In this document: positions 1 to 64,000 of the stretch, in pieces
Layout: each line of letters opens with the position of its first letter
Numbering within the stretch: the stretch's first letter is position 1
DNA from: Solirubrobacterales bacterium
GTDB taxonomy: Bacteria > Actinomycetota > Thermoleophilia > Solirubrobacterales > Solirubrobacteraceae
Direction of reading: 5' to 3'
Assembly: GCA_025964355.1 (NCBI GenBank)
Contig: JAOPZB010000090.1
Coordinates: forward strand, 1,419 to 65,418
Length of the DNA: 64,000 nucleotides
Notes under the pieces: model-generated
The model's database searches: none
What the model saw: the letters and a program-made list of their open reading frames with translations, nothing else
What the model was told of the DNA's origin: nothing
Made by a program: the position numbers and the translations under genes

Positions 1-2067
1 GGGGCCCCTGTTGCAGCGATCGCTCGTCTGGATGGCTCCGTTGAAGAAGTCCGAGACGAGCTGCTGCTCCGCGGGGGTCGCCCGTGGCAGGCTGTGCGGG
101 TCTTCCCCGCTGCGGTTCGGCAGGTTTTCATACGGCGGCGGTTCGGTCCCCACGAATTTGCCTGAGCCGGACGGTGATTCGCGGATGGGGCCACCGTCCC
201 AGTAGTAGATCGCCGAGCCCGTGTAGGGGTATGACTTGATCGCCGGCACGTTCCAAAGTACGTTCGTCTGCGGCCAGCGGCCCGTGTACAGGACCGGCGT
301 GTGGGCACTCGCACCGATCGTGCGCGCCTCGACGTCGGCCTGGTAGTCGCTGACCTGGTGGTCGCCGAAGGCCACATCCATCAGGACCTGATGGGCCGGC
401 GTGTCGGGCAGCGGGTTGGTGGTCATCCGCGCGGCGTAGCCGTCGGGCTCGCCGCGGTCCCAAAGCAGCTGCATCATGTCGAAGACCAGCGGCCGCGCTT
501 CTTCATCGGGGTAGTTGGGGTAGAGGATCGATGCGAACGTGTCGAAGTCCACCGATCGCGGCAGCAGTACCGAGTAGTTCATCGCCGGCACGCCCAGCGA
601 TGCGCGGGTGAAGTCTGGCGAGATGGCGGTCAGCGCGCCGCCCATGATGCCGCCCTGGCTGTTGCCGTTGTAATACAGGTGACCGATGTTCATCACGGAC
701 GGCGTGGCCGGGGTGCCGTCCTGATGGAAGGCTTCGTTCGTCGTGAACCCGCCCGGGCTGATCATCGCCCGGCCGAGATAGAGCTCGTCCAGGAGGCCCT
801 GCTGCAGGCGGTCGGTGATCTTCGGGAACGACGAGAGGTTCTGCAGCGCCTGCACCACTGAGGGAATGTCCGATTCGGACATCCCGATCTCATCGGTCGC
901 GCACTGGACGATGTCGTGCCCCTGCGACAGGCTCCGCTGCGGCCCAGAGGCGACCTCGCCGGCGCTGCCGAAGAGACCGTGTCCGTAGAGCGAGGGACGC
1001 CCCGTTTCCGCGGCTCCGGTGGTCGCCACGCTGGGGATGATGCAGTCGAAGTTCGCGGGCCAGACGCCGTTCTGGATCGGCGTGCCTTCTAGGCCCAGCA
1101 CCATCGTGCCGCCGGGAGCACAGCTCGGGAACAGGAAGCATGGCACCAGCACGTTGCCTTTCACGCGCCGTGCGATCGGGCCCGGATTCGGTTCGTTTTC
1201 GACTTTGGTGACGGCGAAGGTGGGCGACGTTCCTTCGACCACTCCGTCGGCGAGGTTGTTGTCGCCGAGCGTCGAGAATGCTGCGTTGCGCATCGAGAGC
1301 TCGCGGCTGGTGTTGTTTTCGTCGCTCGCGACCGTGAAGTCCCATGCGAGATACAGGCTTGAGCGTTCGATTCCCGCCGCGTGCAGCTTCGAGAAGATTT
1401 CCTCGAAGCGGGGGCGCCGTTCGTTGACCTTTTCTTCAGACGAGGGGAGATTGTCGCGGTAGCGGCGGAATCCTTCAGGTGCCTGAAGGTGTTGCTTCCT
1501 GGCGTTGCGGAGATCGCGCAGGGCGACGATGTAGTGGCCGCCGGAGGTGAAGTTGATGGAGGGATGGATCTCGAGGTTCGCCTTTTCCGGTTTGACGGTC
1601 GAGTCGATCTCAACCCAGATTGGCCAGCGCTGCCCGGTGCTGGCGTCGATCACGACGACCGGCGCGTTGGCGTCCTTGTAGTGCCCCAGCTGGTTGATCG
1701 GCACGGTGTGCATGGCCGCGACGTCCGCCTTCGTTTCGATCCCGGGGATCTTCAAAGTGATCACCGAGCCGGGGCTGAAACCGTCGCCCGCGTTGTATGG
1801 GGCGACTTCGATGTGCTGGCCGGCGGCGTTGGTCGGGGTCGCCAGTTCCCTGAAATCGATGCGCCGCCCCGTCGCGCTGGTGGGGTCGGTCTTCGTGTAG
1901 TAGTCGTCCGGGAACGGCAGCATGCACTCCGAGCTGCCGGGGCTGGCGATGAACTCGCATTTTGGTTCGATCGGCAGTTCAGCCGATGCGGTCGTCAGCC
2001 CGCCGATCACCAACGACGCGGCGAGCGTGACCATGACGACGGCAACCCGACCCTTGACGTTCCTCAT
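1..2067 (-). CDS. Secreted alpha/beta-hydrolase (lipase-like), runs off the left window edge
   Basis: Translated by hand; absent from the ORF track because it has no stop in the window. Signal peptide MRNVKGRVAVVMVTLAASLVIGGLTTASA, then CMLPFPDDYY, NAGDGFSPG, YGHGLFGS and nucleophile elbow YYNGNSQGGIMG. RBS-like AAGGGG upstream; GTG 2070 is an alternative start. Confidence 0.8.
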   Translation of the reverse strand, partial: MRNVKGRVAVVMVTLAASLVIGGLTTASAELPIEPKCEFIASPGSSECMLPFPDDYYTKTDPTSATGRRIDFRELATPTNAAGQHIEVAPYNAGDGFSPGSVITLKIPGIETKADVAAMHTVPINQLGHYKDANAPVVVIDASTGQRWPIWVEIDSTVKPEKANLEIHPSINFTSGGHYIVALRDLRNARKQHLQAPEGFRRYRDNLPSSEEKVNERRPRFEEIFSKLHAAGIERSSLYLAWDFTVASDENNTSRELSMRNAAFSTLGDNNLADGVVEGTSPTFAVTKVENEPNPGPIARRVKGNVLVPCFLFPSCAPGGTMVLGLEGTPIQNGVWPANFDCIIPSVATTGAAETGRPSLYGHGLFGSAGEVASGPQRSLSQGHDIVQCATDEIGMSESDIPSVVQALQNLSSFPKITDRLQQGLLDELYLGRAMISPGGFTTNEAFHQDGTPATPSVMNIGHLYYNGNSQGGIMGGALTAISPDFTRASLGVPAMNYSVLLPRSVDFDTFASILYPNYPDEEARPLVFDMMQLLWDRGEPDGYAARMTTNPLPDTPAHQVLMDVAFGDHQVSDYQADVEARTIGASAHTPVLYTGRWPQTNVLWNVPAIKSYPYTGSAIYYWDGGPIRESPSGSGKFVGTEPPPYENLPNRSGEDPHSLPRATPAEQQLVSDFFNGAIQTSDRCNRGP

Positions 2068-2147
2068 CACCAGCCCCTTGTCGATAGCCGTCGGCCGGAC
2101 CTGCCTGAAGGCACAGACGCGACCCTCTCCCGGCGCGCAGACTAACA

Positions 2148-2330
2148 CTAAGCACTGGCCAGCTCTGTGTTGGCCCATTCGAGGATCGTGCTCAGGACGC
2201 GGCCCGTGGTCTCGAGCTCCTCGGCCGGCAGGTCCCTCCACAGACGCTGGGTTGTTGCGGTGCCCCGGCCAGCCTCGGTGAACCATGCGGCGGTCTGGTC
2301 ACCTGTCGAGACAACGGCGAGGACGTCGCC
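2148..2330 (-). pseudogene. 3' fragment of a MarR-like regulator with no start codon
   Basis: Third minus frame reads WFTEAGRGTATTQRLWRDLPAEELETTGRVLSTILEWANTELASA*, resembling MarR C-termini (LTxAGR...LWxDLPAE-L). An in-frame TGA lies upstream at 2349-2351 with no start codon after it. Confidence 0.45.
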
Positions 2331-2482
2331 TGAGCCGGCGCGCCCGCGTCACCCGTCGAACAGCCGCACGTGCTCGCTTCTGGTGCGCAGCAGCCTGCCT
2401 GCTCGCCGGGCTCGCAGCATGTGGCCTGCTGCTCGGGCGCACAGCAGGAGGCGGCCGCCTCGGCGGCGCTCAACTCAGCCAT
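2192..2482 (-). CDS. Small Cys-rich peptide (metallothionein-like or ArsM N-terminal leader-like)
   Basis: MAELSAAEAAASCCAPEQQATCCEPGEQAGCCAPEASTCGC...; the ATG overlaps the arsR 3' end and follows GAGGAG. Confidence 0.65.
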   Translation of the reverse strand: MAELSAAEAAASCCAPEQQATCCEPGEQAGCCAPEASTCGCSTGDAGAPAQATSSPLSRQVTRPPHGSPRLAGAPQQPSVCGGTCRPRSSRPRAAS

Positions 2483-2823
2483 GCCGACAGCTCCTCGAGG
2501 GCGTCCGGGATCACGTAGTAGTAGGCCCACAGTCCGCGGCGCTCGGAGTCGACTATCCCCGCGTCGCGGAGCTTCTTGAGGTGGTGGGACAGCGTCGGCT
2601 GGGCGATGTCGAACAGCGGCACGAGCTCGCACACGCAGACCTTCCCGGCGTGCTTTCGCAACACGTCGACGAGCTGCAGGCGAATCGGGTCACCCACGGC
2701 CTTCGCGACCTCCGCCATGCGGATCGCCTGCTCGCGCTGCACCTCCGGATAGACGACCGGCTCGCAGCATGGCTCGCCCGCGGCGCGCTTTGTCTTGGGG
2801 GTCAGCTCCAGATCGACGCTCAT
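2470..2823 (-). CDS. arsR: ArsR/SmtB family arsenic-responsive repressor
   Basis: AKAVGDPIRLQL, VCVCEL metal site, QPTLSHHLKKL HTH, N-terminal CC pair. Start set at ATG 2823. Confidence 0.92.
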   Translation of the reverse strand: MSVDLELTPKTKRAAGEPCCEPVVYPEVQREQAIRMAEVAKAVGDPIRLQLVDVLRKHAGKVCVCELVPLFDIAQPTLSHHLKKLRDAGIVDSERRGLWAYYYVIPDALEELSAWLS

Positions 2824-2839
2824 CGATCCACATATACCT

Positions 2840-2870
2840 ATTGAAGTGGCAATTGTCAATGCAATATGAT
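2840..2870. promoter_or_regulatory. Divergent arsR/metallophosphoesterase promoter with ArsR-type operator
   Basis: Inverted repeat ATTGA(2840-2844)-N11-TCAAT(2856-2860). A -10 TATGAT (2865-2870) lies 6 nt before GTG 2877. Confidence 0.6.
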
Positions 2871-2876
2871 CGAGCC

Positions 2877-3644
2877 GTGGACACCGGGCAGGCACGGCTG
2901 GGGGCACGGGGGACGAGCTCCGCGCCGGACAGCGTGGCGGTCATCACCGACATCCACGGCAACCTGGCGGCGCTGCAGGCGGCGCTCGCGCGGATCGAGC
3001 AGCTCGGCGTCCAGAGGGTGTTCTGTGGCGGGGACCTCGTCGGCTACGGTCCGCGTCCCAACGAGGTCTGCGCGTTGATCGCCGAGCGGGATATACCGAC
3101 GATCTACGGCAACTACGACTACGCCATCGCCCGAGACGAAGAGGACTGCGGCTGCGCCTACGTGTCTCCGCACGATCGCGAGCTCGGGCAGCTGTCCGTC
3201 GACTGGACGTTGGCGAACACCAGCGCCGCGTCCAAGGACTTCATGCGCCGACTGCCCTTCGACCTACGCTTCTCCCTCGGAGGCGTCGGTGTCCACCTCG
3301 TCCACGGCTCGCCCCGCAAAGTCAACGAGTACCTCTTCGAGGACAAGCCGGCAAGGCTCTACGAGCGGCTGGCCGCCGCCGAGAGCAATCGGGTCCTCGC
3401 GTTCGGGCATACGCACAAATCGTGGGTCCATGAGTACGGCGGCGTGCAGTTCGTCAACTGCGGCTCGGTCGGCAAGCCCAAGGATGGCGACCCACGCGGT
3501 GCGTTCGCACTGCTCACGCCCGTCGGCGAGAGCGCCGCCGTCACGATCGAGAGGATCGACTACGACGCCGAGGCCGTCGCTGCCGAGGTGAGAGAGGCTG
3601 GGCTCCCCGGCGAGCTCGCGGACAAGCTCCTGGTCGCGGCATGA
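2877..3644 (+). CDS. Calcineurin-like metallophosphoesterase
   Basis: Motifs DIHGN, GDLVGYG, GNYD, VHGSP, FGHTH, plus a CGC motif. Start set at GTG 2877. Confidence 0.9.
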   Translation: MDTGQARLGARGTSSAPDSVAVITDIHGNLAALQAALARIEQLGVQRVFCGGDLVGYGPRPNEVCALIAERDIPTIYGNYDYAIARDEEDCGCAYVSPHDRELGQLSVDWTLANTSAASKDFMRRLPFDLRFSLGGVGVHLVHGSPRKVNEYLFEDKPARLYERLAAAESNRVLAFGHTHKSWVHEYGGVQFVNCGSVGKPKDGDPRGAFALLTPVGESAAVTIERIDYDAEAVAAEVREAGLPGELADKLLVAA

Positions 3645-4354
3645 CCAACACACCCACCCTCGGGCGCCGTCTGCTGGCCGAGTTGCTCGGCTCGGCGTTT
3701 CTAGCCGCCCTCGTGATCGGCTCGGGGATCGCGGCGCAGACGCTGTCCCCGAACGACGTAGGCCTGCAGCTTTTCGAGAATGCCGCCGCCACGGCGGCGG
3801 GATTGTTCACGATCATCCTCATGTTCGGCCCCGTGTCCGGTGGCCACTTCAACCCGGCCGTGTCGCTCGCCGACGCCAGCTTCGGCGGGATCAGCTGGCG
3901 CGATGCGCTCGCCTACATCCTCGCGCAGGTGGCCGGCTGCGTCCTGGGGGCCGTCGCGGCCAACGGCATGTTCGCTCTGGCCGCCATCAGCATCTCCACC
4001 CATCACCGCGCCTCGCCCGCGCACCTGTTCGCCGAGGCGATCGCCACCGCCGGCCTGCTCCTGGTCATCTTCTCGCTCGCCCGAACCAGACGCCTAAGCG
4101 CGGCTCCTGCCGCCGTCGGCGCCTACATCGGCGCCGCCTACTTCTTCACGAGCTCGGCCAGCTTCGCCAACCCGGCGATCAGCGTTGGGCGCATGTTCTC
4201 CGACACCTTCGCCGGCATCGCACCTGCATCGGTCCCCGGATTCGTCCTGGCGCAGCTCCTCGGGGGCGCCGGCGCGATCCTCGTGATCAGAGTGCTCTAC
4301 CCGGACGTGACGCCGGCGCAGGCGGCGGAGGTCGTCGTTCCGCAATACGACTGA
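3641..4354 (+). CDS. MIP family aquaglyceroporin (AqpS-like As(III) channel)
   Basis: Two NPA boxes (GHFNPAV, FANPAI), hydrophobic helices, ATGA overlap with the upstream gene, ars context. Confidence 0.9.
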   Translation: MTNTPTLGRRLLAELLGSAFLAALVIGSGIAAQTLSPNDVGLQLFENAAATAAGLFTIILMFGPVSGGHFNPAVSLADASFGGISWRDALAYILAQVAGCVLGAVAANGMFALAAISISTHHRASPAHLFAEAIATAGLLLVIFSLARTRRLSAAPAAVGAYIGAAYFFTSSASFANPAISVGRMFSDTFAGIAPASVPGFVLAQLLGGAGAILVIRVLYPDVTPAQAAEVVVPQYD

Positions 4355-4573
4355 CGGCCCGCCGCCCGCGGCTCCGATCGGCCGGTCGGCTCGCAGCCAG
4401 CAGGCCGCGAACCTCTCCCGTATCCCCCATATGGATGACCCCACGATTGACTTGTGGACACGCACACAGGCGGCGTAGTCAAATCCTGGACAGCTGCCTA
4501 TATAGGGAAGTGATCGCCAACTGAAAGCGTACGCGGCTCCCGCAAGCCCAACGACTCCACGGAAGGACACTAC

Positions 4574-7500
4574 GTGATCGCGTTCTCACCTCGCCGGCTT
4601 CTCGCCACCGGGCTCGCCGCCCTTGGACTGCTCGTTTCACTTGCCCTGATCAGTCACGTCTCGCCGGCGGACGCATCGACGTTGGACCTCGAAACGCTCA
4701 CAGGGGCCCAGGCCGAGAAGATGTTACAAAAAGGTGAAACGACGTCGGTGGGCCTCGTCAAGGCGTACATGGCGCGAATCGAAGCGCTGAACAAGTCAGG
4801 GCCGGGCCTCAACGCCGTCACGCAGATCAACCCAAACGTGCTCAAGGAAGCCAAACGGGCCGACGAAGAGCGCGAAAGCGGAGTGAGCCTCGGGCCAGCC
4901 ATGGGGCTGCCGATCCTGCTCAAGGACATCATCGACGCGACGCCCATGTACACCTCGGCGGGGGACTGGGCCTTGCGCGAATCGTTTCCTCCCAGCGACT
5001 CGGGAGTGGCCAAGCAGCTTCGGGCACATGGGCTTGTGATCGTCGGCAAGCTGGGGCTGTCGGAGTGGGCCAACAGCTTCGGAAACCAGCCTTCCGGCTT
5101 CAGCAACCTGACCGGCCAGGTGCTCAACGCGATCGACACGGCCGCAGGACCGAGCGGCTCCTCCTCCGGCTCCGGGGCGGCGGCCGCAGCGGGACTCGCG
5201 ACCCTGACCATCGGCACCGAAACGTCCGGCTCGATCATCAGCCCGTCGACAGCACAGAGCGACGTCGGGCTCAAACCGACGGTCGGTCTCGTGCCGGGAT
5301 ACGGCATCGCCCCAATCGACGCCTCCCAGGACACGGCCGGTCCGATGGTGAAAACCGTCACGGACGCCGCGATGACGCTGCAGTCCATCGCGCAGGCTCC
5401 AGGGAGCGATCCCGCCGCCGACAAGGAGTATGAAGACATCATGGGTACCGAATTCAGGACGAACGGCGACGTCATCCAGGCACCCTTCAGCACTGTGCCG
5501 GACTACCTCTCGGCCCTGACCCTTGAATTCGTCAAAGGCAAGCGCATCGGCTACAACAGCAACACCTGTGTCCCGGTCGCGCCCGCGACGACATGCACGC
5601 CGACACCTACCCAGGAAGCGGTGCAGAAAGCTGTGACCGCCCTCGAAGCCGCCGGCGCGATCATGGTGCCCGACGCACCCACCACCGTCGCGACGATCCC
5701 GGCCCTCCCGACGGGATACGAGCAACACGCGACGATCGACGAGTACTACAAACGTCTCGGATCTGCCGCACCTGTCAAAAGCCTGGTGCAGGAGATCGAA
5801 GTCGACGCGACCAACCCGCAGGAGGCACTGAAGTTCGGCAACCTCACCCACTTCAACGAGTCGCTCGCCGAAGACACTCCGGGTGGCGCCAACCAGAAGT
5901 CCTATGAAGAAAAGCTGCCGATCCGCAAGCACGCCTTCCACGAAGCGCTCGCAAAGATGATGAATGAACCCAGCGGTGGTGGCGGCCCCGTCATCGCGGT
6001 CGTTGGTTCGGCCCCCAGCGTCCCGCAGGCGGGTGAACCGGAGATCACGATCCCGATGGGTTACAACCCCACGCAGCGGCGCGCGGTGGCCGCGAACGTG
6101 ATCGGTGGCGCATACGACGAGCTCAACCTGATCGGCGTGGGCTTCGTGATCGAACAGTTCACGAAATTGCACCAGCCGCCGGCGATGGTTGACCCCGCCA
6201 TGTATCGCTGCGCTCACACATTGCCGGCGGAGCCGTTCGCGACGCGTGGCCACTGCAACCCCGACTACGCCTCGATCACGAGCATGCCCGGCAGCCTGAA
6301 GACGGTACTGCCGTTCTCGCTGGAAACCACCTCGGCGGCGAGCCTCGAGGCGATGATGAACAGTGGCAAGCTCACCTCGAGGGAATTGGTGAAGGCCGAG
6401 CTCTACAGGATCGCTCTCACCAACGCAAATGGCCCGGCTCTCCAGGCGATCCGCAACGTCAGCCCGAAAGCCATCGAAGAAGCGGCCGCAAGCGACCAGG
6501 CGCGGCATAAGTCAAAGGCACCGCTGGGACCCCTCGCCGGCATCCCGGTGCTCGTGAGCGACTCGATGAACCTGTCGGGCCTGCCGACGAGCGCCGGCTC
6601 GATCGCCCTGCAGGACAACCTGCCCGCCGGCGACTCGACGATCGTCGCCAAGCTGAGGGCCGCCGGTGCGATCGTCCTCGGTGACACGAACACGACGGAG
6701 TTGGGTGGTGCCTTTGATCCGAACATGCCGCAGGGCTACTCCTCGCTCGGCGGTCAGGTGCTCCTGCCGTCCGACACGAACAAAACACCCGGCGGATCCT
6801 CGGCCGGCTCGGCTGTGGGAGTGTCCGCGGGCCTCGCGCCGCTGGCCATCGGCATGGAGACGTCGACCGACAGCGCGCAGATGATCGCACCGGCCGGTAA
6901 CGCGGGTGTGGTCGCCCTGAAGCCGACCGTCGGGCTCGTGAGCCGCGCAGGCGTCCTGCCGGTCGCCAAGTCACAGGACTCACCCGGGCCGATCGGCCAG
7001 ACGGTCGCCGACGTGGCCACCGGGCTCGGCGTGCTCGCCGGCCCCGATCCCGGCGACCCCGGTACAACGGGCCAGCCGAGCCCGCCGCCGGACTACTCGG
7101 CGGGACTGTCGACGACCGCGCTGAGCGGTAAGAAGGTCGCAGTCGTCTCGAGCACCACGGTGCCCTACCCCACGGCGGTCGCAGAGCTCGGAACGCTCGG
7201 TGCCACCACCACGGTGGTGACACCCGGCACGGGTACCACCGCGCCGAGCGTCATCCCCTATGAGTTCCACCGTGACCTGAACTCCTTCCTGTCAACCAGT
7301 AAACCGGGAGTCCCCACGTCGCTGCAGCAGATCATCGAATACGACAACGCCAACGCGACCGAGGGCCTGAAGTTCGCGCAGAACGGCCTGCTCGGCGCAC
7401 AGGCGGTCGACTACACCGATGCGACGACGACGTCGACCTATCAGGCGAACCTCGTCCAGGGCCGCTCCGACGACAGGGCGTTGATCGACAACATCCTCAA

Positions 7501-7888
7501 CAACGGGACGCCGGCTGAACCCGGCGACGACTACTCGGCCATCATGGTGCCGAGCGGCAGCCCGCTCGTCGGCATCGCCGACCGGGCCGGCTATCCGGTG
7601 CTGTCAGTGCCGGCCGGATACGCCGTCCAGAACAGCTCGACCGGCGGCGATCCGATCGGGGTGGACCTCATCGGCACCGCCTACAGCGAGGCTGCGCTCC
7701 TGGACTACGGCTATGCCTTCGAACAGGGGATGAACGTGCGCCAGGCCGGGCCCGCCTACATGCAGTCCGCGGCAAACCCGGCCTTCTCCGGTGCGCCGAG
7801 CGAGACGAACCAGAGCATGTGGAGGTGCGTGCCCGGAAGCGCGTTCTCCAAGCCCTACGAGTGCAATGCCGGCGAACTGACAAAGTGA
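4574..7888 (+). CDS. Secreted protein with two tandem amidase-signature domains
   Basis: Signal peptide. Domain 1: PILLKD, SGSSSGS, GTETSGSI, GLKPT. Domain 2: GGSSAGS, ALKPTVG. RBS GGAAGGA. Confidence 0.9.
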   Translation: MIAFSPRRLLATGLAALGLLVSLALISHVSPADASTLDLETLTGAQAEKMLQKGETTSVGLVKAYMARIEALNKSGPGLNAVTQINPNVLKEAKRADEERESGVSLGPAMGLPILLKDIIDATPMYTSAGDWALRESFPPSDSGVAKQLRAHGLVIVGKLGLSEWANSFGNQPSGFSNLTGQVLNAIDTAAGPSGSSSGSGAAAAAGLATLTIGTETSGSIISPSTAQSDVGLKPTVGLVPGYGIAPIDASQDTAGPMVKTVTDAAMTLQSIAQAPGSDPAADKEYEDIMGTEFRTNGDVIQAPFSTVPDYLSALTLEFVKGKRIGYNSNTCVPVAPATTCTPTPTQEAVQKAVTALEAAGAIMVPDAPTTVATIPALPTGYEQHATIDEYYKRLGSAAPVKSLVQEIEVDATNPQEALKFGNLTHFNESLAEDTPGGANQKSYEEKLPIRKHAFHEALAKMMNEPSGGGGPVIAVVGSAPSVPQAGEPEITIPMGYNPTQRRAVAANVIGGAYDELNLIGVGFVIEQFTKLHQPPAMVDPAMYRCAHTLPAEPFATRGHCNPDYASITSMPGSLKTVLPFSLETTSAASLEAMMNSGKLTSRELVKAELYRIALTNANGPALQAIRNVSPKAIEEAAASDQARHKSKAPLGPLAGIPVLVSDSMNLSGLPTSAGSIALQDNLPAGDSTIVAKLRAAGAIVLGDTNTTELGGAFDPNMPQGYSSLGGQVLLPSDTNKTPGGSSAGSAVGVSAGLAPLAIGMETSTDSAQMIAPAGNAGVVALKPTVGLVSRAGVLPVAKSQDSPGPIGQTVADVATGLGVLAGPDPGDPGTTGQPSPPPDYSAGLSTTALSGKKVAVVSSTTVPYPTAVAELGTLGATTTVVTPGTGTTAPSVIPYEFHRDLNSFLSTSKPGVPTSLQQIIEYDNANATEGLKFAQNGLLGAQAVDYTDATTTSTYQANLVQGRSDDRALIDNILNNGTPAEPGDDYSAIMVPSGSPLVGIADRAGYPVLSVPAGYAVQNSSTGGDPIGVDLIGTAYSEAALLDYGYAFEQGMNVRQAGPAYMQSAANPAFSGAPSETNQSMWRCVPGSAFSKPYECNAGELTK

Positions 7889-7963
7889 GTCCGGGCTGTT
7901 TCACCGCGACCGCCCTGATCGATTCCTGACGTCGATCTGGTAGGTCCGGGCCCGGTCTGCCCG

Positions 7964-7999
7964 GAGCTCCTCGACCCCGCACAGGGGGTCGAGGAGCTC
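7964..7999. terminator. Perfect 15-bp GC-rich hairpin downstream of the amidase
   Basis: GAGCTCCTCGACCCC-gcacag-GGGGTCGAGGAGCTC; no U-tract. Confidence 0.5.
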
Positions 8000-8067
8000 T
8001 GAAAGCCAGCCTCGACGCGGCGCTAACATCCGCCCGTGGCCGTCAGCGTGCAACCCGAGGCCCGAGA

Positions 8068-8982
8068 GTGAGGGGTCTCGCGCCGTCCGGCGAGCAGTTC
8101 GAGATACGCCACGGTGACCAGCTGGCGACGATCGTCGAGGTCGGCGGCGGCGTACGTGCCTTTGAGGTGGCAGACCGCCCCGTGCTCGACCCCTACCCGC
8201 TGGACAGCGTGTGCGAGGCGGCTCATGGCGCACCGCTGATCCCATGGCCCAACCGCCTCGCCGACGGGCGCTACAGGTTCGACGGGGTCGACCACCAGGT
8301 CGCCCTCACCGAGCCCGAGCGAGGCAATGCGATCCACGGCTTCCTGCGCTGGCGCAGTTGGATGGCCGCTGAACGAGACCCATCACGCGTCGTGATGCAG
8401 ACACGACTGCATCCGTTGGACGGCTACCCGTTCGCACTCGATGTCCGCATCGCATACGAGCTGAGCGACGCCGGTCTCACCGTGTCGACAAGCGCCACGA
8501 ACATCGGCGAGCGAACATGTCCCTACGGCGCGGGACAGCATCCCTACCTGTCGGGCGGAGGCGGTCTGATCGACAATTGCGTCCTGCAGCTGCCTGCCGA
8601 CACGATGATCACGGTCGACGAGCAGCGCAAGCTTCCCACCGGTCGGATGGCCGTCGATGGCACCCAGTTGGACTTCCGCCTGCCTCGCCGCCTGGGCGAT
8701 CAACAGGTGGATCTGGCCTTCACAGGGCTTGCCCGAGACGACGGACGCGCGCGGACGACCCTCTCGGCACCGGACGGCAGCCGCGTCGAGCTCTGGTCAG
8801 ACGACCGCTACCCCTACATCGAGCTGTATACCGGCGACGCTGTGCGGCCGCCCGGCCGACGTCGCGGGCTCGGCGTCGAGCCGATGACCTGCGCGCCAAA
8901 CGCCTTCCAGAGCGGCGACGGTCTCGTCAGGCTTCAACCGGGAGAGACGTTCACCGCCGCATGGGGCGTGCGGCTGGTGTGA
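8068..8982 (+). CDS. Aldose 1-epimerase family protein
   Basis: LIPWPNRLADGRY, NAIHG, GQHPY, GVEPMTCAPNAF. Confidence 0.9.
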   Translation: MRGLAPSGEQFEIRHGDQLATIVEVGGGVRAFEVADRPVLDPYPLDSVCEAAHGAPLIPWPNRLADGRYRFDGVDHQVALTEPERGNAIHGFLRWRSWMAAERDPSRVVMQTRLHPLDGYPFALDVRIAYELSDAGLTVSTSATNIGERTCPYGAGQHPYLSGGGGLIDNCVLQLPADTMITVDEQRKLPTGRMAVDGTQLDFRLPRRLGDQQVDLAFTGLARDDGRARTTLSAPDGSRVELWSDDRYPYIELYTGDAVRPPGRRRGLGVEPMTCAPNAFQSGDGLVRLQPGETFTAAWGVRLV

Positions 8983-10223
8983 GCGTCGAGGACCGCATCG
9001 TCGACCCGGCCCGCGTGGTCGACGCCCTGCGCGAGCTGCGCGCTCTCACCGGCGACGCGCACGGCGCCCAGCGCCTGGCCTGGACGCCGACCTGGGCGCG
9101 TGCGCGCGAGTGGCTTCGCGACCGGCTGGGCGGCTCCCCCGTCGTCGTTGACCTCGACGAGGCGGGGAACCTGTGGGCGACCCTGCCGGGCCAAAGGCCC
9201 GACTCGCTGGTGATCGGCAGCCACCTCGATTCGATTCCGCAAGGCGGCTGGCTCGACGGCTGTCTTGGCGTTCTCGCCGGCGCCGAGGTCCTGCGTGCCC
9301 TGGCCGCCCGCGGCACGCCTGCCGTCACCCTCAAGCTCGTCGATTGGGCCGACGAGGAGGGGGTCCGCTTCGGCGGCCAGAGCATGTACGGGTCGGCGAC
9401 GGTCGCCGGCGCGCTGGACCCGGAGTCGCTCGTCGCCGCCCGCGACAGCGACGGGGTTCGCTTCGCCGACGCGGCCCGTGCCTTCGGCGTCGACCTCGCC
9501 GCGGCCTCGCGGTCACGCGCGCGACTGGCCGACGTGCGCTCCTATCTGGAGCTCCACATCGAGCAGGGGCCCGTGCTGGAGGGGCTTGGCCTGCCGCTTG
9601 GCGTCGTCACGGGAGCCGTCGGGATCGAGCGCCATGCCCTGCGCCTGCAGGGCATGGCGGGGCACGCCGGCTCAACGCCGATGTCCGCCCGTCATGACGC
9701 GCTCTGCGCAGGCGCCGCGATCGCGCTGGAGGCGCGCGCCCTGGCCGTCGGGCTCGACGGGCGCGCGACAACCGGCGAGATGACCGTGCAGCCCGGGCTT
9801 GCGACCGTGATTCCGCGGACGGTCGACATGACCGTCGATCTGCGCCATGAGCGCCCCGACGTGCTGGCCGACCTGCTTGCGCAGACGCGCGATGCCGCCG
9901 CGCGAATCGCCGAGCAGGAGGCCGTGTCGCTGAGCATGCGCGAGGTCCTGCAGATTGCACCGACCGCCTTCGACGAGTCGCTGATCGGGCTGGCCGCCGA
10001 TGTCGTCGCCGAGCTCACCGAGCGCCCCGCGCACCTGATGCCCACGGGCGCGCTGCACGACGCCGCGCAGCTGGCCGGCGCCGGTGTGCCGGCGGTCATG
10101 CTGTTCGTGCGCAGCCGCGGTGGCATCAGCCACAGCCCCGCCGAGGACACCGATCCACAGGACCTGGAGCTCGCCGTAAAGGCGCTGGCGAACCTCGTAG
10201 AACGGGTCCTTCGGCGCCTCTGA
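8979..10223 (+). CDS. M20 Zn-dependent amidohydrolase (N-carbamoyl-amino-acid/allantoate amidohydrolase family)
   Basis: GSHLDS, GWLDGCLG, DEEG, ELHIEQGP, GHAGSTPM, GALHDA, SHSPAE. GTGA overlap gives start 8979. Confidence 0.9.
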   Translation: MSVEDRIVDPARVVDALRELRALTGDAHGAQRLAWTPTWARAREWLRDRLGGSPVVVDLDEAGNLWATLPGQRPDSLVIGSHLDSIPQGGWLDGCLGVLAGAEVLRALAARGTPAVTLKLVDWADEEGVRFGGQSMYGSATVAGALDPESLVAARDSDGVRFADAARAFGVDLAAASRSRARLADVRSYLELHIEQGPVLEGLGLPLGVVTGAVGIERHALRLQGMAGHAGSTPMSARHDALCAGAAIALEARALAVGLDGRATTGEMTVQPGLATVIPRTVDMTVDLRHERPDVLADLLAQTRDAAARIAEQEAVSLSMREVLQIAPTAFDESLIGLAADVVAELTERPAHLMPTGALHDAAQLAGAGVPAVMLFVRSRGGISHSPAEDTDPQDLELAVKALANLVERVLRRL

Positions 10224-10277
10224 CGTTCTCGGGAATGCCGATCCCCATGGTCGAACGCAACCTGCAAAGCTCCCAGC

Positions 10278-11147
10278 GTGCCGGAGATCCCCTGGGGCGT
10301 CGACTCTGAGTACGCGCGCCTGACCGACGCGCTGCTTTGCGCGCCAGAGAACTTCCGCTGGCTGCACACGAGTCAGATCTCAGCCGCGACGCTCGCAAGC
10401 GGGATCCCCTTCGATCGCGATCTCGCCCTGCGCCAGCATGCGGAGATGGTCGGCATCTACGAGCAGGCCGGCGTCGCCTGCCACTTCCTGGCGCCCGATC
10501 CCGCGCTTCCCTACCAGGTGTTCGCGCGCGACTCCAGCACCGCGACACCCACCGGCGCCGTGCTGCTGCAGATGCACCAGTCGTGGCGCCGGGGCGAGTA
10601 CGCAGCCGTGCTGCGCTTCCACGAGGCGGCCGGGATCCCGATCGTCGACATGATCACCGCGGGCGCCGTCGAGGGCGGCGACGTGATGATCATCGAGCCC
10701 GGCTGTGTGCTGATCGGCTACTGCGAAGCGCGGACCGAGCTTGCCGGCGCGTCACAGCTGGCCGAGATCTTCAGGGCCCAGGGCTGGGAGGCTCGCGTCG
10801 AGCCCTTCCCAGCGCGTTATGTCCACATCGACCTGCTCGCCGTCTCACTCGCCGAGAAGCTGGCCGCGGTCTGCACCGACGTGGTCTCCGGCGGGCTGCT
10901 GCGTTGGCTGAAGGGACGTGGATTTCAGCTCATCGACATTCCCGAGCCCGACGCCTTCGCGCTGGGGGTCAACGCGATGCCGCTCGGAGACGGCCGCGTC
11001 CTGTCCTCGGCGGGGGCGACCCATCTGAACGCCGCAATGCGCGCGCACGGGATCGAGGTGTTCGACCCGGACCTGTCGATGTTCACGCTCGGTGGCGGCG
11101 GTCCCCACTGCCTCGCGCAGGCGCTGAGACGCGAGCGCGAAGCCTAG
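10278..11147 (+). CDS. Amidinotransferase/DDAH/arginine deiminase (pentein) family enzyme
   Basis: VFARDS, EGGDV, HIDL and GGGPHC (Cys-His-Asp/Glu catalytic set). Confidence 0.88.
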   Translation: MPEIPWGVDSEYARLTDALLCAPENFRWLHTSQISAATLASGIPFDRDLALRQHAEMVGIYEQAGVACHFLAPDPALPYQVFARDSSTATPTGAVLLQMHQSWRRGEYAAVLRFHEAAGIPIVDMITAGAVEGGDVMIIEPGCVLIGYCEARTELAGASQLAEIFRAQGWEARVEPFPARYVHIDLLAVSLAEKLAAVCTDVVSGGLLRWLKGRGFQLIDIPEPDAFALGVNAMPLGDGRVLSSAGATHLNAAMRAHGIEVFDPDLSMFTLGGGGPHCLAQALRREREA

Positions 11148-11177
11148 GCGAGCCGCCCACGTACCTCCCGCGCGCCG

Positions 11178-12065
11178 CTAGGCCGTGAGGTGGGCGCTGT
11201 CGCCGCCCGTGGCGGCGAACGAGGTCCCGCTCACCATGCGGGCCTCGTCGGAGGCGAGAAAGACGACGAGCGGAGCGACGTCCTCGGGCTCGATCCACGG
11301 GACACCCAGCGGAGTCTTGGCCTTGAGCACCTCGATCGCGATTCGCTCGTCCTCCGCAGGATTGCCGGTCGGCTGGCGGCCCGCTTCGCTGATGGCCTGT
11401 GCATAGCGGTCCTCGTGTCGCGTTAGCGGGGTGTCGATCAGGCCGGGGACCACGGCGTTGACCGTGATGTTGTGGGGTCCGAGCTCGAGGGCCGCGGACT
11501 TCATCAGGCCGATGAGTCCCCACTTCGACGCCGAGTACGCCGAACCGAACTTCGTGCCGCGCTGGCCCTGGGTGGACGAAGTCACGATGATCCGACCGCC
11601 GCCCCGCCTGACGAGCATCGGCGCGAAGACGCGCAACACGTTGGCGGTGCCGTTCAGGTTCACATCGATGTGGTCGTGCCAGTCGGCATCCTCCATCTCT
11701 AGGAGCGGCTTGAACGCTTGGATGCCGGCGTTGGCGAACAGGATGTCGATGCCGCCCCAGTCGCGCTCGATCGTCTCCGCGACCGAGCGAATCTGCTCGA
11801 TTTGCCGCTGATCCGCAGTCAGGGCCTTCCAGCGCGACCCGGTGGCCTCGACCTGTCTCCCGGTCGTCGCCAGATCGTCAGCGGTCGCCGGCGCGAAATC
11901 GAGGATCGGGCTGGCCTCGGCCGCGATGTCGATGCCCGCCACGTCGGCTCCGTGCTGCGCCAGCGCGACGGCCGCGGCTCGCCCGATCCCGCGGGCGGCT
12001 CCGGTCACGACGGCGACACGGCCATCCAATCTCCCCGGAGCCTGACCGCTCGTCCGCTCGCTCAT
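11178..12065 (-). CDS. SDR family oxidoreductase with a mycofactocin-coupled-SDR-like insert
   Basis: TGAARGIG, ANAGI, YSASK; insert DIAAEASPILDFAPATADDL. Confidence 0.88.
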   Translation of the reverse strand: MSERTSGQAPGRLDGRVAVVTGAARGIGRAAAVALAQHGADVAGIDIAAEASPILDFAPATADDLATTGRQVEATGSRWKALTADQRQIEQIRSVAETIERDWGGIDILFANAGIQAFKPLLEMEDADWHDHIDVNLNGTANVLRVFAPMLVRRGGGRIIVTSSTQGQRGTKFGSAYSASKWGLIGLMKSAALELGPHNITVNAVVPGLIDTPLTRHEDRYAQAISEAGRQPTGNPAEDERIAIEVLKAKTPLGVPWIEPEDVAPLVVFLASDEARMVSGTSFAATGGDSAHLTA

Positions 12066-12150
12066 GTCATCTGACCGACACAATACGCCGCGCGCTCTGG
12101 AGCGCAACGTGATCGCGGCATGCGAGCTGCACGGAGCACCGCCGCGTGAC

Positions 12151-13623
12151 TCACAGCTCAGACTCCTGCCCCGGGGCCGTGCCGATAGGAGGTCCGGACT
12201 CGATCGAGCCGGGACCCTCCGGGCTGTCGGCGAGCACCTCGAAGCCGCCGTCTGGACGGCGTGCGATCAGCGCCCCTTCCCAGGCACGCAGCGGGTGTGA
12301 GCCGGTGCGCGCAAGCCAACGGCAGGTCTGGCGGGTAGCGAAGAAGACGATTATGGGCAGCAGCCACACGCCGACACGCCAGAAATGGACCTGTTCTTCG
12401 TAGGGAATGTGCAGCCTCACGAAGATCCGGTCGGTCGAGCCGACCGCAAAGATGATCACTACCCAGCTGAGGAACGCCGCGCCGATCGCTGTTCGCACCG
12501 GCCGGTCGCGCGGGCGGTCGAGCAGGTCGTGCCTGCGGTAGTCGCCGGTGACCCGCCGCTCGAGCGCCGGCCACGCGAACATCATCGCGAACACGACTGT
12601 CGGAAAGAGGACGCCGCCCCAGAACGGGTTCGGTATCAGCGTGTGTCCGGCGATCGTCGGCTCCCAGTTCGGCATCAGACGCAGCGCTCCGATCAGCCAT
12701 CCGATGTACCAGTCGGGTTGCGCGCCGTTCTCGGACAGGTAACCGTGATACGGCCCCCACTGCCAGATCGGGTTGACCTGGATCAGGCCGCCGACCAAGA
12801 ACAGCACGGCCGCGACAGCCAGCAGCAGCCCGATCGACCGCAGTGCGTAGGCCGGCCACAGCGGTGTTCCGACGACGTTTCGCTCGCGACGTCCCGGACC
12901 GGGGAACTGCGTGTGGCGGTGGCGCATGATCATCGCCAGATGCATCGTGATCAGGACCGCGAGCGCGAGTGGGATCACGAGCACGTGGATGATCTCTAGG
13001 CGGGGGAAGAAGTCCGACGAGCCCGGGAACTGGCCGCCCCAGATGAGATAGCCCAGCTGTGCCCCCACGAACGGGATCGAGAGGGCGACCGAGTACGCGA
13101 TGGCGAGCCCCATACCGGAGAGCAGGTCGTCGACCAGCGAGTAGCCCGCGAAGCCCTCGAGGATCGCGAGCATCAGCATGGTCAGGCCGATGAAGTAGTT
13201 GAGATCGCGCGGCTTGCGGTAGGCGCCGGTGAAGAAGATCCGAATCAGGTGCAGCACGATCGCCGCGACGAAGACATCGGCCGCCCAGTGGTGGATCTGG
13301 CGCACGAGCAGCCCGGCCGGGACGTTGAAGCTGAGGTCGAGCACCGAGCGGAAGGCCTCCGACATCTGTTCCCCACGCAGCAGGTCATACGGCCCGCGGT
13401 AGATCACCTGCGTGTCGCTCGGCACGTAGTAGAGCGTCAGGAAGACGCCGGTTGCGACGAGCACGATGAAGGCGTAGAGCGCAATCTCCCCGAGCAGGAA
13501 CGTCCAGTGGTCGGGAAAGACGTAGCGAAGCGCCCATTTGATCGCCCTTGCCGCGCCGAGGCGTTCTTCGCCCAAGCGCATCGTGCGCGCCAGGCGACGT
13601 GGGGGGCGGCGCGCGACGATCAT
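12151..13623 (-). CDS. qcrB: Cytochrome bcc complex cytochrome b subunit
   Basis: FPDHWTFLLGEIALY, heme ligands IHHW/LHL/IHV/MHL, Qo motif PDWY. Confidence 0.95.
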   Translation of the reverse strand: MIVARRPPRRLARTMRLGEERLGAARAIKWALRYVFPDHWTFLLGEIALYAFIVLVATGVFLTLYYVPSDTQVIYRGPYDLLRGEQMSEAFRSVLDLSFNVPAGLLVRQIHHWAADVFVAAIVLHLIRIFFTGAYRKPRDLNYFIGLTMLMLAILEGFAGYSLVDDLLSGMGLAIAYSVALSIPFVGAQLGYLIWGGQFPGSSDFFPRLEIIHVLVIPLALAVLITMHLAMIMRHRHTQFPGPGRRERNVVGTPLWPAYALRSIGLLLAVAAVLFLVGGLIQVNPIWQWGPYHGYLSENGAQPDWYIGWLIGALRLMPNWEPTIAGHTLIPNPFWGGVLFPTVVFAMMFAWPALERRVTGDYRRHDLLDRPRDRPVRTAIGAAFLSWVVIIFAVGSTDRIFVRLHIPYEEQVHFWRVGVWLLPIIVFFATRQTCRWLARTGSHPLRAWEGALIARRPDGGFEVLADSPEGPGSIESGPPIGTAPGQESEL

Positions 13624-13681
13624 CGCCGGCGTGCCTTGCGCTGCAAACGCCCGGGAAGCAGTGCTGTGCCTCGCGCGTTTC

Positions 13682-14803
13682 TCATGACTGCCCGCGATGC
13701 ACGCTCCACCACGACGGCCCGATGTCCTCGTGGAACGCGGCCGCCGCCCGCAGGTTGCGTTCGCCGTCGATCATCAGCGGCAGCTGCGGCAGCGCTCGGC
13801 CAGCGGGCCCGAACATCAGCCGACCGCCTTCGCCCGGAGAGAACGTCGAGTAATGGCAGGGACAGGTGAACGCGGGACCGACGCTCGTCGGTTGGTATGT
13901 GGGGTACCGGTACAGCGAGATCGCGCAGCCCGCATGCGGGCAGATCTTCGAGTAGGCGAGGATGCCCTCCGGCGCCCAGTCGCGACGGGCGGGCGGCAGG
14001 TGGATCAGGTCGGCGGGCAGCTTCACGACCAGCACTCCAGAGCCGAAGGCCTCCGGGTCGCCGCGCTCGGGCAGCGCCGTGTAGAAGGCGCCGATTTGCA
14101 CGTCCTCGGCGCTGTAGGGCCTGCCCTGGTCGTCGACGAGTCGCACGCCGCGCCGCCAGGCCGTCTGGTGGATGGCGTCGAGGTCGGGGCCGAGCGAGGC
14201 GAGCGGCGTGACCGCCGCAGTCAGCACCCCCGCGCCGGCCAGGCCGGCTGCGCCAGCCAGCAGCGTGCGCCGCGAGATCCCCTCGCCGCCGGACTCGACG
14301 ATCTCGAGCACCTGCTCCATCTCCTGCTCTTTCAGGAGCACATCGCGCTGCTCGACGCTCGTCTCCTGCGGGACGACCGCCTTGCCGGCGACGATCGCGG
14401 CGGCGGCGAGCAGTGCCAGCCCTCCTCCGAGGGCGATCCCGAGCAGCTGCGTGCTTGCCCCGGCCGCCGCGTAGACGACCGTGAAGCCAAATGCGAACAG
14501 CCCCGCGCCCACCAGCAGGATCGCGACGATCGCCTCGGCCCGTCGGTTGGCGGGAAGCTCTCGCTGCGACGGGTCCTCGCCGGAGCGCGAGCCGGGGGCG
14601 GAGCGGGGGGCGGAGCCCGAGTCGGGGCCGGAGCCCGAGCCGGAGCGGGAGCGGGGGACGGAGCCGGGGCCCGGGCTGGGCACGCGGCGCATCTGGCGCC
14701 GGCGCGCGAACGCATCGCGCAGCGCGCGCGCCGTCAGCAGCGCCGCGAGCATTGAGGCGAGGGCGCGCAGCCTCGTTGTGCCTCGGTCGTCCCCATCGCT
14801 CAT
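13682..14803 (-). CDS. qcrA: Cytochrome bcc complex Rieske Fe-S subunit
   Basis: CPHAGC and CPCHYS boxes, internal Tat motif SRRTLL after TM helices, GPAGRALPQL. Confidence 0.95.
   Translation of the reverse strand: MSDGDDRGTTRLRALASMLAALLTARALRDAFARRRQMRRVPSPGPGSVPRSRSGSGSGPDSGSAPRSAPGSRSGEDPSQRELPANRRAEAIVAILLVGAGLFAFGFTVVYAAAGASTQLLGIALGGGLALLAAAAIVAGKAVVPQETSVEQRDVLLKEQEMEQVLEIVESGGEGISRRTLLAGAAGLAGAGVLTAAVTPLASLGPDLDAIHQTAWRRGVRLVDDQGRPYSAEDVQIGAFYTALPERGDPEAFGSGVLVVKLPADLIHLPPARRDWAPEGILAYSKICPHAGCAISLYRYPTYQPTSVGPAFTCPCHYSTFSPGEGGRLMFGPAGRALPQLPLMIDGERNLRAAAAFHEDIGPSWWSVHRGQS
14582..14680. repeat. Degenerate hexamer repeats encoding a Gly/Ser/Pro/Arg linker in QcrA
   Basis: Arrays of GGAGCC/GGAGCG/CGAGCC encoding PSPGPGSVPRSRSGSGSGPDSGSAPRSAPGSRS. 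Confidence 0.6.
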
Positions 14804-14816
14804 GACCTGTCTCCGT

Positions 14817-15731
14817 TCAATTCGTCCTCTCGCCGATCAGCCGCGCGACGATGACCAGCGCGGTCAGCGCCAGAAACCAAGCGACCATGCCCTCGGGGAT
14901 CGGCCCGATGTTGGAGATGCCCCAGCCGCCTCTGTCGGACGGCGCACGCGTCCAGAGCACGTAGCGAGCGATCGAGTCCAGCGCGTGCTGGTCTATCTGC
15001 CGGGGGCCGAAGCGCGGCATCACGTACGGGCCCATGCGCACGGCCTCGGCCACCTGCTGCGCCGTGGCGCTCTGCAGTTCCGGCACGATCGCGCCGATCG
15101 TCAGGCCCCCGCGCCCGACGATCTGGTGGCAGCCGGCGCAATCCAGCGTGAAGTCGTGAAGCCCGAGCGCGAGGTCGCCGGCGCCGGGATCGGTGGTCGG
15201 CGCCGGCGGACCTCCGAACGAGCTCACGAACGCGACGAGCGCCTGGATCCGCGCACGGGAGTAGAGCGGCGTGGTGCGCAGCGGCTCGGCATGGGGGTTT
15301 TCGAGCGGCATTCGTCCGGTCGACAGGTAGAAGTCGACGGGCCCGGCCCCGACTCCGACAAGCGACGGAGCCATGCGTGTTCGACCCTTCAGGTCCATGC
15401 CGTGGCACGAGGAGCATCCCTCCTCGTAGAGGCTTCGCCCTTCTGCGAGCAACGTCGGCGAGCTCGGTGTCGCCACCGTGCGTTCACCGGGCGCGGGGGC
15501 CTCCGGGAACTTGCTGCGACCGGTTCCAGGCGGCTGCGGCGCTTGCGCCGGTGCAGCCGCGCCCCCGGAGCCGGTCGCGGCGGGCGGCGTCGCGGCGCCG
15601 CTGGCCTGCGGCGACCGCGGGCTCGCCAGGATCAGCAACGCGGCGGTGCCCATCAGCAGAGCCACGGTGGCGCGAAGCGCTCGCGGCGCTCGCGCCCGGC
15701 GCGTGAGCCAGCGACGCGCGAGCGCGCTCAT
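14817..15731 (-). CDS. qcrC: Cytochrome bcc complex diheme cytochrome c subunit
   Basis: CSSCH and CAGCH, STGRMP, GPYVMP, GPIPEG plus a C-terminal TM. ATGA overlap with ctaG gives start 15731. Confidence 0.92.
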   Translation of the reverse strand: MSALARRWLTRRARAPRALRATVALLMGTAALLILASPRSPQASGAATPPAATGSGGAAAPAQAPQPPGTGRSKFPEAPAPGERTVATPSSPTLLAEGRSLYEEGCSSCHGMDLKGRTRMAPSLVGVGAGPVDFYLSTGRMPLENPHAEPLRTTPLYSRARIQALVAFVSSFGGPPAPTTDPGAGDLALGLHDFTLDCAGCHQIVGRGGLTIGAIVPELQSATAQQVAEAVRMGPYVMPRFGPRQIDQHALDSIARYVLWTRAPSDRGGWGISNIGPIPEGMVAWFLALTALVIVARLIGERTN

Positions 15732-16612
15732 CGGGGACGCTCTCCGCTTGCCGTTCTGCGAGGGCCATGCGCGAGCAGGGCGTGGCGCTCGCGTGCGGCC
15801 TGACGACGCTCCTCGAGCATCATCGACGCCATCGCCAGCCGCAGACCGACCGCGATCATGAACGAGCTGCCGCTGACCCACATGATCGCTCCGGCCTGCT
15901 GCTGGTCGGTGACGGCCGAGATGCCGAGCGCTCTCGCGGGCGCGCCATAGCCGGGATACACGAGCGTGGGCGCGCGGTTGAGGTAGGCGCCGACGAGCGC
16001 CATCGCCGGCATCGCGGCCAGCAGATAGACGAACCGGCCCATACCGCCGAGGCGGTGCGAAGGCGCCGGATCGCCGTCCAGCAGCGGCCACCAGAACATC
16101 AGGCCGCTCGCGACGAACAGCGCATGCTCGCCGTCGTGCAGGAGCGGATGACGCAGCGTCGCTTCATAGAAGGCGGGCACGTGCGTCGCGATCAACGCGG
16201 CGCTGAACACGCCGAGACACACGAACGGGCTCATCAGCCGACGCGTCCCGGCGAGCAGTCGCATCAGAGCAGCGCGGCGCTCCGGTGCCAGCGCGCTCAG
16301 AGCGAGGATCACGGGGCGCCCTTCGAGCAGCAGCAGCGGCGCCACGAGGAGCAGGAGCATGTGCTGGACCATGTGCACCGAGAGGAGGCGGTCATCGAAC
16401 GTGTCGATTCCCGACTGCGACGCGAGCAGCACGACGCCTATGCCGCACATGAACGAGACAGTCCGCCGGACGGGCCAGCGGGCACGCGTGCGATGCGTGC
16501 CCCAAAGGTAGATGCACGCGTACGCCGCGCCCGCGCCATCCAAGCCCCACGCTGGCGACCAGTGTTCGACGAGCAGCGACGGCATGCCGGGAGCGGCGCC
16601 GACGATGCTCAC
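15728..16612 (-). CDS. ctaG: Caa3-type cytochrome c oxidase assembly factor
   Basis: LSVHMVQHMLL, WP, HDGEH, DQQQAGAIMW. GTGA overlap gives start 16612. Confidence 0.9.
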   Translation of the reverse strand: MSIVGAAPGMPSLLVEHWSPAWGLDGAGAAYACIYLWGTHRTRARWPVRRTVSFMCGIGVVLLASQSGIDTFDDRLLSVHMVQHMLLLLVAPLLLLEGRPVILALSALAPERRAALMRLLAGTRRLMSPFVCLGVFSAALIATHVPAFYEATLRHPLLHDGEHALFVASGLMFWWPLLDGDPAPSHRLGGMGRFVYLLAAMPAMALVGAYLNRAPTLVYPGYGAPARALGISAVTDQQQAGAIMWVSGSSFMIAVGLRLAMASMMLEERRQAARERHALLAHGPRRTASGERPR

Positions 16613-17043
16613 GGTCCTCGCTCCTGTTCGGCTGAATCCGGCAGCGAACGGCTCTCGTGGAGTTCGCGGCTCGCCCGCGCCGCCTGCACTTCCAGGGCCA
16701 GCCGCCCCAGCGAGAGGATCAGCAGGCCGCCGCCGAAGTAGACGAGGAAGTAAGCCCACGTCAGGCCGAAGAGGATCGACGCGACAGCTATCGCCGCCAG
16801 CACGGCAGCAAAGCTGAGATCGGGCGCCGCCTCGGCGCGACCCGGCGGCGGGGGCTCGGGAGGTCCGCGCCGTATCGCGCCGCGGTGCGTCGCCACGAGC
16901 CACGCGGCCGCCAGCACGATCACGAGCACCGCGAATCCGAACGCGCCAACCTGGATGGCGTCACCGGTCCACACCCAGTTGCCGGCCATCAACACGGCCA
17001 GCAGGCAGGCCCAGGCGAGCAGCGGGATGGCACCGCCTCTCAT
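16609..17043 (-). CDS. Small 4-TM protein, probable oxidase subunit IV (CtaF-like)
   Basis: 144 aa, two hydrophobic hairpins separated by a Pro-rich loop, coupled directly after ctaD as actinobacterial ctaF is. Confidence 0.6.
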   Translation of the reverse strand: MRGGAIPLLAWACLLAVLMAGNWVWTGDAIQVGAFGFAVLVIVLAAAWLVATHRGAIRRGPPEPPPPGRAEAAPDLSFAAVLAAIAVASILFGLTWAYFLVYFGGGLLILSLGRLALEVQAARASRELHESRSLPDSAEQERGP

Positions 17044-18728
17044 GGCGCGTCCTCCTGCGGCGTGGGACCGAGCCCTGCGCGGCCGGCGGGCACGCGCGTC
17101 ATCGCGGCGCCGTTGCGATCAGCGGCCCGCTGGCGCAGATCCAGCAGTGGCGCGTAGGAGGTGATCGGCGGAAGCGCCCGCTCGAAGTTGTGGCGCGGCG
17201 GCGGCGAGGACGTCGCCCACTCCAGCGTATGGCCGAGCCACGGATCCTCGCCGGCCGCGTCGCGGTGGCGCAACGACACGACCACGTTGACGAGGAAGGT
17301 CGCGACGGCCAGCGCGATCACGCCCGCGCCCGCCGTCTCGAGCAGATTCAGCGTCCCCCAGCCCGGGTGGCTCGGATAGTCGGCGATCCGGCGCGGCATG
17401 CCGTAATTGCCGAGGAAGAACATCGGCAGGAACGTCATGTTCGTGCCGATCAGCAACAGCACGAAGTGCAGCCGGCCGAGCCCTTCGCGCAGCCGCGCCC
17501 CGGTGACCTTTGGAAACCAGTGGTAGATGCCGGCGAAGAAGCCGAACACGCTGCCCGCGAACAGCGTGTAGTGGAAGTGCGCGACGATCATGTAGGAGTC
17601 CTCGGCGTGGTAGTCGAGCACCGGCGAGGCGATGAAGATGCCGCTAAGCCCGCCGATCAAGAACTGCAGGAAGAAGCCGAGGGCGAACAGCATCGAGGTC
17701 CGCAGCAGGATCGATCCGCCTATTAGGGTCGCGATCATGTCGAAGTACTCGACGCCGGCCGGCACGACCAGCGCCGTCGAGGTGAAGGCGAAGTACTGAT
17801 TGGTCACGCCGCCGGTCGTGAACATGTGATGCGACCACACGCTCATCGACAGCGCCGCGAACGCAAGCATCGACGCGACGAACGCCGCATAACCGAACCA
17901 GCGCTTGTGCGCGTTGACGGCGATCACCTCCGCCGCGGCTCCGAGGAAGGGGAAGAACATCACATAGACGACCGGGTGACCGAAGAACCAGAACAGGTCC
18001 TGGTAGTCGATCGCCCCGCTGTAGCCGATGAACACGTGCGCCCCGAGGCGTTCGGCATACAGCAGCGCCATCGCGAGGATCAGCACGGGGAAAGACCCGA
18101 CGACCATCAGAGCACTCACGAGCTGCGTCCAGGTGAATACCGGCATGCGCATCACCGACATGCCGGGGGCGCGGCGGCGCGCGATCGTCGCCAGCACGCA
18201 ACCGCCGATGATCGTAAGCCCGGCGGCCGCCAGGATCACCCCCACGGTCCACAGGTCCTGGCCCACGCCTGGCGTATTCGCACTGTTCGACAGCGGGACG
18301 TAGGCGAACCAGCCCGATCGTCCGGCGCCTTCCTGGGTCAGCCAGCCGAGCTGCATGATGATGCCGCCCGACAGCCAGATCCAGAACGCGGCGAGCACCA
18401 TGCGCGGCGCGGCGATCGAGGAGGCTCCGATCTGCAGTGGCACCAGATAGATCGCCAGCGCCATCGCCATCGGCGTCACGAACAGGAAGATCATCGTCGA
18501 CCCGTGCATCGTGAAAAGTTCGTTGTAGGTCGCGTCTGAGACGAACTGCATGTGCGGCTGCGCCAGCTGCGTGCGCATCAGCAGGGCCATGACGCCGCCG
18601 CCGAGAAAGAACACGAGCGAGGCGAGCCCCATGTTCAGGCCGATGCGCTTGTGGTCGGTGCTGGCGGCCGCGCCGAACACGCTCGAGGCCCGCGAGACCG
18701 TGGTGACGGCGGGTGCGGTGGCGCTCAC
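17040..18728 (-). CDS. ctaD: Heme-copper oxygen reductase subunit I with atypical proton channels
   Basis: TDHKRIG, FTMHG, WFFGHPVVY, WSHHM, AHFHY, GMPRR, LEWATSSPPPRHNF. Confidence 0.95.
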   Translation of the reverse strand: MSATAPAVTTVSRASSVFGAAASTDHKRIGLNMGLASLVFFLGGGVMALLMRTQLAQPHMQFVSDATYNELFTMHGSTMIFLFVTPMAMALAIYLVPLQIGASSIAAPRMVLAAFWIWLSGGIIMQLGWLTQEGAGRSGWFAYVPLSNSANTPGVGQDLWTVGVILAAAGLTIIGGCVLATIARRRAPGMSVMRMPVFTWTQLVSALMVVGSFPVLILAMALLYAERLGAHVFIGYSGAIDYQDLFWFFGHPVVYVMFFPFLGAAAEVIAVNAHKRWFGYAAFVASMLAFAALSMSVWSHHMFTTGGVTNQYFAFTSTALVVPAGVEYFDMIATLIGGSILLRTSMLFALGFFLQFLIGGLSGIFIASPVLDYHAEDSYMIVAHFHYTLFAGSVFGFFAGIYHWFPKVTGARLREGLGRLHFVLLLIGTNMTFLPMFFLGNYGMPRRIADYPSHPGWGTLNLLETAGAGVIALAVATFLVNVVVSLRHRDAAGEDPWLGHTLEWATSSPPPRHNFERALPPITSYAPLLDLRQRAADRNGAAMTRVPAGRAGLGPTPQEDAP

Positions 18729-19438
18729 GCCGCGCCTCCGCCGGCGGCCTGCTGAGACCGCGCCCAGGTCGTAAACTCAGCCGGGCTCAGAGCCCGCACG
18801 TCGAAGATCATGTCGCTGTGCAATAGGCCGCAGAACTCGGCGCACTGCCCCGCGAACACGCCGCGGCGGGAGAACGTCAGCGTCGAGTCCTGGACCGAGC
18901 CGGGGATCAGGTCGTGCTTGTAGCGAAGCTGCGGGATCCAGAAGGCGTGGATGACGTCCACCGACGTGAGCCTGAAGCGGATCGCCTCGCCGGTCGGCAC
19001 CACGAGGTCCTGGCGACCGACGGCGCCGCTGTAGAGGTCGATGCCGTAGGCGGGATAGTTGAAGTGCCACTCCCACTTCGAGCCGGTGACGTTCACGACG
19101 AGCCCGGGACGCTCGCGCGCGGCCACGGTGTCGACGCGATGCTCAGCCGTGAAGGTGATGTACAGCAGGAACGCGACTGTGGCCACGAGCAGCAACGCGT
19201 AACCGCCCTCGAGACGGTCGTGCTCGTACCAGCGCGCGGCTCTCTCCGGCGGGCGGCGGCGGTAGACCAGCACCGCGAGCAGCGTCGCGATCACTATCAG
19301 CGCGAAGACGCCGATCGCGATCGGCACGTAGATGTCGAACACGTGCTGGTACTCCGCCCGGGTGTCGACGAGGCCGGTCGGCGCCCCGAGCCCCACCGAC
19401 GCCGCGGCGCGCGAGGACAGCGATAGGGCCGCATCCAA
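18725..19438 (-). CDS. ctaC: Cytochrome c oxidase subunit II (CuA)
   Basis: KWEWHFNY, DVIHAFW, CAEFCGLLHSDM. TTG start is uncertain. Confidence 0.92.
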   Translation of the reverse strand: MDAALSLSSRAAASVGLGAPTGLVDTRAEYQHVFDIYVPIAIGVFALIVIATLLAVLVYRRRPPERAARWYEHDRLEGGYALLLVATVAFLLYITFTAEHRVDTVAARERPGLVVNVTGSKWEWHFNYPAYGIDLYSGAVGRQDLVVPTGEAIRFRLTSVDVIHAFWIPQLRYKHDLIPGSVQDSTLTFSRRGVFAGQCAEFCGLLHSDMIFDVRALSPAEFTTWARSQQAAGGGAA

Positions 19439-19450
19439 AGTGAAGTGCGT

Positions 19451-19476
19451 CTACCCGCAGGAGGCCCCACTCAATC
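19451..19476 (-). promoter_or_regulatory. SigB/SigF-type promoter of the cta-qcr operon
   Basis: GATT-N16-GGGTAG on the minus strand, 12 nt before the ctaC start. Confidence 0.55.
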
Positions 19477-19534
19477 GGTGGGAGCCGGTCGCGCCGTACG
19501 CACCGGCCGGCGATCCGCTCGCGCGCGGGAGGTC

Positions 19535-19560
19535 GTTTCTCATGGCACACGCAGGGGTAG
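19535..19560 (+). promoter_or_regulatory. SigB/SigF-type promoter of the fdh operon
   Basis: GTTT-N16-GGGTAG, 9 nt before GTG 19570. Confidence 0.7.
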
Positions 19561-19569
19561 AGTGAGCGC

Positions 19570-22500
19570 GTGGCTGGACCGATTTCGCCACTCCCGTTCC
19601 TGCGCCAGCTGAGGGGGGATCCCCTCGGGCTCGGACGCTCGGCCCGGTCGCGCCACTCGGAGGAGCTCGAGCCCCGCACGAAGACGGCCGACCGAGTCGT
19701 TCAGTCCGTCTGCCCGTACTGTGCCGTCGGCTGCGGTCAGCGCGTGTATGTCAAGGACGAGAAGGTCGTCCAGATCGAGGGCGATCCCGACAGCCCGATA
19801 TCCCGGGGGCGCCTCTGTCCCAAGGGATCGGCTTCGGAGAGCTACGTCAACAGCCCGATCCGCGAGTACAAGATCAAATACCGCCCGCCGCACGCCACCG
19901 GATGGGAGGAGCTCGAGCTCGACGCCGCGATGGACATGATCGCCGACCGCGTGATCAGGACGCGTGCGCAGACCTGGGAAGAGGAGACCGAGGACGGCAA
20001 GCCGCTTCGCCGAACCCTTGGATTCGCGGTGCTGGGCGGCGCGACGCTTGACAGCGAGGAGAACTATCTGATGAAGAAGTTCTTCTCCGCGGCCGGGGCC
20101 GTGTCGATCGAGAACCAGGCCCGCATATGACACTCCTCCACGGTCCCCGGTCTGGGGACCTCGTTCGGTCGCGGCGGCGCAACCACCTTCCAGCAGGACC
20201 TGCAGAACGCTGACTGCATCCTGATCATGGGCTCGAACATGGCCGAGCAGCACCCCGTCGGCTTTCAGTGGGTCGTCGAGGCGAAGGAGCGCGGCGCCTC
20301 CGTGATGCACGTGGACCCCCGCTTCACGCGCACCAGCGCGATGGCAGACCTCCACGTGCCGCTGCGCGCGGGAACCGACATAGCCTTCCTCGGAGGCGTC
20401 ATCAACTACATCCTCTCGGGCGGTCGCGAGTTCACCGAGTACGTGCGTCACTACACCAACGCGCGGGTGATCATCAAGGATGAGTTCCGCGACGTCGACG
20501 AGCTTGGCCTGTTCTCGGGCTGGATGCCCGAGGACGGCGTCTACGACGTCTCCAGCTGGGGCTACAAGGGCACGCAGGGCGAGCTGACCGCCGGCAAGAA
20601 GGAGCAGACGGGCGATGTCTCGGGGGATCAGGCGCACGGTGCCCATGGGATGAAGCTCGAGCACGGCGAACCGCCCGAGCAGGACTGGACGCTCGAGCAC
20701 CCCAACTGCGTCTTCCAGATCCTCAAGCGCCACTTCGCCCGCTACACGCCCGAGGTCGTCGAGCGCATCTGCGGCGTGCCGCGCGAGCAAATGCTGCATG
20801 TCGCCGAGACGCTCTGCCGCAACTCGGGTCGGGAGCGCACCGGGGCCGTCTGCTACGCCGTCGGCTGGACGCAGCACACGCACGGGGTCCAGAACATCCG
20901 CGCCGCCGCGATCATCCAGCTTCTGCTCGGCAACATCGGACGCCCCGGCGGCGGCATCCTGGCGCTGCGCGGGCACGCGAACATCCAGGGCTCCACGGAC
21001 ATTCCGACGCTCTACGACATCCTGCCCGGCTACATCCCGATGCCGCATCCGACGTCGGAGGACGACCTGGACAGGTTCGTCGAGCTCAACGGGCCCGACA
21101 CCGGCGTCTGGGGCTCGTTGAAGAGCTACACGGTCAGCATGCTGAAGGCATGGTGGGGCGAGGCGGCGACGCCCGCGAACAACTTCGCCTACTCCTACCT
21201 GCCGCGCATCGACGGCGACCATTCGCACTACCCGATGATGCTGCGCATGATCGACCGCGAAACCAAGGGGTTCATCGTGATCGGCCAGAACCCGGTCGTC
21301 GGCTCGGCCAACTCCTCGCTGCAGCGCAAGGCGCTCGCAAACCTGGACTGGCTCGTGGTCAGGGACACCAGCGAGATCGAGACGGCCGCCTTCTGGTACG
21401 ACTCGCCCGAGATCGAAACGGGGAAGACACGTCCCGAGGAGATCGGCACCGAGGTCTTCTTCATGCCGGCAGCCGCGTACACCGAGAAGGACGGCACGTT
21501 CACCAACACCCAGCGGCTGCTGCAGTGGCGGTTCAAGGCGGTCGAGCCGCCATGGGATTGCCGCTCGGACCTCTGGTTCACCCACCAGCTCGGCAAGCGC
21601 GTGCGCGAGAAGCTAGCGGGATCCGACGATCCGAAAGATCGCCCGATCCTCGACCTCACGTGGGACTACCCGACGCAGGGACCACAAAAGGAGCCGGACG
21701 CAGAGACGATCATGCAGGAGGTGAACGGCCGCCACGCCGACGGCAGGTTCATCTCCAAATACCAGGAACTGAAGGACGATGGCTCGACCACATGCGGGTC
21801 CTGGATACACGCAGGCATCTACGCCGACGGCGTCAACCAGGCGGCCCGCAAGCGGCCCGGCTCCGAGCAGAGCTGGATAGCGCCCGAATGGGGTTGGGCC
21901 TGGCCGGCCGACCGTCGCATCCTCTACAACCGCGCGTCCGCGGACCCCGCGGGCAAGCCGTGGTCGGAGCGCAAGCGCTACATCTGGTGGGACAGCGATA
22001 AACGGGCCTGGACGGGCGTGGGCGACAACCCGGACTTCGAGCCCGACAAGGACCCCGGCTATGAGCCACCCGAGGGCGCCAAGGGCATGGCGGCGATCAG
22101 CGGCAGCTCGCCGTTCATCGTCCACCCGGACGGCCTCGGCTGGCTGTTCTCGCCCAGCGGGCTGGTGGACGGGCCGCTGCCCACGCATTACGAGCCGCAC
22201 GAGTCGCCGATCGACAACCTGCTCTACCGCGAGCGCTCCAATCCGACGCGTCAGACCTTTGAGCGACCGGAGAACCCCTATAACCCTCCCGGCGTTGAGC
22301 CCGGCGGCGAGGTGTTCCCGTTCGTCTTCACGACCTATCGCCTGACCGAGCATCACACGGCGGGAGGCATGTCGCGCAGCGTCCCCTTCCTGAACGAGCT
22401 CCAGCCGGAGATGTTCTGCGAGGTGAGCCCTGAGCTGGCGGCCGAGCGCGGGCTCGAACACGGTGGCTGGGCGATGATCGCGACCACGCGCACGGTGATC

Positions 22501-22782
22501 GAGGCGCGCGTGCTCGTCACCGATCGTCTGCGACCGCTGCGCATCGGCTCCGACCCGCCGCGTACCGTGCACCAGGTCGGCCTTCCATACCACTGGGGCC
22601 GCAAGGGCCTGGTCACCGGCGACTCCGCCAACGAACTGCTGCCCCTGGTGCTGGACCGCAACGTCCACATCTCCGAGTACAAGGCTGCGACCTGCGACAT
22701 CCGACCCGGCCGCCGCCCGCGTGGGCCGGCGCTGAGAGAGCTCGTCGCGGAATACCGGCGTCGCGCGGGAGTTTCCTCGTGA
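19570..22782 (+). CDS. fdnG: Selenocysteine-containing formate dehydrogenase alpha subunit (FdnG/FdoG type), about 1070 aa
   Basis: ORFs 19570-20130 and 20227-22782 are in the same frame, joined through TGA 20128-20130 in NQARI-U-HSSTVPGLGTSFGRG. CPYCAVGC..C Fe-S motif, LRGHANIQG, TYRLTEHH. Confidence 0.95.
20128..20160 (+). promoter_or_regulatory. Sec UGA codon and bacterial SECIS hairpin
   Basis: UGA, 11-nt spacer, then GGTCCCC(20142-48)-GGTCT loop-GGGGACC(20154-60). Spacing and loop match the E. coli fdhF/fdnG SECIS type. Confidence 0.9.
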
Positions 22783-23675
22783 AGCTCGAGACGCACGCCT
22801 GGCCGGGCAGCTACGGGGCCGAGGCCAAGCCGCGTGTCGGCTTCTTCACCGACACGAGCATCTGCATCGGCTGCAAGGCCTGCGAGGTGGCATGCAAGGA
22901 GTGGAACCACGTCCCGGAGTCCAGCGAGGGCTTCACCGGGCATTCCTACGACAACACCGTCGCTCTGGATGCCGACACCTGGAGGCACGTCGCGTTCATC
23001 GAGCAGCGCAAGGAGGTCGGCGTGGACGGGGCCGCCTCGCTCGCTCAGAGCGCCTCGCTCGACCAGCTGATCGACGAGACAGGGCTCGGCACCTACCAGG
23101 AGGGCGACGGGCTGCGCTGGCTGATGGCCTCAGACGTCTGCAAGCACTGCACGCATGCCGCCTGCCTGGAGGTATGCCCGACCGGCGCCCTGTTCCGCAC
23201 CGAGTTCGGCACGGTCGTCGTGCAGGAGGACGTGTGCAACGGCTGCGGCTACTGCGTGCCGGCCTGCCCCTTCGGAGTGCTCGACCGGCGCGAGGAGGAC
23301 GGCCGGGTGTGGAAGTGCACGCTCTGCTACGACCGCCTCAAGGACGACAGGGAGCCCGCCTGCGCGCAGGCCTGTCCGACCCACTCGATCCAGTTCGGCG
23401 AGCTGTCGGAGCTGCGCGAGCGGGCGCAGGTCCGTGTCGAGACACTCCGGGACGCGGGCGCCGAGAAGGCGCAGCTGTATCTGCACGATTCAGACGACGG
23501 GATCGGGGGTGCAGGCGCGTTCTTCCTGCTGCTCGACGATCCCGAGGTCTACGGTCTGCCCCCGGATCCCGTCGACACCACGCACGACATAGGGACCTCC
23601 TGGAAGGCCGTCGGCGCGGCCACGGCGGGGCTGGGCCTGACGCTCGCGGCAGCCGTGTTCGGAGGCAGGCGCTGA
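22779..23675 (+). CDS. fdnH: Formate dehydrogenase iron-sulfur beta subunit
   Basis: CIGCKACEVAC, CKHC..ACLEVCP, CNGCGYCVPACP, KCTLC..PACAQACP; C-terminal TM. Confidence 0.92.
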   Translation: MKLETHAWPGSYGAEAKPRVGFFTDTSICIGCKACEVACKEWNHVPESSEGFTGHSYDNTVALDADTWRHVAFIEQRKEVGVDGAASLAQSASLDQLIDETGLGTYQEGDGLRWLMASDVCKHCTHAACLEVCPTGALFRTEFGTVVVQEDVCNGCGYCVPACPFGVLDRREEDGRVWKCTLCYDRLKDDREPACAQACPTHSIQFGELSELRERAQVRVETLRDAGAEKAQLYLHDSDDGIGGAGAFFLLLDDPEVYGLPPDPVDTTHDIGTSWKAVGAATAGLGLTLAAAVFGGRR

Positions 23676-24667
23676 TGACCGGCGGATCGGGCGGCCGCCC
23701 CGATGGCGGGCGACGTTCGGCCACACGCGAGGAGGGCGCTACGCGTCGCTCCTACTACGGCCAGCCGGTGATCAAGCAGCCGGTCTGGGCGCCGGAGATC
23801 CCCTGGTACTTCTTCATGGGCGGCCTTGGCGGGGCCTCCGGCGGGCTCGCCTATCTCGCGGGGCTGCGGGGATCGGAGCTTCTCGCCCGGCGCTCCTGGA
23901 CGATCGCACTCGCGGCGCTGACCATCAGCCCGGTGCTGTTGATCAAGGATCTCGGCAGACCTGAGCGCTTCTTGAACATGCTGCGCATGTTCAAGGTCAC
24001 CTCGCCGATGAGCGTCGGCTCCTGGGTGCTCGCCGCGAGCGGCACGACGACAGCACTCGCCGCCCTGAACTCGCTGACCGGTCGCCTCAGCCGGCTGTCT
24101 CGCGCCGGCAGGCCGGCCGCCGCCGCGCTCGGCCTCCCGCTAGCGACCTACACCGGCGCGCTGATCGCGCAGACGGCGGTTCCCGTCTGGCACGAGGCGC
24201 GCCGCGAGCTGCCTGCTCTGTTCGCCGCGGGTGCCGCCACGAGCGCCGGCGCCGCGGCCACGGTGGCCACTCCCGTCGCCGACGCGGCTCCCGCGAGGCG
24301 CCTCGCGCTGCTCGGGGCGGTCGCAGAGCTCGTGCTCGCGAGGGTGATGGAGCGCCGCCTCGGCGAGCTCGCGGAGCCCTATCACGGCGGCCCCAGCGGA
24401 GCCCTGTCCACGGCGGCGCGCGGCTCCACGGCGGCGGGCGCGCTCCTCGTCGCGACTCGGGCCCGGCGCAGCCGCGGGGCGGCGATCGTGGCGGGCTCGC
24501 TGCTGCTGACCGGCGCCGCCTGCGAGCGCTGGAGCGTCTTCAAGGCCGGCTTCGCATCCGCGAGCGACCCGAGGTACACGATCGACCCGCAACGGGGGCG
24601 TGTGACCAAGCGGCGCGCGAGCGGTGGAGCAGGCGTCGCGGCGGGCGAGGCCGCGACGGACGCGTGA
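23675..24667 (+). CDS. nrfD: NrfD/PsrC family membrane anchor (quinone-interacting)
   Basis: YYGQPVIKQPVW, YFFMGGL, DLGRPERF, SPMSVGSW. TGATG overlap gives start 23675. Confidence 0.88.
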   Translation: MTGGSGGRPDGGRRSATREEGATRRSYYGQPVIKQPVWAPEIPWYFFMGGLGGASGGLAYLAGLRGSELLARRSWTIALAALTISPVLLIKDLGRPERFLNMLRMFKVTSPMSVGSWVLAASGTTTALAALNSLTGRLSRLSRAGRPAAAALGLPLATYTGALIAQTAVPVWHEARRELPALFAAGAATSAGAAATVATPVADAAPARRLALLGAVAELVLARVMERRLGELAEPYHGGPSGALSTAARGSTAAGALLVATRARRSRGAAIVAGSLLLTGAACERWSVFKAGFASASDPRYTIDPQRGRVTKRRASGGAGVAAGEAATDA

Positions 24668-24671
24668 GGGC

Positions 24672-24980
24672 ATGCTGACCGACGTCGAGATCAGCCGCGC
24701 GCTGAACGCGCTCTCCACCACGTTGCGCGATCAGCGACTGCCCTCCTTCGACGCCGCTCGAGCAGAGGAGATCGTGCTCGGCGCCCTCGCCCAAGAGCCC
24801 AAGCTCGAGGTCAGCGCCACCGGCCCGATCAGCGGCGAGCTGCGCGAGCGCGGCGACGGTCGTCTGGTCGCGACGGTGGAGCTCCGCGGCGGACAGTGGG
24901 TCGTAGTGCGCAAGCTGCGCGCCGGTGAGTCCAGCTGGGCACTGCCCCAGCCGGCTCACAACCTTAAGCCGTCGGCCTGA
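24672..24980 (+). CDS. Hypothetical protein, last gene of the fdh operon
   Basis: MLTDVEISRALNAL...; ATG 4 nt after the nrfD stop, GAGGG upstream, GC3-biased codons. Confidence 0.6.
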   Translation: MLTDVEISRALNALSTTLRDQRLPSFDAARAEEIVLGALAQEPKLEVSATGPISGELRERGDGRLVATVELRGGQWVVVRKLRAGESSWALPQPAHNLKPSA

Positions 24981-25020
24981 GCGACGCGCTCGCGTCCACG
25001 CCGGCGCCAACCGCTGATGC

Positions 25021-25045
25021 GTTTAGTCGGCATAGGCGAGGGTAA
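25021..25045 (+). promoter_or_regulatory. SigB/SigF-type promoter of the carbamoyltransferase-heptose operon
   Basis: GTTT-N15-GGGTAA. Confidence 0.7.
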
Positions 25046-25168
25046 ATCTGGCGCGGAGACAAGTGTGGGCATCGGCACCTGTCTTCCCTTTTTTCAACGA
25101 GGCTGGACGGCAGGCCGGCGAGCGGCTGTGTCGGACCTTCGTGGGATTCACGTCACGGAGAGCTGCTC

Positions 25169-26857
25169 ATGCGAGTGCTGGGAGTCAACGGCGTTTTTCA
25201 CGATCCCGCAGCCGCCCTGGTCATCGACGGCGAGATCGTCGCGGCCGCCGAGGAGGAGCGCTTCAACCGCCGCAAGCACGGCAAGGCGCCCGTCCCGTTC
25301 TCCACCTGGGAGCTGCCCGAGCAGGCCGCCGACTGGTGCCTGCGACACGGCGGCCTCGATCCGTCCGACCTCGACGCGGTCGCCTATTCATATGACCCGC
25401 GGCTCGCCCCACGTTCGCGCGGTGACCTGATCGCCGACGAGTGGGAGGGCCTTCGCACGCTCTACGCAGAACGTGCGCCGTTGTTCCTGCGCTCCGCGTT
25501 GCCCGGGATCGACCCGGCGAGGGTTCATTTCGTCGCCCATCACGTCGCGCATGCGGCCTCCGCCTACGCCGCCGCTCCATGTGACTCGTGTGCGGTGCTC
25601 GTCGTGGACGGTCGTGGCGAGTCCAGCTCCCACCTCGCGGGTCATGTCCGCGACGGCGAGCTGCAGACGCTCGCCACACAGCGGCTGCCGCACTCGCTCG
25701 GCCTGATGTATGAGGAGCTGACCGCCCACCTGGGCTTCCGCCGAGCCTCTGACGAGTACAAGGTCATGGCGCTGGCCAGCTACGGCACGCCGAGCGCCCT
25801 GAGCGAGCTGCGCAACGCCATTCGCGCGACCGCAGATGGCGGCTTCGACGTCTGTCCCGTCGACTGGGCGCGCTTCGCGTCGCCAGTCTCGCCCGGAAGC
25901 GAGCGTTGGGGGCCCGAGCATGCGGATCTCGCGGCCAGCGTGCAGCGTCGCCTGGAGGAGGTCCTGATCGAGCTCGCCTGCTGGCTTCACGCACGCACCG
26001 GGGAGAGCTGGTTGACAATGGCGGGTGGGGTGGCGCTCAACTGCGTCGCCAACACACGCCTGTGGCGCGAGACGCCGTTCGAGCACGTGTGGGTTCAACC
26101 CGCCGCCGGGGATGCCGGCACCGCGCTCGGCGCCGCGCTGCATCTCTCACGACAGCTCGGCGAGCGTCCGCAGCCGATGCGCAGTGCGGCGCTCGGGCGC
26201 GAGTGGAGCGAGCGCGAGCTCGGCGCATGGCTTGACCGTGCCGGCGTCGTATACGAGCGTCCCGACGACCTTGCCGAGACCGTCGCCGAGGCGCTCGCCG
26301 AGAACCTCGTGGTGGCCTGGTTTCAGGGACGCAGCGAGTTCGGTCCGCGCGCGCTCGGCCACCGCAGCCTGCTCGCCGATCCAAGGCGCGCAGCGAACCT
26401 CGAGCGCCTGAACGACGTGAAGGGACGCGAGCAGTTCAGACCAGTGGCGCCGATGGTGCTGCAGGAGCGCGCGGGTGAATTGTTCAGAGGACCGCTTCCC
26501 AGCCCCTACATGCTGTTCACGCATGACGTCGCATCCGAGTGGGCCCCGCGGATCCCGGCGGTGGTTCACGTGGACGGGAGCGCGCGCATCCAGACCGTCG
26601 ACCGGGCGCGGGAGCCCCTGCTCGCGCAGATGCTCGACGGATTCGAGCGCCGCACCGGCGTGCCCGTCGTGGTCAACACGAGTCTCAACACCGCCGGCAG
26701 GCCGATGGTCGACGACCCGCGCGACGCGCTCGAGTGCTTCGGCTCCGCTCCCGTCGACGTGCTCGCGATCGGCCCGTTCGTCGTGCGTCGCCCCGCGCGC
26801 GCCGCGAACGGATCGACGGTCGGCGACCTCGCCGACCAGCCGGAGGTGGCGGCGTGA
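25169..26857 (+). CDS. O-carbamoyltransferase (NodU/CmcH/TobZ family)
   Basis: HDPAAAL, EEERFNRRKH, HHVAHAAS, VDGRGE, EYKVMALA, GGVALN, EFGPRALGHRS, NTSLN. Confidence 0.95.
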   Translation: MRVLGVNGVFHDPAAALVIDGEIVAAAEEERFNRRKHGKAPVPFSTWELPEQAADWCLRHGGLDPSDLDAVAYSYDPRLAPRSRGDLIADEWEGLRTLYAERAPLFLRSALPGIDPARVHFVAHHVAHAASAYAAAPCDSCAVLVVDGRGESSSHLAGHVRDGELQTLATQRLPHSLGLMYEELTAHLGFRRASDEYKVMALASYGTPSALSELRNAIRATADGGFDVCPVDWARFASPVSPGSERWGPEHADLAASVQRRLEEVLIELACWLHARTGESWLTMAGGVALNCVANTRLWRETPFEHVWVQPAAGDAGTALGAALHLSRQLGERPQPMRSAALGREWSERELGAWLDRAGVVYERPDDLAETVAEALAENLVVAWFQGRSEFGPRALGHRSLLADPRRAANLERLNDVKGREQFRPVAPMVLQERAGELFRGPLPSPYMLFTHDVASEWAPRIPAVVHVDGSARIQTVDRAREPLLAQMLDGFERRTGVPVVVNTSLNTAGRPMVDDPRDALECFGSAPVDVLAIGPFVVRRPARAANGSTVGDLADQPEVAA

Positions 26858-28422
26858 GCTTCGATCTGGTCATCCCAACGGTCGGGCGCCCCTCGCTGGA
26901 GCGGTTGCTCGGGGCGCTCGCGACGCAGGCGAGCGGACCGGAACCGGCCCGGGTCATCGTCGTCGACGACAGCCGTGGACACCTGCGGTCCGCGCTGGCC
27001 GCGCTGCGCGCGGGCTCCGTGTCCCGACGGTCGGCTGCCGTGGAGGTCGTCGTCTCGCCGGGCAGGGGCCCGGCCGCCGCGCGCAACGCCGGTTGGCGCG
27101 CGTGCGACGCCGACTGGGTTGCGTTCCTCGACGACGACGTGATTCCGAGCGGCGATTGGTATCGCGCGCTCGCCCACGACCTGCAGGCCTTGCCGGCCGA
27201 CGCGGCCGGGTCGCAGGGTCGTGTGTGCGTACCGCTCCCAAGCGCTCGCCCGCCGACCGACTGGGAGCGCAACGTGGCGGGACTCGAGGATGCGCTGTGG
27301 GCGACCGCCGACATGGCCTACCGTCGCTCGGTTCTGCTGGCACTCGGCGGCTTTGACGAGCGCTTCTGTAACGCGTACCGCGAGGACTGCGACTTCGGCC
27401 TGCGCGTCACGTCGCTCGGTCTGAGGATCGTCCGGGGCGAAAGAGAGGTCAGTCACCCACCCGGCGCCGCGCCGTTCTGGAAGAGCGTGGCCCTGCAGCG
27501 CGGCAACGCCGACGACGCGCTCATGCGACGGCTCCACGGCAGAGACTGGCGCAAGCGCGGCGGAGCGCCGCGGGGAAGGTTGCCCTACCACTTGCTCTGC
27601 GCGGCCGGTGCGAGTGCCGGGATCGTCTCAGCACTGGCCTCGCGCCCACGCCGCGCGACGTTCGCCGGCCTGCTGCCGGCGCTCGGCATCGCCGAGCTGG
27701 CACATTCGCGAATCGCACGCGGACCGCGCGATCGCGCCGAGGTGGCGCGCATGCTGGCGACCAGCCTCGTGCTGCCGTTCGCGGCCGTCGCCCACCGGAT
27801 GCGCGGGGAGCTGCGCTGGCGCGGGGACGATCTGCGCCGGCGGCGCGACAAGCTGCGAGGGCCCGCAGATCCGCATGCGCGCGCCACCCTCGCAACGAAG
27901 GACGACCGGCCGCTGGCCGTTCTGTTCGACCGGGACGGCACACTCATCCGCGACGTGCCCTACAACGGTGACCCGGCGCTCGTGTCACCGATGCCGGCGG
28001 CGCGCGAGGCGCTCGACGCGCTGCGCTCGGCGGGCGTGCCGTTCGGCGTGATCTCCAACCAGAGCGGCGTCGCACGGGGACTGATCAGCGAGGAGCAGGT
28101 GCAGGCGGTCAACCGCCGCGTCGAGGAGCTCCTCGGGCCGATCGGCGTGTGGGTCCACTGTCCCCACGGGCCAGGGGACCTGTGTGAGTGCCGCAAGCCG
28201 GCTCCCGGTATGGTGCTCCGCGCCGCCGAGCAGCTGGGAGTGCCGCCAAGCAGGTGCGCGGTCATCGGGGACATCGGCTCCGACATCGGTGCCGCCGCCG
28301 TGGCCGGCGCCCGTGGCGTGCTCGTCCCCACGTCCGCCACTCGCCGCAACGAGGTCACCGCGGCCGCCGTGAGCGCTCCCGACCTGCTGACGGCCGTCGA
28401 CCGGCTGGGTGTGCAGCTATGA
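26854..28422 (+). CDS. GT2 glycosyltransferase fused to HAD-IIIA heptose-1,7-bisphosphate phosphatase (GmhB-like)
   Basis: N-terminal VIPT, VVDD, AARNAG, FLDDD, GGFDE, RED. C-terminal FDRDGTL, SNQSG, CPH..CECRKP, IGD. Confidence 0.9.
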   Translation: MSFDLVIPTVGRPSLERLLGALATQASGPEPARVIVVDDSRGHLRSALAALRAGSVSRRSAAVEVVVSPGRGPAAARNAGWRACDADWVAFLDDDVIPSGDWYRALAHDLQALPADAAGSQGRVCVPLPSARPPTDWERNVAGLEDALWATADMAYRRSVLLALGGFDERFCNAYREDCDFGLRVTSLGLRIVRGEREVSHPPGAAPFWKSVALQRGNADDALMRRLHGRDWRKRGGAPRGRLPYHLLCAAGASAGIVSALASRPRRATFAGLLPALGIAELAHSRIARGPRDRAEVARMLATSLVLPFAAVAHRMRGELRWRGDDLRRRRDKLRGPADPHARATLATKDDRPLAVLFDRDGTLIRDVPYNGDPALVSPMPAAREALDALRSAGVPFGVISNQSGVARGLISEEQVQAVNRRVEELLGPIGVWVHCPHGPGDLCECRKPAPGMVLRAAEQLGVPPSRCAVIGDIGSDIGAAAVAGARGVLVPTSATRRNEVTAAAVSAPDLLTAVDRLGVQL

Positions 28423-29498
28423 CCCGGCGCGTCCTCATCGCCAGGCAGGACAACCTCGGGGATGTGCTGCTCACCGGACCCGCGGTGCGCGCCGTCGCCG
28501 CCGCGGGCGCGCGCGTGACGATGCTCTGCGGACCACGCGGCTCCGCCGCGGCCGAGCTGTTGCCCGGCGTGTGCGAGGTGATGGTGTGGCGAGCCGACTG
28601 GATCGATCCCGACCCAGACCCCATCTGCCGCGCGCATCTCGATGACCTCCTCGACAGCATGGCCGCGGGCCGCTTCGACGAGGCACTGATCCTCACCTCC
28701 TTTCACCAGAGCCCGCTGCCGCTCGCCCTGCTCCTGCGCATCGCCGGCGTTCCGCGCATCGCGGCGATCAGCGAGGACTATCCGGGCTCCCTGCTCGATG
28801 TGCGCGCTCAGGTCGACGACGACCTGCACGAGGTCATGCGCGGCCTGTCACTGGCCGACGCCTGCGGCTACAGCCTGCCGGACGACGACGACGGCCGGCT
28901 CCGGATCGAACGCAAGAGCGGGCTGGATCCGCGGGCCGCAGCGATGACTCCCTATGTCGTGGTGCATCCGGGCGCGTCCGTGCCGGCCCGCGCCTGGGCT
29001 GCGCGCCGCCACGCCGAGCTCGTTCGGCTGCTGAGCGAGCGGGGACGCAACGTGCTCGTCACGGGCAGCGCCGAGGAGCGCGATCTCACGGCCGCGCTCT
29101 GCCGCGGGGCAGATCCCGCGCGCGTCTGTGATCTCGGTGGCGCGACGGACCTCGGCGAGCTGGCGGAGGTGATCGCGGCGGCGGAGGCGATCGTCGTCGC
29201 CAACACCGGTCCGGCGCATCTGGCCGCTGCAGTCGGCACATCCACAGTCTCGGTCTACGCGCCCACCGTCCCATCGGTGCGCTGGCATCCCTGGTGCGTA
29301 CCCTTCGAACTGCTCCATCGGGAGGTGCCGTGCGCCGGCTGCCGAGCGCGACAGTGTCCTGTTCAGGGTCATCCCTGCGTCGATGAGGTGACGGCGGAGA
29401 TGGCCGCCGGGGCGATCGCGCGACTCACGCACCGTCCTGCAGCGCCGCGACCGGTCCACGGCACGCAGCGGGACCCGGTGGAACCGGTGCCGGCATGA
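28419..29498 (+). CDS. GT9 (heptosyltransferase family) glycosyltransferase
   Basis: DNLGDVLL, VHPGAS..RAW, NTGPAHLAAA, C-terminal Cys cluster. Confidence 0.9.
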   Translation: MTRRVLIARQDNLGDVLLTGPAVRAVAAAGARVTMLCGPRGSAAAELLPGVCEVMVWRADWIDPDPDPICRAHLDDLLDSMAAGRFDEALILTSFHQSPLPLALLLRIAGVPRIAAISEDYPGSLLDVRAQVDDDLHEVMRGLSLADACGYSLPDDDDGRLRIERKSGLDPRAAAMTPYVVVHPGASVPARAWAARRHAELVRLLSERGRNVLVTGSAEERDLTAALCRGADPARVCDLGGATDLGELAEVIAAAEAIVVANTGPAHLAAAVGTSTVSVYAPTVPSVRWHPWCVPFELLHREVPCAGCRARQCPVQGHPCVDEVTAEMAAGAIARLTHRPAAPRPVHGTQRDPVEPVPA

Positions 29499-30427
29499 GG
29501 GTCCTGCTCTGGCACGTGCATGGCTCATGGACGACGGCCTTCGTCCAGGGCAGCCACGAATACTTCGTTCCGGTACTCCCCGAACGCGGCCCGGACGGAC
29601 GCGGTCGCGCGCGCACCTGGCGGTGGCCGCCGGCGGTGCGCGAGGTCACCCCCGCGGAGATGCACGACCTCGAGCTCGACGCGCTCGTGCTCCAGCGCCC
29701 TGACGAGCTCGCGCTCGCCGAGCGGTGGCTCGGGCGCCGACCCGGCCGCGAACTGCCCACGGTCTACGTCGAGCACAACGCTCCGCAGGGGCGCATCGGC
29801 GACATGCGCCACCCGGTTGCCGACATGCCATGGCTGACGCTCGCGCACGTGACGCACTTCAACTCGCTGTTCTGGGACGCAGGCTGCACGGCAAGCCGCG
29901 TGATCGAGCATGGCATCGTCGACCCGGGCTACCGCTATACGGGCGAGCTGCCCCGAGCGGCGGCGGTAATAAACGAAGCCCGCAGGCGCGCGCGCGTCAC
30001 CGGCACCGACCTGCTGGGGCGGCTGGGCTCACGGACGCCGATCGACCTGTTCGGGATGGACGCCGGCGCGCTCGGTGGAATCGAGGACGTGCCGCAGTCG
30101 AGGCTCCACGACGAGATGGCCCGCCGGCGCGTGTATCTGCATCCGATCCGCTGGACCTCACTCGGGCTTTCGCTGATCGAGGCCATGCATCTCGGCATGC
30201 CGGTGGTCGCGCTGGCCACGACGGAGGCTCCAGAGGCCGTTCCACCCGAGGCGGGCGTGACCTCCACGCGCGTGGAGGTGCTCGCCCAGGCGATCCGCGA
30301 GCTTGTCCACGATCGTGACCGCGCCGTCCGGGCGGGCAGGGCGGCGCGGGTCGCCGCCCTGCGCCGCTACGGCCTCGGGCGATTCCTCGGCGACTGGGAT
30401 GACCTCCTGCAGGAGGTCACAGCATGA
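29495..30427 (+). CDS. GT-B (GT4-like) glycosyltransferase
   Basis: WHVHGSW, SLGLSLIEAM, GMPVV. Confidence 0.85.
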   Translation: MRVLLWHVHGSWTTAFVQGSHEYFVPVLPERGPDGRGRARTWRWPPAVREVTPAEMHDLELDALVLQRPDELALAERWLGRRPGRELPTVYVEHNAPQGRIGDMRHPVADMPWLTLAHVTHFNSLFWDAGCTASRVIEHGIVDPGYRYTGELPRAAAVINEARRRARVTGTDLLGRLGSRTPIDLFGMDAGALGGIEDVPQSRLHDEMARRRVYLHPIRWTSLGLSLIEAMHLGMPVVALATTEAPEAVPPEAGVTSTRVEVLAQAIRELVHDRDRAVRAGRAARVAALRRYGLGRFLGDWDDLLQEVTA

Positions 30428-32268
30428 GGGACCTTCAAAAGCTCGCGATCGCCATGGTCTCCGAGCACGCCAGCCCGCTCGCCGCTCTCGGGGGCGTCGA
30501 CGCCGGCGGCCAGAACGTCCACGTCGCCGAGCTCTCGCGCGCAGTCGCGAGGATGGGCGCCCGGGTCGTGGTGCACACGCGCCGTGACGAGCCGCAGCTG
30601 GCGGAGTGGGTCCCGCTCGCACGAGACGCTGACGTCCATCACGTCGACGCCGGCCCGGCGCGGCCGATGTCCAAGGACGAGCTGCTGCCGTACATGGATG
30701 CCTTCGCCGAACGCCTGCACGAGCGCTGGCGCGAGGAACGGCCCGACGTCGTGCACGCGCACTTCTGGATGTCGGGCATGGCCGCCATGAAAGCCGCGCG
30801 CCCACTGGGGATACCGGTCGTGCAGACCTTTCACGCGCTCGGCACGGTCAAGCGCCGCTACCAGGGCGAGCGAGACACCAGCCCGGCCTCCAGGCTGGAC
30901 GTCGAGCGGGACATCCTCAGGCACGCCGACCACGTCATCGCAACATGCACCGACGAGGTGTTCGAGCTCATCCGCCTCGGCGCCTATCGCGGCCGGCTGA
31001 CGGTGATCCCGTGCGGCGTGGATCTGCAGCTGTTCACGCCAGAGGGACCACGCGCCCAGCGCACTCCGGGCGGCATGCGCGTGGTGACGGTGGGGCGCCT
31101 CGTCGAACGCAAGGGCATCGGCAACGTCATAACGGCGCTGACTCGGCTGGCGGACGTCGAGCTGATCATCGCCGGCGGCCCCGATCGCAGTTGCCTTGCT
31201 CAGGATGTCGACGCGAGACGCCTGCAGGCGCTGGTGCAAGAGGAAGGCGTCGCCGATCGCGTCACGTTGTGCGGGCGTCTGGAGCGAGATGGCGTGGCGC
31301 GCATGATCCGGTCGGCGGATGCGGTCGTCGCCGTGCCGTGGTATGAGCCGTTCGGCATCGTGCCGCTGGAGGCGATGGCGTGCGGCGTGCCGGTCGTGGC
31401 CTCTGCGGTGGGCGGCATGGTGGACACCGTCCTCGACGACGTCACCGGCGTGCACGTCCCGCCGCGCGATCCCGAGCGACTGGCCGAGGTGCTGGCAGCT
31501 CTGCTGGCCGACGACGCGCGCCGAGCTGGCTACGGCCGCGCCGGCGTAGATCGCGCCAGGCGGCTATATGACTGGGGCAGGATCGGCGCCGCCACGATCG
31601 AGGTCTACGCGAGCCTGGCCTCCCGCCGGCGAGGACGGGCGGCGCGGCAGGCCTGCGGACTGGACTGCGCCCGCGGCGGCATGCGGCATCTCGGCTTGCT
31701 CAGGGGGGCGCTCGATCGACTCGAGCCGGAGGTCGAGCTGGTGGAGGAGTGGGGGGAGCAGCTGGCGGGCGTCATGCTCGCGGGTGGGCGCCTGCTCGCG
31801 GTCGGTAACGGCGGCAGCGCCGCGCAGGCGCAGCATCTGACGGCCGAGCTCGTCGGCCGCTTCCAGACCGAGCGCTGCCCGCTCAGCGCGCTCTGCCTGC
31901 ACGCCGACAGCTCCTCGTTCACCGCCATCTGCAACGACTATGGTCCCGACGAGGCGTTCGCCCGGCAGGTCAGGGCACACGGGCGGGACGGGGACGTCCT
32001 GCTGGCGATCTCGACTTCAGGGGAGAGCTCGAACGTGCTTGCGGCCGTTCGGGCGGCGCAGGAGATCGGCGTGCGGACCTGGGCGATGTGCGGTCCGGCC
32101 CCGAGCTCGCTCGCGGCCCTCTGCGACCAGGCGCTGAGCGCCGACGCCGACTCAACGGCGACCGTTCAGGAGATACACATGGTCGCGACCCACCTCCTCT
32201 GCGCCGCCGTCGACCGCGAGGTGGCCCTGCGGCGTCACTCGCTGACACACGAGGCCGCGCTCGCATGA
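30424..32268 (+). CDS. GT4 (MshA-like) glycosyltransferase fused to sedoheptulose-7-phosphate isomerase (GmhA, SIS)
   Basis: EHASP..DAGGQNVHV, HAHFWMSG, EPFGIVPLEA, then GNGGSAAQAQH, NDYG, STSGES, QEIH. Confidence 0.92.
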   Translation: MRDLQKLAIAMVSEHASPLAALGGVDAGGQNVHVAELSRAVARMGARVVVHTRRDEPQLAEWVPLARDADVHHVDAGPARPMSKDELLPYMDAFAERLHERWREERPDVVHAHFWMSGMAAMKAARPLGIPVVQTFHALGTVKRRYQGERDTSPASRLDVERDILRHADHVIATCTDEVFELIRLGAYRGRLTVIPCGVDLQLFTPEGPRAQRTPGGMRVVTVGRLVERKGIGNVITALTRLADVELIIAGGPDRSCLAQDVDARRLQALVQEEGVADRVTLCGRLERDGVARMIRSADAVVAVPWYEPFGIVPLEAMACGVPVVASAVGGMVDTVLDDVTGVHVPPRDPERLAEVLAALLADDARRAGYGRAGVDRARRLYDWGRIGAATIEVYASLASRRRGRAARQACGLDCARGGMRHLGLLRGALDRLEPEVELVEEWGEQLAGVMLAGGRLLAVGNGGSAAQAQHLTAELVGRFQTERCPLSALCLHADSSSFTAICNDYGPDEAFARQVRAHGRDGDVLLAISTSGESSNVLAAVRAAQEIGVRTWAMCGPAPSSLAALCDQALSADADSTATVQEIHMVATHLLCAAVDREVALRRHSLTHEAALA

Positions 32269-32299
32269 GCGGGCGTAACGCCATGCGCCGGGAGCGCCG

Positions 32300-33709
32300 G
32301 TGAAGCCCCTGCTCGTGATCGGCGACGCGCTCCTGGACCGCGACCTGGAGGGCCGCTCCGACAGGGACTGCCCGGACGCGCCCGCGCCGGTCGTCGACGA
32401 GCAGGCGCGTCTCAGCCGGCCCGGCGGCGCGGCCCTGGCTGCCGCCCTGGCGGCGGCAGACGGGCGGGCGGTCACCCTCATCACCGCTCTCGGGGACGAC
32501 GAGCCCGGCTGCGAGCTCGCCGGCCTGCTGGAGAGCGGCGGCGTCGAGGTGCTCGACCTCGGGCTGGCGGGCGCCACGCCGGAGAAGATCCGCGTGCGCG
32601 ACCGTGGGCGCACGCTCGTGCGGATAGACCGCGCGGAACCAGGGGCCCCGCATGGACCGCTCACGGCGGCCGCGCGCGCCGCAATCGGCTGGGCTGAGAC
32701 CATCCTCATCTCCGATTACGGCCGCGGATTGAGCGAGCAGCCAGCATTACGCGACGCGCTCGCCGTCGCGGCGCGCGGCAAGGACGTCATCTGGGACCCG
32801 CATCCGCGCGGGCCGGCTCCGGTTGCCGGGGTCGCGCTGGCCACGCCCAACAGCGCGGAGGCGCAGGAGTTCGCCGCGGGTGCGCCCCAGCGATCCTTCG
32901 GCGCCAAGGCGGCCGATACCTGGGGAAGGCAGCTCGCGACACGCTGGCGGGCTCGTCACGTCTGCGTCACCTGCGGCCCCGACGGTGCCGTCCTGTGCGG
33001 CGGCGATCGCTCTGTGTCGGTCCCAGCTCGGTCAGTGTGCGATGGAGATTCCTGCGGCGCGGGAGATCGGTTCGCCGCGGCTGCCGCGGGCGGCCTGGCG
33101 GACGGCTCCAGCGTGATCGACGCGGTGCGCCGCGGGGTACAGAGCGCGAGCGACTTCGTGGCGCGTGGCGGAGCGAGCGGATGGGCTGCACGCATCAACA
33201 GCGCCCGCCCGGGTCAGAGCTGGACCCAGCCCGGGGCGCCCAGGCCCGCGCCAAGCGCGGGCACGCTCGCGGCGGCGGCTCACGCGCAGCGCGGCACGGT
33301 CGTCGCCACGGGAGGATGCTTCGACCTCCTGCACGCCGGTCACATCAGCATGCTGCAGGCCGCGCGTGCCCTCGGCGACCGCCTGATCGTGTGCCTGAAC
33401 TCCGACGCATCGGTCTCGCGGTTGAAGGGCCCCGGCCGCCCGCTCGTGAGCGAGGGCGACCGTGCACGCGTGCTCGGGGCGCTCGCGTGCGTCGATGCGG
33501 TGGCGGTCTTCGACGAGGACACCCCGCGACGGGTGCTGGCCGAGCTGCGACCAGACGTGTGGGTCAAGGGTGGCGACTACGAGGACCGCAACATGCCCGA
33601 GCGCGAGGTCGTGGAGAGTTGGGGGGGTCGCGTCGTGACGCTCCCGTACGTGGAGGGGCATTCGACGAGTCGACTCTTGAAGGAGGTGGTCGGGCGTGGG
33701 GCACGCTGA
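32300..33709 (+). CDS. hldE: Bifunctional heptose kinase / heptose-1-phosphate nucleotidyltransferase
   Basis: PfkB domain GDALLD, SDYGRG, TPN, DSCGAGD. C-terminal GCFDLLHAGH, NSDASV, KGGDY, GHSTS. Confidence 0.88.
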   Translation: MKPLLVIGDALLDRDLEGRSDRDCPDAPAPVVDEQARLSRPGGAALAAALAAADGRAVTLITALGDDEPGCELAGLLESGGVEVLDLGLAGATPEKIRVRDRGRTLVRIDRAEPGAPHGPLTAAARAAIGWAETILISDYGRGLSEQPALRDALAVAARGKDVIWDPHPRGPAPVAGVALATPNSAEAQEFAAGAPQRSFGAKAADTWGRQLATRWRARHVCVTCGPDGAVLCGGDRSVSVPARSVCDGDSCGAGDRFAAAAAGGLADGSSVIDAVRRGVQSASDFVARGGASGWAARINSARPGQSWTQPGAPRPAPSAGTLAAAAHAQRGTVVATGGCFDLLHAGHISMLQAARALGDRLIVCLNSDASVSRLKGPGRPLVSEGDRARVLGALACVDAVAVFDEDTPRRVLAELRPDVWVKGGDYEDRNMPEREVVESWGGRVVTLPYVEGHSTSRLLKEVVGRGAR

Positions 33710-34388
33710 TCTCGGGACGGTGATCGTGACGGGTGGCGCGTCGGGTCTCGGAGCGGCGGTGTGCGAGGCCATCGGCGAGGCGGGGGGGACCCCGGTTGCA
33801 CTAGACCGCAACCGCCCGGCGGGTGGGCGCGCCTGGCGGGAGGTCGACCTGGCCGACACGCGCCGGGCGGAAGCCGTCGTCGAGCAGGTCGCCCAGGAGC
33901 ACGGCGGCCTGGATGCTGTTGTCACGGCGGCGGGGATGGATGCCTGCGGTGTGCTCGACGACGTGCCAGCCGACGAGTGGGAGCGCGTCGTGATGGTGAA
34001 CCTGCTTGGAACGGTCGCTGTCGTGCGCGCCGCGCTCGGTCACCTGGAGCGGGCGAGGGGACGCGTCGTGACCGTCGGGTCCACGCTTGGGCTGCGCGTT
34101 CTGAGCGACGCGAGCGCCTACTGCGCGAGCAAGTTCGGGGTCGTCGGCTTCACGCGCTCGCTCGCCCTCGAGACCGCCGGCAGGGTTGGCGTCACCCTGC
34201 TGATTCCGGGCGGCATGCAGACGGCCTTCTTCGACGGGCGTGACGAGAAGTACAAACCTGCCGCCGACGCGGTGCTCGCCCCGCCGCGGGACGTCGCCAC
34301 GGCCGTCGTCTTCGCGCTGCGACGCCCGCCGGGTATCGAACTTCGCGAGCTCGTGGTGTGCCCGGCGCAGGAGACCTCCTGGCCATGA
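33696..34388 (+). CDS. SDR family oxidoreductase
   Basis: TGGASGLG, YCASK. Confidence 0.9.
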   Translation: MGHADLGTVIVTGGASGLGAAVCEAIGEAGGTPVALDRNRPAGGRAWREVDLADTRRAEAVVEQVAQEHGGLDAVVTAAGMDACGVLDDVPADEWERVVMVNLLGTVAVVRAALGHLERARGRVVTVGSTLGLRVLSDASAYCASKFGVVGFTRSLALETAGRVGVTLLIPGGMQTAFFDGRDEKYKPAADAVLAPPRDVATAVVFALRRPPGIELRELVVCPAQETSWP

Positions 34389-34404
34389 GCGCTCGTTTGG
34401 CGCC

Positions 34405-35490
34405 GTGGCGCTGAGGCGCCCCGTGCTGCTGGTGCTGCGCGCGCTCGGGCTCGGCGACCTGCTCACCGCGGTGCCCGCGCTGCGGGGTCTGGCCGCCGCC
34501 TTTCCGGCCCATCGGCGCCTGCTCGCCGCGCCGCGGCAGCTCGCGCCACTGCTGCAGCTGATTCGGGGCATTGACGGGGAAGAGGTCGTCGAGCGAATCG
34601 TCGACGTGCGCGGGCTCGCCGCGCTGCCAGCAGACCTCGGCCGGGTGGCGATCGCTGCCAATCTCCATGGGCGAGGGCCGCAGAGCCATCGTCGGCTGCT
34701 CGAGCTCGCGCCCGAGCGCCTGCTCGCTTTCGCGCATCCGGATGTCCCGCGGTCCCTCGCGGGGGCTCGATGGATGACCGGCGAGCACGAGGTGCAGCGA
34801 TGGTGTCGCATGCTCGCCGATGCCGGCGTGCCGTGCGATCCCCGCGCGCTGGACATCGAGCGCCCGGAGCCTGGCGAGCGCGAGTGGCCTGTGGCAGCGC
34901 ACGGCGCCACCGTGCTGCATCCGGGAGCGGCCAGCGGCGCCCGCCGCTGGCCCGCGGAGCGCTGGGCAGAGCTCGCGCGGGCCGAGGCCCGTTCCGGGCG
35001 CACGGTGCTCCTCAGCGGCGGCCCGGCGGAGGTCCCCCTCGCCCGGAGCATCGCACGCAGCGCCGGACTGTCGAGCGGCGTAGTGCTGGCAGGGCGAACC
35101 GGCGTGGGTGATCTCGCCCTCGTCGTGGCGGCGGCCGGGCGGGTGGTGTGCGGCGACACCGGCGTTGGGCACCTCGCAACGGCTCTGCGCACGCCGTCGG
35201 TGCTGCTGTTCGGACCGGTCGCGCCGCAGGAGTGGGGTCCCCCGCCAGAGCGCTCGCGCCACCGCGTCCTGTGGACGGGCAGGCGCGGCGACCCGCACGC
35301 CGGCTCCGCCGACCGTGGCCTACTCGAGATCACGGTGGCGGACGTTCTCGTCGCGCTCGAGCAGCTCGACGGCCATGCTGCTCGCGCCGCCCGCGTGGAG
35401 GGGCCGCCGCGCGGGAAGGCGCCCGACCGCGTAGTGGAGGGGCGGGTCATCGTTCGAGAAGACGCAGATCGCGTTCCAGGCTCCGGCTGA
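34405..35490 (+). CDS. Second GT9 glycosyltransferase
   Basis: LRALGLGDLL, LHPGA..RRWP, DTGVGHLA. Start GTG 34405 is uncertain. Confidence 0.88.
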   Translation: MALRRPVLLVLRALGLGDLLTAVPALRGLAAAFPAHRRLLAAPRQLAPLLQLIRGIDGEEVVERIVDVRGLAALPADLGRVAIAANLHGRGPQSHRRLLELAPERLLAFAHPDVPRSLAGARWMTGEHEVQRWCRMLADAGVPCDPRALDIERPEPGEREWPVAAHGATVLHPGAASGARRWPAERWAELARAEARSGRTVLLSGGPAEVPLARSIARSAGLSSGVVLAGRTGVGDLALVVAAAGRVVCGDTGVGHLATALRTPSVLLFGPVAPQEWGPPPERSRHRVLWTGRRGDPHAGSADRGLLEITVADVLVALEQLDGHAARAARVEGPPRGKAPDRVVEGRVIVREDADRVPGSG

Positions 35491-36364
35491 CGGGACGCCG
35501 TTCGGCGAGGATCCGGGGGGCGTCGCGGAGTGCCGCGACCAGCGCGGCGCGGGCGTGCACGTCCCCCACCGCGGTTGCTGCGAGCGAGGCGGTCTGTGCG
35601 AGAGCGCGAACGAACGATCGGCGTAGCCATGAAAACCAGAGGTCGTTTCGCATCACCTGGTAGCGGCGGGCGCCGGCGTCACTGCGCCGCCGGGCAGGGT
35701 GGTGGTGCGCCGTGACATCGGGCACGTATGCGAGCTGGTGGCCTGCGTCGGCCAGATCGACGGCGAGGAGCTGCTCCTCGCCGCCGACTCCGTCGCACGG
35801 CCGAAAGCCGCCGACGGCTTCGAAGGCCGACCGCCGGACGATCGCGCCGCACGCGAGGAAGCCGAGGACAGCGCGTCCGGGTACGCCCGGCACCGAGCCG
35901 AGGGGGCTCTCGGCCATCACCGCACAGGTGGGATCGAGCGTTTGCGCCGACCCCACGAGGATGCGCGCTGCCACCAAGGCCAGCCGGGGGTTGGCGTCGA
36001 GGAGGTCGGCGCCTCGCCGCAGCGCTCCGTCGCTCCACCACGAGTCATCGTCGCTGAAGGCGACATACGGAGACTTCGTGGCCTGCACGCCCACGTTGCG
36101 CGCGGCCGCGCCCAGGTTGCGCTCCAGGGCGATCAACGTGGTCGCCGAAAAGCGCTCGCGCACAACGGCGAGCGTCTCGTCGCGCGAGGCGTTGTCGACG
36201 ACGATCACCTCGGGGCGCTCCTGCAGGGCGTTGAGTCGCTCGAGGCTGCAGGCGAGCTCGGCGGCACGATCTTGCGTGATCGTCACCGTGGCGATCCGGA
36301 CGTCCCGCCGCCCTGAATCGCCCGCTCCCACGCCGCCCACCATCGGCTCAGCTCGCGATTTCAC
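35447..36364 (-). CDS. GT2 glycosyltransferase
   Basis: VVDNAS, AARNVG, FSDDD, GGF, GEE; converges on and overlaps the GT9 3' end. Confidence 0.88.
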   Translation of the reverse strand: MKSRAEPMVGGVGAGDSGRRDVRIATVTITQDRAAELACSLERLNALQERPEVIVVDNASRDETLAVVRERFSATTLIALERNLGAAARNVGVQATKSPYVAFSDDDSWWSDGALRRGADLLDANPRLALVAARILVGSAQTLDPTCAVMAESPLGSVPGVPGRAVLGFLACGAIVRRSAFEAVGGFRPCDGVGGEEQLLAVDLADAGHQLAYVPDVTAHHHPARRRSDAGARRYQVMRNDLWFSWLRRSFVRALAQTASLAATAVGDVHARAALVAALRDAPRILAERRPVSRSLERDLRLLER

Positions 36365-36404
36365 CAGCGGAGCCCGTGCTGCCTTCGACGGTCACTTAGG
36401 ACCG

Positions 36405-36475
36405 CTACCCAGCCGACGCCGTCGCCAAGCACGGCGCCGGGGCCGGCGTCGGTTGAAGGCCGTACGCGCGGGTAG
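36405..36475. promoter_or_regulatory. Back-to-back SigB/SigF-type promoters (GT2 and F420 LLM)
   Basis: Minus strand GCTT-N16-GGGTAG (36405-36430); plus strand GTTG-N14-GGGTAG (36452-36475). Confidence 0.5.
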
Positions 36476-36488
36476 GGGTGGAACTCCG

Positions 36489-37505
36489 ATGCGGATCGGC
36501 TACTACCTATCCAGCGAGGAGTGCGGCCCCGGCGAGCTGGTACGCCAGGCGCGGCTCGCCGAGGCGGCGGGCTTTGAGGGGCTGTGGATCTCCGACCACT
36601 TCCACCCGTGGAACGACGAGCAGGGCCATAGCCCGTTTGTCTGGTCGGTCATCGGCGCCATCGCCGAGGCCACCGAGCAGATGAGGCTCACGACGGCCGT
36701 CACCTGCCCGATCATGCGCATTCACCCGGCGATCGTCGCCCATGCCGCGGCGACCTCAGCCGTCATGCTCGACGGTCGCTTCGCGCTTGGGATCGGCACT
36801 GGAGAGGCGCTGAACGAGCACATACTCGGTCACCGCTGGCCGCCGGCGGACGTGCGCCTGGAGATGCTCGCCGAGGCGGTGCAGGTCATCCGCACGCTCT
36901 GGCAGGGAGGCATGCAGAGCCATCGAGCGCGCTACTACCGGGTGGAGAAAGCCCGGGTCTACGACCTTCCCGATCACCCGCCGCCGATCATCATCTCGGG
37001 CTTCGGCCCGCGATCGACGGCACTCGCGGCGCGGATAGGGGATGGCTTCTGCACGACCTCGCCGGCAAAGGACGCCGTCGAACTGTTTCGCCGCGAGGGC
37101 GGCGACGGCAAGGTCGTTGCCGGCGGAATGAAGGTGTGCTGGGACGAGCGTGAGGACAGGGCTCGCGCGACCGCTCACCGTCTGTGGCCGACCGAGCAGC
37201 TGCCGGGCGAGCTTGCACAGATGCTTCCAACGCCGTCGCACTTCGAACAGGCGTCGCAGCTCGTGAGCGAGGAGATGGTCGCCGAGGTGGTTCCCTGCGG
37301 CCCGGACCTCGAGCGCCACGTGCAGGCGATCGAGCGCTACGCCGACGCCGGCTTCGACGAGGTCTATGTGCAGCAGATCGGCGGCGCCGAAGAGCGCTTC
37401 TTTGAGACCTATGCCAGCGAGGTGCTTCCGCGCTTCACCGGCAAGGACGTCCGGCGACCCGCCGGGGACGCACGGGAGGGGAGGGCTGCCGGGGCGCCGG
37501 GCTAG
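36489..37505 (+). CDS. F420-dependent LLM class oxidoreductase (G6PDH-like)
   Basis: MRIGYYLSSEE, ISDHFHPW, TAVTCP, GTGEALNEH. Confidence 0.9.
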   Translation: MRIGYYLSSEECGPGELVRQARLAEAAGFEGLWISDHFHPWNDEQGHSPFVWSVIGAIAEATEQMRLTTAVTCPIMRIHPAIVAHAAATSAVMLDGRFALGIGTGEALNEHILGHRWPPADVRLEMLAEAVQVIRTLWQGGMQSHRARYYRVEKARVYDLPDHPPPIIISGFGPRSTALAARIGDGFCTTSPAKDAVELFRREGGDGKVVAGGMKVCWDEREDRARATAHRLWPTEQLPGELAQMLPTPSHFEQASQLVSEEMVAEVVPCGPDLERHVQAIERYADAGFDEVYVQQIGGAEERFFETYASEVLPRFTGKDVRRPAGDAREGRAAGAPG

Positions 37506-37658
37506 GATCTCGCTCTGGATGGTGGCCGTCGCTGCGGGTGGCGAGGTACCGGCGATGATCTACTATCCCGGTTGGCCAGCGTCTGCATGAGCGGGGGCGG
37601 GCAGTCGAGGACGACGGAATGCACCCGGCACTGTCAGCGGCCGGGCCAGTCCGGCTGA

Positions 37659-38072
37659 TTGCGGCCCTTGCGCCGCTCACCTGCAGGAGCGACCACGCCC
37701 GCGAATCCCAAAGCCATCGGTGAACTGACTGTCGCTTCCGAGCGGCATGGCGACCGCCAGCTGTTGACGCTCTCCGGCGAACTGGACCTCACGTCCGCCG
37801 GGCAGCTCACGCGAGCGGTCGCGGGCGCCTGCAAGGGCGACGCGGATGAGCTGGTAGTGGATGTTGGCGGCCTGACGTTCATCGACTCGACGGGCCTGCG
37901 GGCGCTCCTCAACGGCAAGGAGTTGTGCGAGGCGAGTGACCGCGCCTTCTCGCTCGCGCCGGACGAGCAGAAGGTGCTCCCCCAGGTCCGCCGCCTGCTC
38001 GAGGTGACGGGGCTGCTGAGCAGGCTGCCGTTTCGCGCGGACGGCACGAGCGGCGGCGACCGCGGCGTTTAA
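37659..38072 (+). CDS. STAS anti-anti-sigma factor
   Basis: GELDL and FIDSTGL phospho-Ser motif. Start uncertain. Confidence 0.8.
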   Translation: MRPLRRSPAGATTPANPKAIGELTVASERHGDRQLLTLSGELDLTSAGQLTRAVAGACKGDADELVVDVGGLTFIDSTGLRALLNGKELCEASDRAFSLAPDEQKVLPQVRRLLEVTGLLSRLPFRADGTSGGDRGV

Positions 38073-38125
38073 TACCGGATCCTCAGCGCGCTCACTCCTT
38101 GGCGGTGGCGGCCACCCGTGACTCC

Positions 38126-39172
38126 TCAGTGAGACGGGTGGCGTCCCTCGATGAGCTCGACGGCATGGGGGAGAGCCTCCAGAAGCGTCTCGCCGACCTG
38201 CTCGATGCTCGCCGGACTCCCCGGGAAGTTCACGATCAGGGTCCCGCGACGGACCCCCGCGAGCCCGCGGGAGAGCATCCAGTTGGCGGTGTGAGGACTT
38301 GACGCGGCGCGCATGGCCTCGGCGATGCCGGGAACCTCGCGCTCGACGACCGCCGCGGTCGCCTCTGGCGTGACGTCGCTCGGCGCGACGCCGGTCCCTC
38401 CGCTCGTGAGAACGAGTGCGCAGCGCTCGTCATCGGCCCAATGGCGCAGCCGCGCTTCGATGCTCGCGCGGTCGTCCGCGATGACCTCGCGCCCGACGAG
38501 CCTCGCGCCCAAGCGCTCGGCGAGCTCGCACAGTCGGGCGCCGCTCTCGTCCTCGCCCCTGCCCGCGGCCTTGGAGGTGCTGATCGTGATGACGGCCGCG
38601 CTGAGCGTTGAGTCCCGCCCCTGCTCCTGCGGGGTCGCCTGCCCCGGTTCGTGGTCGTGGTCCCCGCGCCCCTCCGGGTCGGGTTGGTCCCGGCGATAGT
38701 CGCTGCGTCCGCCGCGCTTCTCGAGCAGCACGATCTGCTCGATCTCGACGCCGCGCTCGAGGCCCTTGACCATGTCGTAGACCGTCAGCGCGGCCACGGC
38801 GCACGCCGTCATCGCCTCCATCTCGACACCGGTGCGCGCAACGGTGCGCACCTCGCTGACGAGCTCGACGATCCCAGTCTCGACGTCGACGTCCGCGCTC
38901 AGGTCGACGAGCGTCAGCGCGAGCGGATGCGCGAGCGGTATCAGCTGCGCCGTCTGCTTCGCCGCCTGGATCCCGGCCAGGCGTGCGACCGCCAGAACCT
39001 CCCCCTTCGGGGCGTTACCGCTCTGGACAGCGCGCGCGCTGCTCGCGGACATGCGCACACGCGCGCGCGCCCGGGCGATGCGCTCGCTGACCTCCTTGGC
39101 GCCGACGTCCACCATTCGCGCGTCACCGGCGTCGTCGACATGGGTCAGGCGCTTGCCGCTCAGCCGACCCAC
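38126..39172 (-). CDS. moaCB: MoaC-MogA/MoaB fusion
   Basis: LTHVD..ARMVDV, KGEVL, LIPLAHPL, TGVEMEA, EKRGGRS, then TSGGTG..DVTPEA, NFPGSP. Confidence 0.9.
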   Translation of the reverse strand: MGRLSGKRLTHVDDAGDARMVDVGAKEVSERIARARARVRMSASSARAVQSGNAPKGEVLAVARLAGIQAAKQTAQLIPLAHPLALTLVDLSADVDVETGIVELVSEVRTVARTGVEMEAMTACAVAALTVYDMVKGLERGVEIEQIVLLEKRGGRSDYRRDQPDPEGRGDHDHEPGQATPQEQGRDSTLSAAVITISTSKAAGRGEDESGARLCELAERLGARLVGREVIADDRASIEARLRHWADDERCALVLTSGGTGVAPSDVTPEATAAVVEREVPGIAEAMRAASSPHTANWMLSRGLAGVRRGTLIVNFPGSPASIEQVGETLLEALPHAVELIEGRHPSH

Positions 39173-39861
39173 GTCCCCTCTCCATCGGCGACCTGTTCGC
39201 GCTTCCAGATCGGCGCCTCGGCCTTGATGCGATCGATCGCCGCGCTCGCGCCCGCGAAGGCTTCGGCGCGATGTGGCGCGGAGACCGCAACGATCACGCT
39301 CGGCTCGCCGAGCGCGACGCCGCCAACTCGGTGCTCTACCGCGGCGGCGCACAGGCCGTGGGCCGAGATGCAGTCGCGCATTATCTGCTCGATGCGCTGC
39401 TCGGCCATCCCTACGTAGGCCTCGTAGTCCAGCCTCGGCACCTGTCGTGTCATCCCCTCAAAGACGACGATCGCCCCGGCACGGCTGTCGGCGACCGCCC
39501 GCGACAGGCGCTCGATCGAGAGCGGCTGCTCGCTCACGCGCACGTGCAACGGCTCCCGGCTCTCGCCGCCGCCAGCCGGCTCGCCGCCTCCGCCGCTCAC
39601 CGGCGGGATCAAGGCGAGCTCGTCACCCGGCGCGAGCGTCGTCTCTGCAGTTGCGTAGTCGCGGTTGACCGCCATCTGGACCGGCAGCCGGCCCAATAGC
39701 TCCCCGAGGGGCGGCAGCTCGGAGAGGGCGCGCAGGGCGTCCGCAACAGTTGCCCCGTCGCTGAGGTGCAGCTCGACGGAGTCGCGGCCAGCGCGTTCGC
39801 GGAGGATCGCGAACAGGCGGATATGGACCACCATCTCCGGAGGATCCGCGCCGGGGCTCAT
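39160..39861 (-). CDS. moaX: Fused molybdopterin synthase MoaD-MoaE
   Basis: LFAILRERAG, AVNRDY, IPPVSGG, then YEAY, HRVG, HRAEAF, PIWKRE. Confidence 0.9.
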   Translation of the reverse strand: MSPGADPPEMVVHIRLFAILRERAGRDSVELHLSDGATVADALRALSELPPLGELLGRLPVQMAVNRDYATAETTLAPGDELALIPPVSGGGGEPAGGGESREPLHVRVSEQPLSIERLSRAVADSRAGAIVVFEGMTRQVPRLDYEAYVGMAEQRIEQIMRDCISAHGLCAAAVEHRVGGVALGEPSVIVAVSAPHRAEAFAGASAAIDRIKAEAPIWKREQVADGEGTWVG

Positions 39862-41102
39862 CCGACGGCTCCCCATCGCCTCCACAGGGGCTCGATCCGC
39901 ACGCGTTCTCCGGCGCGCACGCCCGTCGCCTCGCTGGGCACGATCGCCAGGGCGTCCGCGCCGAGCATCGACGTGAGGATGTGCGATCCCTGCGCTCCTG
40001 TCGGCTGCGCATGCCAGCCGTCCTCGCGAGCGCTCAGCCTGCAGCGCACGGCGTGGGCGCGCCCAGGCGCCTTGGTGTAGTCGCGGTCGATCACCGCCGT
40101 GGCGCGATGGTCTGCGTCGCTTGCTCCCATCAGCGCACGCAGCGCGGGCCCGACGAGCAGCACGAACGTCACCATCGCCGAGACGGGGTTCCCCGGCAGC
40201 CCGAAGACCAGCTTGCCCGAGAGCGTTCCAAACCACGCCGGGCGCCCCGGCTTCAGCGCCAGCCCCCAGAACACCTCCTGCGCACCGAGCTCCCGCAGTG
40301 CGGGCCTCACGTGGTCATGCTCGCCGACCGAGACGCCGCCGCAGATCACGGTCACGTCGGCACCGGCGACGGCCCGTGCCACGCTCTCTCGGGTTGCCTC
40401 CGGGTCGTCGCGCACGATCGCCGCGCTGGCCGCCTCGCCGCCGGCAGCGCACGCGAGCGCCGAGATCGAGAAGGTGTTCGAATCCCGCACGCCGCCCGGG
40501 CGCATCGGCTCGTTCGGGCCGAGCAGCTCGTCTCCGCCGACCACGACGGCCACGCGCGGTCGCCGCGCACAGCTCACGCGATAGCGAGCAAGCGAGCCGA
40601 GCACCCCGAGCTCGGCTGCTCCGAGGACCGCGCCTCGCTCCATGACCGTCTCGCCGGCACGGATGTCATCGCCAGTTCGCCTCACGTCCTGTCCAGGGGC
40701 CGCGGCGGCAGCGATCTCCACCCGATCCCCAGCGGCGTGCGTGTCCTCGACTCGCACCACGGCGTCGGCACCCGCCGGGAGCACAGCGCCGGTGGAGATC
40801 GCGATCGCGCTCCCGGCGGGCAGCGCCCCCGCCGCCGGCGCCCCCGCACGGGACTCGCCGCTCACTCGCAGGGCGATCGGCTGCAAGGGCGACGCGCCGG
40901 CGAGATCCCCGGAGCGCACTGCGAAGCCGTCCATGGCGGAGCTGTCGAATGCGGGTACAGGCTCGTGCGCCGTGATGTCCTCGGCGAGCACGCGGCCGAG
41001 CGCCGCGACACCGAGCGGAACGGTCTCGCTCGCAAGCGGCGCGACGGAGGCGAGCACCCGACGCCGGGCGTCGTCGATCTCGACCAGCTGGCTGGCGCTC
41101 AT
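39858..41102 (-). CDS. moeA: Molybdopterin molybdenumtransferase
   Basis: GRVLAED, SAMDGFA, TGAVLP, GGVSVG, KPGRP, GLPGNPVS. Confidence 0.93.
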   Translation of the reverse strand: MSASQLVEIDDARRRVLASVAPLASETVPLGVAALGRVLAEDITAHEPVPAFDSSAMDGFAVRSGDLAGASPLQPIALRVSGESRAGAPAAGALPAGSAIAISTGAVLPAGADAVVRVEDTHAAGDRVEIAAAAAPGQDVRRTGDDIRAGETVMERGAVLGAAELGVLGSLARYRVSCARRPRVAVVVGGDELLGPNEPMRPGGVRDSNTFSISALACAAGGEAASAAIVRDDPEATRESVARAVAGADVTVICGGVSVGEHDHVRPALRELGAQEVFWGLALKPGRPAWFGTLSGKLVFGLPGNPVSAMVTFVLLVGPALRALMGASDADHRATAVIDRDYTKAPGRAHAVRCRLSAREDGWHAQPTGAQGSHILTSMLGADALAIVPSEATGVRAGERVRIEPLWRRWGAVG

Positions 41103-41110
41103 CGCCAGCC

Positions 41111-41126
41111 ACTGTAGTGCGAGACT
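41111..41126. promoter_or_regulatory. Back-to-back -10 hexamers for leaderless moeA and mobA
   Basis: The divergent ATGs are only 31 bp apart. TACAGT (minus, 41111-41116) and GAGACT (plus, 41121-41126) lie 7-8 nt from the start codons. Confidence 0.5.
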
Positions 41127-41133
41127 CATCGAC

Positions 41134-41736
41134 ATGGCCGACCAGCGGGCGATCGTCGCCATTCTCGCCGGCGGGCGCGGAGCGCGCCTCGGCGGCGGCA
41201 AGCCGGCTGTCGCTCTCGGCGGGCGGCCGCTCATCTGCCGCCCGCTGCAGGCCGCCGCCGAGGCCGGCCTCGAGGCCGTCGTCGTGGCAAAGCCGAGCAC
41301 CGTGCTCCCGCCGCTCGAGGTGCGCGTCCTGCGCGAGCCCGAGGAGCCTCGCCACCCCCTGTGCGGCGTGATCGCGGCGCTTCGATTCGCGGCCGCATCC
41401 GAGCGTCCCGCCGTTCTGACGCTCGGATGCGACATGCCGTTCCTAACGCCCCCGCTGCTCGCCTGGCTCGCCCGGCTGGACGGCGCGGCCATGGCACACG
41501 TCGATCGTCGAGCGCAGCCCCTGCTCGCCCGCGTCCCAGTCGATGGCCTGTCGCTGCTCGAGCGAGCCCTAGCCGGGCGACGCTCCTTGCGCGCGGCGCT
41601 GCTCGAGCTGGGGCCGAGCATGCTCGCCGAGGCGCAGCTGCAGCGCTTCGGGGATCCGCCGCGGCTCTGTTTCAACATCAACGACCGGGCCGACCTGCGC
41701 ACGGCCGAGCATTGGCTCGCCGCCCCAGCCCGCTAG
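41134..41736 (+). CDS. mobA: Molybdenum cofactor guanylyltransferase
   Basis: ILAGGRGARLG..K, PLCG, CDMP, QPL, FNIN. Confidence 0.88.
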   Translation: MADQRAIVAILAGGRGARLGGGKPAVALGGRPLICRPLQAAAEAGLEAVVVAKPSTVLPPLEVRVLREPEEPRHPLCGVIAALRFAAASERPAVLTLGCDMPFLTPPLLAWLARLDGAAMAHVDRRAQPLLARVPVDGLSLLERALAGRRSLRAALLELGPSMLAEAQLQRFGDPPRLCFNINDRADLRTAEHWLAAPAR

Positions 41737-41975
41737 CCGCTCTCACCGTCGCCCGCCCGCGGAGCGGAGGCGCCGACGCGCTCGGCGGCCGCCAGCAGCT
41801 CCGCCAGCGGCAGGTCGGAGCGACCTGCGATCCAGCAGGCGAGCGGGGCGGCGGTACGCTCAGACGCATGCGCGGCCACCCCGGCGAGGTCCAGCAGCTC
41901 GGAGATCTCCTGCAGCGAGGGGCGCTGCACGCCGGTCTCGGCGGCGAAGGAGGCGATCCACTCGTCCCTGGTCAC
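41733..41975 (-). CDS. Small MobA-associated protein (DUF6457-like)
   Basis: LLDLAGVAAHASERTAAPL motif; -10 TAAGCT upstream of the GTG. Confidence 0.7.
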   Translation of the reverse strand: MTRDEWIASFAAETGVQRPSLQEISELLDLAGVAAHASERTAAPLACWIAGRSDLPLAELLAAAERVGASAPRAGDGESG

Positions 41976-42026
41976 AGCCGCAGCTTAGTCGGATGCCCGC
42001 ACGGCGATCGCGGGTAGCTTGAGGGG

Positions 42027-43034
42027 ATGCTCGACCGCCTGCAACGGCCGCTGCGAGATCTGCGCATCTCCGTGACAGACCGCTGCAACCTGCGCTGTCC
42101 ATACTGCATGCCGCGAGAGGTCTTCGGCGAGGGATTTCGCTTTCTCGCACGCGAGGAGCTGCTCAGCTTCGAGGAGATAACGCGCGTGGTCACGGTGATG
42201 GCCGCGTCCGGAGTCACCAAGATCCGGCTCACCGGTGGCGAGCCCCTGCTGCGCCGCGACCTCGAGCGCCTCGTGGAGATGCTGGCGCGCGTCGACGGAG
42301 TCTCGGATCTCGCACTGACGACGAACGGCCTGCTGCTCGCCCGCAACGCCGCACGGCTCAGGGATGCCGGCCTGGATCGCGTGACGGTGAGCCTCGATGC
42401 CCTCGACCCGGCCGCGCTGCGCTCGATGAGCGATTCTCCTGTCTCACCGGAGCGGATCCTCGAGGGCATCGAAGCCGCCGGCGACGCCGGGCTCGCGCCG
42501 GTCAAGGTCAACATGGTGGTCCGTCGCGGCCGAAACGACCACTCCGTGCTTGACATGGCCGCCCGCTTCCGTCACCGCCCCGAGATCATCCGTTTCATCG
42601 AGTTCATGGACGTCGGCTCAACCAACGGCTGGCATGCCGCGGAGGTCGTTCCGGCGGGCGAGATCCTTTCCACGATCGAAGCCCGCTGGCCGCTACAACC
42701 GCTCGCGCCAGCGCGGGAGGGGGAGGTGGCCACGCGCTACCGCTATCGCGACGGGGGCGGCGAGATCGGCCTGATCCATTCGGTCAGCGCGCCGTTCTGC
42801 GGCAGCTGCACCCGGGCGCGCCTGTCCGCCGACGGGCAGCTGTTCACATGCCTGTTTGCGCATGGTGGACATGACCTGCGCGGCGTGCTGCGCGGCGGCG
42901 GCGGCGACCTGGAGCTGGAGCGACGGCTGAGCGAGATATGGGAAGCGCGCAGCGACCGCTACTCGGCTGAACGCTCCGGTGAGTCGGACCCCCAGCCGGC
43001 CCCGAAGGTGGAGATGTCCTACATCGGTGGCTAG
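42027..43034 (+). CDS. moaA: GTP 3',8-cyclase
   Basis: LRISVTDRCNLRCPYCM, TGGEP, FCGSCTRARL..C, C-terminal MSYIGG. Confidence 0.96.
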   Translation: MLDRLQRPLRDLRISVTDRCNLRCPYCMPREVFGEGFRFLAREELLSFEEITRVVTVMAASGVTKIRLTGGEPLLRRDLERLVEMLARVDGVSDLALTTNGLLLARNAARLRDAGLDRVTVSLDALDPAALRSMSDSPVSPERILEGIEAAGDAGLAPVKVNMVVRRGRNDHSVLDMAARFRHRPEIIRFIEFMDVGSTNGWHAAEVVPAGEILSTIEARWPLQPLAPAREGEVATRYRYRDGGGEIGLIHSVSAPFCGSCTRARLSADGQLFTCLFAHGGHDLRGVLRGGGGDLELERRLSEIWEARSDRYSAERSGESDPQPAPKVEMSYIGG

Positions 43035-43827
43035 CCGGTACTCAGCGGAGGATGCGCGCGCATCCGAACCGGCGCCCGGCGCGCTGAAGCGGGTCGAGCG
43101 CGACGGCGAGAGCGACCTCGTGGCCGTCGAGGAGCCGCTCGAGATCCGGATCGGCGGAGAGCCGATCGCCGTGACGATGCGCACGCCCGGCCATGACGAG
43201 GAGCTGGCCGCGGGCTTTCTGCACGGAGAGGGCCTGATCGATGGCCCCCTGAAGGTCGGCCTGACGGATGATCTGGCCGCCAACACGGTCGAAGTGCACG
43301 GCAAGCTGGCCCGTCCGGTGCCCGCGCGCCGCTTCTACACCACGTCGTCGTGCGGAGTCTGCGGCAAGGGCGCGCTGGAGGAGGTTGCCGTGCACTGCAG
43401 CCCGCTGGCGCCCGGGCCGCGCGTGCCTCGCGCGCTGCTGGCCGAGCTGCCCGACCGCCTCGTGCAGCCCGGGTTCAGCCGGACGGGCGGGCTCCACGCG
43501 ACAGGCCTGTTCGACGAAGCCGGCGAGCTGATCTGCGTACGCGAGGATGTCGGCCGCCACAACGCGATGGACAAGGTCGTGGGCTGGGCAGCGCTCGCCG
43601 GGCGGCTGCCGCTCGGCGGGCAGATCCTGTGCGTCAGCGGACGGCTGTCCTTCGAGCTGGTGCAGAAGGCGGCGGTCGCCGGTGCGCCGATCCTCGTCGG
43701 CGTGGGGGCCCCGACGTCACTCGCGGTCGAGCTCGCCGGCGAGCTGGGGCTGACCCTCTGTGGGTTCGCCAGGCGCCACACGGTGAACGTCTACACCGAT
43801 GCCGATCGCGTGATCCCGCCGAGCTAG
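43027..43827 (+). CDS. fdhD: Formate dehydrogenase sulfurtransferase
   Basis: EEPL, TMRTPG, SSCGVCG, TGGLHA, EDVGRHNAMDK, SGRLSFELVQK. Confidence 0.93.
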   Translation: MASRYSAEDARASEPAPGALKRVERDGESDLVAVEEPLEIRIGGEPIAVTMRTPGHDEELAAGFLHGEGLIDGPLKVGLTDDLAANTVEVHGKLARPVPARRFYTTSSCGVCGKGALEEVAVHCSPLAPGPRVPRALLAELPDRLVQPGFSRTGGLHATGLFDEAGELICVREDVGRHNAMDKVVGWAALAGRLPLGGQILCVSGRLSFELVQKAAVAGAPILVGVGAPTSLAVELAGELGLTLCGFARRHTVNVYTDADRVIPPS

Positions 43828-43844
43828 CCGCAGAGGAGACGCAG

Positions 43845-43981
43845 TACAATTGGGGCCACGTGTGTTCGCGTCGGACCGCTCCTAAGGTGAACGGGCACGA
43901 GAGCGAAACGCGGATCGCGCGTGGGGATCCAACCCGCCTCCTTCCTGCCATTCGCGCGATCCGCTCCGGAGGAAGGAGGCG
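43845..43981 (+). promoter_or_regulatory. -10 box and structured leader with two interleaved 12-bp helices
   Basis: TACAAT at 43845-50. 43910-21 pairs with 43953-64; 43935-46 pairs with 43970-81, which contains AGGAGG. Confidence 0.55.
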
Positions 43982-43996
43982 AGAAGCGAGCCCGGC

Positions 43997-44401
43997 TTGT
44001 CCAGGTCCCTCGGTGACACGCCGACGACAGGTGCGCTGTCGTCTGCCATCTCCAACGCAACCGTCCGCCTTCTGAGTGAGTACACCGGTCGTGGACCCAC
44101 CAAGGCCCGCACCTACATCACGGGCGACCTCATCACCGTCGTTCTACAGGACACGCTGACGAAGGGCGAGCGAGGCCTCGTGCGCAATGGCGAAGAGAGC
44201 CTCGTGCTGCAGAGCCGCAAGGCCTACCAGCAGACGATGAGCGCCGACCTCATCTCGACCGTCGAAGAGATCACCGGTCGCCGCGTCCTTGCGTTCTTGA
44301 GTGACAACCACATCGACCCCGACTACGCGATCGAGTCGTTCGTGCTCGCGCGCCGTGGTGATGACGCGGTGGTCGAGCACCCGCAGGCCGCGTCCGGCTG
44401 A
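43997..44401 (+). CDS. DUF2294 / MpsC-like protein
   Basis: AISNATVRL..YTGRGPTKARTY, LTKGE, VEEITGRRVLAFLSD. Confidence 0.85.
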   Translation: MSRSLGDTPTTGALSSAISNATVRLLSEYTGRGPTKARTYITGDLITVVLQDTLTKGERGLVRNGEESLVLQSRKAYQQTMSADLISTVEEITGRRVLAFLSDNHIDPDYAIESFVLARRGDDAVVEHPQAASG

Positions 44402-44440
44402 ACGAGCCGCGCTGGCGAGGCTTCGCGACCGCGAGCCGGG

Positions 44441-45010
44441 TCACCCAGAGCCGGGCCGTCCGCCGACGAGGCTCAACGGGAGGGGCGGCGGGGTTGCCTG
44501 CTCGGGAGCGATCCCGAACCGCTGCTCGTATTCGCCGTTGAGCTCTCGCCAGCCCGCCGGCGGGTAGCCGGCCTCCTCGGGCGCGGTGGTGACGGCGCGG
44601 TCGAGCGTCGCCGAGAGCGCGTCGAGGCAGAGGTGCCAGCCAGCGGCATCGCGGGCCGCCTTGAAGCGGTCGTCGAACGTATGGGTGAGCGTCAGCCGCG
44701 AACCCGGCGGGTCTGGCTCTATCTCCCAGCGCAGGGTGTCCTCGCCCCAGGTGTGGGCCAGCAGTCGCGGCGGCTCGCAGGCGGTCACGGTTCCGTCGGG
44801 CATGGGTGCAGCGGCGTTCGTGGAGATGAAGCTCACCGCCCCGCCGACCGTCGGCTCGAGCTTGAAGGGCGTCGGGTGCCAGTCCGACAGCTCGACGTCA
44901 TCGGTAAGCGCGCGCCAGATGCGCTCGGGCGGATGGGCGAGGGTACGCTCGAAGCGAAGCGCCGGGCGCCCCGCCTCGTCTCGCAGCTCGGCATGCATCG
45001 TCTCGGACAT
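44441..45010 (-). CDS. SRPBCC/AHSA1 domain protein
   Basis: LRFERTLAHPPERIWRALT, EPPRLLAHTW, AAGWHLCLDAL. Confidence 0.88.
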   Translation of the reverse strand: MSETMHAELRDEAGRPALRFERTLAHPPERIWRALTDDVELSDWHPTPFKLEPTVGGAVSFISTNAAAPMPDGTVTACEPPRLLAHTWGEDTLRWEIEPDPPGSRLTLTHTFDDRFKAARDAAGWHLCLDALSATLDRAVTTAPEEAGYPPAGWRELNGEYEQRFGIAPEQATPPPLPLSLVGGRPGSG

Positions 45011-45011
45011 T

Positions 45012-45323
45012 TCACTCCATTCGGTTGAGATGTCGTTCGAGGGCCCCGAGGCCGTCCTGCCACAGCCGCACGTACGGTGCAAGCCAGCGTTCGACGTCGA
45101 CGAAGCCCTCCGGTCGCAGGGCATAGAGGCGTCGCTGGCCGTCGGCGCGACGCTCGACCAGCCCCGCTTCGCGCAGGATGCGCAGGTGTCGTGACGTGTT
45201 CGGCTGGCTGAGGCCGCTCCCCGCCACCAGGTCTCCGACCGGCCGCGGGCCTGCGATCAGGAGGTCGAGGATGTCGCGGCGCGCGGGCTCGGCAAGGACC
45301 GAGAACGTCGTCGTCATGGCCAC
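45012..45323 (-). CDS. ArsR family (non-metal-sensing) regulator
   Basis: FSVLAEPARRDIL, SQPNTSRHLRILREAGLV, QRRLY. Confidence 0.9.
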   Translation of the reverse strand: MAMTTTFSVLAEPARRDILDLLIAGPRPVGDLVAGSGLSQPNTSRHLRILREAGLVERRADGQRRLYALRPEGFVDVERWLAPYVRLWQDGLGALERHLNRME

Positions 45324-45332
45324 ACCTAATCA

Positions 45333-45350
45333 GACAGTTATATATCTGTC
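45333..45350. promoter_or_regulatory. Palindromic operator upstream of ArsR-SRPBCC
   Basis: GACAG-TTATATAT-CTGTC. Confidence 0.55.
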
Positions 45351-45369
45351 AACGAATATGTCTCGCGCA

Positions 45370-45396
45370 TGTCGATTCCCGTCCCGGCCGTTCGTC
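45370..45396 (+). promoter_or_regulatory. ECF42-type autoregulatory promoter
   Basis: TGTCGA-N17-CGTC upstream of the yciI-ECF pair. Confidence 0.6.
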
Positions 45397-45435
45397 TCAG
45401 AGGCGACAATAATCGCCAGCAAGGAGAACAACCCC

Positions 45436-45780
45436 ATGCAATATCTGCTCCAGATCTACTCAAACGATTCGATGTCGACGTTCGACACTCTTCCCGAGGA
45501 CGGCAAAGCCGCGGTGATGGGCGAGTACATGGCGATCTCCGGAGAGTCCGGAGTGATCGGCGGGGCGCAGCTTCAGCCGGCCGAGACCGCGACGACCGTC
45601 CGCGTCCAGGACGGGCACACCCTGACAACCGACGGCCCGTTCCTCGAGACCAAGGAGGCGCTCGGCGGCTACTACCTGTTCGAGGCCGACGATCTCGACG
45701 CGGCCATCGAGCTCGCCGCGCGCATCCCGGCCGCGCGCCTCGGCGGTGCGATCGAGGTCCGTCCGCTGGTGCAGCGCTGA
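45436..45780 (+). CDS. YciI/DGPF family protein
   Basis: [21 protein letters not shown]; RBS AAGGAG. Confidence 0.92.
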
Positions 45781-46940
45781 TAGAGGACCTCTTCCGCGAG
45801 CAGTGGGGTCGCGTCCTGGCCGCGCTGGTGGGCTTCCTCGGCGACTTCGATCTCGCCGAGGAGTCCGCCCAGGAGGCGTTCGCGATCGCCTCCGAGAGGT
45901 GGCCGCGCGACGGAACGCCGGCCAACCCGACCAGATGGCTCGTCGTCACAGCCCGCAACCGCGCGATCGACCGCATCCGTCGCGATCGGACGCTCGCGGC
46001 CAAGTCCAAGCTGCTCGACATCCCCGAAGCCGTGGAGGACGACATGGAAGAGCCATCGTTCACCGACGAGCGGCTCGAGCTGATCTTCACCTGCTGCCAC
46101 CCGGCTCTGTCCACCGAGGCTCAGGTCGCGCTCACGCTACGCGCCCTCGGCGGCCTCAGCACGGAGGAGATCGCGCGCGCCTTCATCGTCCCGAGCGCCA
46201 CGATGGCTCAGCGTCTGGTGCGGGCAAAGCGCAAGATCAAGGCCGCCGGCATCCCCTTCAGGATCCCGCCGCCCCACCTGCTGCCCGACCGCCTGACGGC
46301 CGTCCTGGCCGTCATCTATCTGATCTTCAACGAGGGCTACGACGGTCGGGTGGATCTCGCCGAGCAGGCCATCCGCCTTGGGGGGTCGCTGGCGGAGTTG
46401 ATGCCCGACGAGCCGGAGGTATGCGGCCTGCTCGCCCTCATGCTCCTCCACGACTCCCGGCGGGAGGCGCGCCTGCGCGACGGGGAGCTCGTCCTGCTCG
46501 CCGACCAGGATCGCGCGTTGTGGGACTGGCCGCAGATAGAGACCGGGCGCGCGGCGCTGGAGCGGGCGCTGGCGCTGCACGGGCGCGGGCCCTACGTGGT
46601 CCAGGCAGCGATCGCCTCGCTGCATGCCGCACCGAGCAGCGACTGGCCGCAGATCGCCGCGCTCTACGGCGAGCTCGCGCAGCTGACGCGCTCGCCGGTG
46701 ATCGAGCTGAATCGCGCGGTCGCCATCGCTGAAGCCCAGGGAGTCGAGCGTGGGCTGGAGGCGATCGACGGCTTGGACCTCGACGGCTATCCGTACCTTC
46801 ACGCCACGCGCGCCGACTTCCTGCGCCGGCTCGGCCGGCGGCCCGAGGCTGGCGTGGCATACCGCCAGGCGCTCGAGCTGACCCGCTCGGGACCCGAGCG
46901 GCGCTTTCTCGAACGTCGCCTCGCGGAGCTCGAGACCTAG
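45777..46940 (+). CDS. ECF42-like sigma factor with C-terminal TPR extension
   Basis: [49 protein letters not shown]. Likely CTG start overlapping the yciI stop. Confidence 0.88.
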
Positions 46941-46970
46941 TCTCGCTCACCGCCCCGCGCGGCCAGGTCG

Positions 46971-47315
46971 TTACACGAGCATGTCGTCGGCGCTGGCGAT
47001 GATGCGTATGTGCTCGCCGGCTCCGCTCACGGCGAGCAGGCGTTTGACCTGCTCGGAGCCAGGGGTCATCGCGAACTCGCGATCCGCCTCCTGGCAGCGT
47101 TCGCGAGCCCAGAGGACGACCCGCAGTCCGGTCGAGTCGATGAACTGAAGCTCTTGCATGTCGAGCACGAGCATCGGCTTGCCATCGACGTCCGCCTGCT
47201 CGATCGCAGCCTGCAGGGCCGGCGCATTGGCCATGTCCAGTTCGCCCTCGAGTGCGATCACGATGCGATCGGACTCACGGCGAACATCGATCTGCAGTTG
47301 GTCAGCTACCCCCAT
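46971..47315 (-). CDS. STAS anti-anti-sigma factor
   Basis: GELDM, FIDSTGL; -10 TAAACT just upstream of ATG 47315. Confidence 0.88.
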   Translation of the reverse strand: MGVADQLQIDVRRESDRIVIALEGELDMANAPALQAAIEQADVDGKPMLVLDMQELQFIDSTGLRVVLWARERCQEADREFAMTPGSEQVKRLLAVSGAGEHIRIIASADDMLV

Positions 47316-47409
47316 AGCGCTTAGTTTAGCCCCAGCACAGTGGCGTTTTGCAACTGGGAACCGCGCGCCGGTGGTCGGCGAGGCGCTGGACGGCGAGGCT
47401 CGGTCGCTG

Positions 47410-49665
47410 TCAGGCTCGCCCGTCGGGGCTCGACAGCCGCGCACCGATCAGGGCGATGTCGTCCCGAAGGCGATGATCGGCTCGCCGGGAGGCGATCTGC
47501 ACGACATGCTCGAGCAGCCCGCCGAGCGTCAGCTTCGGCCCCTCTCTGACCAGCTCGAACAGCCCGTGCTCCCCGAGCTGCTGGCCGGATGCGCCCGCCT
47601 CGACGACGCCGTCGGTGTAAAGGAGCAGCGTCTCTCCGGGGTAGAGCTCGGCCTCGGTCTCGCTGAGGTCGAGCGGATCGAGCACTCCCAGCAGCGTGCC
47701 AGGCCGTCCGACCTGCTTGGGCTCGCCGCTCGCATCGATGATCAGCGGAGGTGGATGGCCCGCCAGCACCACCTTCAGTCGTGCCCGCTCGGAGGAAGGC
47801 TCGACGCTGACCAGGCACACGGTGCAGAGGTCCGCCCCGAGCGGCTGGCGGCGAAGCGCGTCGTGAAGCACGGCGAGCATGCCCGAAGGAGACTGGCCGA
47901 GCATTGCGGCCGTGCGCAGCGTGTGCCGAGCCAGCGCAGTGACTCCCGCGGCCCGCGGTCCCTTGCCGCAGACGTCGCCGATCACGAGTATCCAGCGGCC
48001 CTCGCCGTAGGCGAAGACGTCGTAGAAATCGCCGCCGACGTCGTTGAGCTCGCCGGCCGCGTTGTAGAGGGCCTGCAGCGCAAGCCCGGGGATCTCCGGC
48101 AGCGACTCCGGCAAAAGCGCCGCCTGGAGAATGTCCGCGATGCGCATGCGCTCGGTGTAGAGGCGCGCGCTTTCAACCGCCGTCCCGGCACGCCGGCCCA
48201 GCCGCACGGCGAGTCCGAGGTCCGCCTCGGTAAGCCGCCGGCCCGACTCCGCGCTGACGAGGGTGATTGCGCCCAGCGTCCTCGCCGGGGCAGCCAGCGG
48301 AACGATGATCACAGCCGTTGCGCCGATCGCGCTCAGCAGCCTGAGATGCTCGTCGTCGCGGGCGTATGCGGCGAGGGCCTCCGGCCTGATATCGGTCACG
48401 ATCCGGGCCTGCCCGGTGCGGATCACGTCGGGCACACCCGAGTGCTCGTCAAGGGCCGGCCTGTAGTCGCGGTTCAGATGCTCGGCCAGCGCGAGCTTGT
48501 CGGGGTCGCTGTGGTGCACCGCCACGCGTTCGAGCTCGCCGTGCTCGTCGATGACGTCCACCGCGCACCAGTCGGCGATCTGCGGCACGGCGAGTGCGGC
48601 GATGCGCTGGAGCGTCTCGGCGTAATCCATCGAGGAGGCGAGCACGCGGCTGGCCTCCGCCATGAAGCTTTCCGCGAGCTGCACCCGCTTGACCTCGGTG
48701 ATGTTCTCCAGCACATTGACCGCGTAGAGCACCTGACCGGTCTGCGGGTCGCTGATCGGCGAGCTGCGGACGACGAGCCACCGCTCGTCTCCGGTCGCGC
48801 GAACGACGTTTCTGACGAGCAGCGGCTCCGGCAGCTCGCCGGCGAACAGGCGCCTGCCGGGCATGTCGTTGGAGTCCAGCTCGACGCCGTGCTCGTCGCA
48901 GATCAGAAAGCGCGACATGACCTCGCCCGGTCGGGACGCCGTCAGCTCGCCGGCCGAGGCCAGCCCCAGCAGATCGGCGGCGGCGCGGTTGGCGAAGATC
49001 GTGTTTCCCTCCTCGTCCTCGACGGTGATCGCCTCCGCGAGGTTCGCGAGAATCGCCTCCAGGCGCCGCTCCACGGCACGCAGGTCCGAGAACAGGCTCG
49101 CGTTGTCGATCGCGAGGGCGGCGCGTCTGGCGAGCTCACCGCCGAGCTCCAGCTCTTCGTTGCCGTAGGGCTCGCAATCGCCGAGTCGCAGCAGCGAGAG
49201 GGTGCCCAGCGTGCGCCCGCGCGCGAGCAGCGGCGCGACGACGGCCGAACGGTAGTCGTTGTCGATCATGAAATCCGCGTGCGCTGCGCTCTGGGCGAAG
49301 CCCTTGAGCCTCGCGCTGCTCATCTTGGCAAGCAGCTCCGATTCGCCACTGCGGATCACGCGGGCGACCGGGTGATTGCCGTCAGGGTCGACCGGGTGAC
49401 GCCGGCGCAGCTCCCCGAGGCCGTGCGCGATGCGCTCATCGTCAGCCGCAACGGCGACCTTCCTGATCGATCCGTCGTCGTCGAGCAGGTCGATGACGCA
49501 GAGATCCGCCAGCCGCGGAACCGTAAGCCTGGCGACCTGCCCGATCGTGGTCGTCACGTCGAGAGACGTCGCGAGCACCGCGCCGGCCTCGAGCAGCAGC
49601 TCGATGGCGACATCGCCGCTCGGGTGCTGGGGGTGGGTGATCAGATCCTCGCGGCTTTGCGCCAT
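47410..49665 (-). CDS. GAF-PAS-GAF-SpoIIE (PP2C, RsbU/P-like) phosphatase
   Basis: Two GAF repeats (VPRLADLC, VPQIADWC), PAS (FANRAA), PP2C motifs GGDFYD, GDVCGKG, AGHPPP, YTDG, DDIA. Confidence 0.92.
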   Translation of the reverse strand: MAQSREDLITHPQHPSGDVAIELLLEAGAVLATSLDVTTTIGQVARLTVPRLADLCVIDLLDDDGSIRKVAVAADDERIAHGLGELRRRHPVDPDGNHPVARVIRSGESELLAKMSSARLKGFAQSAAHADFMIDNDYRSAVVAPLLARGRTLGTLSLLRLGDCEPYGNEELELGGELARRAALAIDNASLFSDLRAVERRLEAILANLAEAITVEDEEGNTIFANRAAADLLGLASAGELTASRPGEVMSRFLICDEHGVELDSNDMPGRRLFAGELPEPLLVRNVVRATGDERWLVVRSSPISDPQTGQVLYAVNVLENITEVKRVQLAESFMAEASRVLASSMDYAETLQRIAALAVPQIADWCAVDVIDEHGELERVAVHHSDPDKLALAEHLNRDYRPALDEHSGVPDVIRTGQARIVTDIRPEALAAYARDDEHLRLLSAIGATAVIIVPLAAPARTLGAITLVSAESGRRLTEADLGLAVRLGRRAGTAVESARLYTERMRIADILQAALLPESLPEIPGLALQALYNAAGELNDVGGDFYDVFAYGEGRWILVIGDVCGKGPRAAGVTALARHTLRTAAMLGQSPSGMLAVLHDALRRQPLGADLCTVCLVSVEPSSERARLKVVLAGHPPPLIIDASGEPKQVGRPGTLLGVLDPLDLSETEAELYPGETLLLYTDGVVEAGASGQQLGEHGLFELVREGPKLTLGGLLEHVVQIASRRADHRLRDDIALIGARLSSPDGRA

Positions 49666-49818
49666 TCCATGCTCTCCGGGCTGGTGCTCGCCGAAGTCAG
49701 TATCGCAACGTCACAGGCTGTGACTGCACACCGGATCGCGTCACAGCCGACCGGCGCTCGCGCGTGATGAAACGTCCCCTACTCGCCGCGAGCGGCGGTT
49801 TGCCTCCATGCATTCCCT

Positions 49819-49844
49819 GTACCCGACCGCCGGCTTTCAGAAAC
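49819..49844 (-). promoter_or_regulatory. SigB/SigF-type promoter of the PP2C gene
   Basis: GTTT-N16-GGGTAC. Confidence 0.65.
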
Positions 49845-49915
49845 GATCTGGGGCGGCCGCGCTTAGCACGAGCACGCCGGCATGCGCCGTCTTCAGGGCG
49901 CTCGCCCATCGCCCG

Positions 49916-50935
49916 TCATTCACCGTCGAGCAGATCCATGACCGCGCTCTCGATGCGCCTGCGCGTGCGCTGGTCGGCCATGTCCGGTCCGTCGGGCAGG
50001 CGCTCGATCAGCGGCGCGATCGTCCTGCCGGTCTGGAACCGGTCGATCACGCGGGGGTCGACGTAGGAGGCGCGACAGACGGCCGGCGTGTTGCCGAGAT
50101 AGGCGGCGACCGTCCGTATCGAATCGGTGACGGCGCGCTGGCGGGCGGCCGTGCTGTTTGCCTTCGGTGCGCGCGCCGCAAGCGCGACCGCGGCGAGGAC
50201 AGTTGCGTTCCAGGTCCTGAAGTCCTTCGCCGAGAAGTCCCCGCCGCACGCCGACTTGACGTAGGCGTTGACCTCCTCGGCATGCACCTCCCTCCAGCGG
50301 CGGCCGTCGCGATACGCCAGGAGGTTCTCGCCGCCGCCGCGCCGTCGCTTGAGCGCACCGAGCACCGCCATCACCTCCGGGTCGTCGATGGCCTGGACGC
50401 GCCGCTGTCCCGACTTCGCGGTGTAGTCAAAGACGGCCTGGCGCCCGTCGATCGAGACGTGACGCTTGCGGATCGTGGTCAGGCCGTAGGACTCGTTGCG
50501 CTCCGCGTAGTCCTCCGAGCCGATGCGAAAGAAGCCGAGGTCGAGCAGACGGACCGCGCACGCGAGCACCTCGGTGGCCGAGCGCTCATCTCCCTTGAGG
50601 TCGGAGCTCACCCGCCTGCGCAGGCGCGGCAGAGCTCGGGCGAAGGCGAGCATCGAGTCGAACTTCAGCCGGTCTCGATGGGCCCGCCATCGCTCGTGAT
50701 AGAGGTACTGCTTGCGACCCGCCGCATCGATGCCCGTCGCCTGCAGATGCCCGCGGGCATCCAGGCAGATCCACACTTGCCTCCATGCCGGCGGGATCGC
50801 CAGCTCGCCGATGCGTTGCAGCACCTCGGCGTCCCGCACCCTCTCCCCGGCGGGATCGAGATAGACGAAGCCCCTACCGCGCCCGCGTCGGGTGATCCCC
50901 GGAGCAGCGCAATCCGACCTCCTCAGCCTCGCCAT
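49916..50935 (-). CDS. Bacterial (poxvirus-like) DNA topoisomerase IB
   Basis: IPPAW, GRKQYLYH, FRIGS, AKSG, AKDFRTW, LGNTPAVCRASY. Confidence 0.93.
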   Translation of the reverse strand: MARLRRSDCAAPGITRRGRGRGFVYLDPAGERVRDAEVLQRIGELAIPPAWRQVWICLDARGHLQATGIDAAGRKQYLYHERWRAHRDRLKFDSMLAFARALPRLRRRVSSDLKGDERSATEVLACAVRLLDLGFFRIGSEDYAERNESYGLTTIRKRHVSIDGRQAVFDYTAKSGQRRVQAIDDPEVMAVLGALKRRRGGGENLLAYRDGRRWREVHAEEVNAYVKSACGGDFSAKDFRTWNATVLAAVALAARAPKANSTAARQRAVTDSIRTVAAYLGNTPAVCRASYVDPRVIDRFQTGRTIAPLIERLPDGPDMADQRTRRRIESAVMDLLDGE

Positions 50936-51099
50936 CGATTCCCCGCCGGGCCCTCAGATGGGGTAGCGGCGAGGTTGGTGGCGGACGCTGATCCAGTGAT
51001 CGGTCGTGAACTCCTCGAGCGCCCACCGACCGCCGAAGCGCCCCACCCCCAGTGCGGCGGGTTCGTCCGGCGGACCGGCGGCGCGCTGCGCGACGGTGC

Positions 51100-52032
51100 T
51101 CAACGAGATCTCGACCCAGCCGCCGGCGCGATAGTCCGGTACACGGCGATCACGTCCTCATCTCCATACTCCTGCGCGCTCTTCTGCAGACGCTCGTTGA
51201 CGGTCGCCAGGAGCGGCAGATCGAGGTCACGTGCCTGGGCCGCCTCCTCGATCAGTGAGGCGTCCTTCGCGGCCAGCGCCAGCCGGAACGACGGCTCGAA
51301 GTTGCCCGTGGCGATGGCCTTCGCCTTCACCCGTAGGTACGGGAGGTCGAGCGGGCCGCCCTCGACCGCGCTCAACAGCAGCGAGGGGTCGAGCCCGAGA
51401 CCCTCGGCAAGCGCGATCGCCTCGGCTCCGCCCTCGACGACCGCCAGCAGCCACGCGTTCGTGACGAGCTTCAGCCGCGTTCCCGAGCCGGCCTCGCCAA
51501 CCCACATCGTCCGCTGGCCGACCGCGTCGAAGACGGCATTGCAGCGCTCGTGGATCTCCTCGCCCTCCGGGCCGGAGGCCATCACCAGCAGCTTGCCTTC
51601 TTCAGCCGGCTGCCTGGTTCCCAGCACGGGCGCGTCCACGAACACGACCGCGTGCTCGCGCGCCAGCTCGGCGCAGCGCACCGTCGCCGCCTCGCCGATC
51701 GTGCTCATCTGAAGCCACAGCGCAGACGCGTCGGTGGCGGCGAGCGCCCCCCGCTCACCCGCCACCGCAGCGAGCACGGCCTCGCCATCGCTCAGCATCG
51801 TGAGCAGCATGGAGGAGCCCTCGGCCGCCTCGGCCGGGGTGTCGAGCACGACGGCGCCATCGTCTGCGAGCCCCTCCGCCTTCTCGCGCGTGCGATCCCA
51901 CGCGCGCACCGCGATGCCCGCGCGCAACAGGTTTCGCGCCATGGCAGCCCCCATCGTGCCGCCGGCACCGAGCACGGCTACCGTCTCGTCGCGCGCGAGA
52001 CGCCTTACTGTCTGAGGCTCCTGGCTGTCCAC
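51100..52032 (-). CDS. NAD(P)-dependent beta-hydroxyacid dehydrogenase family protein
   Basis: GAGGTMG, WDRT, MSTIG, DAPVLG, KLVTN, LAAKD. Confidence 0.9.
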
Positions 52033-52043
52033 CTGGCCAGTGA

Positions 52044-52128
52044 CTACCCACAGGCCCACGGATCAATCGCCTCGCCGAGAGGCCGCATCAACGCCGATCA
52101 CCTGCTTGATCGCCCATCGCGCGGGTAG
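52044..52128. promoter_or_regulatory. Back-to-back SigB/SigF-type promoters (dehydrogenase and HAD)
   Basis: Minus strand GATT-N15-GGGTAG (52044-52068); plus strand GCTT-N15-GGGTAG (52104-52128). Confidence 0.55.
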
Positions 52129-52227
52129 CAACGCACCACCATGGCAGCCGACAAGCGGCGCGCACCGGCGCGCAGGAACGTCGCTGACGAATCGCTCACG
52201 GCGATCCGCAGGGCGCGTTGAGCGACG

Positions 52228-52881
52228 ATGACCGCGGCCATCATCGACGTCGACGGCACGCTCGTCGATACCAACTACCAGCATGCGATCGCGTGGTATC
52301 GCGCCTTTCGGGAGTGCGATCAGGTGCTGCAGCTGTGGCGCATCCACCGTCACATCGGCATGGGCGGCGACCAGCTCGTGGCGGCCCTCACCGACGAGCG
52401 CTTTGAGCGTGAGCGCGGGGATGAGGTACGCGAGGCGGAGACGCGCCACTACATGAAGCTGATCGGAGAAGTGCAGCCCATGCACGGGGCTCGCGAACTG
52501 ATGGCCGAGCTTCGCCGGCGCCGGCACGCCGTCGTGCTGGCGAGCTCAGCCAAGCAGCAGGAGCTCGAGCACTACCTCGACCTGCTGCAAGCTCGTGAGC
52601 TCGCCGATGGCTGGACCAGCTCGGCGGACGTCGATGCCACCAAGCCCGAGCCCGATCTCGTCAACGCCGCGCTGCAGCGCGCCGGCGCCAGCCCTCGGGA
52701 GGCGGTGATGATCGGCGACTCGACATGGGACGTCGAGGCCGCGGCGAGAGCCGGCGTGGACACACTCGGGGTGATCACCGGCGGCTTCTGCGAGGACGAG
52801 CTGCGCGACGCCGGAGCCAAGGGCGTTTACGAGTCGGTGGCCGCTCTCTGCAGCGAGCTCGACGCGACGCCGCTGCGCTGA
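52228..52881 (+). CDS. HAD family hydrolase
   Basis: DVDGTLVD, ASS, KPEP, IGDSTWD. Confidence 0.92.
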   Translation: MTAAIIDVDGTLVDTNYQHAIAWYRAFRECDQVLQLWRIHRHIGMGGDQLVAALTDERFERERGDEVREAETRHYMKLIGEVQPMHGARELMAELRRRRHAVVLASSAKQQELEHYLDLLQARELADGWTSSADVDATKPEPDLVNAALQRAGASPREAVMIGDSTWDVEAAARAGVDTLGVITGGFCEDELRDAGAKGVYESVAALCSELDATPLR

Positions 52882-52930
52882 CCCGGCTCAGCGATTAGTC
52901 AAGAACTCGGAGCGCTGCTCACTGGTGACG

Positions 52931-53866
52931 CTAGCCGCCGAGCGCCTTGTGCACGCGCACGACCGTGCCGGCCGACGACGAGCGGATCTGGACGAGATCG
53001 CAGAGCTGGTTGGCGATCCAGACGCCGCGGCCGCCGTTGGCATCCGGCTTCGGGCGGATGCGGCCGACCAGCGGCGGTTCCATGCGGCCGCCATCCTGCA
53101 CCTCACACAGCAGGCTCTCACCCTCCCGCCACAGGCGCAGCGTGCCGCCACCGCCCCCGTAGCGGATGCTGTTCGTGGCCAGCTCGTTGACGGCGAGCAC
53201 CAGGTCCTCGCGGCCCTCCAAGGCGAGCGAATGCTCCTGCGCCCACGAGGCGACGAGGTGTCTCAGCCGGCCCAGGTCATCGGTTGAGAAGGCCAGCTTC
53301 GTCGCTTGCCTCGGGCGCGGGCCGAGCTCCCCCGCGAACGGCCGACGCGACTCCTCGGCACCCATGTACTGCTCGCTTGCGCGACTGATTCCGTCACACG
53401 CCAGGAGTGGGTGCGTCCGCCGCGCCGCCTCGATGACGTGATCGTCGAGACCGTCGAGGTCGTAGGGACAGAGCAGATGCCATCCAGGGCCGTCGTCGAA
53501 CGCCGCGTTCAGCAGAGACTCGTGGCGCCCGCACTCGTCGAGCTCTGGGGCGCTGCGTCCGGGCCACACCGGTTCGCCTATGCCCAGCATCGAGGCGCCT
53601 GCGTGCTCGCACAGGAACTCATGCCAAACGGGAATGATCTGGGCGGGATTGCGCCCGATGCGCTGCATCTCCGCGAAGCGAACGCCCTCGCCGCGCTCGC
53701 CGAGCGCTTGCCTCAGCGCGGATGTCCTGGCTGGTCCAACCGCCACGAGCACGGCCGCATCGGATGCGAGCGCCCGCTCGACGAGCGTGAGGGTTGAGTC
53801 GAGGAAGCCCTGGTCACCGTCGGCGTAGAAGAGCGCCTCGTGGCGGAAGCCGTCGTCTCCAGACAT
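52931..53866 (-). CDS. MEDS sensor + HATPase anti-sigma factor (RsbA/PrsR-like)
   Basis: FRHEALFY, GRNP, GEPVWPGRS, HESLLN, LCPYD, then AVNELATNS, DGG, GRGVW. Confidence 0.88.
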   Translation of the reverse strand: MSGDDGFRHEALFYADGDQGFLDSTLTLVERALASDAAVLVAVGPARTSALRQALGERGEGVRFAEMQRIGRNPAQIIPVWHEFLCEHAGASMLGIGEPVWPGRSAPELDECGRHESLLNAAFDDGPGWHLLCPYDLDGLDDHVIEAARRTHPLLACDGISRASEQYMGAEESRRPFAGELGPRPRQATKLAFSTDDLGRLRHLVASWAQEHSLALEGREDLVLAVNELATNSIRYGGGGGTLRLWREGESLLCEVQDGGRMEPPLVGRIRPKPDANGGRGVWIANQLCDLVQIRSSSAGTVVRVHKALGG

Positions 53867-53959
53867 CGCACCACCCCGCCACGGAGCCGCGAGCGCCGAG
53901 CACGACGTCGCCACCGTTTGAGCAGGGGCCCTAACGTCGTGCGATGGCACCGGGTGGTG

Positions 53960-54130
53960 TCACCAACGCCCGTACCACCGCCGCCGGCCTCCGCCCTCCA
54001 CGCCGCCGACGAAGAAGCCGATGAGCCACAGCAACACGGCGACGATGAGGATGTACCAGAGAACGTGCACCGCGAAGCCGAGTCCCCCGAAGATCGCCAA
54101 TATCAGGACGAGCGCGAGCAGAGCAACCAT
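53960..54130 (-). CDS. 56-aa hydrophobic membrane peptide
   Basis: MVALLALVLILAIFGGLGFAVHVLWYILIVAVLLWLIGFFVGGVEGGGRRRWYGRW*; RBS GAGGTG; below the ORF-track cutoff. Confidence 0.85.
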   Translation of the reverse strand: MVALLALVLILAIFGGLGFAVHVLWYILIVAVLLWLIGFFVGGVEGGGRRRWYGRW

Positions 54131-54194
54131 CTTCCACACCTCGCTTCATAGGGGTAACCGGGCAGCAACGGCGCTGCGCCGATGCTGGGAGTTA

Positions 54195-54269
54195 ATGCCC
54201 TGTTTGACCGCCCGGCAAACCTGAGCGCGCGCCGCGCAGGCGTCGTTTTCCGCCGCTATCGGCGGGTAG
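54195..54269. promoter_or_regulatory. Back-to-back SigB/SigF-type promoters (membrane peptide and pfpI)
   Basis: Minus strand GTTT-N16-GGGCAT (54195-54220); plus strand GTTT-N15-GGGTAG (54245-54269). Confidence 0.72.
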
Positions 54270-54300
54270 CCACGGTGCAAAGCGTCCGTAAGGAGGAACC

Positions 54301-54879
54301 ATGTCATCCGAGCTGAGTGGAAAGAGGGTCGCCTTCATCATGGCCCAGGAGGGCGTCGAGGAAGTTGAGCTGACGGAGCCCTGGAAGGCAGTCAAGGAGG
54401 CCGGAGGAACGCCGGAGCTGATCGCTCCGCAGGCGGGCGAGGTGCAGGCGTTCAACCATCTGGACAAGTCCTCGAAGTTCCCGGTCGACCGGTCTCTCGG
54501 TGAAGTGAGCCCGAGCGAATACGACGCCGTGGTGCTTCCAGGAGGGGTCGCCAACCCCGACGAGCTGCGACTCGACGAGCGGGCCGTTCACTTCCTACAG
54601 GAGTTCTTCTCCGAAGCCAAGCCGGTGGGCGTGATCTGCCACGGGGCGTGGACGCTCGTCGAGGGCGACCTCGTACGTGACAGGACGATCACGTCATGGC
54701 CATCTCTGAAAACCGACATCCGCAATGCAGGCGGCCGTTGGGTCGACGAGGAAGTCGTCGTCGACCAGGGCCTCGTTTCGAGTCGCAGGCCCGAAGACCT
54801 ACCGGCTTTCTGCGCGAAGATCGTCGAGGAGTTCCGCGAGGGCCGCCATCAGATGGCCGCGGCGGGCGCCACAGCCTGA
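54301..54879 (+). CDS. pfpI: PfpI/DJ-1 family deglycase/protease (general stress protein)
   Basis: GVEEVEL, LPGG, ICHG, SRRPEDL; RBS AAGGAGG. Confidence 0.92.
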   Translation: MSSELSGKRVAFIMAQEGVEEVELTEPWKAVKEAGGTPELIAPQAGEVQAFNHLDKSSKFPVDRSLGEVSPSEYDAVVLPGGVANPDELRLDERAVHFLQEFFSEAKPVGVICHGAWTLVEGDLVRDRTITSWPSLKTDIRNAGGRWVDEEVVVDQGLVSSRRPEDLPAFCAKIVEEFREGRHQMAAAGATA

Positions 54880-54894
54880 AAACGACGCTCGGTT

Positions 54895-56394
54895 TCAGAG
54901 AACCGGCGCCGGCTGGCCCGCGTCGCTGACGACGGCATCCGCTGCCGTCAGCGGCCGGGCCAGGCTCTCGAGGCTCATGCGCTCTGCCTTGACGCCGACG
55001 ACTAGCTCCGCGACGCCTCCGATGATCATCGCGATCGCTCCGATCAAAAAGCCGACGAACACGTGGCTTAACTTTCCGCTTTCGATCAGATGAGCGAACA
55101 GCAACGGTCCCACGATCCCGCCCACTCCGGTGCCGACGGCGTAGAACACGGCGATACACAGCGCCCGCGTCTCCAGCGGGAAGATCTCTGACACCGTCAG
55201 GTACGCCGCGCTCACGCCGGCCGAGGCGAAGAAGAAGACCGTCATCAAGGCGATGATGAAGCCGATCAGCGTGAAGTCGCCGTTTTTGAACAGGAAGGCT
55301 GTGATCAACAGCAGACCACCGGACAGCAGGTACGTCCCGGCGATCATCGGCTTGCGTCCGACCGTGTCGAACAGTCGCCCCAGCGTGAGCGGGCCGAGCA
55401 GGTTGCCCACCGCAAAGATCGCGATGTAGTACGGGACGTCGCCGCTCGCGACGCCGAAGAACGTCTTGAGCATGTAGCCGAGGCTGAACAGCACGGCGTT
55501 GTAGAGAAACGCCTGGCTGATGAACAGCGCCATCCCGAGCACCGTGCGCCTGGGGTACAGGGTGACGACCGACCGCACGATCAGGCTGAGTGGAATCGTC
55601 CGCCGCTGGCGCACCGTGATCTTCTCCTTCGGCTCCGGCAGCTCGCCGCCCACCTCCTGGCGCACTTCCTGCTCGATCTCGGCCACAACCCGCTCAGCGT
55701 CTTGCTCGCGTCCATGGATGAACAGCCAGCGTGGACTCTCGGGCACGTTGCGTCGGATCAGCAGCACGCCGAGGCCGAGCACTGCGCCGAGTGCGAAGCA
55801 CAGTCGCCAACCGATGTTCAGCGGGAAGATGCTCGTGTTGAGCGCCAGCACTGCGAGCAGCGATCCGCCGATGGCGCCGCCCCAGTAGCTGCCGTTGATC
55901 GAGATGTCCGCATGGCCGCGATGCTTCGCGGGGATGAGCTCATCGATCGCCGAGTTGATCGCGCTGTACTCGCCCCCGATGCCCAGTCCGGTGAGGAAGC
56001 GAAAGACGAAGAACCACAGCGACGAGAACGACAGCGCGGTCAAGACCGTCGCCAACAGGTACAGGCCGAGCGTCAGCATGAACAATCGCTTGCGCCCGAA
56101 GCGGTCGGTCAGCTGGCCGAATACGAGCGCCCCAACGCAGGCACCAGCCACGTAGAGCGACGCGGCCAGGCCGGACACGTCGCCGGCCGAGATGCCGACG
56201 CCGGCGCCTTTTTCGGACAGCCGTCCGGAGATGGCTCCGACAATCGTCACCTCGAGTCCATCGAGGATCCAGACGGTGCCGAGTCCGATGATCACCCTCC
56301 AGTGAAATCGCGACCACGGGAGACGATCCAGACGCGCTGGAATGTCGGTCTCAATCGTGCCGGTTTGCACGGCATCACTCGACGCAACTGCCAT
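54895..56394 (-). CDS. MFS transporter
   Basis: RLDRLPWS, LTDRFGRK, GGEYSAINSAIDE, PESPRW, DTVGRK, SEIFP. Start ATG 56394. Confidence 0.92.
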   Translation of the reverse strand: MAVASSDAVQTGTIETDIPARLDRLPWSRFHWRVIIGLGTVWILDGLEVTIVGAISGRLSEKGAGVGISAGDVSGLAASLYVAGACVGALVFGQLTDRFGRKRLFMLTLGLYLLATVLTALSFSSLWFFVFRFLTGLGIGGEYSAINSAIDELIPAKHRGHADISINGSYWGGAIGGSLLAVLALNTSIFPLNIGWRLCFALGAVLGLGVLLIRRNVPESPRWLFIHGREQDAERVVAEIEQEVRQEVGGELPEPKEKITVRQRRTIPLSLIVRSVVTLYPRRTVLGMALFISQAFLYNAVLFSLGYMLKTFFGVASGDVPYYIAIFAVGNLLGPLTLGRLFDTVGRKPMIAGTYLLSGGLLLITAFLFKNGDFTLIGFIIALMTVFFFASAGVSAAYLTVSEIFPLETRALCIAVFYAVGTGVGGIVGPLLFAHLIESGKLSHVFVGFLIGAIAMIIGGVAELVVGVKAERMSLESLARPLTAADAVVSDAGQPAPVL

Positions 56395-56516
56395 CAGACC
56401 ATCCTCCCTTCCCCTATTGATGCCGGCCGGCTGCGAGACCAGCCGGGGCACCTGCGCGGGCTTCTTAGGTTTTCGCTGACGGCCACCTGCATCGGTGGCG
56501 CCTCCTGGCCAAGTTA

Positions 56517-56625
56517 ATTCCCGCGCGAGCGCAGCCGGAAACGCGGGCTGACCCATCCTGTGTCGGGAGTCTGTTTAGAGCCCCCCAAAGAGGGCATGTT
56601 GTTTAGGCCCCCCCCAAGGGGGCAA
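56517..56625. promoter_or_regulatory. Three SigB/SigF-type boxes: one for the MFS gene (minus) and a tandem pair (plus)
   Basis: Minus strand GTTT-N16-GGGAAT (56517-56542); plus strand GTTT-N15-GGGCAT (56573-56597) and GTTT-N15-GGGCAA (56601-56625). Confidence 0.65.
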
Positions 56626-56637
56626 AGTGAACTCGCA

Positions 56638-56705
56638 GTGTCGCCCCCCCGGCGGGTGTCAGTCGCGTCCCCCGGCGGCTGCCACCGATTTAGGGGGGGC
56701 GACAC
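56638..56705. repeat. 13-bp perfect inverted repeat
   Basis: GTGTCGCCCCCCC (56638-50) ... GGGGGGGCGACAC (56693-705). Confidence 0.7.
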
Positions 56706-56806
56706 AAGCGGTGTGCCCGCCAGGCTCTCCCGAAGTCGGCGGCGTGCTTTGACCTCGTCACCGCGACATGCACCCTGCTCAGGACAGGCCACAGGAGGAT
56801 TTTGAG

Positions 56807-57343
56807 ATGGCCAACGCAACGGCCGGCGAGCGACACGACGGGTCCTTCGAGCAGAACCAACGGCCCCCCCACGAGGACTCCCGCGACGAAGGAATCGACG
56901 ACGAGCGTCCGCTCGCCTCCTACGCCGCGCTCAGCAGCACCTTCGTGGGCGCCTTCGGGGGCATGCTGATCGCGTCCCGCAAGCGATTGCCAGAGCGGTT
57001 CTCGACAGGTGATCTGGCGCTCATCGCGCTGGGCACCCACAAGTTGAGCCGCACGATCGCGCGCGAGCGAGTGACGCGCCCGCTGCGAGCGCCCTTCACC
57101 GAGGTGCAGCGCGAGGATCCTCCGCTCGAGCTGAGCGAGCGGGCCCGGGGCCGCGGGCTGCGAAGGGCGCTCGGCGAGCTGCTGTCGTGCCCCTACTGCC
57201 TGGACCAGTGGATTGCGGGAGCGTTCATCGGCGGCCTCGTGCTCGCTCCGCGCCCGACACGCGCGACCGCCGGCATGTTCGCCGTCGTGACGGGGTCCGA
57301 CTACCTGCAACATCTGCATCGTTGGGTCAGGGCCAGGGGATAG
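56807..57343 (+). CDS. DUF1360-like membrane protein
   Basis: THKLSR, PLRAPFT, LGELLSCPYCLDQW; RBS AGGAGG before ATG 56807. Confidence 0.8.
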   Translation: MANATAGERHDGSFEQNQRPPHEDSRDEGIDDERPLASYAALSSTFVGAFGGMLIASRKRLPERFSTGDLALIALGTHKLSRTIARERVTRPLRAPFTEVQREDPPLELSERARGRGLRRALGELLSCPYCLDQWIAGAFIGGLVLAPRPTRATAGMFAVVTGSDYLQHLHRWVRARG

Positions 57344-57345
57344 CG

Positions 57346-57492
57346 GTGGCCGCGCCGGTCCCCCGCACGCGCATGCCGAGGCCCCCAGCTCCGCCTGGCC
57401 CTCCCATGCCGCCGCAGCCTGACCCGTTGCCGCCCACTCCCAGCCCCAACCCATCGCCGGTGCCGCCGGACCCGAACCCTCCGACGATCTGA
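57346..57492 (+). CDS. Possible 48-aa proline-rich peptide
   Basis: GTG 2 nt after the DUF1360 stop; reads APVPRTRMPRPPAPPGPPMPPQPDPLPPTPSPNPSPVPPDPNPPTI*. Confidence 0.4.
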   Translation: MAAPVPRTRMPRPPAPPGPPMPPQPDPLPPTPSPNPSPVPPDPNPPTI

Positions 57493-57561
57493 TCTGAACG
57501 CCACAGACCGCGGCGCCACATCGAGCATGCCGCCCGAACGCCTGGGCTCCCCGCGCCTCCC

Positions 57562-57586
57562 GCTTAGTCCGCTCGCAGGCGGGTAC
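57562..57586 (+). promoter_or_regulatory. SigB/SigF-type promoter
   Basis: GCTT-N15-GGGTAC upstream of the ORF at 57646. Confidence 0.5.
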
Positions 57587-57645
57587 CGAATCGACAGGCA
57601 TCTGTCCAGCGGCCGCGAAGCGCGCCGCAGAACAGGAGGTGGACA

Positions 57646-58188
57646 ATGAGGTTCAGAAGGCGAAGCACAGTGGCAGAAGAAGCGCCTCGCGCCGCGGAAT
57701 CTCCCCGGGCGGCGGAAGCTCCTCGCGAACGGGCAGCTCCAACGGCCGGCCCAGGCGCCCCGGTGTCGCGGGCGCCGGTGGGCGAACGCCCTGCGCGCCG
57801 CGGAATCGCGTGGCGGACCCGTGACGCCGGCGCCGCCGTGGTCGGTGCGGCCGGAGCCGGCGTGGTCCTGCTGGCCAGGCTCGTCATGGCTGTGGCGACG
57901 CTCATCGCGCTGCTGATCGGGCTCGCCATCGTTCTGCGTGACGTGGACGCGAACCCGGCCAACACGATCGTCAAAGGCATTCACGAAGGCGCCAACTTCT
58001 TCGCCGGCGCGTTCACCGACCTGATCACATTCAAAGGCCACCCCAAGCGGGCGATAACCATCAATTGGGGAATCGCCCTGCTCGCCTACCTGATCGTCGG
58101 TGGGTTCGTCGCAAGCGTCATCAGGCGGATCGGGCGCGGCGGGTTGCGCTTCGAGCGCACGCGACGCACGGCTGCGACGCACTACTGA
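57646..58188 (+). CDS. Hypothetical membrane protein
   Basis: RBS AGGAGGT; two TM regions, ANPANTIV and INWGIA motifs. Confidence 0.75.
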   Translation: MRFRRRSTVAEEAPRAAESPRAAEAPRERAAPTAGPGAPVSRAPVGERPARRGIAWRTRDAGAAVVGAAGAGVVLLARLVMAVATLIALLIGLAIVLRDVDANPANTIVKGIHEGANFFAGAFTDLITFKGHPKRAITINWGIALLAYLIVGGFVASVIRRIGRGGLRFERTRRTAATHY

Positions 58189-58235
58189 CGGCCGGCGGCG
58201 CTCAGCGGCGGGCCGGCCAGAGGCGCCGGTGCTCC

Positions 58236-59081
58236 TCAGCTGCGCTCGACGAGGCGCAGCGCGAGCATCTCGGACGAGTTCGACGTGGAGACGTGGTGGT
58301 CATCCGCCAGGCGCTCGATCACCGGTCCCACGCCATCTGCGATAGCCGACTCCACCAGCCGCCGTGCCGAGCCGGTGCGCAGCGGCCCGATGTGCAGCTC
58401 GAGGTCGCGCGGCGCGAGGTTGACGGCGATCCCCAGACGGCTGCCGCGCAGGGAGTCGCCCGAGTTCGCGATGAGCGCGTCCGCCACGATCTGGATGTCG
58501 GAGATGCGGTCGGTGGAGAAGAAGGCGCGCGCAGCGAGCGCGCTCAGGACTCTTGGAAGGACGGCCTGCGCGACGGTGCTCGGAGCCAGGATCATCTCGA
58601 CCGTCGAGCTCGTGAGCTCGGCGCCCGCCGGACCGTGTGACTGCGCGGCTCCGTCATCTGACAACGGCTCCAGGGCGCCGGCGTTCGCTGCCGCGAACCG
58701 CATGCGAACCTCCGTGCCGCCGCCGGGAAGGTTTCGGAACTCCACGCTCTGGGTCAGGGCGTGGATGACCGGCAGGCCGATGCCCGGATGCGCCTCCTCG
58801 CCTTCCTCGGCGTGCGGGCGGATCCCGACACCATGGTCGCGCACGACGACCATGATCGCGCCCGTCTCGGCGTAGATCTCGACCTCGAGCGGCCCCTCGT
58901 CGCCCTCGTAGGCGTGCTGGACGACGTTGTTGCTCGCCTCGGTGACAGCCGTGTTGAGGTCGTTGCTCTCGATCGCATCGAGACCCCGGTTTTCAGCAAC
59001 GCCGGTGAGCGCCTGGCGCACCACCAGGACGTTCTCGGGCCTGTTCGAGAGATTCAGGCAGACGTTCGGGATGTCGGCCAT
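58236..59081 (-). CDS. RsbW-like anti-sigma kinase with extra C-terminal domain
   Basis: DLNTAVTEASNNVVQHAY, RDHGVG, GIGL, GGTEV. Confidence 0.88.
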   Translation of the reverse strand: MADIPNVCLNLSNRPENVLVVRQALTGVAENRGLDAIESNDLNTAVTEASNNVVQHAYEGDEGPLEVEIYAETGAIMVVVRDHGVGIRPHAEEGEEAHPGIGLPVIHALTQSVEFRNLPGGGTEVRMRFAAANAGALEPLSDDGAAQSHGPAGAELTSSTVEMILAPSTVAQAVLPRVLSALAARAFFSTDRISDIQIVADALIANSGDSLRGSRLGIAVNLAPRDLELHIGPLRTGSARRLVESAIADGVGPVIERLADDHHVSTSNSSEMLALRLVERS

Positions 59082-59171
59082 CGAGCGGCGATCGACCGGA
59101 TCCGACAGTACCGGCTCGAATGGCCACCGGAAGCGGCGTTGCGGTTGTCGAGTTCTCTGGTGCGGCGGGAC

Positions 59172-59957
59172 TCAGGACGCATGCGTCAGCGTCCGCAGCT
59201 GATCGAGCGAGCGGCGCAAGAGGCGTGATACCTGCATCTGAGAGATCCCGATCCGCTCCGCGATCTCCGTCTGCGTGAGATCGTCGACAAAGCGCATGCG
59301 CAGGATGAGCCGCTCACGCGGCGGTATGTGCCCGAGGACCGCGGTGACGGTCGCGTCGAGCTCGACGAGCTCGTAGCGCTCGTCGTCACGTCCGACCGAG
59401 TCTCCGTAGGCGACGACGTCGCCGTCCGCGCCCGGCCGAGGCGCGTCGAGCGAGAGCGTCTCGTACGCCTGGATCGCCTGCAGCGCGTCGATCACGTCCT
59501 CCGTGTCGAACTCCAGGTACTCAGCCAGCTGGTTGACCGACGGCGCACGACCTCGCTCGTTTGCCAGACGCTCCTGTGCGTCGCGCACCTTCAGCGCGCG
59601 CTCCTGGGCGCCACGCGGGACATGGACAGCCCATCCGGAATCGCGGAAGTAGCGGCGCATCTCGCCGAGGATCGTCGGCACGGCAAATGACGGAAATGGG
59701 TGGCCGCGGTCGGCGTCATAGCGGTCAAGAGCCTTCAGGAGGCCCAGCGAGGCGACCTGCAGCAGGTCCTCAAACGGCTCAGATGAACGTCCGTAGCGGC
59801 GTGCCAGGCTGCGCGCCAGGGGCATGAACCGCGTCAGGAGGGCTTCCCGCGCTGCCTGGTCGCCGTGACGCTGCCAGCGCGCGAACAGCTGGCGCGGGTC
59901 CTCGGCGGTCGCGGGCACGGGGTGTGTCGATGCTGGTGTGTCGGCCATTGCAGGCAT
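59172..59957 (-). CDS. SigB/SigF/SigG family RNA polymerase sigma factor
   Basis: EDLLQVASLGLLKALDRYD, FAVPTILGEMRRYFRD, LTQTEIAERIGISQMQVSRL; RBS AAGGGAG. Confidence 0.95.
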   Translation of the reverse strand: MPAMADTPASTHPVPATAEDPRQLFARWQRHGDQAAREALLTRFMPLARSLARRYGRSSEPFEDLLQVASLGLLKALDRYDADRGHPFPSFAVPTILGEMRRYFRDSGWAVHVPRGAQERALKVRDAQERLANERGRAPSVNQLAEYLEFDTEDVIDALQAIQAYETLSLDAPRPGADGDVVAYGDSVGRDDERYELVELDATVTAVLGHIPPRERLILRMRFVDDLTQTEIAERIGISQMQVSRLLRRSLDQLRTLTHAS

Positions 59958-60105
59958 CTCTACTCCCTTCCGTTGGCGTCTGTACGTCGCAATACAGGTC
60001 ATCCACGACCCCGGCGCTCTGCCGGGGTGAGCACATTGTACCCGGACCGGGCTGCGATATGCACCTAATTTTCGCCCACCGCCCGACGCGAGCTAGGCTC
60101 AACCG

Positions 60106-61503
60106 GTGTTTCGGCACACCCCAGGGAGCGTGCGTGACATCCTCGCTGCCAGACGAGGTGAGGAGATGGCGCTCAACGACCGCTTCCTCAACCCCCAGAT
60201 GGGCCGGATCCTGCGGACGCTGGGCTTCGACAAGGTCTGGACGGGCGGCGAGGGGGCACACCTGATCGACGCCGACGGCGAGCGCTACCTCGACCTGTTC
60301 GGCGGCTATGGCGTGTTCGCGATCGGCCGCAACCATCCCGAGGCGATAGCGGCGGTCGAGGAGGTGATGGCGGCCCGAACGGGCAACCTGCCCCAGCTTG
60401 GAGTCACGCTGCTCAGCGGAGTGCTCGCCGAGCAGCTGCTCTCGCGCGCGCCCGACAGCGTCGGAGCGATGGTCCCCGCGAACAGCGGCACTGAGGCCGT
60501 CGAGGCGGCCATCAAGATCGCGCGCGCGGCCACCGGACGGCCACGGGTGCTCTATGCCGAGCATGCCTTCCACGGGCTGACGCTCGGATCGCTGTCGATC
60601 AACGGCAACTCCGAGTTCCGCGACGGCTTCGGCCCTCTGCTCCCGGGCTGTGAGGCCGTCGGGTTCGGCGATCTCGACGCCCTCGAGCACGAGCTCGAAG
60701 GGGGCGACGTCGCGGCGTTCATCGTCGAGCCCGTCCAGGGCAAGGGCGTCAACCTGCCCGCCGACGGCTACCTGCTGAGCGCGCAGCGACTGTGCCGCGA
60801 CGCCGGCGCGTTGTTCGTCTGCGATGAGGTCCAGACCGGTATCGGGCGCACCGGGCGCTTCCTGGCGCTCGAGCATTGGGACCTGCAGCCCGACATCATC
60901 TGCGTCGCCAAGGCGCTCTCCGGGGGGCTCGTGCCCATCGGGGCCGTACTCGTATCGCGCGCGGCGTTCGACACGGTGTTCGACGGGATGGAGCGCGCCG
61001 TACGACACGGCTCGACGTTCGGCGGCAACGACCTCGCAGCCGCGGCGGCGCTGGCCACCCTACGGGTGCTCGATCGCGAGGGCCTCGTCGAGCGCAGCCA
61101 GCGGCTGGGCGCGCTCCTGCTCGAGCTGACCGAGCCGCTGGTCGAGCGCTTCGATGTCGTCAAGGAGGTGCGGGGCATCGGGTTGATGTGGGCGATCGAG
61201 TTCGGCCCACCCGAAGGTGCGAGCGCTCGCAGGCTGTGGCGGACCGTCGAGGCTCGCCAGCCCGGGCTCTTCTCCCAGTTGGTCACCGTGCCCCTGTTCC
61301 ACGAGCACAGGATCCTGTGCCAGGTCGCCGGACACCACATGAACGTGATCAAGGCGCTTCCCGCCCTCACCATCGAGGAAGACGAGATCAGACGATTCGC
61401 CGACGCGCTCACACAGACGATCGCCGCGGCTGATCGCTACCCGGTGGCCCTCGCACGCTTCGGCCTGCGCACTGGTCTCAGGGCCGCGCTCGCACGCCGC
61501 TAG
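60106..61503 (+). CDS. Class III PLP aminotransferase (HpnO-like)
   Basis: [37 protein letters not shown]; -10 TAGGCT before the GTG. Confidence 0.88.
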
Positions 61504-61514
61504 CCTGTCGGACC

Positions 61515-63353
<1,839 letters not shown>

Positions 63354-63427
63354 TCGCGGCCCCCCGGGTCCGGCCCCGGCAACATTGACGCGTGCAGGGC
63401 CAGGCCGGCGTGTGTAGGGTTCCGCCG

Positions 63428-63880
63428 ATGCACAGACCACCGGCTCCACGACGAATCGTCACGCTGGCGCTGTCAGCGATCCTGACCTTCGCCCTGCTCG
63501 TCCCCGCGGCCGGAGCAGCCGAAGCAACCATCGCGTACACGCATGAGGGCGTGAAGGCCTTCGAACAGCAGCTCGCGAGCGGCCAGATCCGCTCCGCCAC
63601 CTTCAACAAGCGTGTGCGCTCGCTGCGCGTCACCCTTAAGGACGGCCGTCATGTGCTCTACCGCTATCCCCCGAAAGGCGAGCCCGCGCTGGCTTCCCAG
63701 CTGCAGGCGAAGGGCGTGCCCGTGACGACCCTGAAGCCGGCAGAAGCGGCCAAGGAAGCGTCGAAAGCGCCCGTCCACCACAAACTTCGCTACATCGCCG
63801 GCGGCATTCTGATCGCCGTGATAGTCATCGTCGGCGCCGTGCTGCTCTTCGATCGCCGCCGCAAAACCGCGATGGAATAG
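63428..63880 (+). CDS. Exported, C-terminally anchored protein with an FtsH-extracellular-like domain
   Basis: Signal peptide; FEQQLASGQIRSATF..LKDG..YP..L.AKGVPV; TM followed by RRRK. Confidence 0.7.
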   Translation: MHRPPAPRRIVTLALSAILTFALLVPAAGAAEATIAYTHEGVKAFEQQLASGQIRSATFNKRVRSLRVTLKDGRHVLYRYPPKGEPALASQLQAKGVPVTTLKPAEAAKEASKAPVHHKLRYIAGGILIAVIVIVGAVLLFDRRRKTAME

Positions 63881-64000
63881 GCCCGATGCCGATTCGCGGC
63901 TGCGCCGAGCGTTCCTCTCAGCAGTGAAGCCGCCGCCGCGGACGCCGCGGACGCGTCGAGGAGCGCCCCTGCGCCAGCGCCCCGACCGACGCGGTGACGT

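Follow-up and report, generated by a model that had tools for sequence, protein, structure and literature searches.

The window (the whole 64,000-nucleotide stretch of Solirubrobacterales DNA analysed here) contains two divergent operons separated by a 131-bp spacer (19439-19569), confirming in gene content and spacer length the arrangement that had been described from the sequence alone. The minus-strand operon comprises seven genes in the order ctaC-ctaD-orf144-ctaG-qcrC-qcrA-qcrB, with 4-nt overlaps at four junctions (ctaC/ctaD, ctaD/orf144, orf144/ctaG and ctaG/qcrC). Its oxidase genes are: ctaC (18725-19438), encoding a subunit II that has a CuA site and lacks a cytochrome c domain (Pfam COX2; 145.4 bits on TIGR02866, cut-off 147.7; 139 bits on NF050117, cut-off 250), with the CuA ligands H164, C199, C203, H207 and M210 identical in all 28 aligned sequences (alignment A4); ctaD (17040-18728), a heme-copper oxidase subunit I (COX1, 414 bits; NF050116, 564 bits, under the cut-off of 880); orf144 (16609-17043), a four-helix membrane protein conserved in a 16-sequence alignment (A1); and ctaG (15728-16612), a Caa3_CtaG-type copper assembly factor (PF09678, 206 bits). 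The orf144 product sits where a small oxidase subunit would be expected and is possibly CtaF-like: the top three Foldseek matches of its AF2 model (mean pLDDT 75) were chains of 139-143 residues from three actinobacterial bcc:aa3 supercomplexes, at E-values (0.1-0.25) that are not significant. The bcc genes are qcrC (14817-15731), a diheme cytochrome c whose translation shows the motifs CSSCH and CAGCH (NF050122, 188.9 bits, cut-off 200); qcrA (13682-14803), a Rieske subunit whose N-terminal region is long and of low complexity (PF19297, PF00355; NF050121, 184.5 bits, cut-off 275); and qcrB (12151-13623), an unsplit actinobacterial-type cytochrome b (NF050120, 551 bits, cut-off 500).

The plus-strand operon consists of fdhA, fdhB, nrfD and orf118. 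FdhA (19570-22782) is the catalytic subunit of a selenocysteine-containing molybdo/tungstopterin formate dehydrogenase (FDH): it scored 1803 bits on NF041513 (cut-off 1400) and 929.6 bits on TIGR01553, matched the Pfam domains Molybdopterin, Molybdop_Fe4S4 and Molydop_binding, and could be aligned with 1h0h_A and 1kqf_A. FdhB (22779-23675) is a four-cluster ferredoxin subunit (Fer4_11 and related Pfam domains; TIGR01582, 182 bits, under the cut-off of 334). Comparison of the N-termini revealed no recognisable export signal in FdhA or FdhB, the first 37 residues of FdhA being non-hydrophobic in place of a signal peptide; against this, hydropathy gives FdhB a single C-terminal transmembrane helix whose terminal GGRR would suit a C-terminus on the cytoplasmic side. 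A published paper on Rhodococcus equi has already treated the FDH trio and argues for an exported enzyme (PMC13332983). NrfD (23675-24667; Pfam NrfD, 52.5 bits), conserved across 14 related loci (alignment A3), is an integral membrane subunit found where FdnI, a cytochrome b subunit, would otherwise stand, and is presumed to carry the menaquinone site. The fourth gene, orf118 (24672-24980), begins with an ATG 4 nt past the nrfD stop and encodes a conserved small protein of 102 aa for which searches of Pfam, NCBIfam and the Atlas returned no matches; in relatives with co-directional operons, it is divergent from fdhA and lies behind its own GGGTA box.

The selenocysteine codon of fdhA is an in-frame TGA (20131-20133). 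Of 18 related loci, 17 have TGA at the same position; the remaining one, L041, has TGC (Cys). Folding predicts a candidate SECIS hairpin on the same strand (20145-20163, GGUCCCC-GGUCU-GGGGACC), its stem beginning 14 nt past the U of the UGA; the folding z-score of the whole 73-nt stretch around it is not significant. The TGA loci retain this hairpin, some with one stem pair fewer and L052 and L054 with a loop of 3 nt, and it is absent from L041; L040 has the hairpin sequence, but its minimum-energy fold pairs these bases differently. The genome encodes selA, selB, selD and tRNA-Sec (selC). The cofactor and maturation genes reported downstream were also found, 13-19 kb beyond nrfD (38126-43827): moaC/moaB (38126-39352), moaD/moaE (about 39160-39900) and moeA (about 39858-41100) on the minus strand; a MobA-like NTP transferase (about 41150-41736), moaA (42027-43034) and fdhD (42979-43827) on the plus strand.

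The oxidase had been called atypical, and its residues bear this out. We aligned CtaD to mycobacterial CtaD and counted alignment columns in 52 CtaD rows of its clade and 29 canonical-like rows. The E286 position is V in 52/52 clade members (V253 here) versus E in 29/29 canonical-like rows; the K-channel lysine (K362) is replaced by E in 52/52 (E327 here) versus K in 29/29, and the K-channel threonine (T359) by A in 52/52 (A324 here). The D-channel residues N121, N139, S142 and N207 have retained equivalents in 0/52 and D132 in 1/52, and subunit III is missing. The six heme/CuB histidines and the cross-link tyrosine are retained in 52/52. CtaD is an atypical oxidase of A-family descent. Such altered proton pathways and the missing subunit III would also suit an enzyme that is not an energy-conserving O2 reductase, but scavenges O2 to protect the Sec/Mo enzyme or reduces another substrate, for example NO; indeed, NO reductases are named among the channel-losing heme-copper lineages in PMC11214002. 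We regard this as highly improbable, given that the cross-link tyrosine, the three CuB histidines and the CuA site are all invariant, that the same paper describes the tyrosine as required for O2 reduction and the active sites of NO-reducing families as altered, and that the co-inherited, dedicated proton-translocating bcc complex would conserve energy whatever the oxidase pumps. In the energy-conserving oxidase that we favour, proton uptake would probably use a single altered pathway, with a lower H+/e- ratio; we propose for this A-family-derived enzyme a likeness to B-family oxidases, which have a single proton pathway. An oxidase with neither canonical proton path could work otherwise than proposed.

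The bcc/oxidase unit is accessory, since the other complex III genes of the genome are of the Bacillus type (Rieske/b6/subunit IV-cytochrome c, on contig C232); two other oxidases are also encoded. The QcrB of the module is the sole full-length QcrB in its assembly, and the same holds for four near-complete genomes (G176, G286, G227 and G092), G092 having in addition, on another contig, a QcrB fragment from the C-terminal side (residues 222-490). A genome without the module (G005) has b6 only.

The spacer contains the two opposed boxes reported earlier, each facing its own gene. The fdhA box (19535-19560, plus strand) reads GTTT-N16-GGGTAG, with the GTG start 11 nt past GGGTA; the ctaC box (19451-19477, minus strand) reads GATT-N16-GGGTAGA in reverse complement, with the TTG start 12 nt past GGGTA. 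The first block of the ctaC box is GATT, not GTTT. An assembly artefact at the divergent junction was ruled out by contigs from two soil runs of different studies, both of which run from ctaC across the spacer into fdhA: X1 spans 19324-19779 with 0 differences, and X4 spans 17968-19779 with 21 differences, 0 of them within either box. Among the sequencing runs listed as containing the locus, none is of RNA. The two strands of the 2.78-Mb assembly contain 106 matches to the relaxed motif G-N-TT-N14-17-GGGTA, so that ~0.005 would be expected on both strands of 131 bp versus the two observed; a search for sigma-70-consensus sites in 11900-25300 found 0 (shuffles mean 0.7). At least 8 of the 9 motif positions are present in 15/18 fdhA upstream regions (all 9 in 8 of them) and in 15/31 ctaC upstream regions versus 1/147 control windows. 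Among the 16 box-less ctaC regions, 7 have ctaC joined to the fdh operon and 9 have no FDH upstream of ctaC. Both boxes are conserved between the window and its closest relative, L034, while the spacer diverges, and the distance from GGGTA to the start codon is ~10-13 nt in seven perfect-match fdhA promoters. These comparisons support both boxes as conserved promoter-like elements, specific in position and of the GTTT/GGGTA type; because the GTG start lies only 11 nt after GGGTA, the fdhA mRNA would be leaderless or near-leaderless.

Genome-wide, 15 of the 46 strict matches (33%) fall within -30 to +150 of a same-strand ORF start, versus 6.2% of positions. The relaxed motif has 37 ORF-proximal matches, ahead of 32 of ~1900 ORFs, a rarity which argues that it is not a general promoter. 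Its targets include an RsbW-like gene; DJ-1/PfpI, HAD and DUF892 genes; and nicO, the head of a hyp/[NiFe]-hydrogenase cluster, with the box 86 nt upstream. The candidate reader of the boxes is a SigB/F/G-family sigma factor (59172-60002, minus strand; TIGR02980, 263.8 bits, cut-off 234.35), the only one in the assembly above this cut-off, adjoined by an RsbW-like kinase gene (58236-59081, minus strand); STAS, RsbW-like and PP2C (partner-switching) genes all occur within the window, and the upstream region of the sigma gene itself has no GGGTA-type box. The earlier assignment of the boxes to the SigB/SigF type fits this gene content; it rests on the consensus from work on Bacillus SigB and on mycobacterial and streptomycete SigF/SigB. 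Alternatively, the boxes might be read by an ECF or housekeeping sigma factor, serve as operators or be conserved otherwise, with no link to stress: TIGR02980 also matches five other sigma genes at 84-136 bits, below the cut-off, the genes behind the motif are a mixed set, and the fdhA -10 region can also be read as TAGAGT, in agreement with the TANNNT of actinobacterial housekeeping promoters. We consider this improbable, as the two-block architecture, with 14-17 nt between the blocks and its distance to the start, has been conserved despite spacer variation, and as the scarcity of the motif and the RsbW-like gene among its targets speak against it. A SigB/SigF-type reading of the boxes is retained below.

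The linkage of the two units was examined in 54 related Solirubrobacterales loci of the oxidase clade and in 401 genomes sampled from the order, both sets drawn from the same species-representative collection, in which related genomes are not independent. The adjacency noticed in the window recurs: FDH lies beside the oxidase/bcc cluster in 18/54 loci, in four arrangements. Most commonly (13/18) fdhABC is co-directional and directly upstream of ctaC, as one operon; two loci are divergent, two are convergent with FDH after qcrB, and one is co-directional with FDH after qcrB. The back-to-back divergent layout is seen only in the window, in L034 and, loosely, in L041. Four loci (L021, L027, L038 and L042) show a 4-nt overlap between the stop of nrfD and the start of ctaC. 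In the 401 genomes, FDH is present in 117 and the oxidase orthologue in 35; FDH occurs in 23/35 (66%) of the oxidase-bearing genomes versus 94/366 (26%) of the others. Among the 23 genomes that carry both, the two are immediate neighbours in 7 and lie within ~6-7 kb of each other in a further 2 (~0.1 expected by chance in 3.5-Mb genomes); 13 have them on different contigs or far apart, two of these 13 being indeterminate, with the oxidase match at a contig end. The oxidase sub-clade holding three other genomes of the same genus (G006, G008 and G017) showed an adjacent FDH in 0/14 rows. We found no description of an FDH paired with a dedicated bcc/oxidase unit in the literature searched.

These figures uphold one part of the coupling claimed in the sequence-only reading, the linkage by recurrent adjacency; an exclusive coupling does not stand, in view of the 94 genomes with FDH and no oxidase, the 12/35 oxidase-bearing genomes with no FDH match and the 13/23 non-adjacent pairs. 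The same figures would also fit units that only share a regulon or island, with bcc/oxidase as a general stress-phase branch, FDH as one co-regulated neighbour, formate electrons passing to whichever oxidase is active, and adjacency reflecting co-regulation or co-transfer. Stress-type genes neighbour the module where FDH is absent (GH15 trehalase-like, Usp, HAD, F420-LLM, TPP enzymes and an RsbW-like kinase), the box precedes the other genes listed above, and no coupling by way of a quinone pool can be exclusive. Yet FDH is the sole electron-input enzyme that recurs beside the module, its adjacency has been maintained through all four arrangements, and the nrfD/ctaC overlap exceeds island co-residence, so that mere co-residence seems unlikely, if worth weighing. 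The recurrence of the adjacency in four layouts, among them operon fusions with translational coupling, supports a functional, non-chance link between the FDH and bcc/oxidase units.

On balance, we think it probable that the locus encodes an accessory aerobic respiratory module that carries electrons from formate to O2 through two co-regulated, box-driven units. We infer its electron path, quinone coupling, sigma assignment, inducing condition and proton stoichiometry. The first unit, an actinobacterial-type membrane-bound FDH, would pass formate electrons through its Fe-S clusters to menaquinone at NrfD; the second, an actinobacterial-type second cytochrome bcc complex, would pass them through the diheme QcrC to the CuA of its dedicated heme-copper oxygen reductase (formate to menaquinol, bcc, QcrC, CuA and O2). 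Coupling via the quinone pool would be preferential, not exclusive. The boxes would most likely act as promoters that give rise to leaderless mRNAs and are recognised by a group-3 (SigB/SigF-type) sigma factor, for example the one encoded at 59172-60002 with its partner-switching regulators. The analogy with H2 scavenging drawn earlier fits, since the same box heads the [NiFe]-hydrogenase cluster of the genome; both units, and probably the hydrogenase cluster too, would switch on together under starvation or stress.

The window (G+C 69.6%) comes from an assembly of 2.78 Mb in 264 contigs, with a completeness of 84%. All parts of the locus considered here belong to known kinds. The accessory bcc/oxidase unit (hereafter the module) occupies the minus strand in the order ctaC-ctaD-orf144-ctaG-qcrC-qcrA-qcrB, from ctaC (18725-19438) down to qcrB (12151-13623), and is closely packed, with four junctions overlapping by 4 nt. 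Across a 131-bp spacer, the plus strand carries the formate dehydrogenase (FDH) genes: fdhA (19570-22782), with an in-frame TGA at 20131; fdhB and nrfD, each of which overlaps the gene before it (by 4 nt and 1 nt, respectively); and orf118 (ATG at 24672, 4 nt past the nrfD stop), encoding a small conserved protein without match in Pfam (E up to 10), NCBIfam or the ESM Atlas. Genes for Moco synthesis, a MobA-like gene and fdhD follow at 38-44 kb. The gene content therefore agrees with the sequence-only reading, which had described an FDH operon diverging from a bcc/oxidase operon, with the Moco, MobA and FdhD genes downstream. No Rfam family and no tRNA (ARAGORN) was found in the window. The fdh operon is separated from the Moco genes by a glycan cluster (25169-36364) encoding a carbamoyltransferase, several GT2 and GT4 glycosyltransferases, a heptosyltransferase-like protein and a full ADP-heptose pathway (a GmhA-GT4 fusion, a GmhB-like HAD-GT2 fusion and HldE), which is unusual in an actinobacterium. 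Elsewhere in the window, an ORF of 1104 aa (4574-7888) encodes two tandem amidase-signature domains (two matched stretches, several amidase models).

FdhA scored 1803 bits against NCBIfam NF041513 (cut-off 1400; profile positions 6-1067 of 1067) and 929.6 bits against TIGR01553 (cut-off 814.2), aligns with FDH-N (1kqf_A) and the D. gigas enzyme, and shows the bis-PGD-fold Pfam domains, the N-terminal 4Fe-4S motif CPYCAVGC and the active site U187-H188. The third gene of the operon belongs to the NrfD family (Pfam), and no cytochrome b (FdnI) gene was found within the operon. Decoding of the fdhA UGA as selenocysteine is credible, since the genome encodes selA, selB with an adjoining tRNA-Sec, and selD, a 7-bp hairpin begins 14 nt after the UGA, and TGA plus downstream hairpin are present in 17 of 18 related FDH loci. 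The sole exception is a locus (L041:1-1677) encoding TGC (Cys) in which the hairpin is lost; the same locus also lacks the GTTT/GGGTA box, and its FDH lies 3.4 kb from ctaC.

Inspection of the FdhA and FdhB sequences revealed no recognisable export signal. The FdhA N-terminus of the relatives retains a Tat-like (R)RLIPPF(L/V)RQL without hydrophobic core (maximum 12-residue Kyte-Doolittle mean below 1.5), and the RR is missing in the window and in its closest relative, L034; these features suggest a cytoplasmic enzyme with a vestigial Tat-like motif. The C-terminal helix of FdhB, which ends in GGRR, would count against a cytoplasmic location, and the accessible text of a study on Rhodococcus equi argues for FDH export, contrary to the cytoplasmic reading (PMC13332983). 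A hydropathy scan found only 4 of the 8 expected NrfD helices, too few to settle the orientation of the enzyme.

As in the E. coli enzymes FDH-N and FDH-O (FdnGHI, FdoGHI), a Sec bis-PGD catalytic subunit is combined with a four-cluster beta subunit bearing one C-terminal helix, and here too formate would be the substrate, a quinone the acceptor and O2 the end of the chain. In E. coli, formate dehydrogenase has been proposed to associate with terminal oxidases (Sousa et al. 2013, as cited in PMC4082705), and a formate:oxygen oxidoreductase supercomplex has been reported. Unlike the E. coli systems, the membrane subunit here is of the hemeless NrfD type instead of the cytochrome b FdnI, a Tat signal is not recognisable, menaquinone would serve as the quinone, bcc and cytochrome c oxidase form the acceptor branch in place of quinol oxidases, and the oxidase is encoded in physical linkage with fdh. 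The FDH-alpha/FDH-beta/NrfD trio of R. equi 103S shares the three-gene architecture (1080, 315 and 330 aa versus 1070, 298 and 330 aa here) and the ambiguity over a short polar Tat-like N-terminus; neither Sec decoding nor a GGGTA-type promoter nor a link with a bcc/oxidase operon is described in the accessible text of that account (PMC13332983), and, unlike the R. equi trio, the one described here is accompanied by a fourth gene, orf118.

The oxidase had been called atypical from sequence alone, and its residues bear this out: the D-channel residues and the K-channel Lys are replaced, and subunit III is missing. The best PDB matches of CtaD were 7rh5, 6adq and 8hcr (E about 1e-148, mycobacterial CtaD being closest), and all 37 PDB matches at E<=1e-60 were A-family oxidases, with no B-family chain among them. 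In a quick-method CtaD tree, the sequences borne by module-type clusters formed one clade of 52 rows (SH-aLRT 100), which was compared with 29 canonical-like rows (split at 51% identity to the query, matching the two main tree clades; residue numbers as in R. sphaeroides). Three positions are exchanged without exception between the 52 clade and the 29 canonical-like rows: E286 (V in the clade, E in the canonical-like rows), K362 (E versus K) and T359 (A versus T). The equivalents of N121, N139, S142 and N207 are absent from all clade rows and present in 29, 29, 29 and 28 of the 29 canonical-like ones, and D132 is found in 1/52 versus 29/29. The six His ligands (heme a/a3, CuB) and the cross-link Tyr are kept in every row of both groups, and the polar residues Y328, N310, Y373 and T388 were added and fixed in the clade. 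Judged by the GHPEVY and D/N motifs, same-order housekeeping paralogues, the copy on contig C27 of the same genome included, keep GHPEVY and the channel-entrance D/N, one having SHPAVY. Among the best 150 representatives (50% clusters, 1.84 billion proteins), GHPEVY occurred in 91, SHPAVY in 14 and the clade signature GHPVVY in only 7 fragmentary entries, the best full-length match being 45% identical; the clade is therefore small and distinct. The third oxidase of the genome (C5:19332-21233; L130:5332-7233) presents another departure from the canonical D-channel entrance: its 633-aa CtaD keeps GHPEVY and has Arg/Glu at the D132/N139 positions.

Absence of the D-channel and of subunit III, together with a His-Tyr cofactor and CuA, is shared with the B-family (ba3 type) oxidases, for which an A-to-B transition with D-channel loss, linked to higher O2 affinity, has been inferred (PMC11214002, accessible text). 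Unlike the B family, CtaD here is A-family throughout and not a member of it, and the CtaD of the module has peculiarities of its own in its Glu at position K362 and its additional Tyr, Asn and Thr. We read the clade as an O2 reductase whose residue pattern looks like D-channel loss in parallel with the B family. As in the mycobacterial and corynebacterial bcc:aa3 (CIII2CIV2), QcrB is unsplit, QcrA is a Rieske protein with a QcrA_N region, QcrC is a diheme cytochrome, and CtaC has CuA and no cytochrome c domain; unlike bcc:aa3, ctaE and the D-channel are absent, the K-channel Lys is Glu, all genes, ctaG included, form one operon, and the unit is an addition to a complex III of the b6c type.

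This accessory status is seen in the genome as a whole. Contig C232 carries genes for a Bacillus-type Rieske protein, cytochrome b6 and a subunit IV-cytochrome c protein, and there are two further oxidase loci (C27 and C5). In four near-complete module-bearing relatives, the sole full-length QcrB is that of the module (in one of them, G092, a second contig also carries a QcrB fragment covering the C-terminal residues 222-490 with 87% identity), and b6 alone was found in a relative lacking the module. The bcc complex and its oxidase are thus passed on jointly as an additional branch, which gives content to the earlier description of the respiratory chain as self-contained. Only QcrB exceeded its NCBIfam cut-off (551 bits versus 500); QcrA (184.5 versus 275), QcrC (188.9 versus 200), CtaC (139.4 versus 250) and CtaD (564.1 versus 880) remained below. 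QcrC has two CXXCH motifs, and CtaC, in which the CuA ligands are invariant across 28 sequences, has no cytochrome c Pfam match. No match to subunit III (COX3/ctaE) was found in the contig or the cluster, the sole weak match in the genome being on C5. The four-helix membrane protein encoded by orf144 may stand for CtaF, judging from fold matches that were not significant (Foldseek best E 0.1-0.25); it had no significant PDB sequence match. Form I CO dehydrogenase (TIGR02416) gave no match in the 84%-complete assembly.

Orthologues of the module CtaD (E<=1e-150, about 56-88% identity) are sporadic, being found in 5 of the 40 relatives sampled (a sixth has a short fragment) and in 35 of 401 order-wide genomes, and every one inspected sits in a ctaCD-(orf144)-ctaG-qcrCAB cluster. 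FDH lies beside the cluster in 18 of 54 related loci (5 from one set of relatives and 49 of 80 from another, those with incomplete flanks scored as misses): 13 have fdhA-fdhB-nrfD directly upstream of ctaC and co-directional, two are divergent, tightly so in L034 and across a gap of 3.4 kb in L041, two are convergent behind qcrB and one is co-directional behind qcrB. In L021, L027, L038 and L042 the nrfD stop and the ctaC start overlap by 4 nt, so FDH and oxidase form one translationally coupled operon there. The four arrangements are scattered over distant branches of the CtaD clade. L034 carries a second, convergent FDH besides the divergent one; this copy (L034:16845-19014) is more distant (57-61% identical) and lies behind qcrB, so that the module is flanked by FDHs on both sides.

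FDH was found in 117 of the 401 genomes of the order: 23 of the 35 with the oxidase versus 94 of the 366 without it (G081 and G283 being counted solely in the 117/401 tally). By match coordinates compared by hand, FDH and oxidase are directly adjacent in 7 of those 23 (G000, the genome of the window, and G092, G259, G254, G038, G362 and G167), 6-7 kb apart in G286 and G252, and 20 kb apart in G359; in the remaining 13 they lie at a great distance or on separate contigs, two of these genomes being indeterminate, with the oxidase match at a contig end; adjacency within 10 kb by chance would be expected in about 0.6% of genomes of 3.5 Mb. These linkage counts cover non-independent relatives, both samples coming from one species-representative collection, and G092 and L034 appear to be one contig. 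Adjacency, on whose conservation in relatives the sequence-only reading depends, recurs in 18/54 loci and four arrangements; the tight divergent layout was seen only in the window and in L034, its closest relative. The pairing is best seen as a recurrent, selected yet facultative coupling via the quinone pool: facultative because FDH is about four times as widespread as the module (117 versus 35 of 401 genomes), no FDH match was found in about a third of the module genomes of the order sample, and the divergent layout is rare. A physical FDH-oxidase complex is possible. No other donor enzyme was found upstream of ctaC in the loci without FDH, where the neighbours are transporters and stress-type genes. 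Flanking genes recurring in loci without adjacent FDH (L018, L024, L028, L029, L031, L036, L046, L051) encode a GH15 trehalase-like protein, a 217-aa HAD hydrolase, F420-type luciferase-like oxidoreductases, TPP enzymes, Usp, a Crp-like regulator and an RsbW-like kinase; genes of homologous kinds are also found in the window (HAD, 52228-52881; F420 LLM, 35712-37505).

SigB/SigF-type promoters have a -35 GTTT and a -10 GGGTA separated by about 15-16 nt, and the boxes in the fdhA/ctaC spacer are called SigB/SigF-type after these consensus sequences. The two opposed boxes reported by the sequence-only reading are indeed present, each facing its own gene: GTTT-N16-GGGTAG on the plus strand (19535-19560), ending 11 nt before the fdhA GTG, and GATT-N16-GGGTAGA on the minus strand (19451-19477), ending 12 nt before the ctaC TTG. 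With boxes 11-12 nt from the starts and no Shine-Dalgarno-like sequence seen between either box and its start codon, the fdhA and ctaC messages would be leaderless or near-leaderless. A relaxed form of the motif has only 106 matches in the whole assembly, so two correctly oriented matches within 131 bp are far beyond chance. Genome-wide the motif behaves like a promoter: 15/46 strict and 37/106 relaxed matches fall within -30 to +150 of an ORF start on their own strand (about 1900 GC3-based ORF calls of our own), windows that cover 6.2% of positions. A consensus scan of 11900-25300 found no sigma-70-type promoter.

Both boxes and both start regions are kept in L034 (CtaD 89% identical), with divergence in the central part of the spacer and between the -35 and -10 elements; a strain variant from a separate soil-metagenome study spans the junction and differs at 19412, 19504 and 19635, none of them inside the boxes. 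Scored as the best GTTT-N14-17-GGGTA match within 70 nt of the start, fdhA boxes match at least 8 of 9 positions in 15 of 18 loci (9/9 in 8), and ctaC boxes do so in 15/31 loci versus 1/147 control windows (starts of ctaD, qcrC, qcrB, ctaG and qcrA); a regex count gave 6/14 for fdhA, 10/31 for ctaC and 0/130 for controls. Among the 16 ctaC regions without box, ctaC is joined to the fdh operon in 7 and has no FDH upstream in 9. An origin of the window layout from an inverted fdhABC (fdhA-fdhB-nrfD) cassette with both promoters, the orf118 promoter becoming that of ctaC, was considered and set aside: the gene order fits, but the boxes are too short and too diverged to bear on it.

A single gene of the assembly passes the SigB/F/G sigma model (59172-60002; 263.8 bits versus a cut-off of 234.35), with an RsbW-like kinase gene adjoining and two STAS genes, a MEDS-kinase and a PAS-PP2C phosphatase further along. 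Control of the fdh operon and the module by this SigB/F-type sigma is what we infer from sequence, helped by the boxes at nicO, DJ-1/PfpI, HAD, DUF892 and RsbW-like genes. Among the 20 sequencing runs listed as containing the locus, none is recorded as RNA. GTTT/GGGTA boxes, a SigBFG-model sigma and nearby STAS, RsbW-like and PP2C genes are likewise features of the SigB (Bacillus) and SigF/SigB (mycobacteria, streptomycetes) general-stress regulons with partner switching; unlike in those regulons, the boxes here head respiratory operons, 11-12 nt from the start codons. We know of no study in Thermoleophilia of the regulon and signal of this sigma type.

Other occurrences of the box and of partner-switching genes were recorded. 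On contig C41 (20650-34150; L134:1155-14642), nicO has a perfect GTTT-N16-GGGTA box 86 nt before it and begins a co-directional cluster of nicO-hypC-hypD...hypA followed by the small and large [NiFe]-hydrogenase subunits, DUF6084, a HycI-like protease and HypB. From its box, this hydrogenase may belong to one regulon with FDH and the oxidase. A second back-to-back pair (G-N-TT-N14-17-GGGTAG) at 52030-52130 of the window is flanked by a 6-phosphogluconate-dehydrogenase-like gene (51100-52059, minus) and the HAD hydrolase gene (52228-52881, plus), a third is found on contig C235 (about 4919 and 5034), and a further box (54240-54270) lies 33 nt before the DJ-1/PfpI gene (54301-54879). Partner-switching genes are dense at 37659-38072, 46971-49665, 52931-53950 and 58236-60002: two STAS anti-sigma antagonists, the PAS-PP2C phosphatase, a MEDS-HATPase_c_2 kinase, the RsbW-like kinase, which has a long C-terminal extension, and the SigB/F/G sigma. 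An ECF-like sigma with DUF6596 is encoded at 45369-46940.

In the proposed scheme, formate would be oxidised at the Sec-Mo/W site and the electrons would reach menaquinone at NrfD by way of the Fe-S clusters in FdhA and FdhB; menaquinol would be oxidised by the bcc complex of the module, the diheme QcrC would reduce CuA, and O2 would be reduced at heme a3-CuB. At a minimum, the Q-cycle and the charge separation that accompanies O2 reduction would conserve energy, proton pumping by the oxidase being uncertain. A more ambitious joint reading, speculative and in our judgement improbable, would make the oxidase clade an unrecognised A-family offshoot that ran parallel to the B family in shedding subunit III and the D-channel, formed one new proton path centred on the Glu at position K362, and is inherited only with its own bcc as a portable alternative supercomplex; in many Solirubrobacterales it would be hard-wired genetically, perhaps physically through an NrfD-CtaC contact, to FDH as a dedicated formate:O2 oxidoreductase respirasome, switched on together with a high-affinity hydrogenase by the SigB/F-type sigma for survival on trace substrates.

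To our knowledge, the route of formate electrons to O2 in aerobic Actinomycetota has received little attention so far. The literature searched, from which most subscription journals were missing, describes neither an fdh-cta-qcr operon, with recurrent fusion of this FDH to a bcc/oxidase unit of its own behind GGGTA-type boxes, nor a D-channel-less A-family clade with Glu for the K-channel Lys. The FDH trio as such was already discussed for R. equi (PMC13332983, accessible text), and formate dehydrogenase is reported among the most abundant energy-metabolism markers in desert-soil community surveys (bioRxiv 10.1101/2020.08.06.239558, accessible text). The locus offers a genetically testable hypothesis, in which a dedicated branch of FDH, its own bcc and its own oxidase would stand under a stress-type promoter. 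The D-channel Glu and the K-channel Lys are held essential in the A family, and the oxidase is a natural experiment on this old bioenergetic question: 52 A-family sequences with the full O2-reducing site and without either residue. Its H+/e- ratio and O2 affinity would bear on the evolution of proton pathways and on the gating of pumping.
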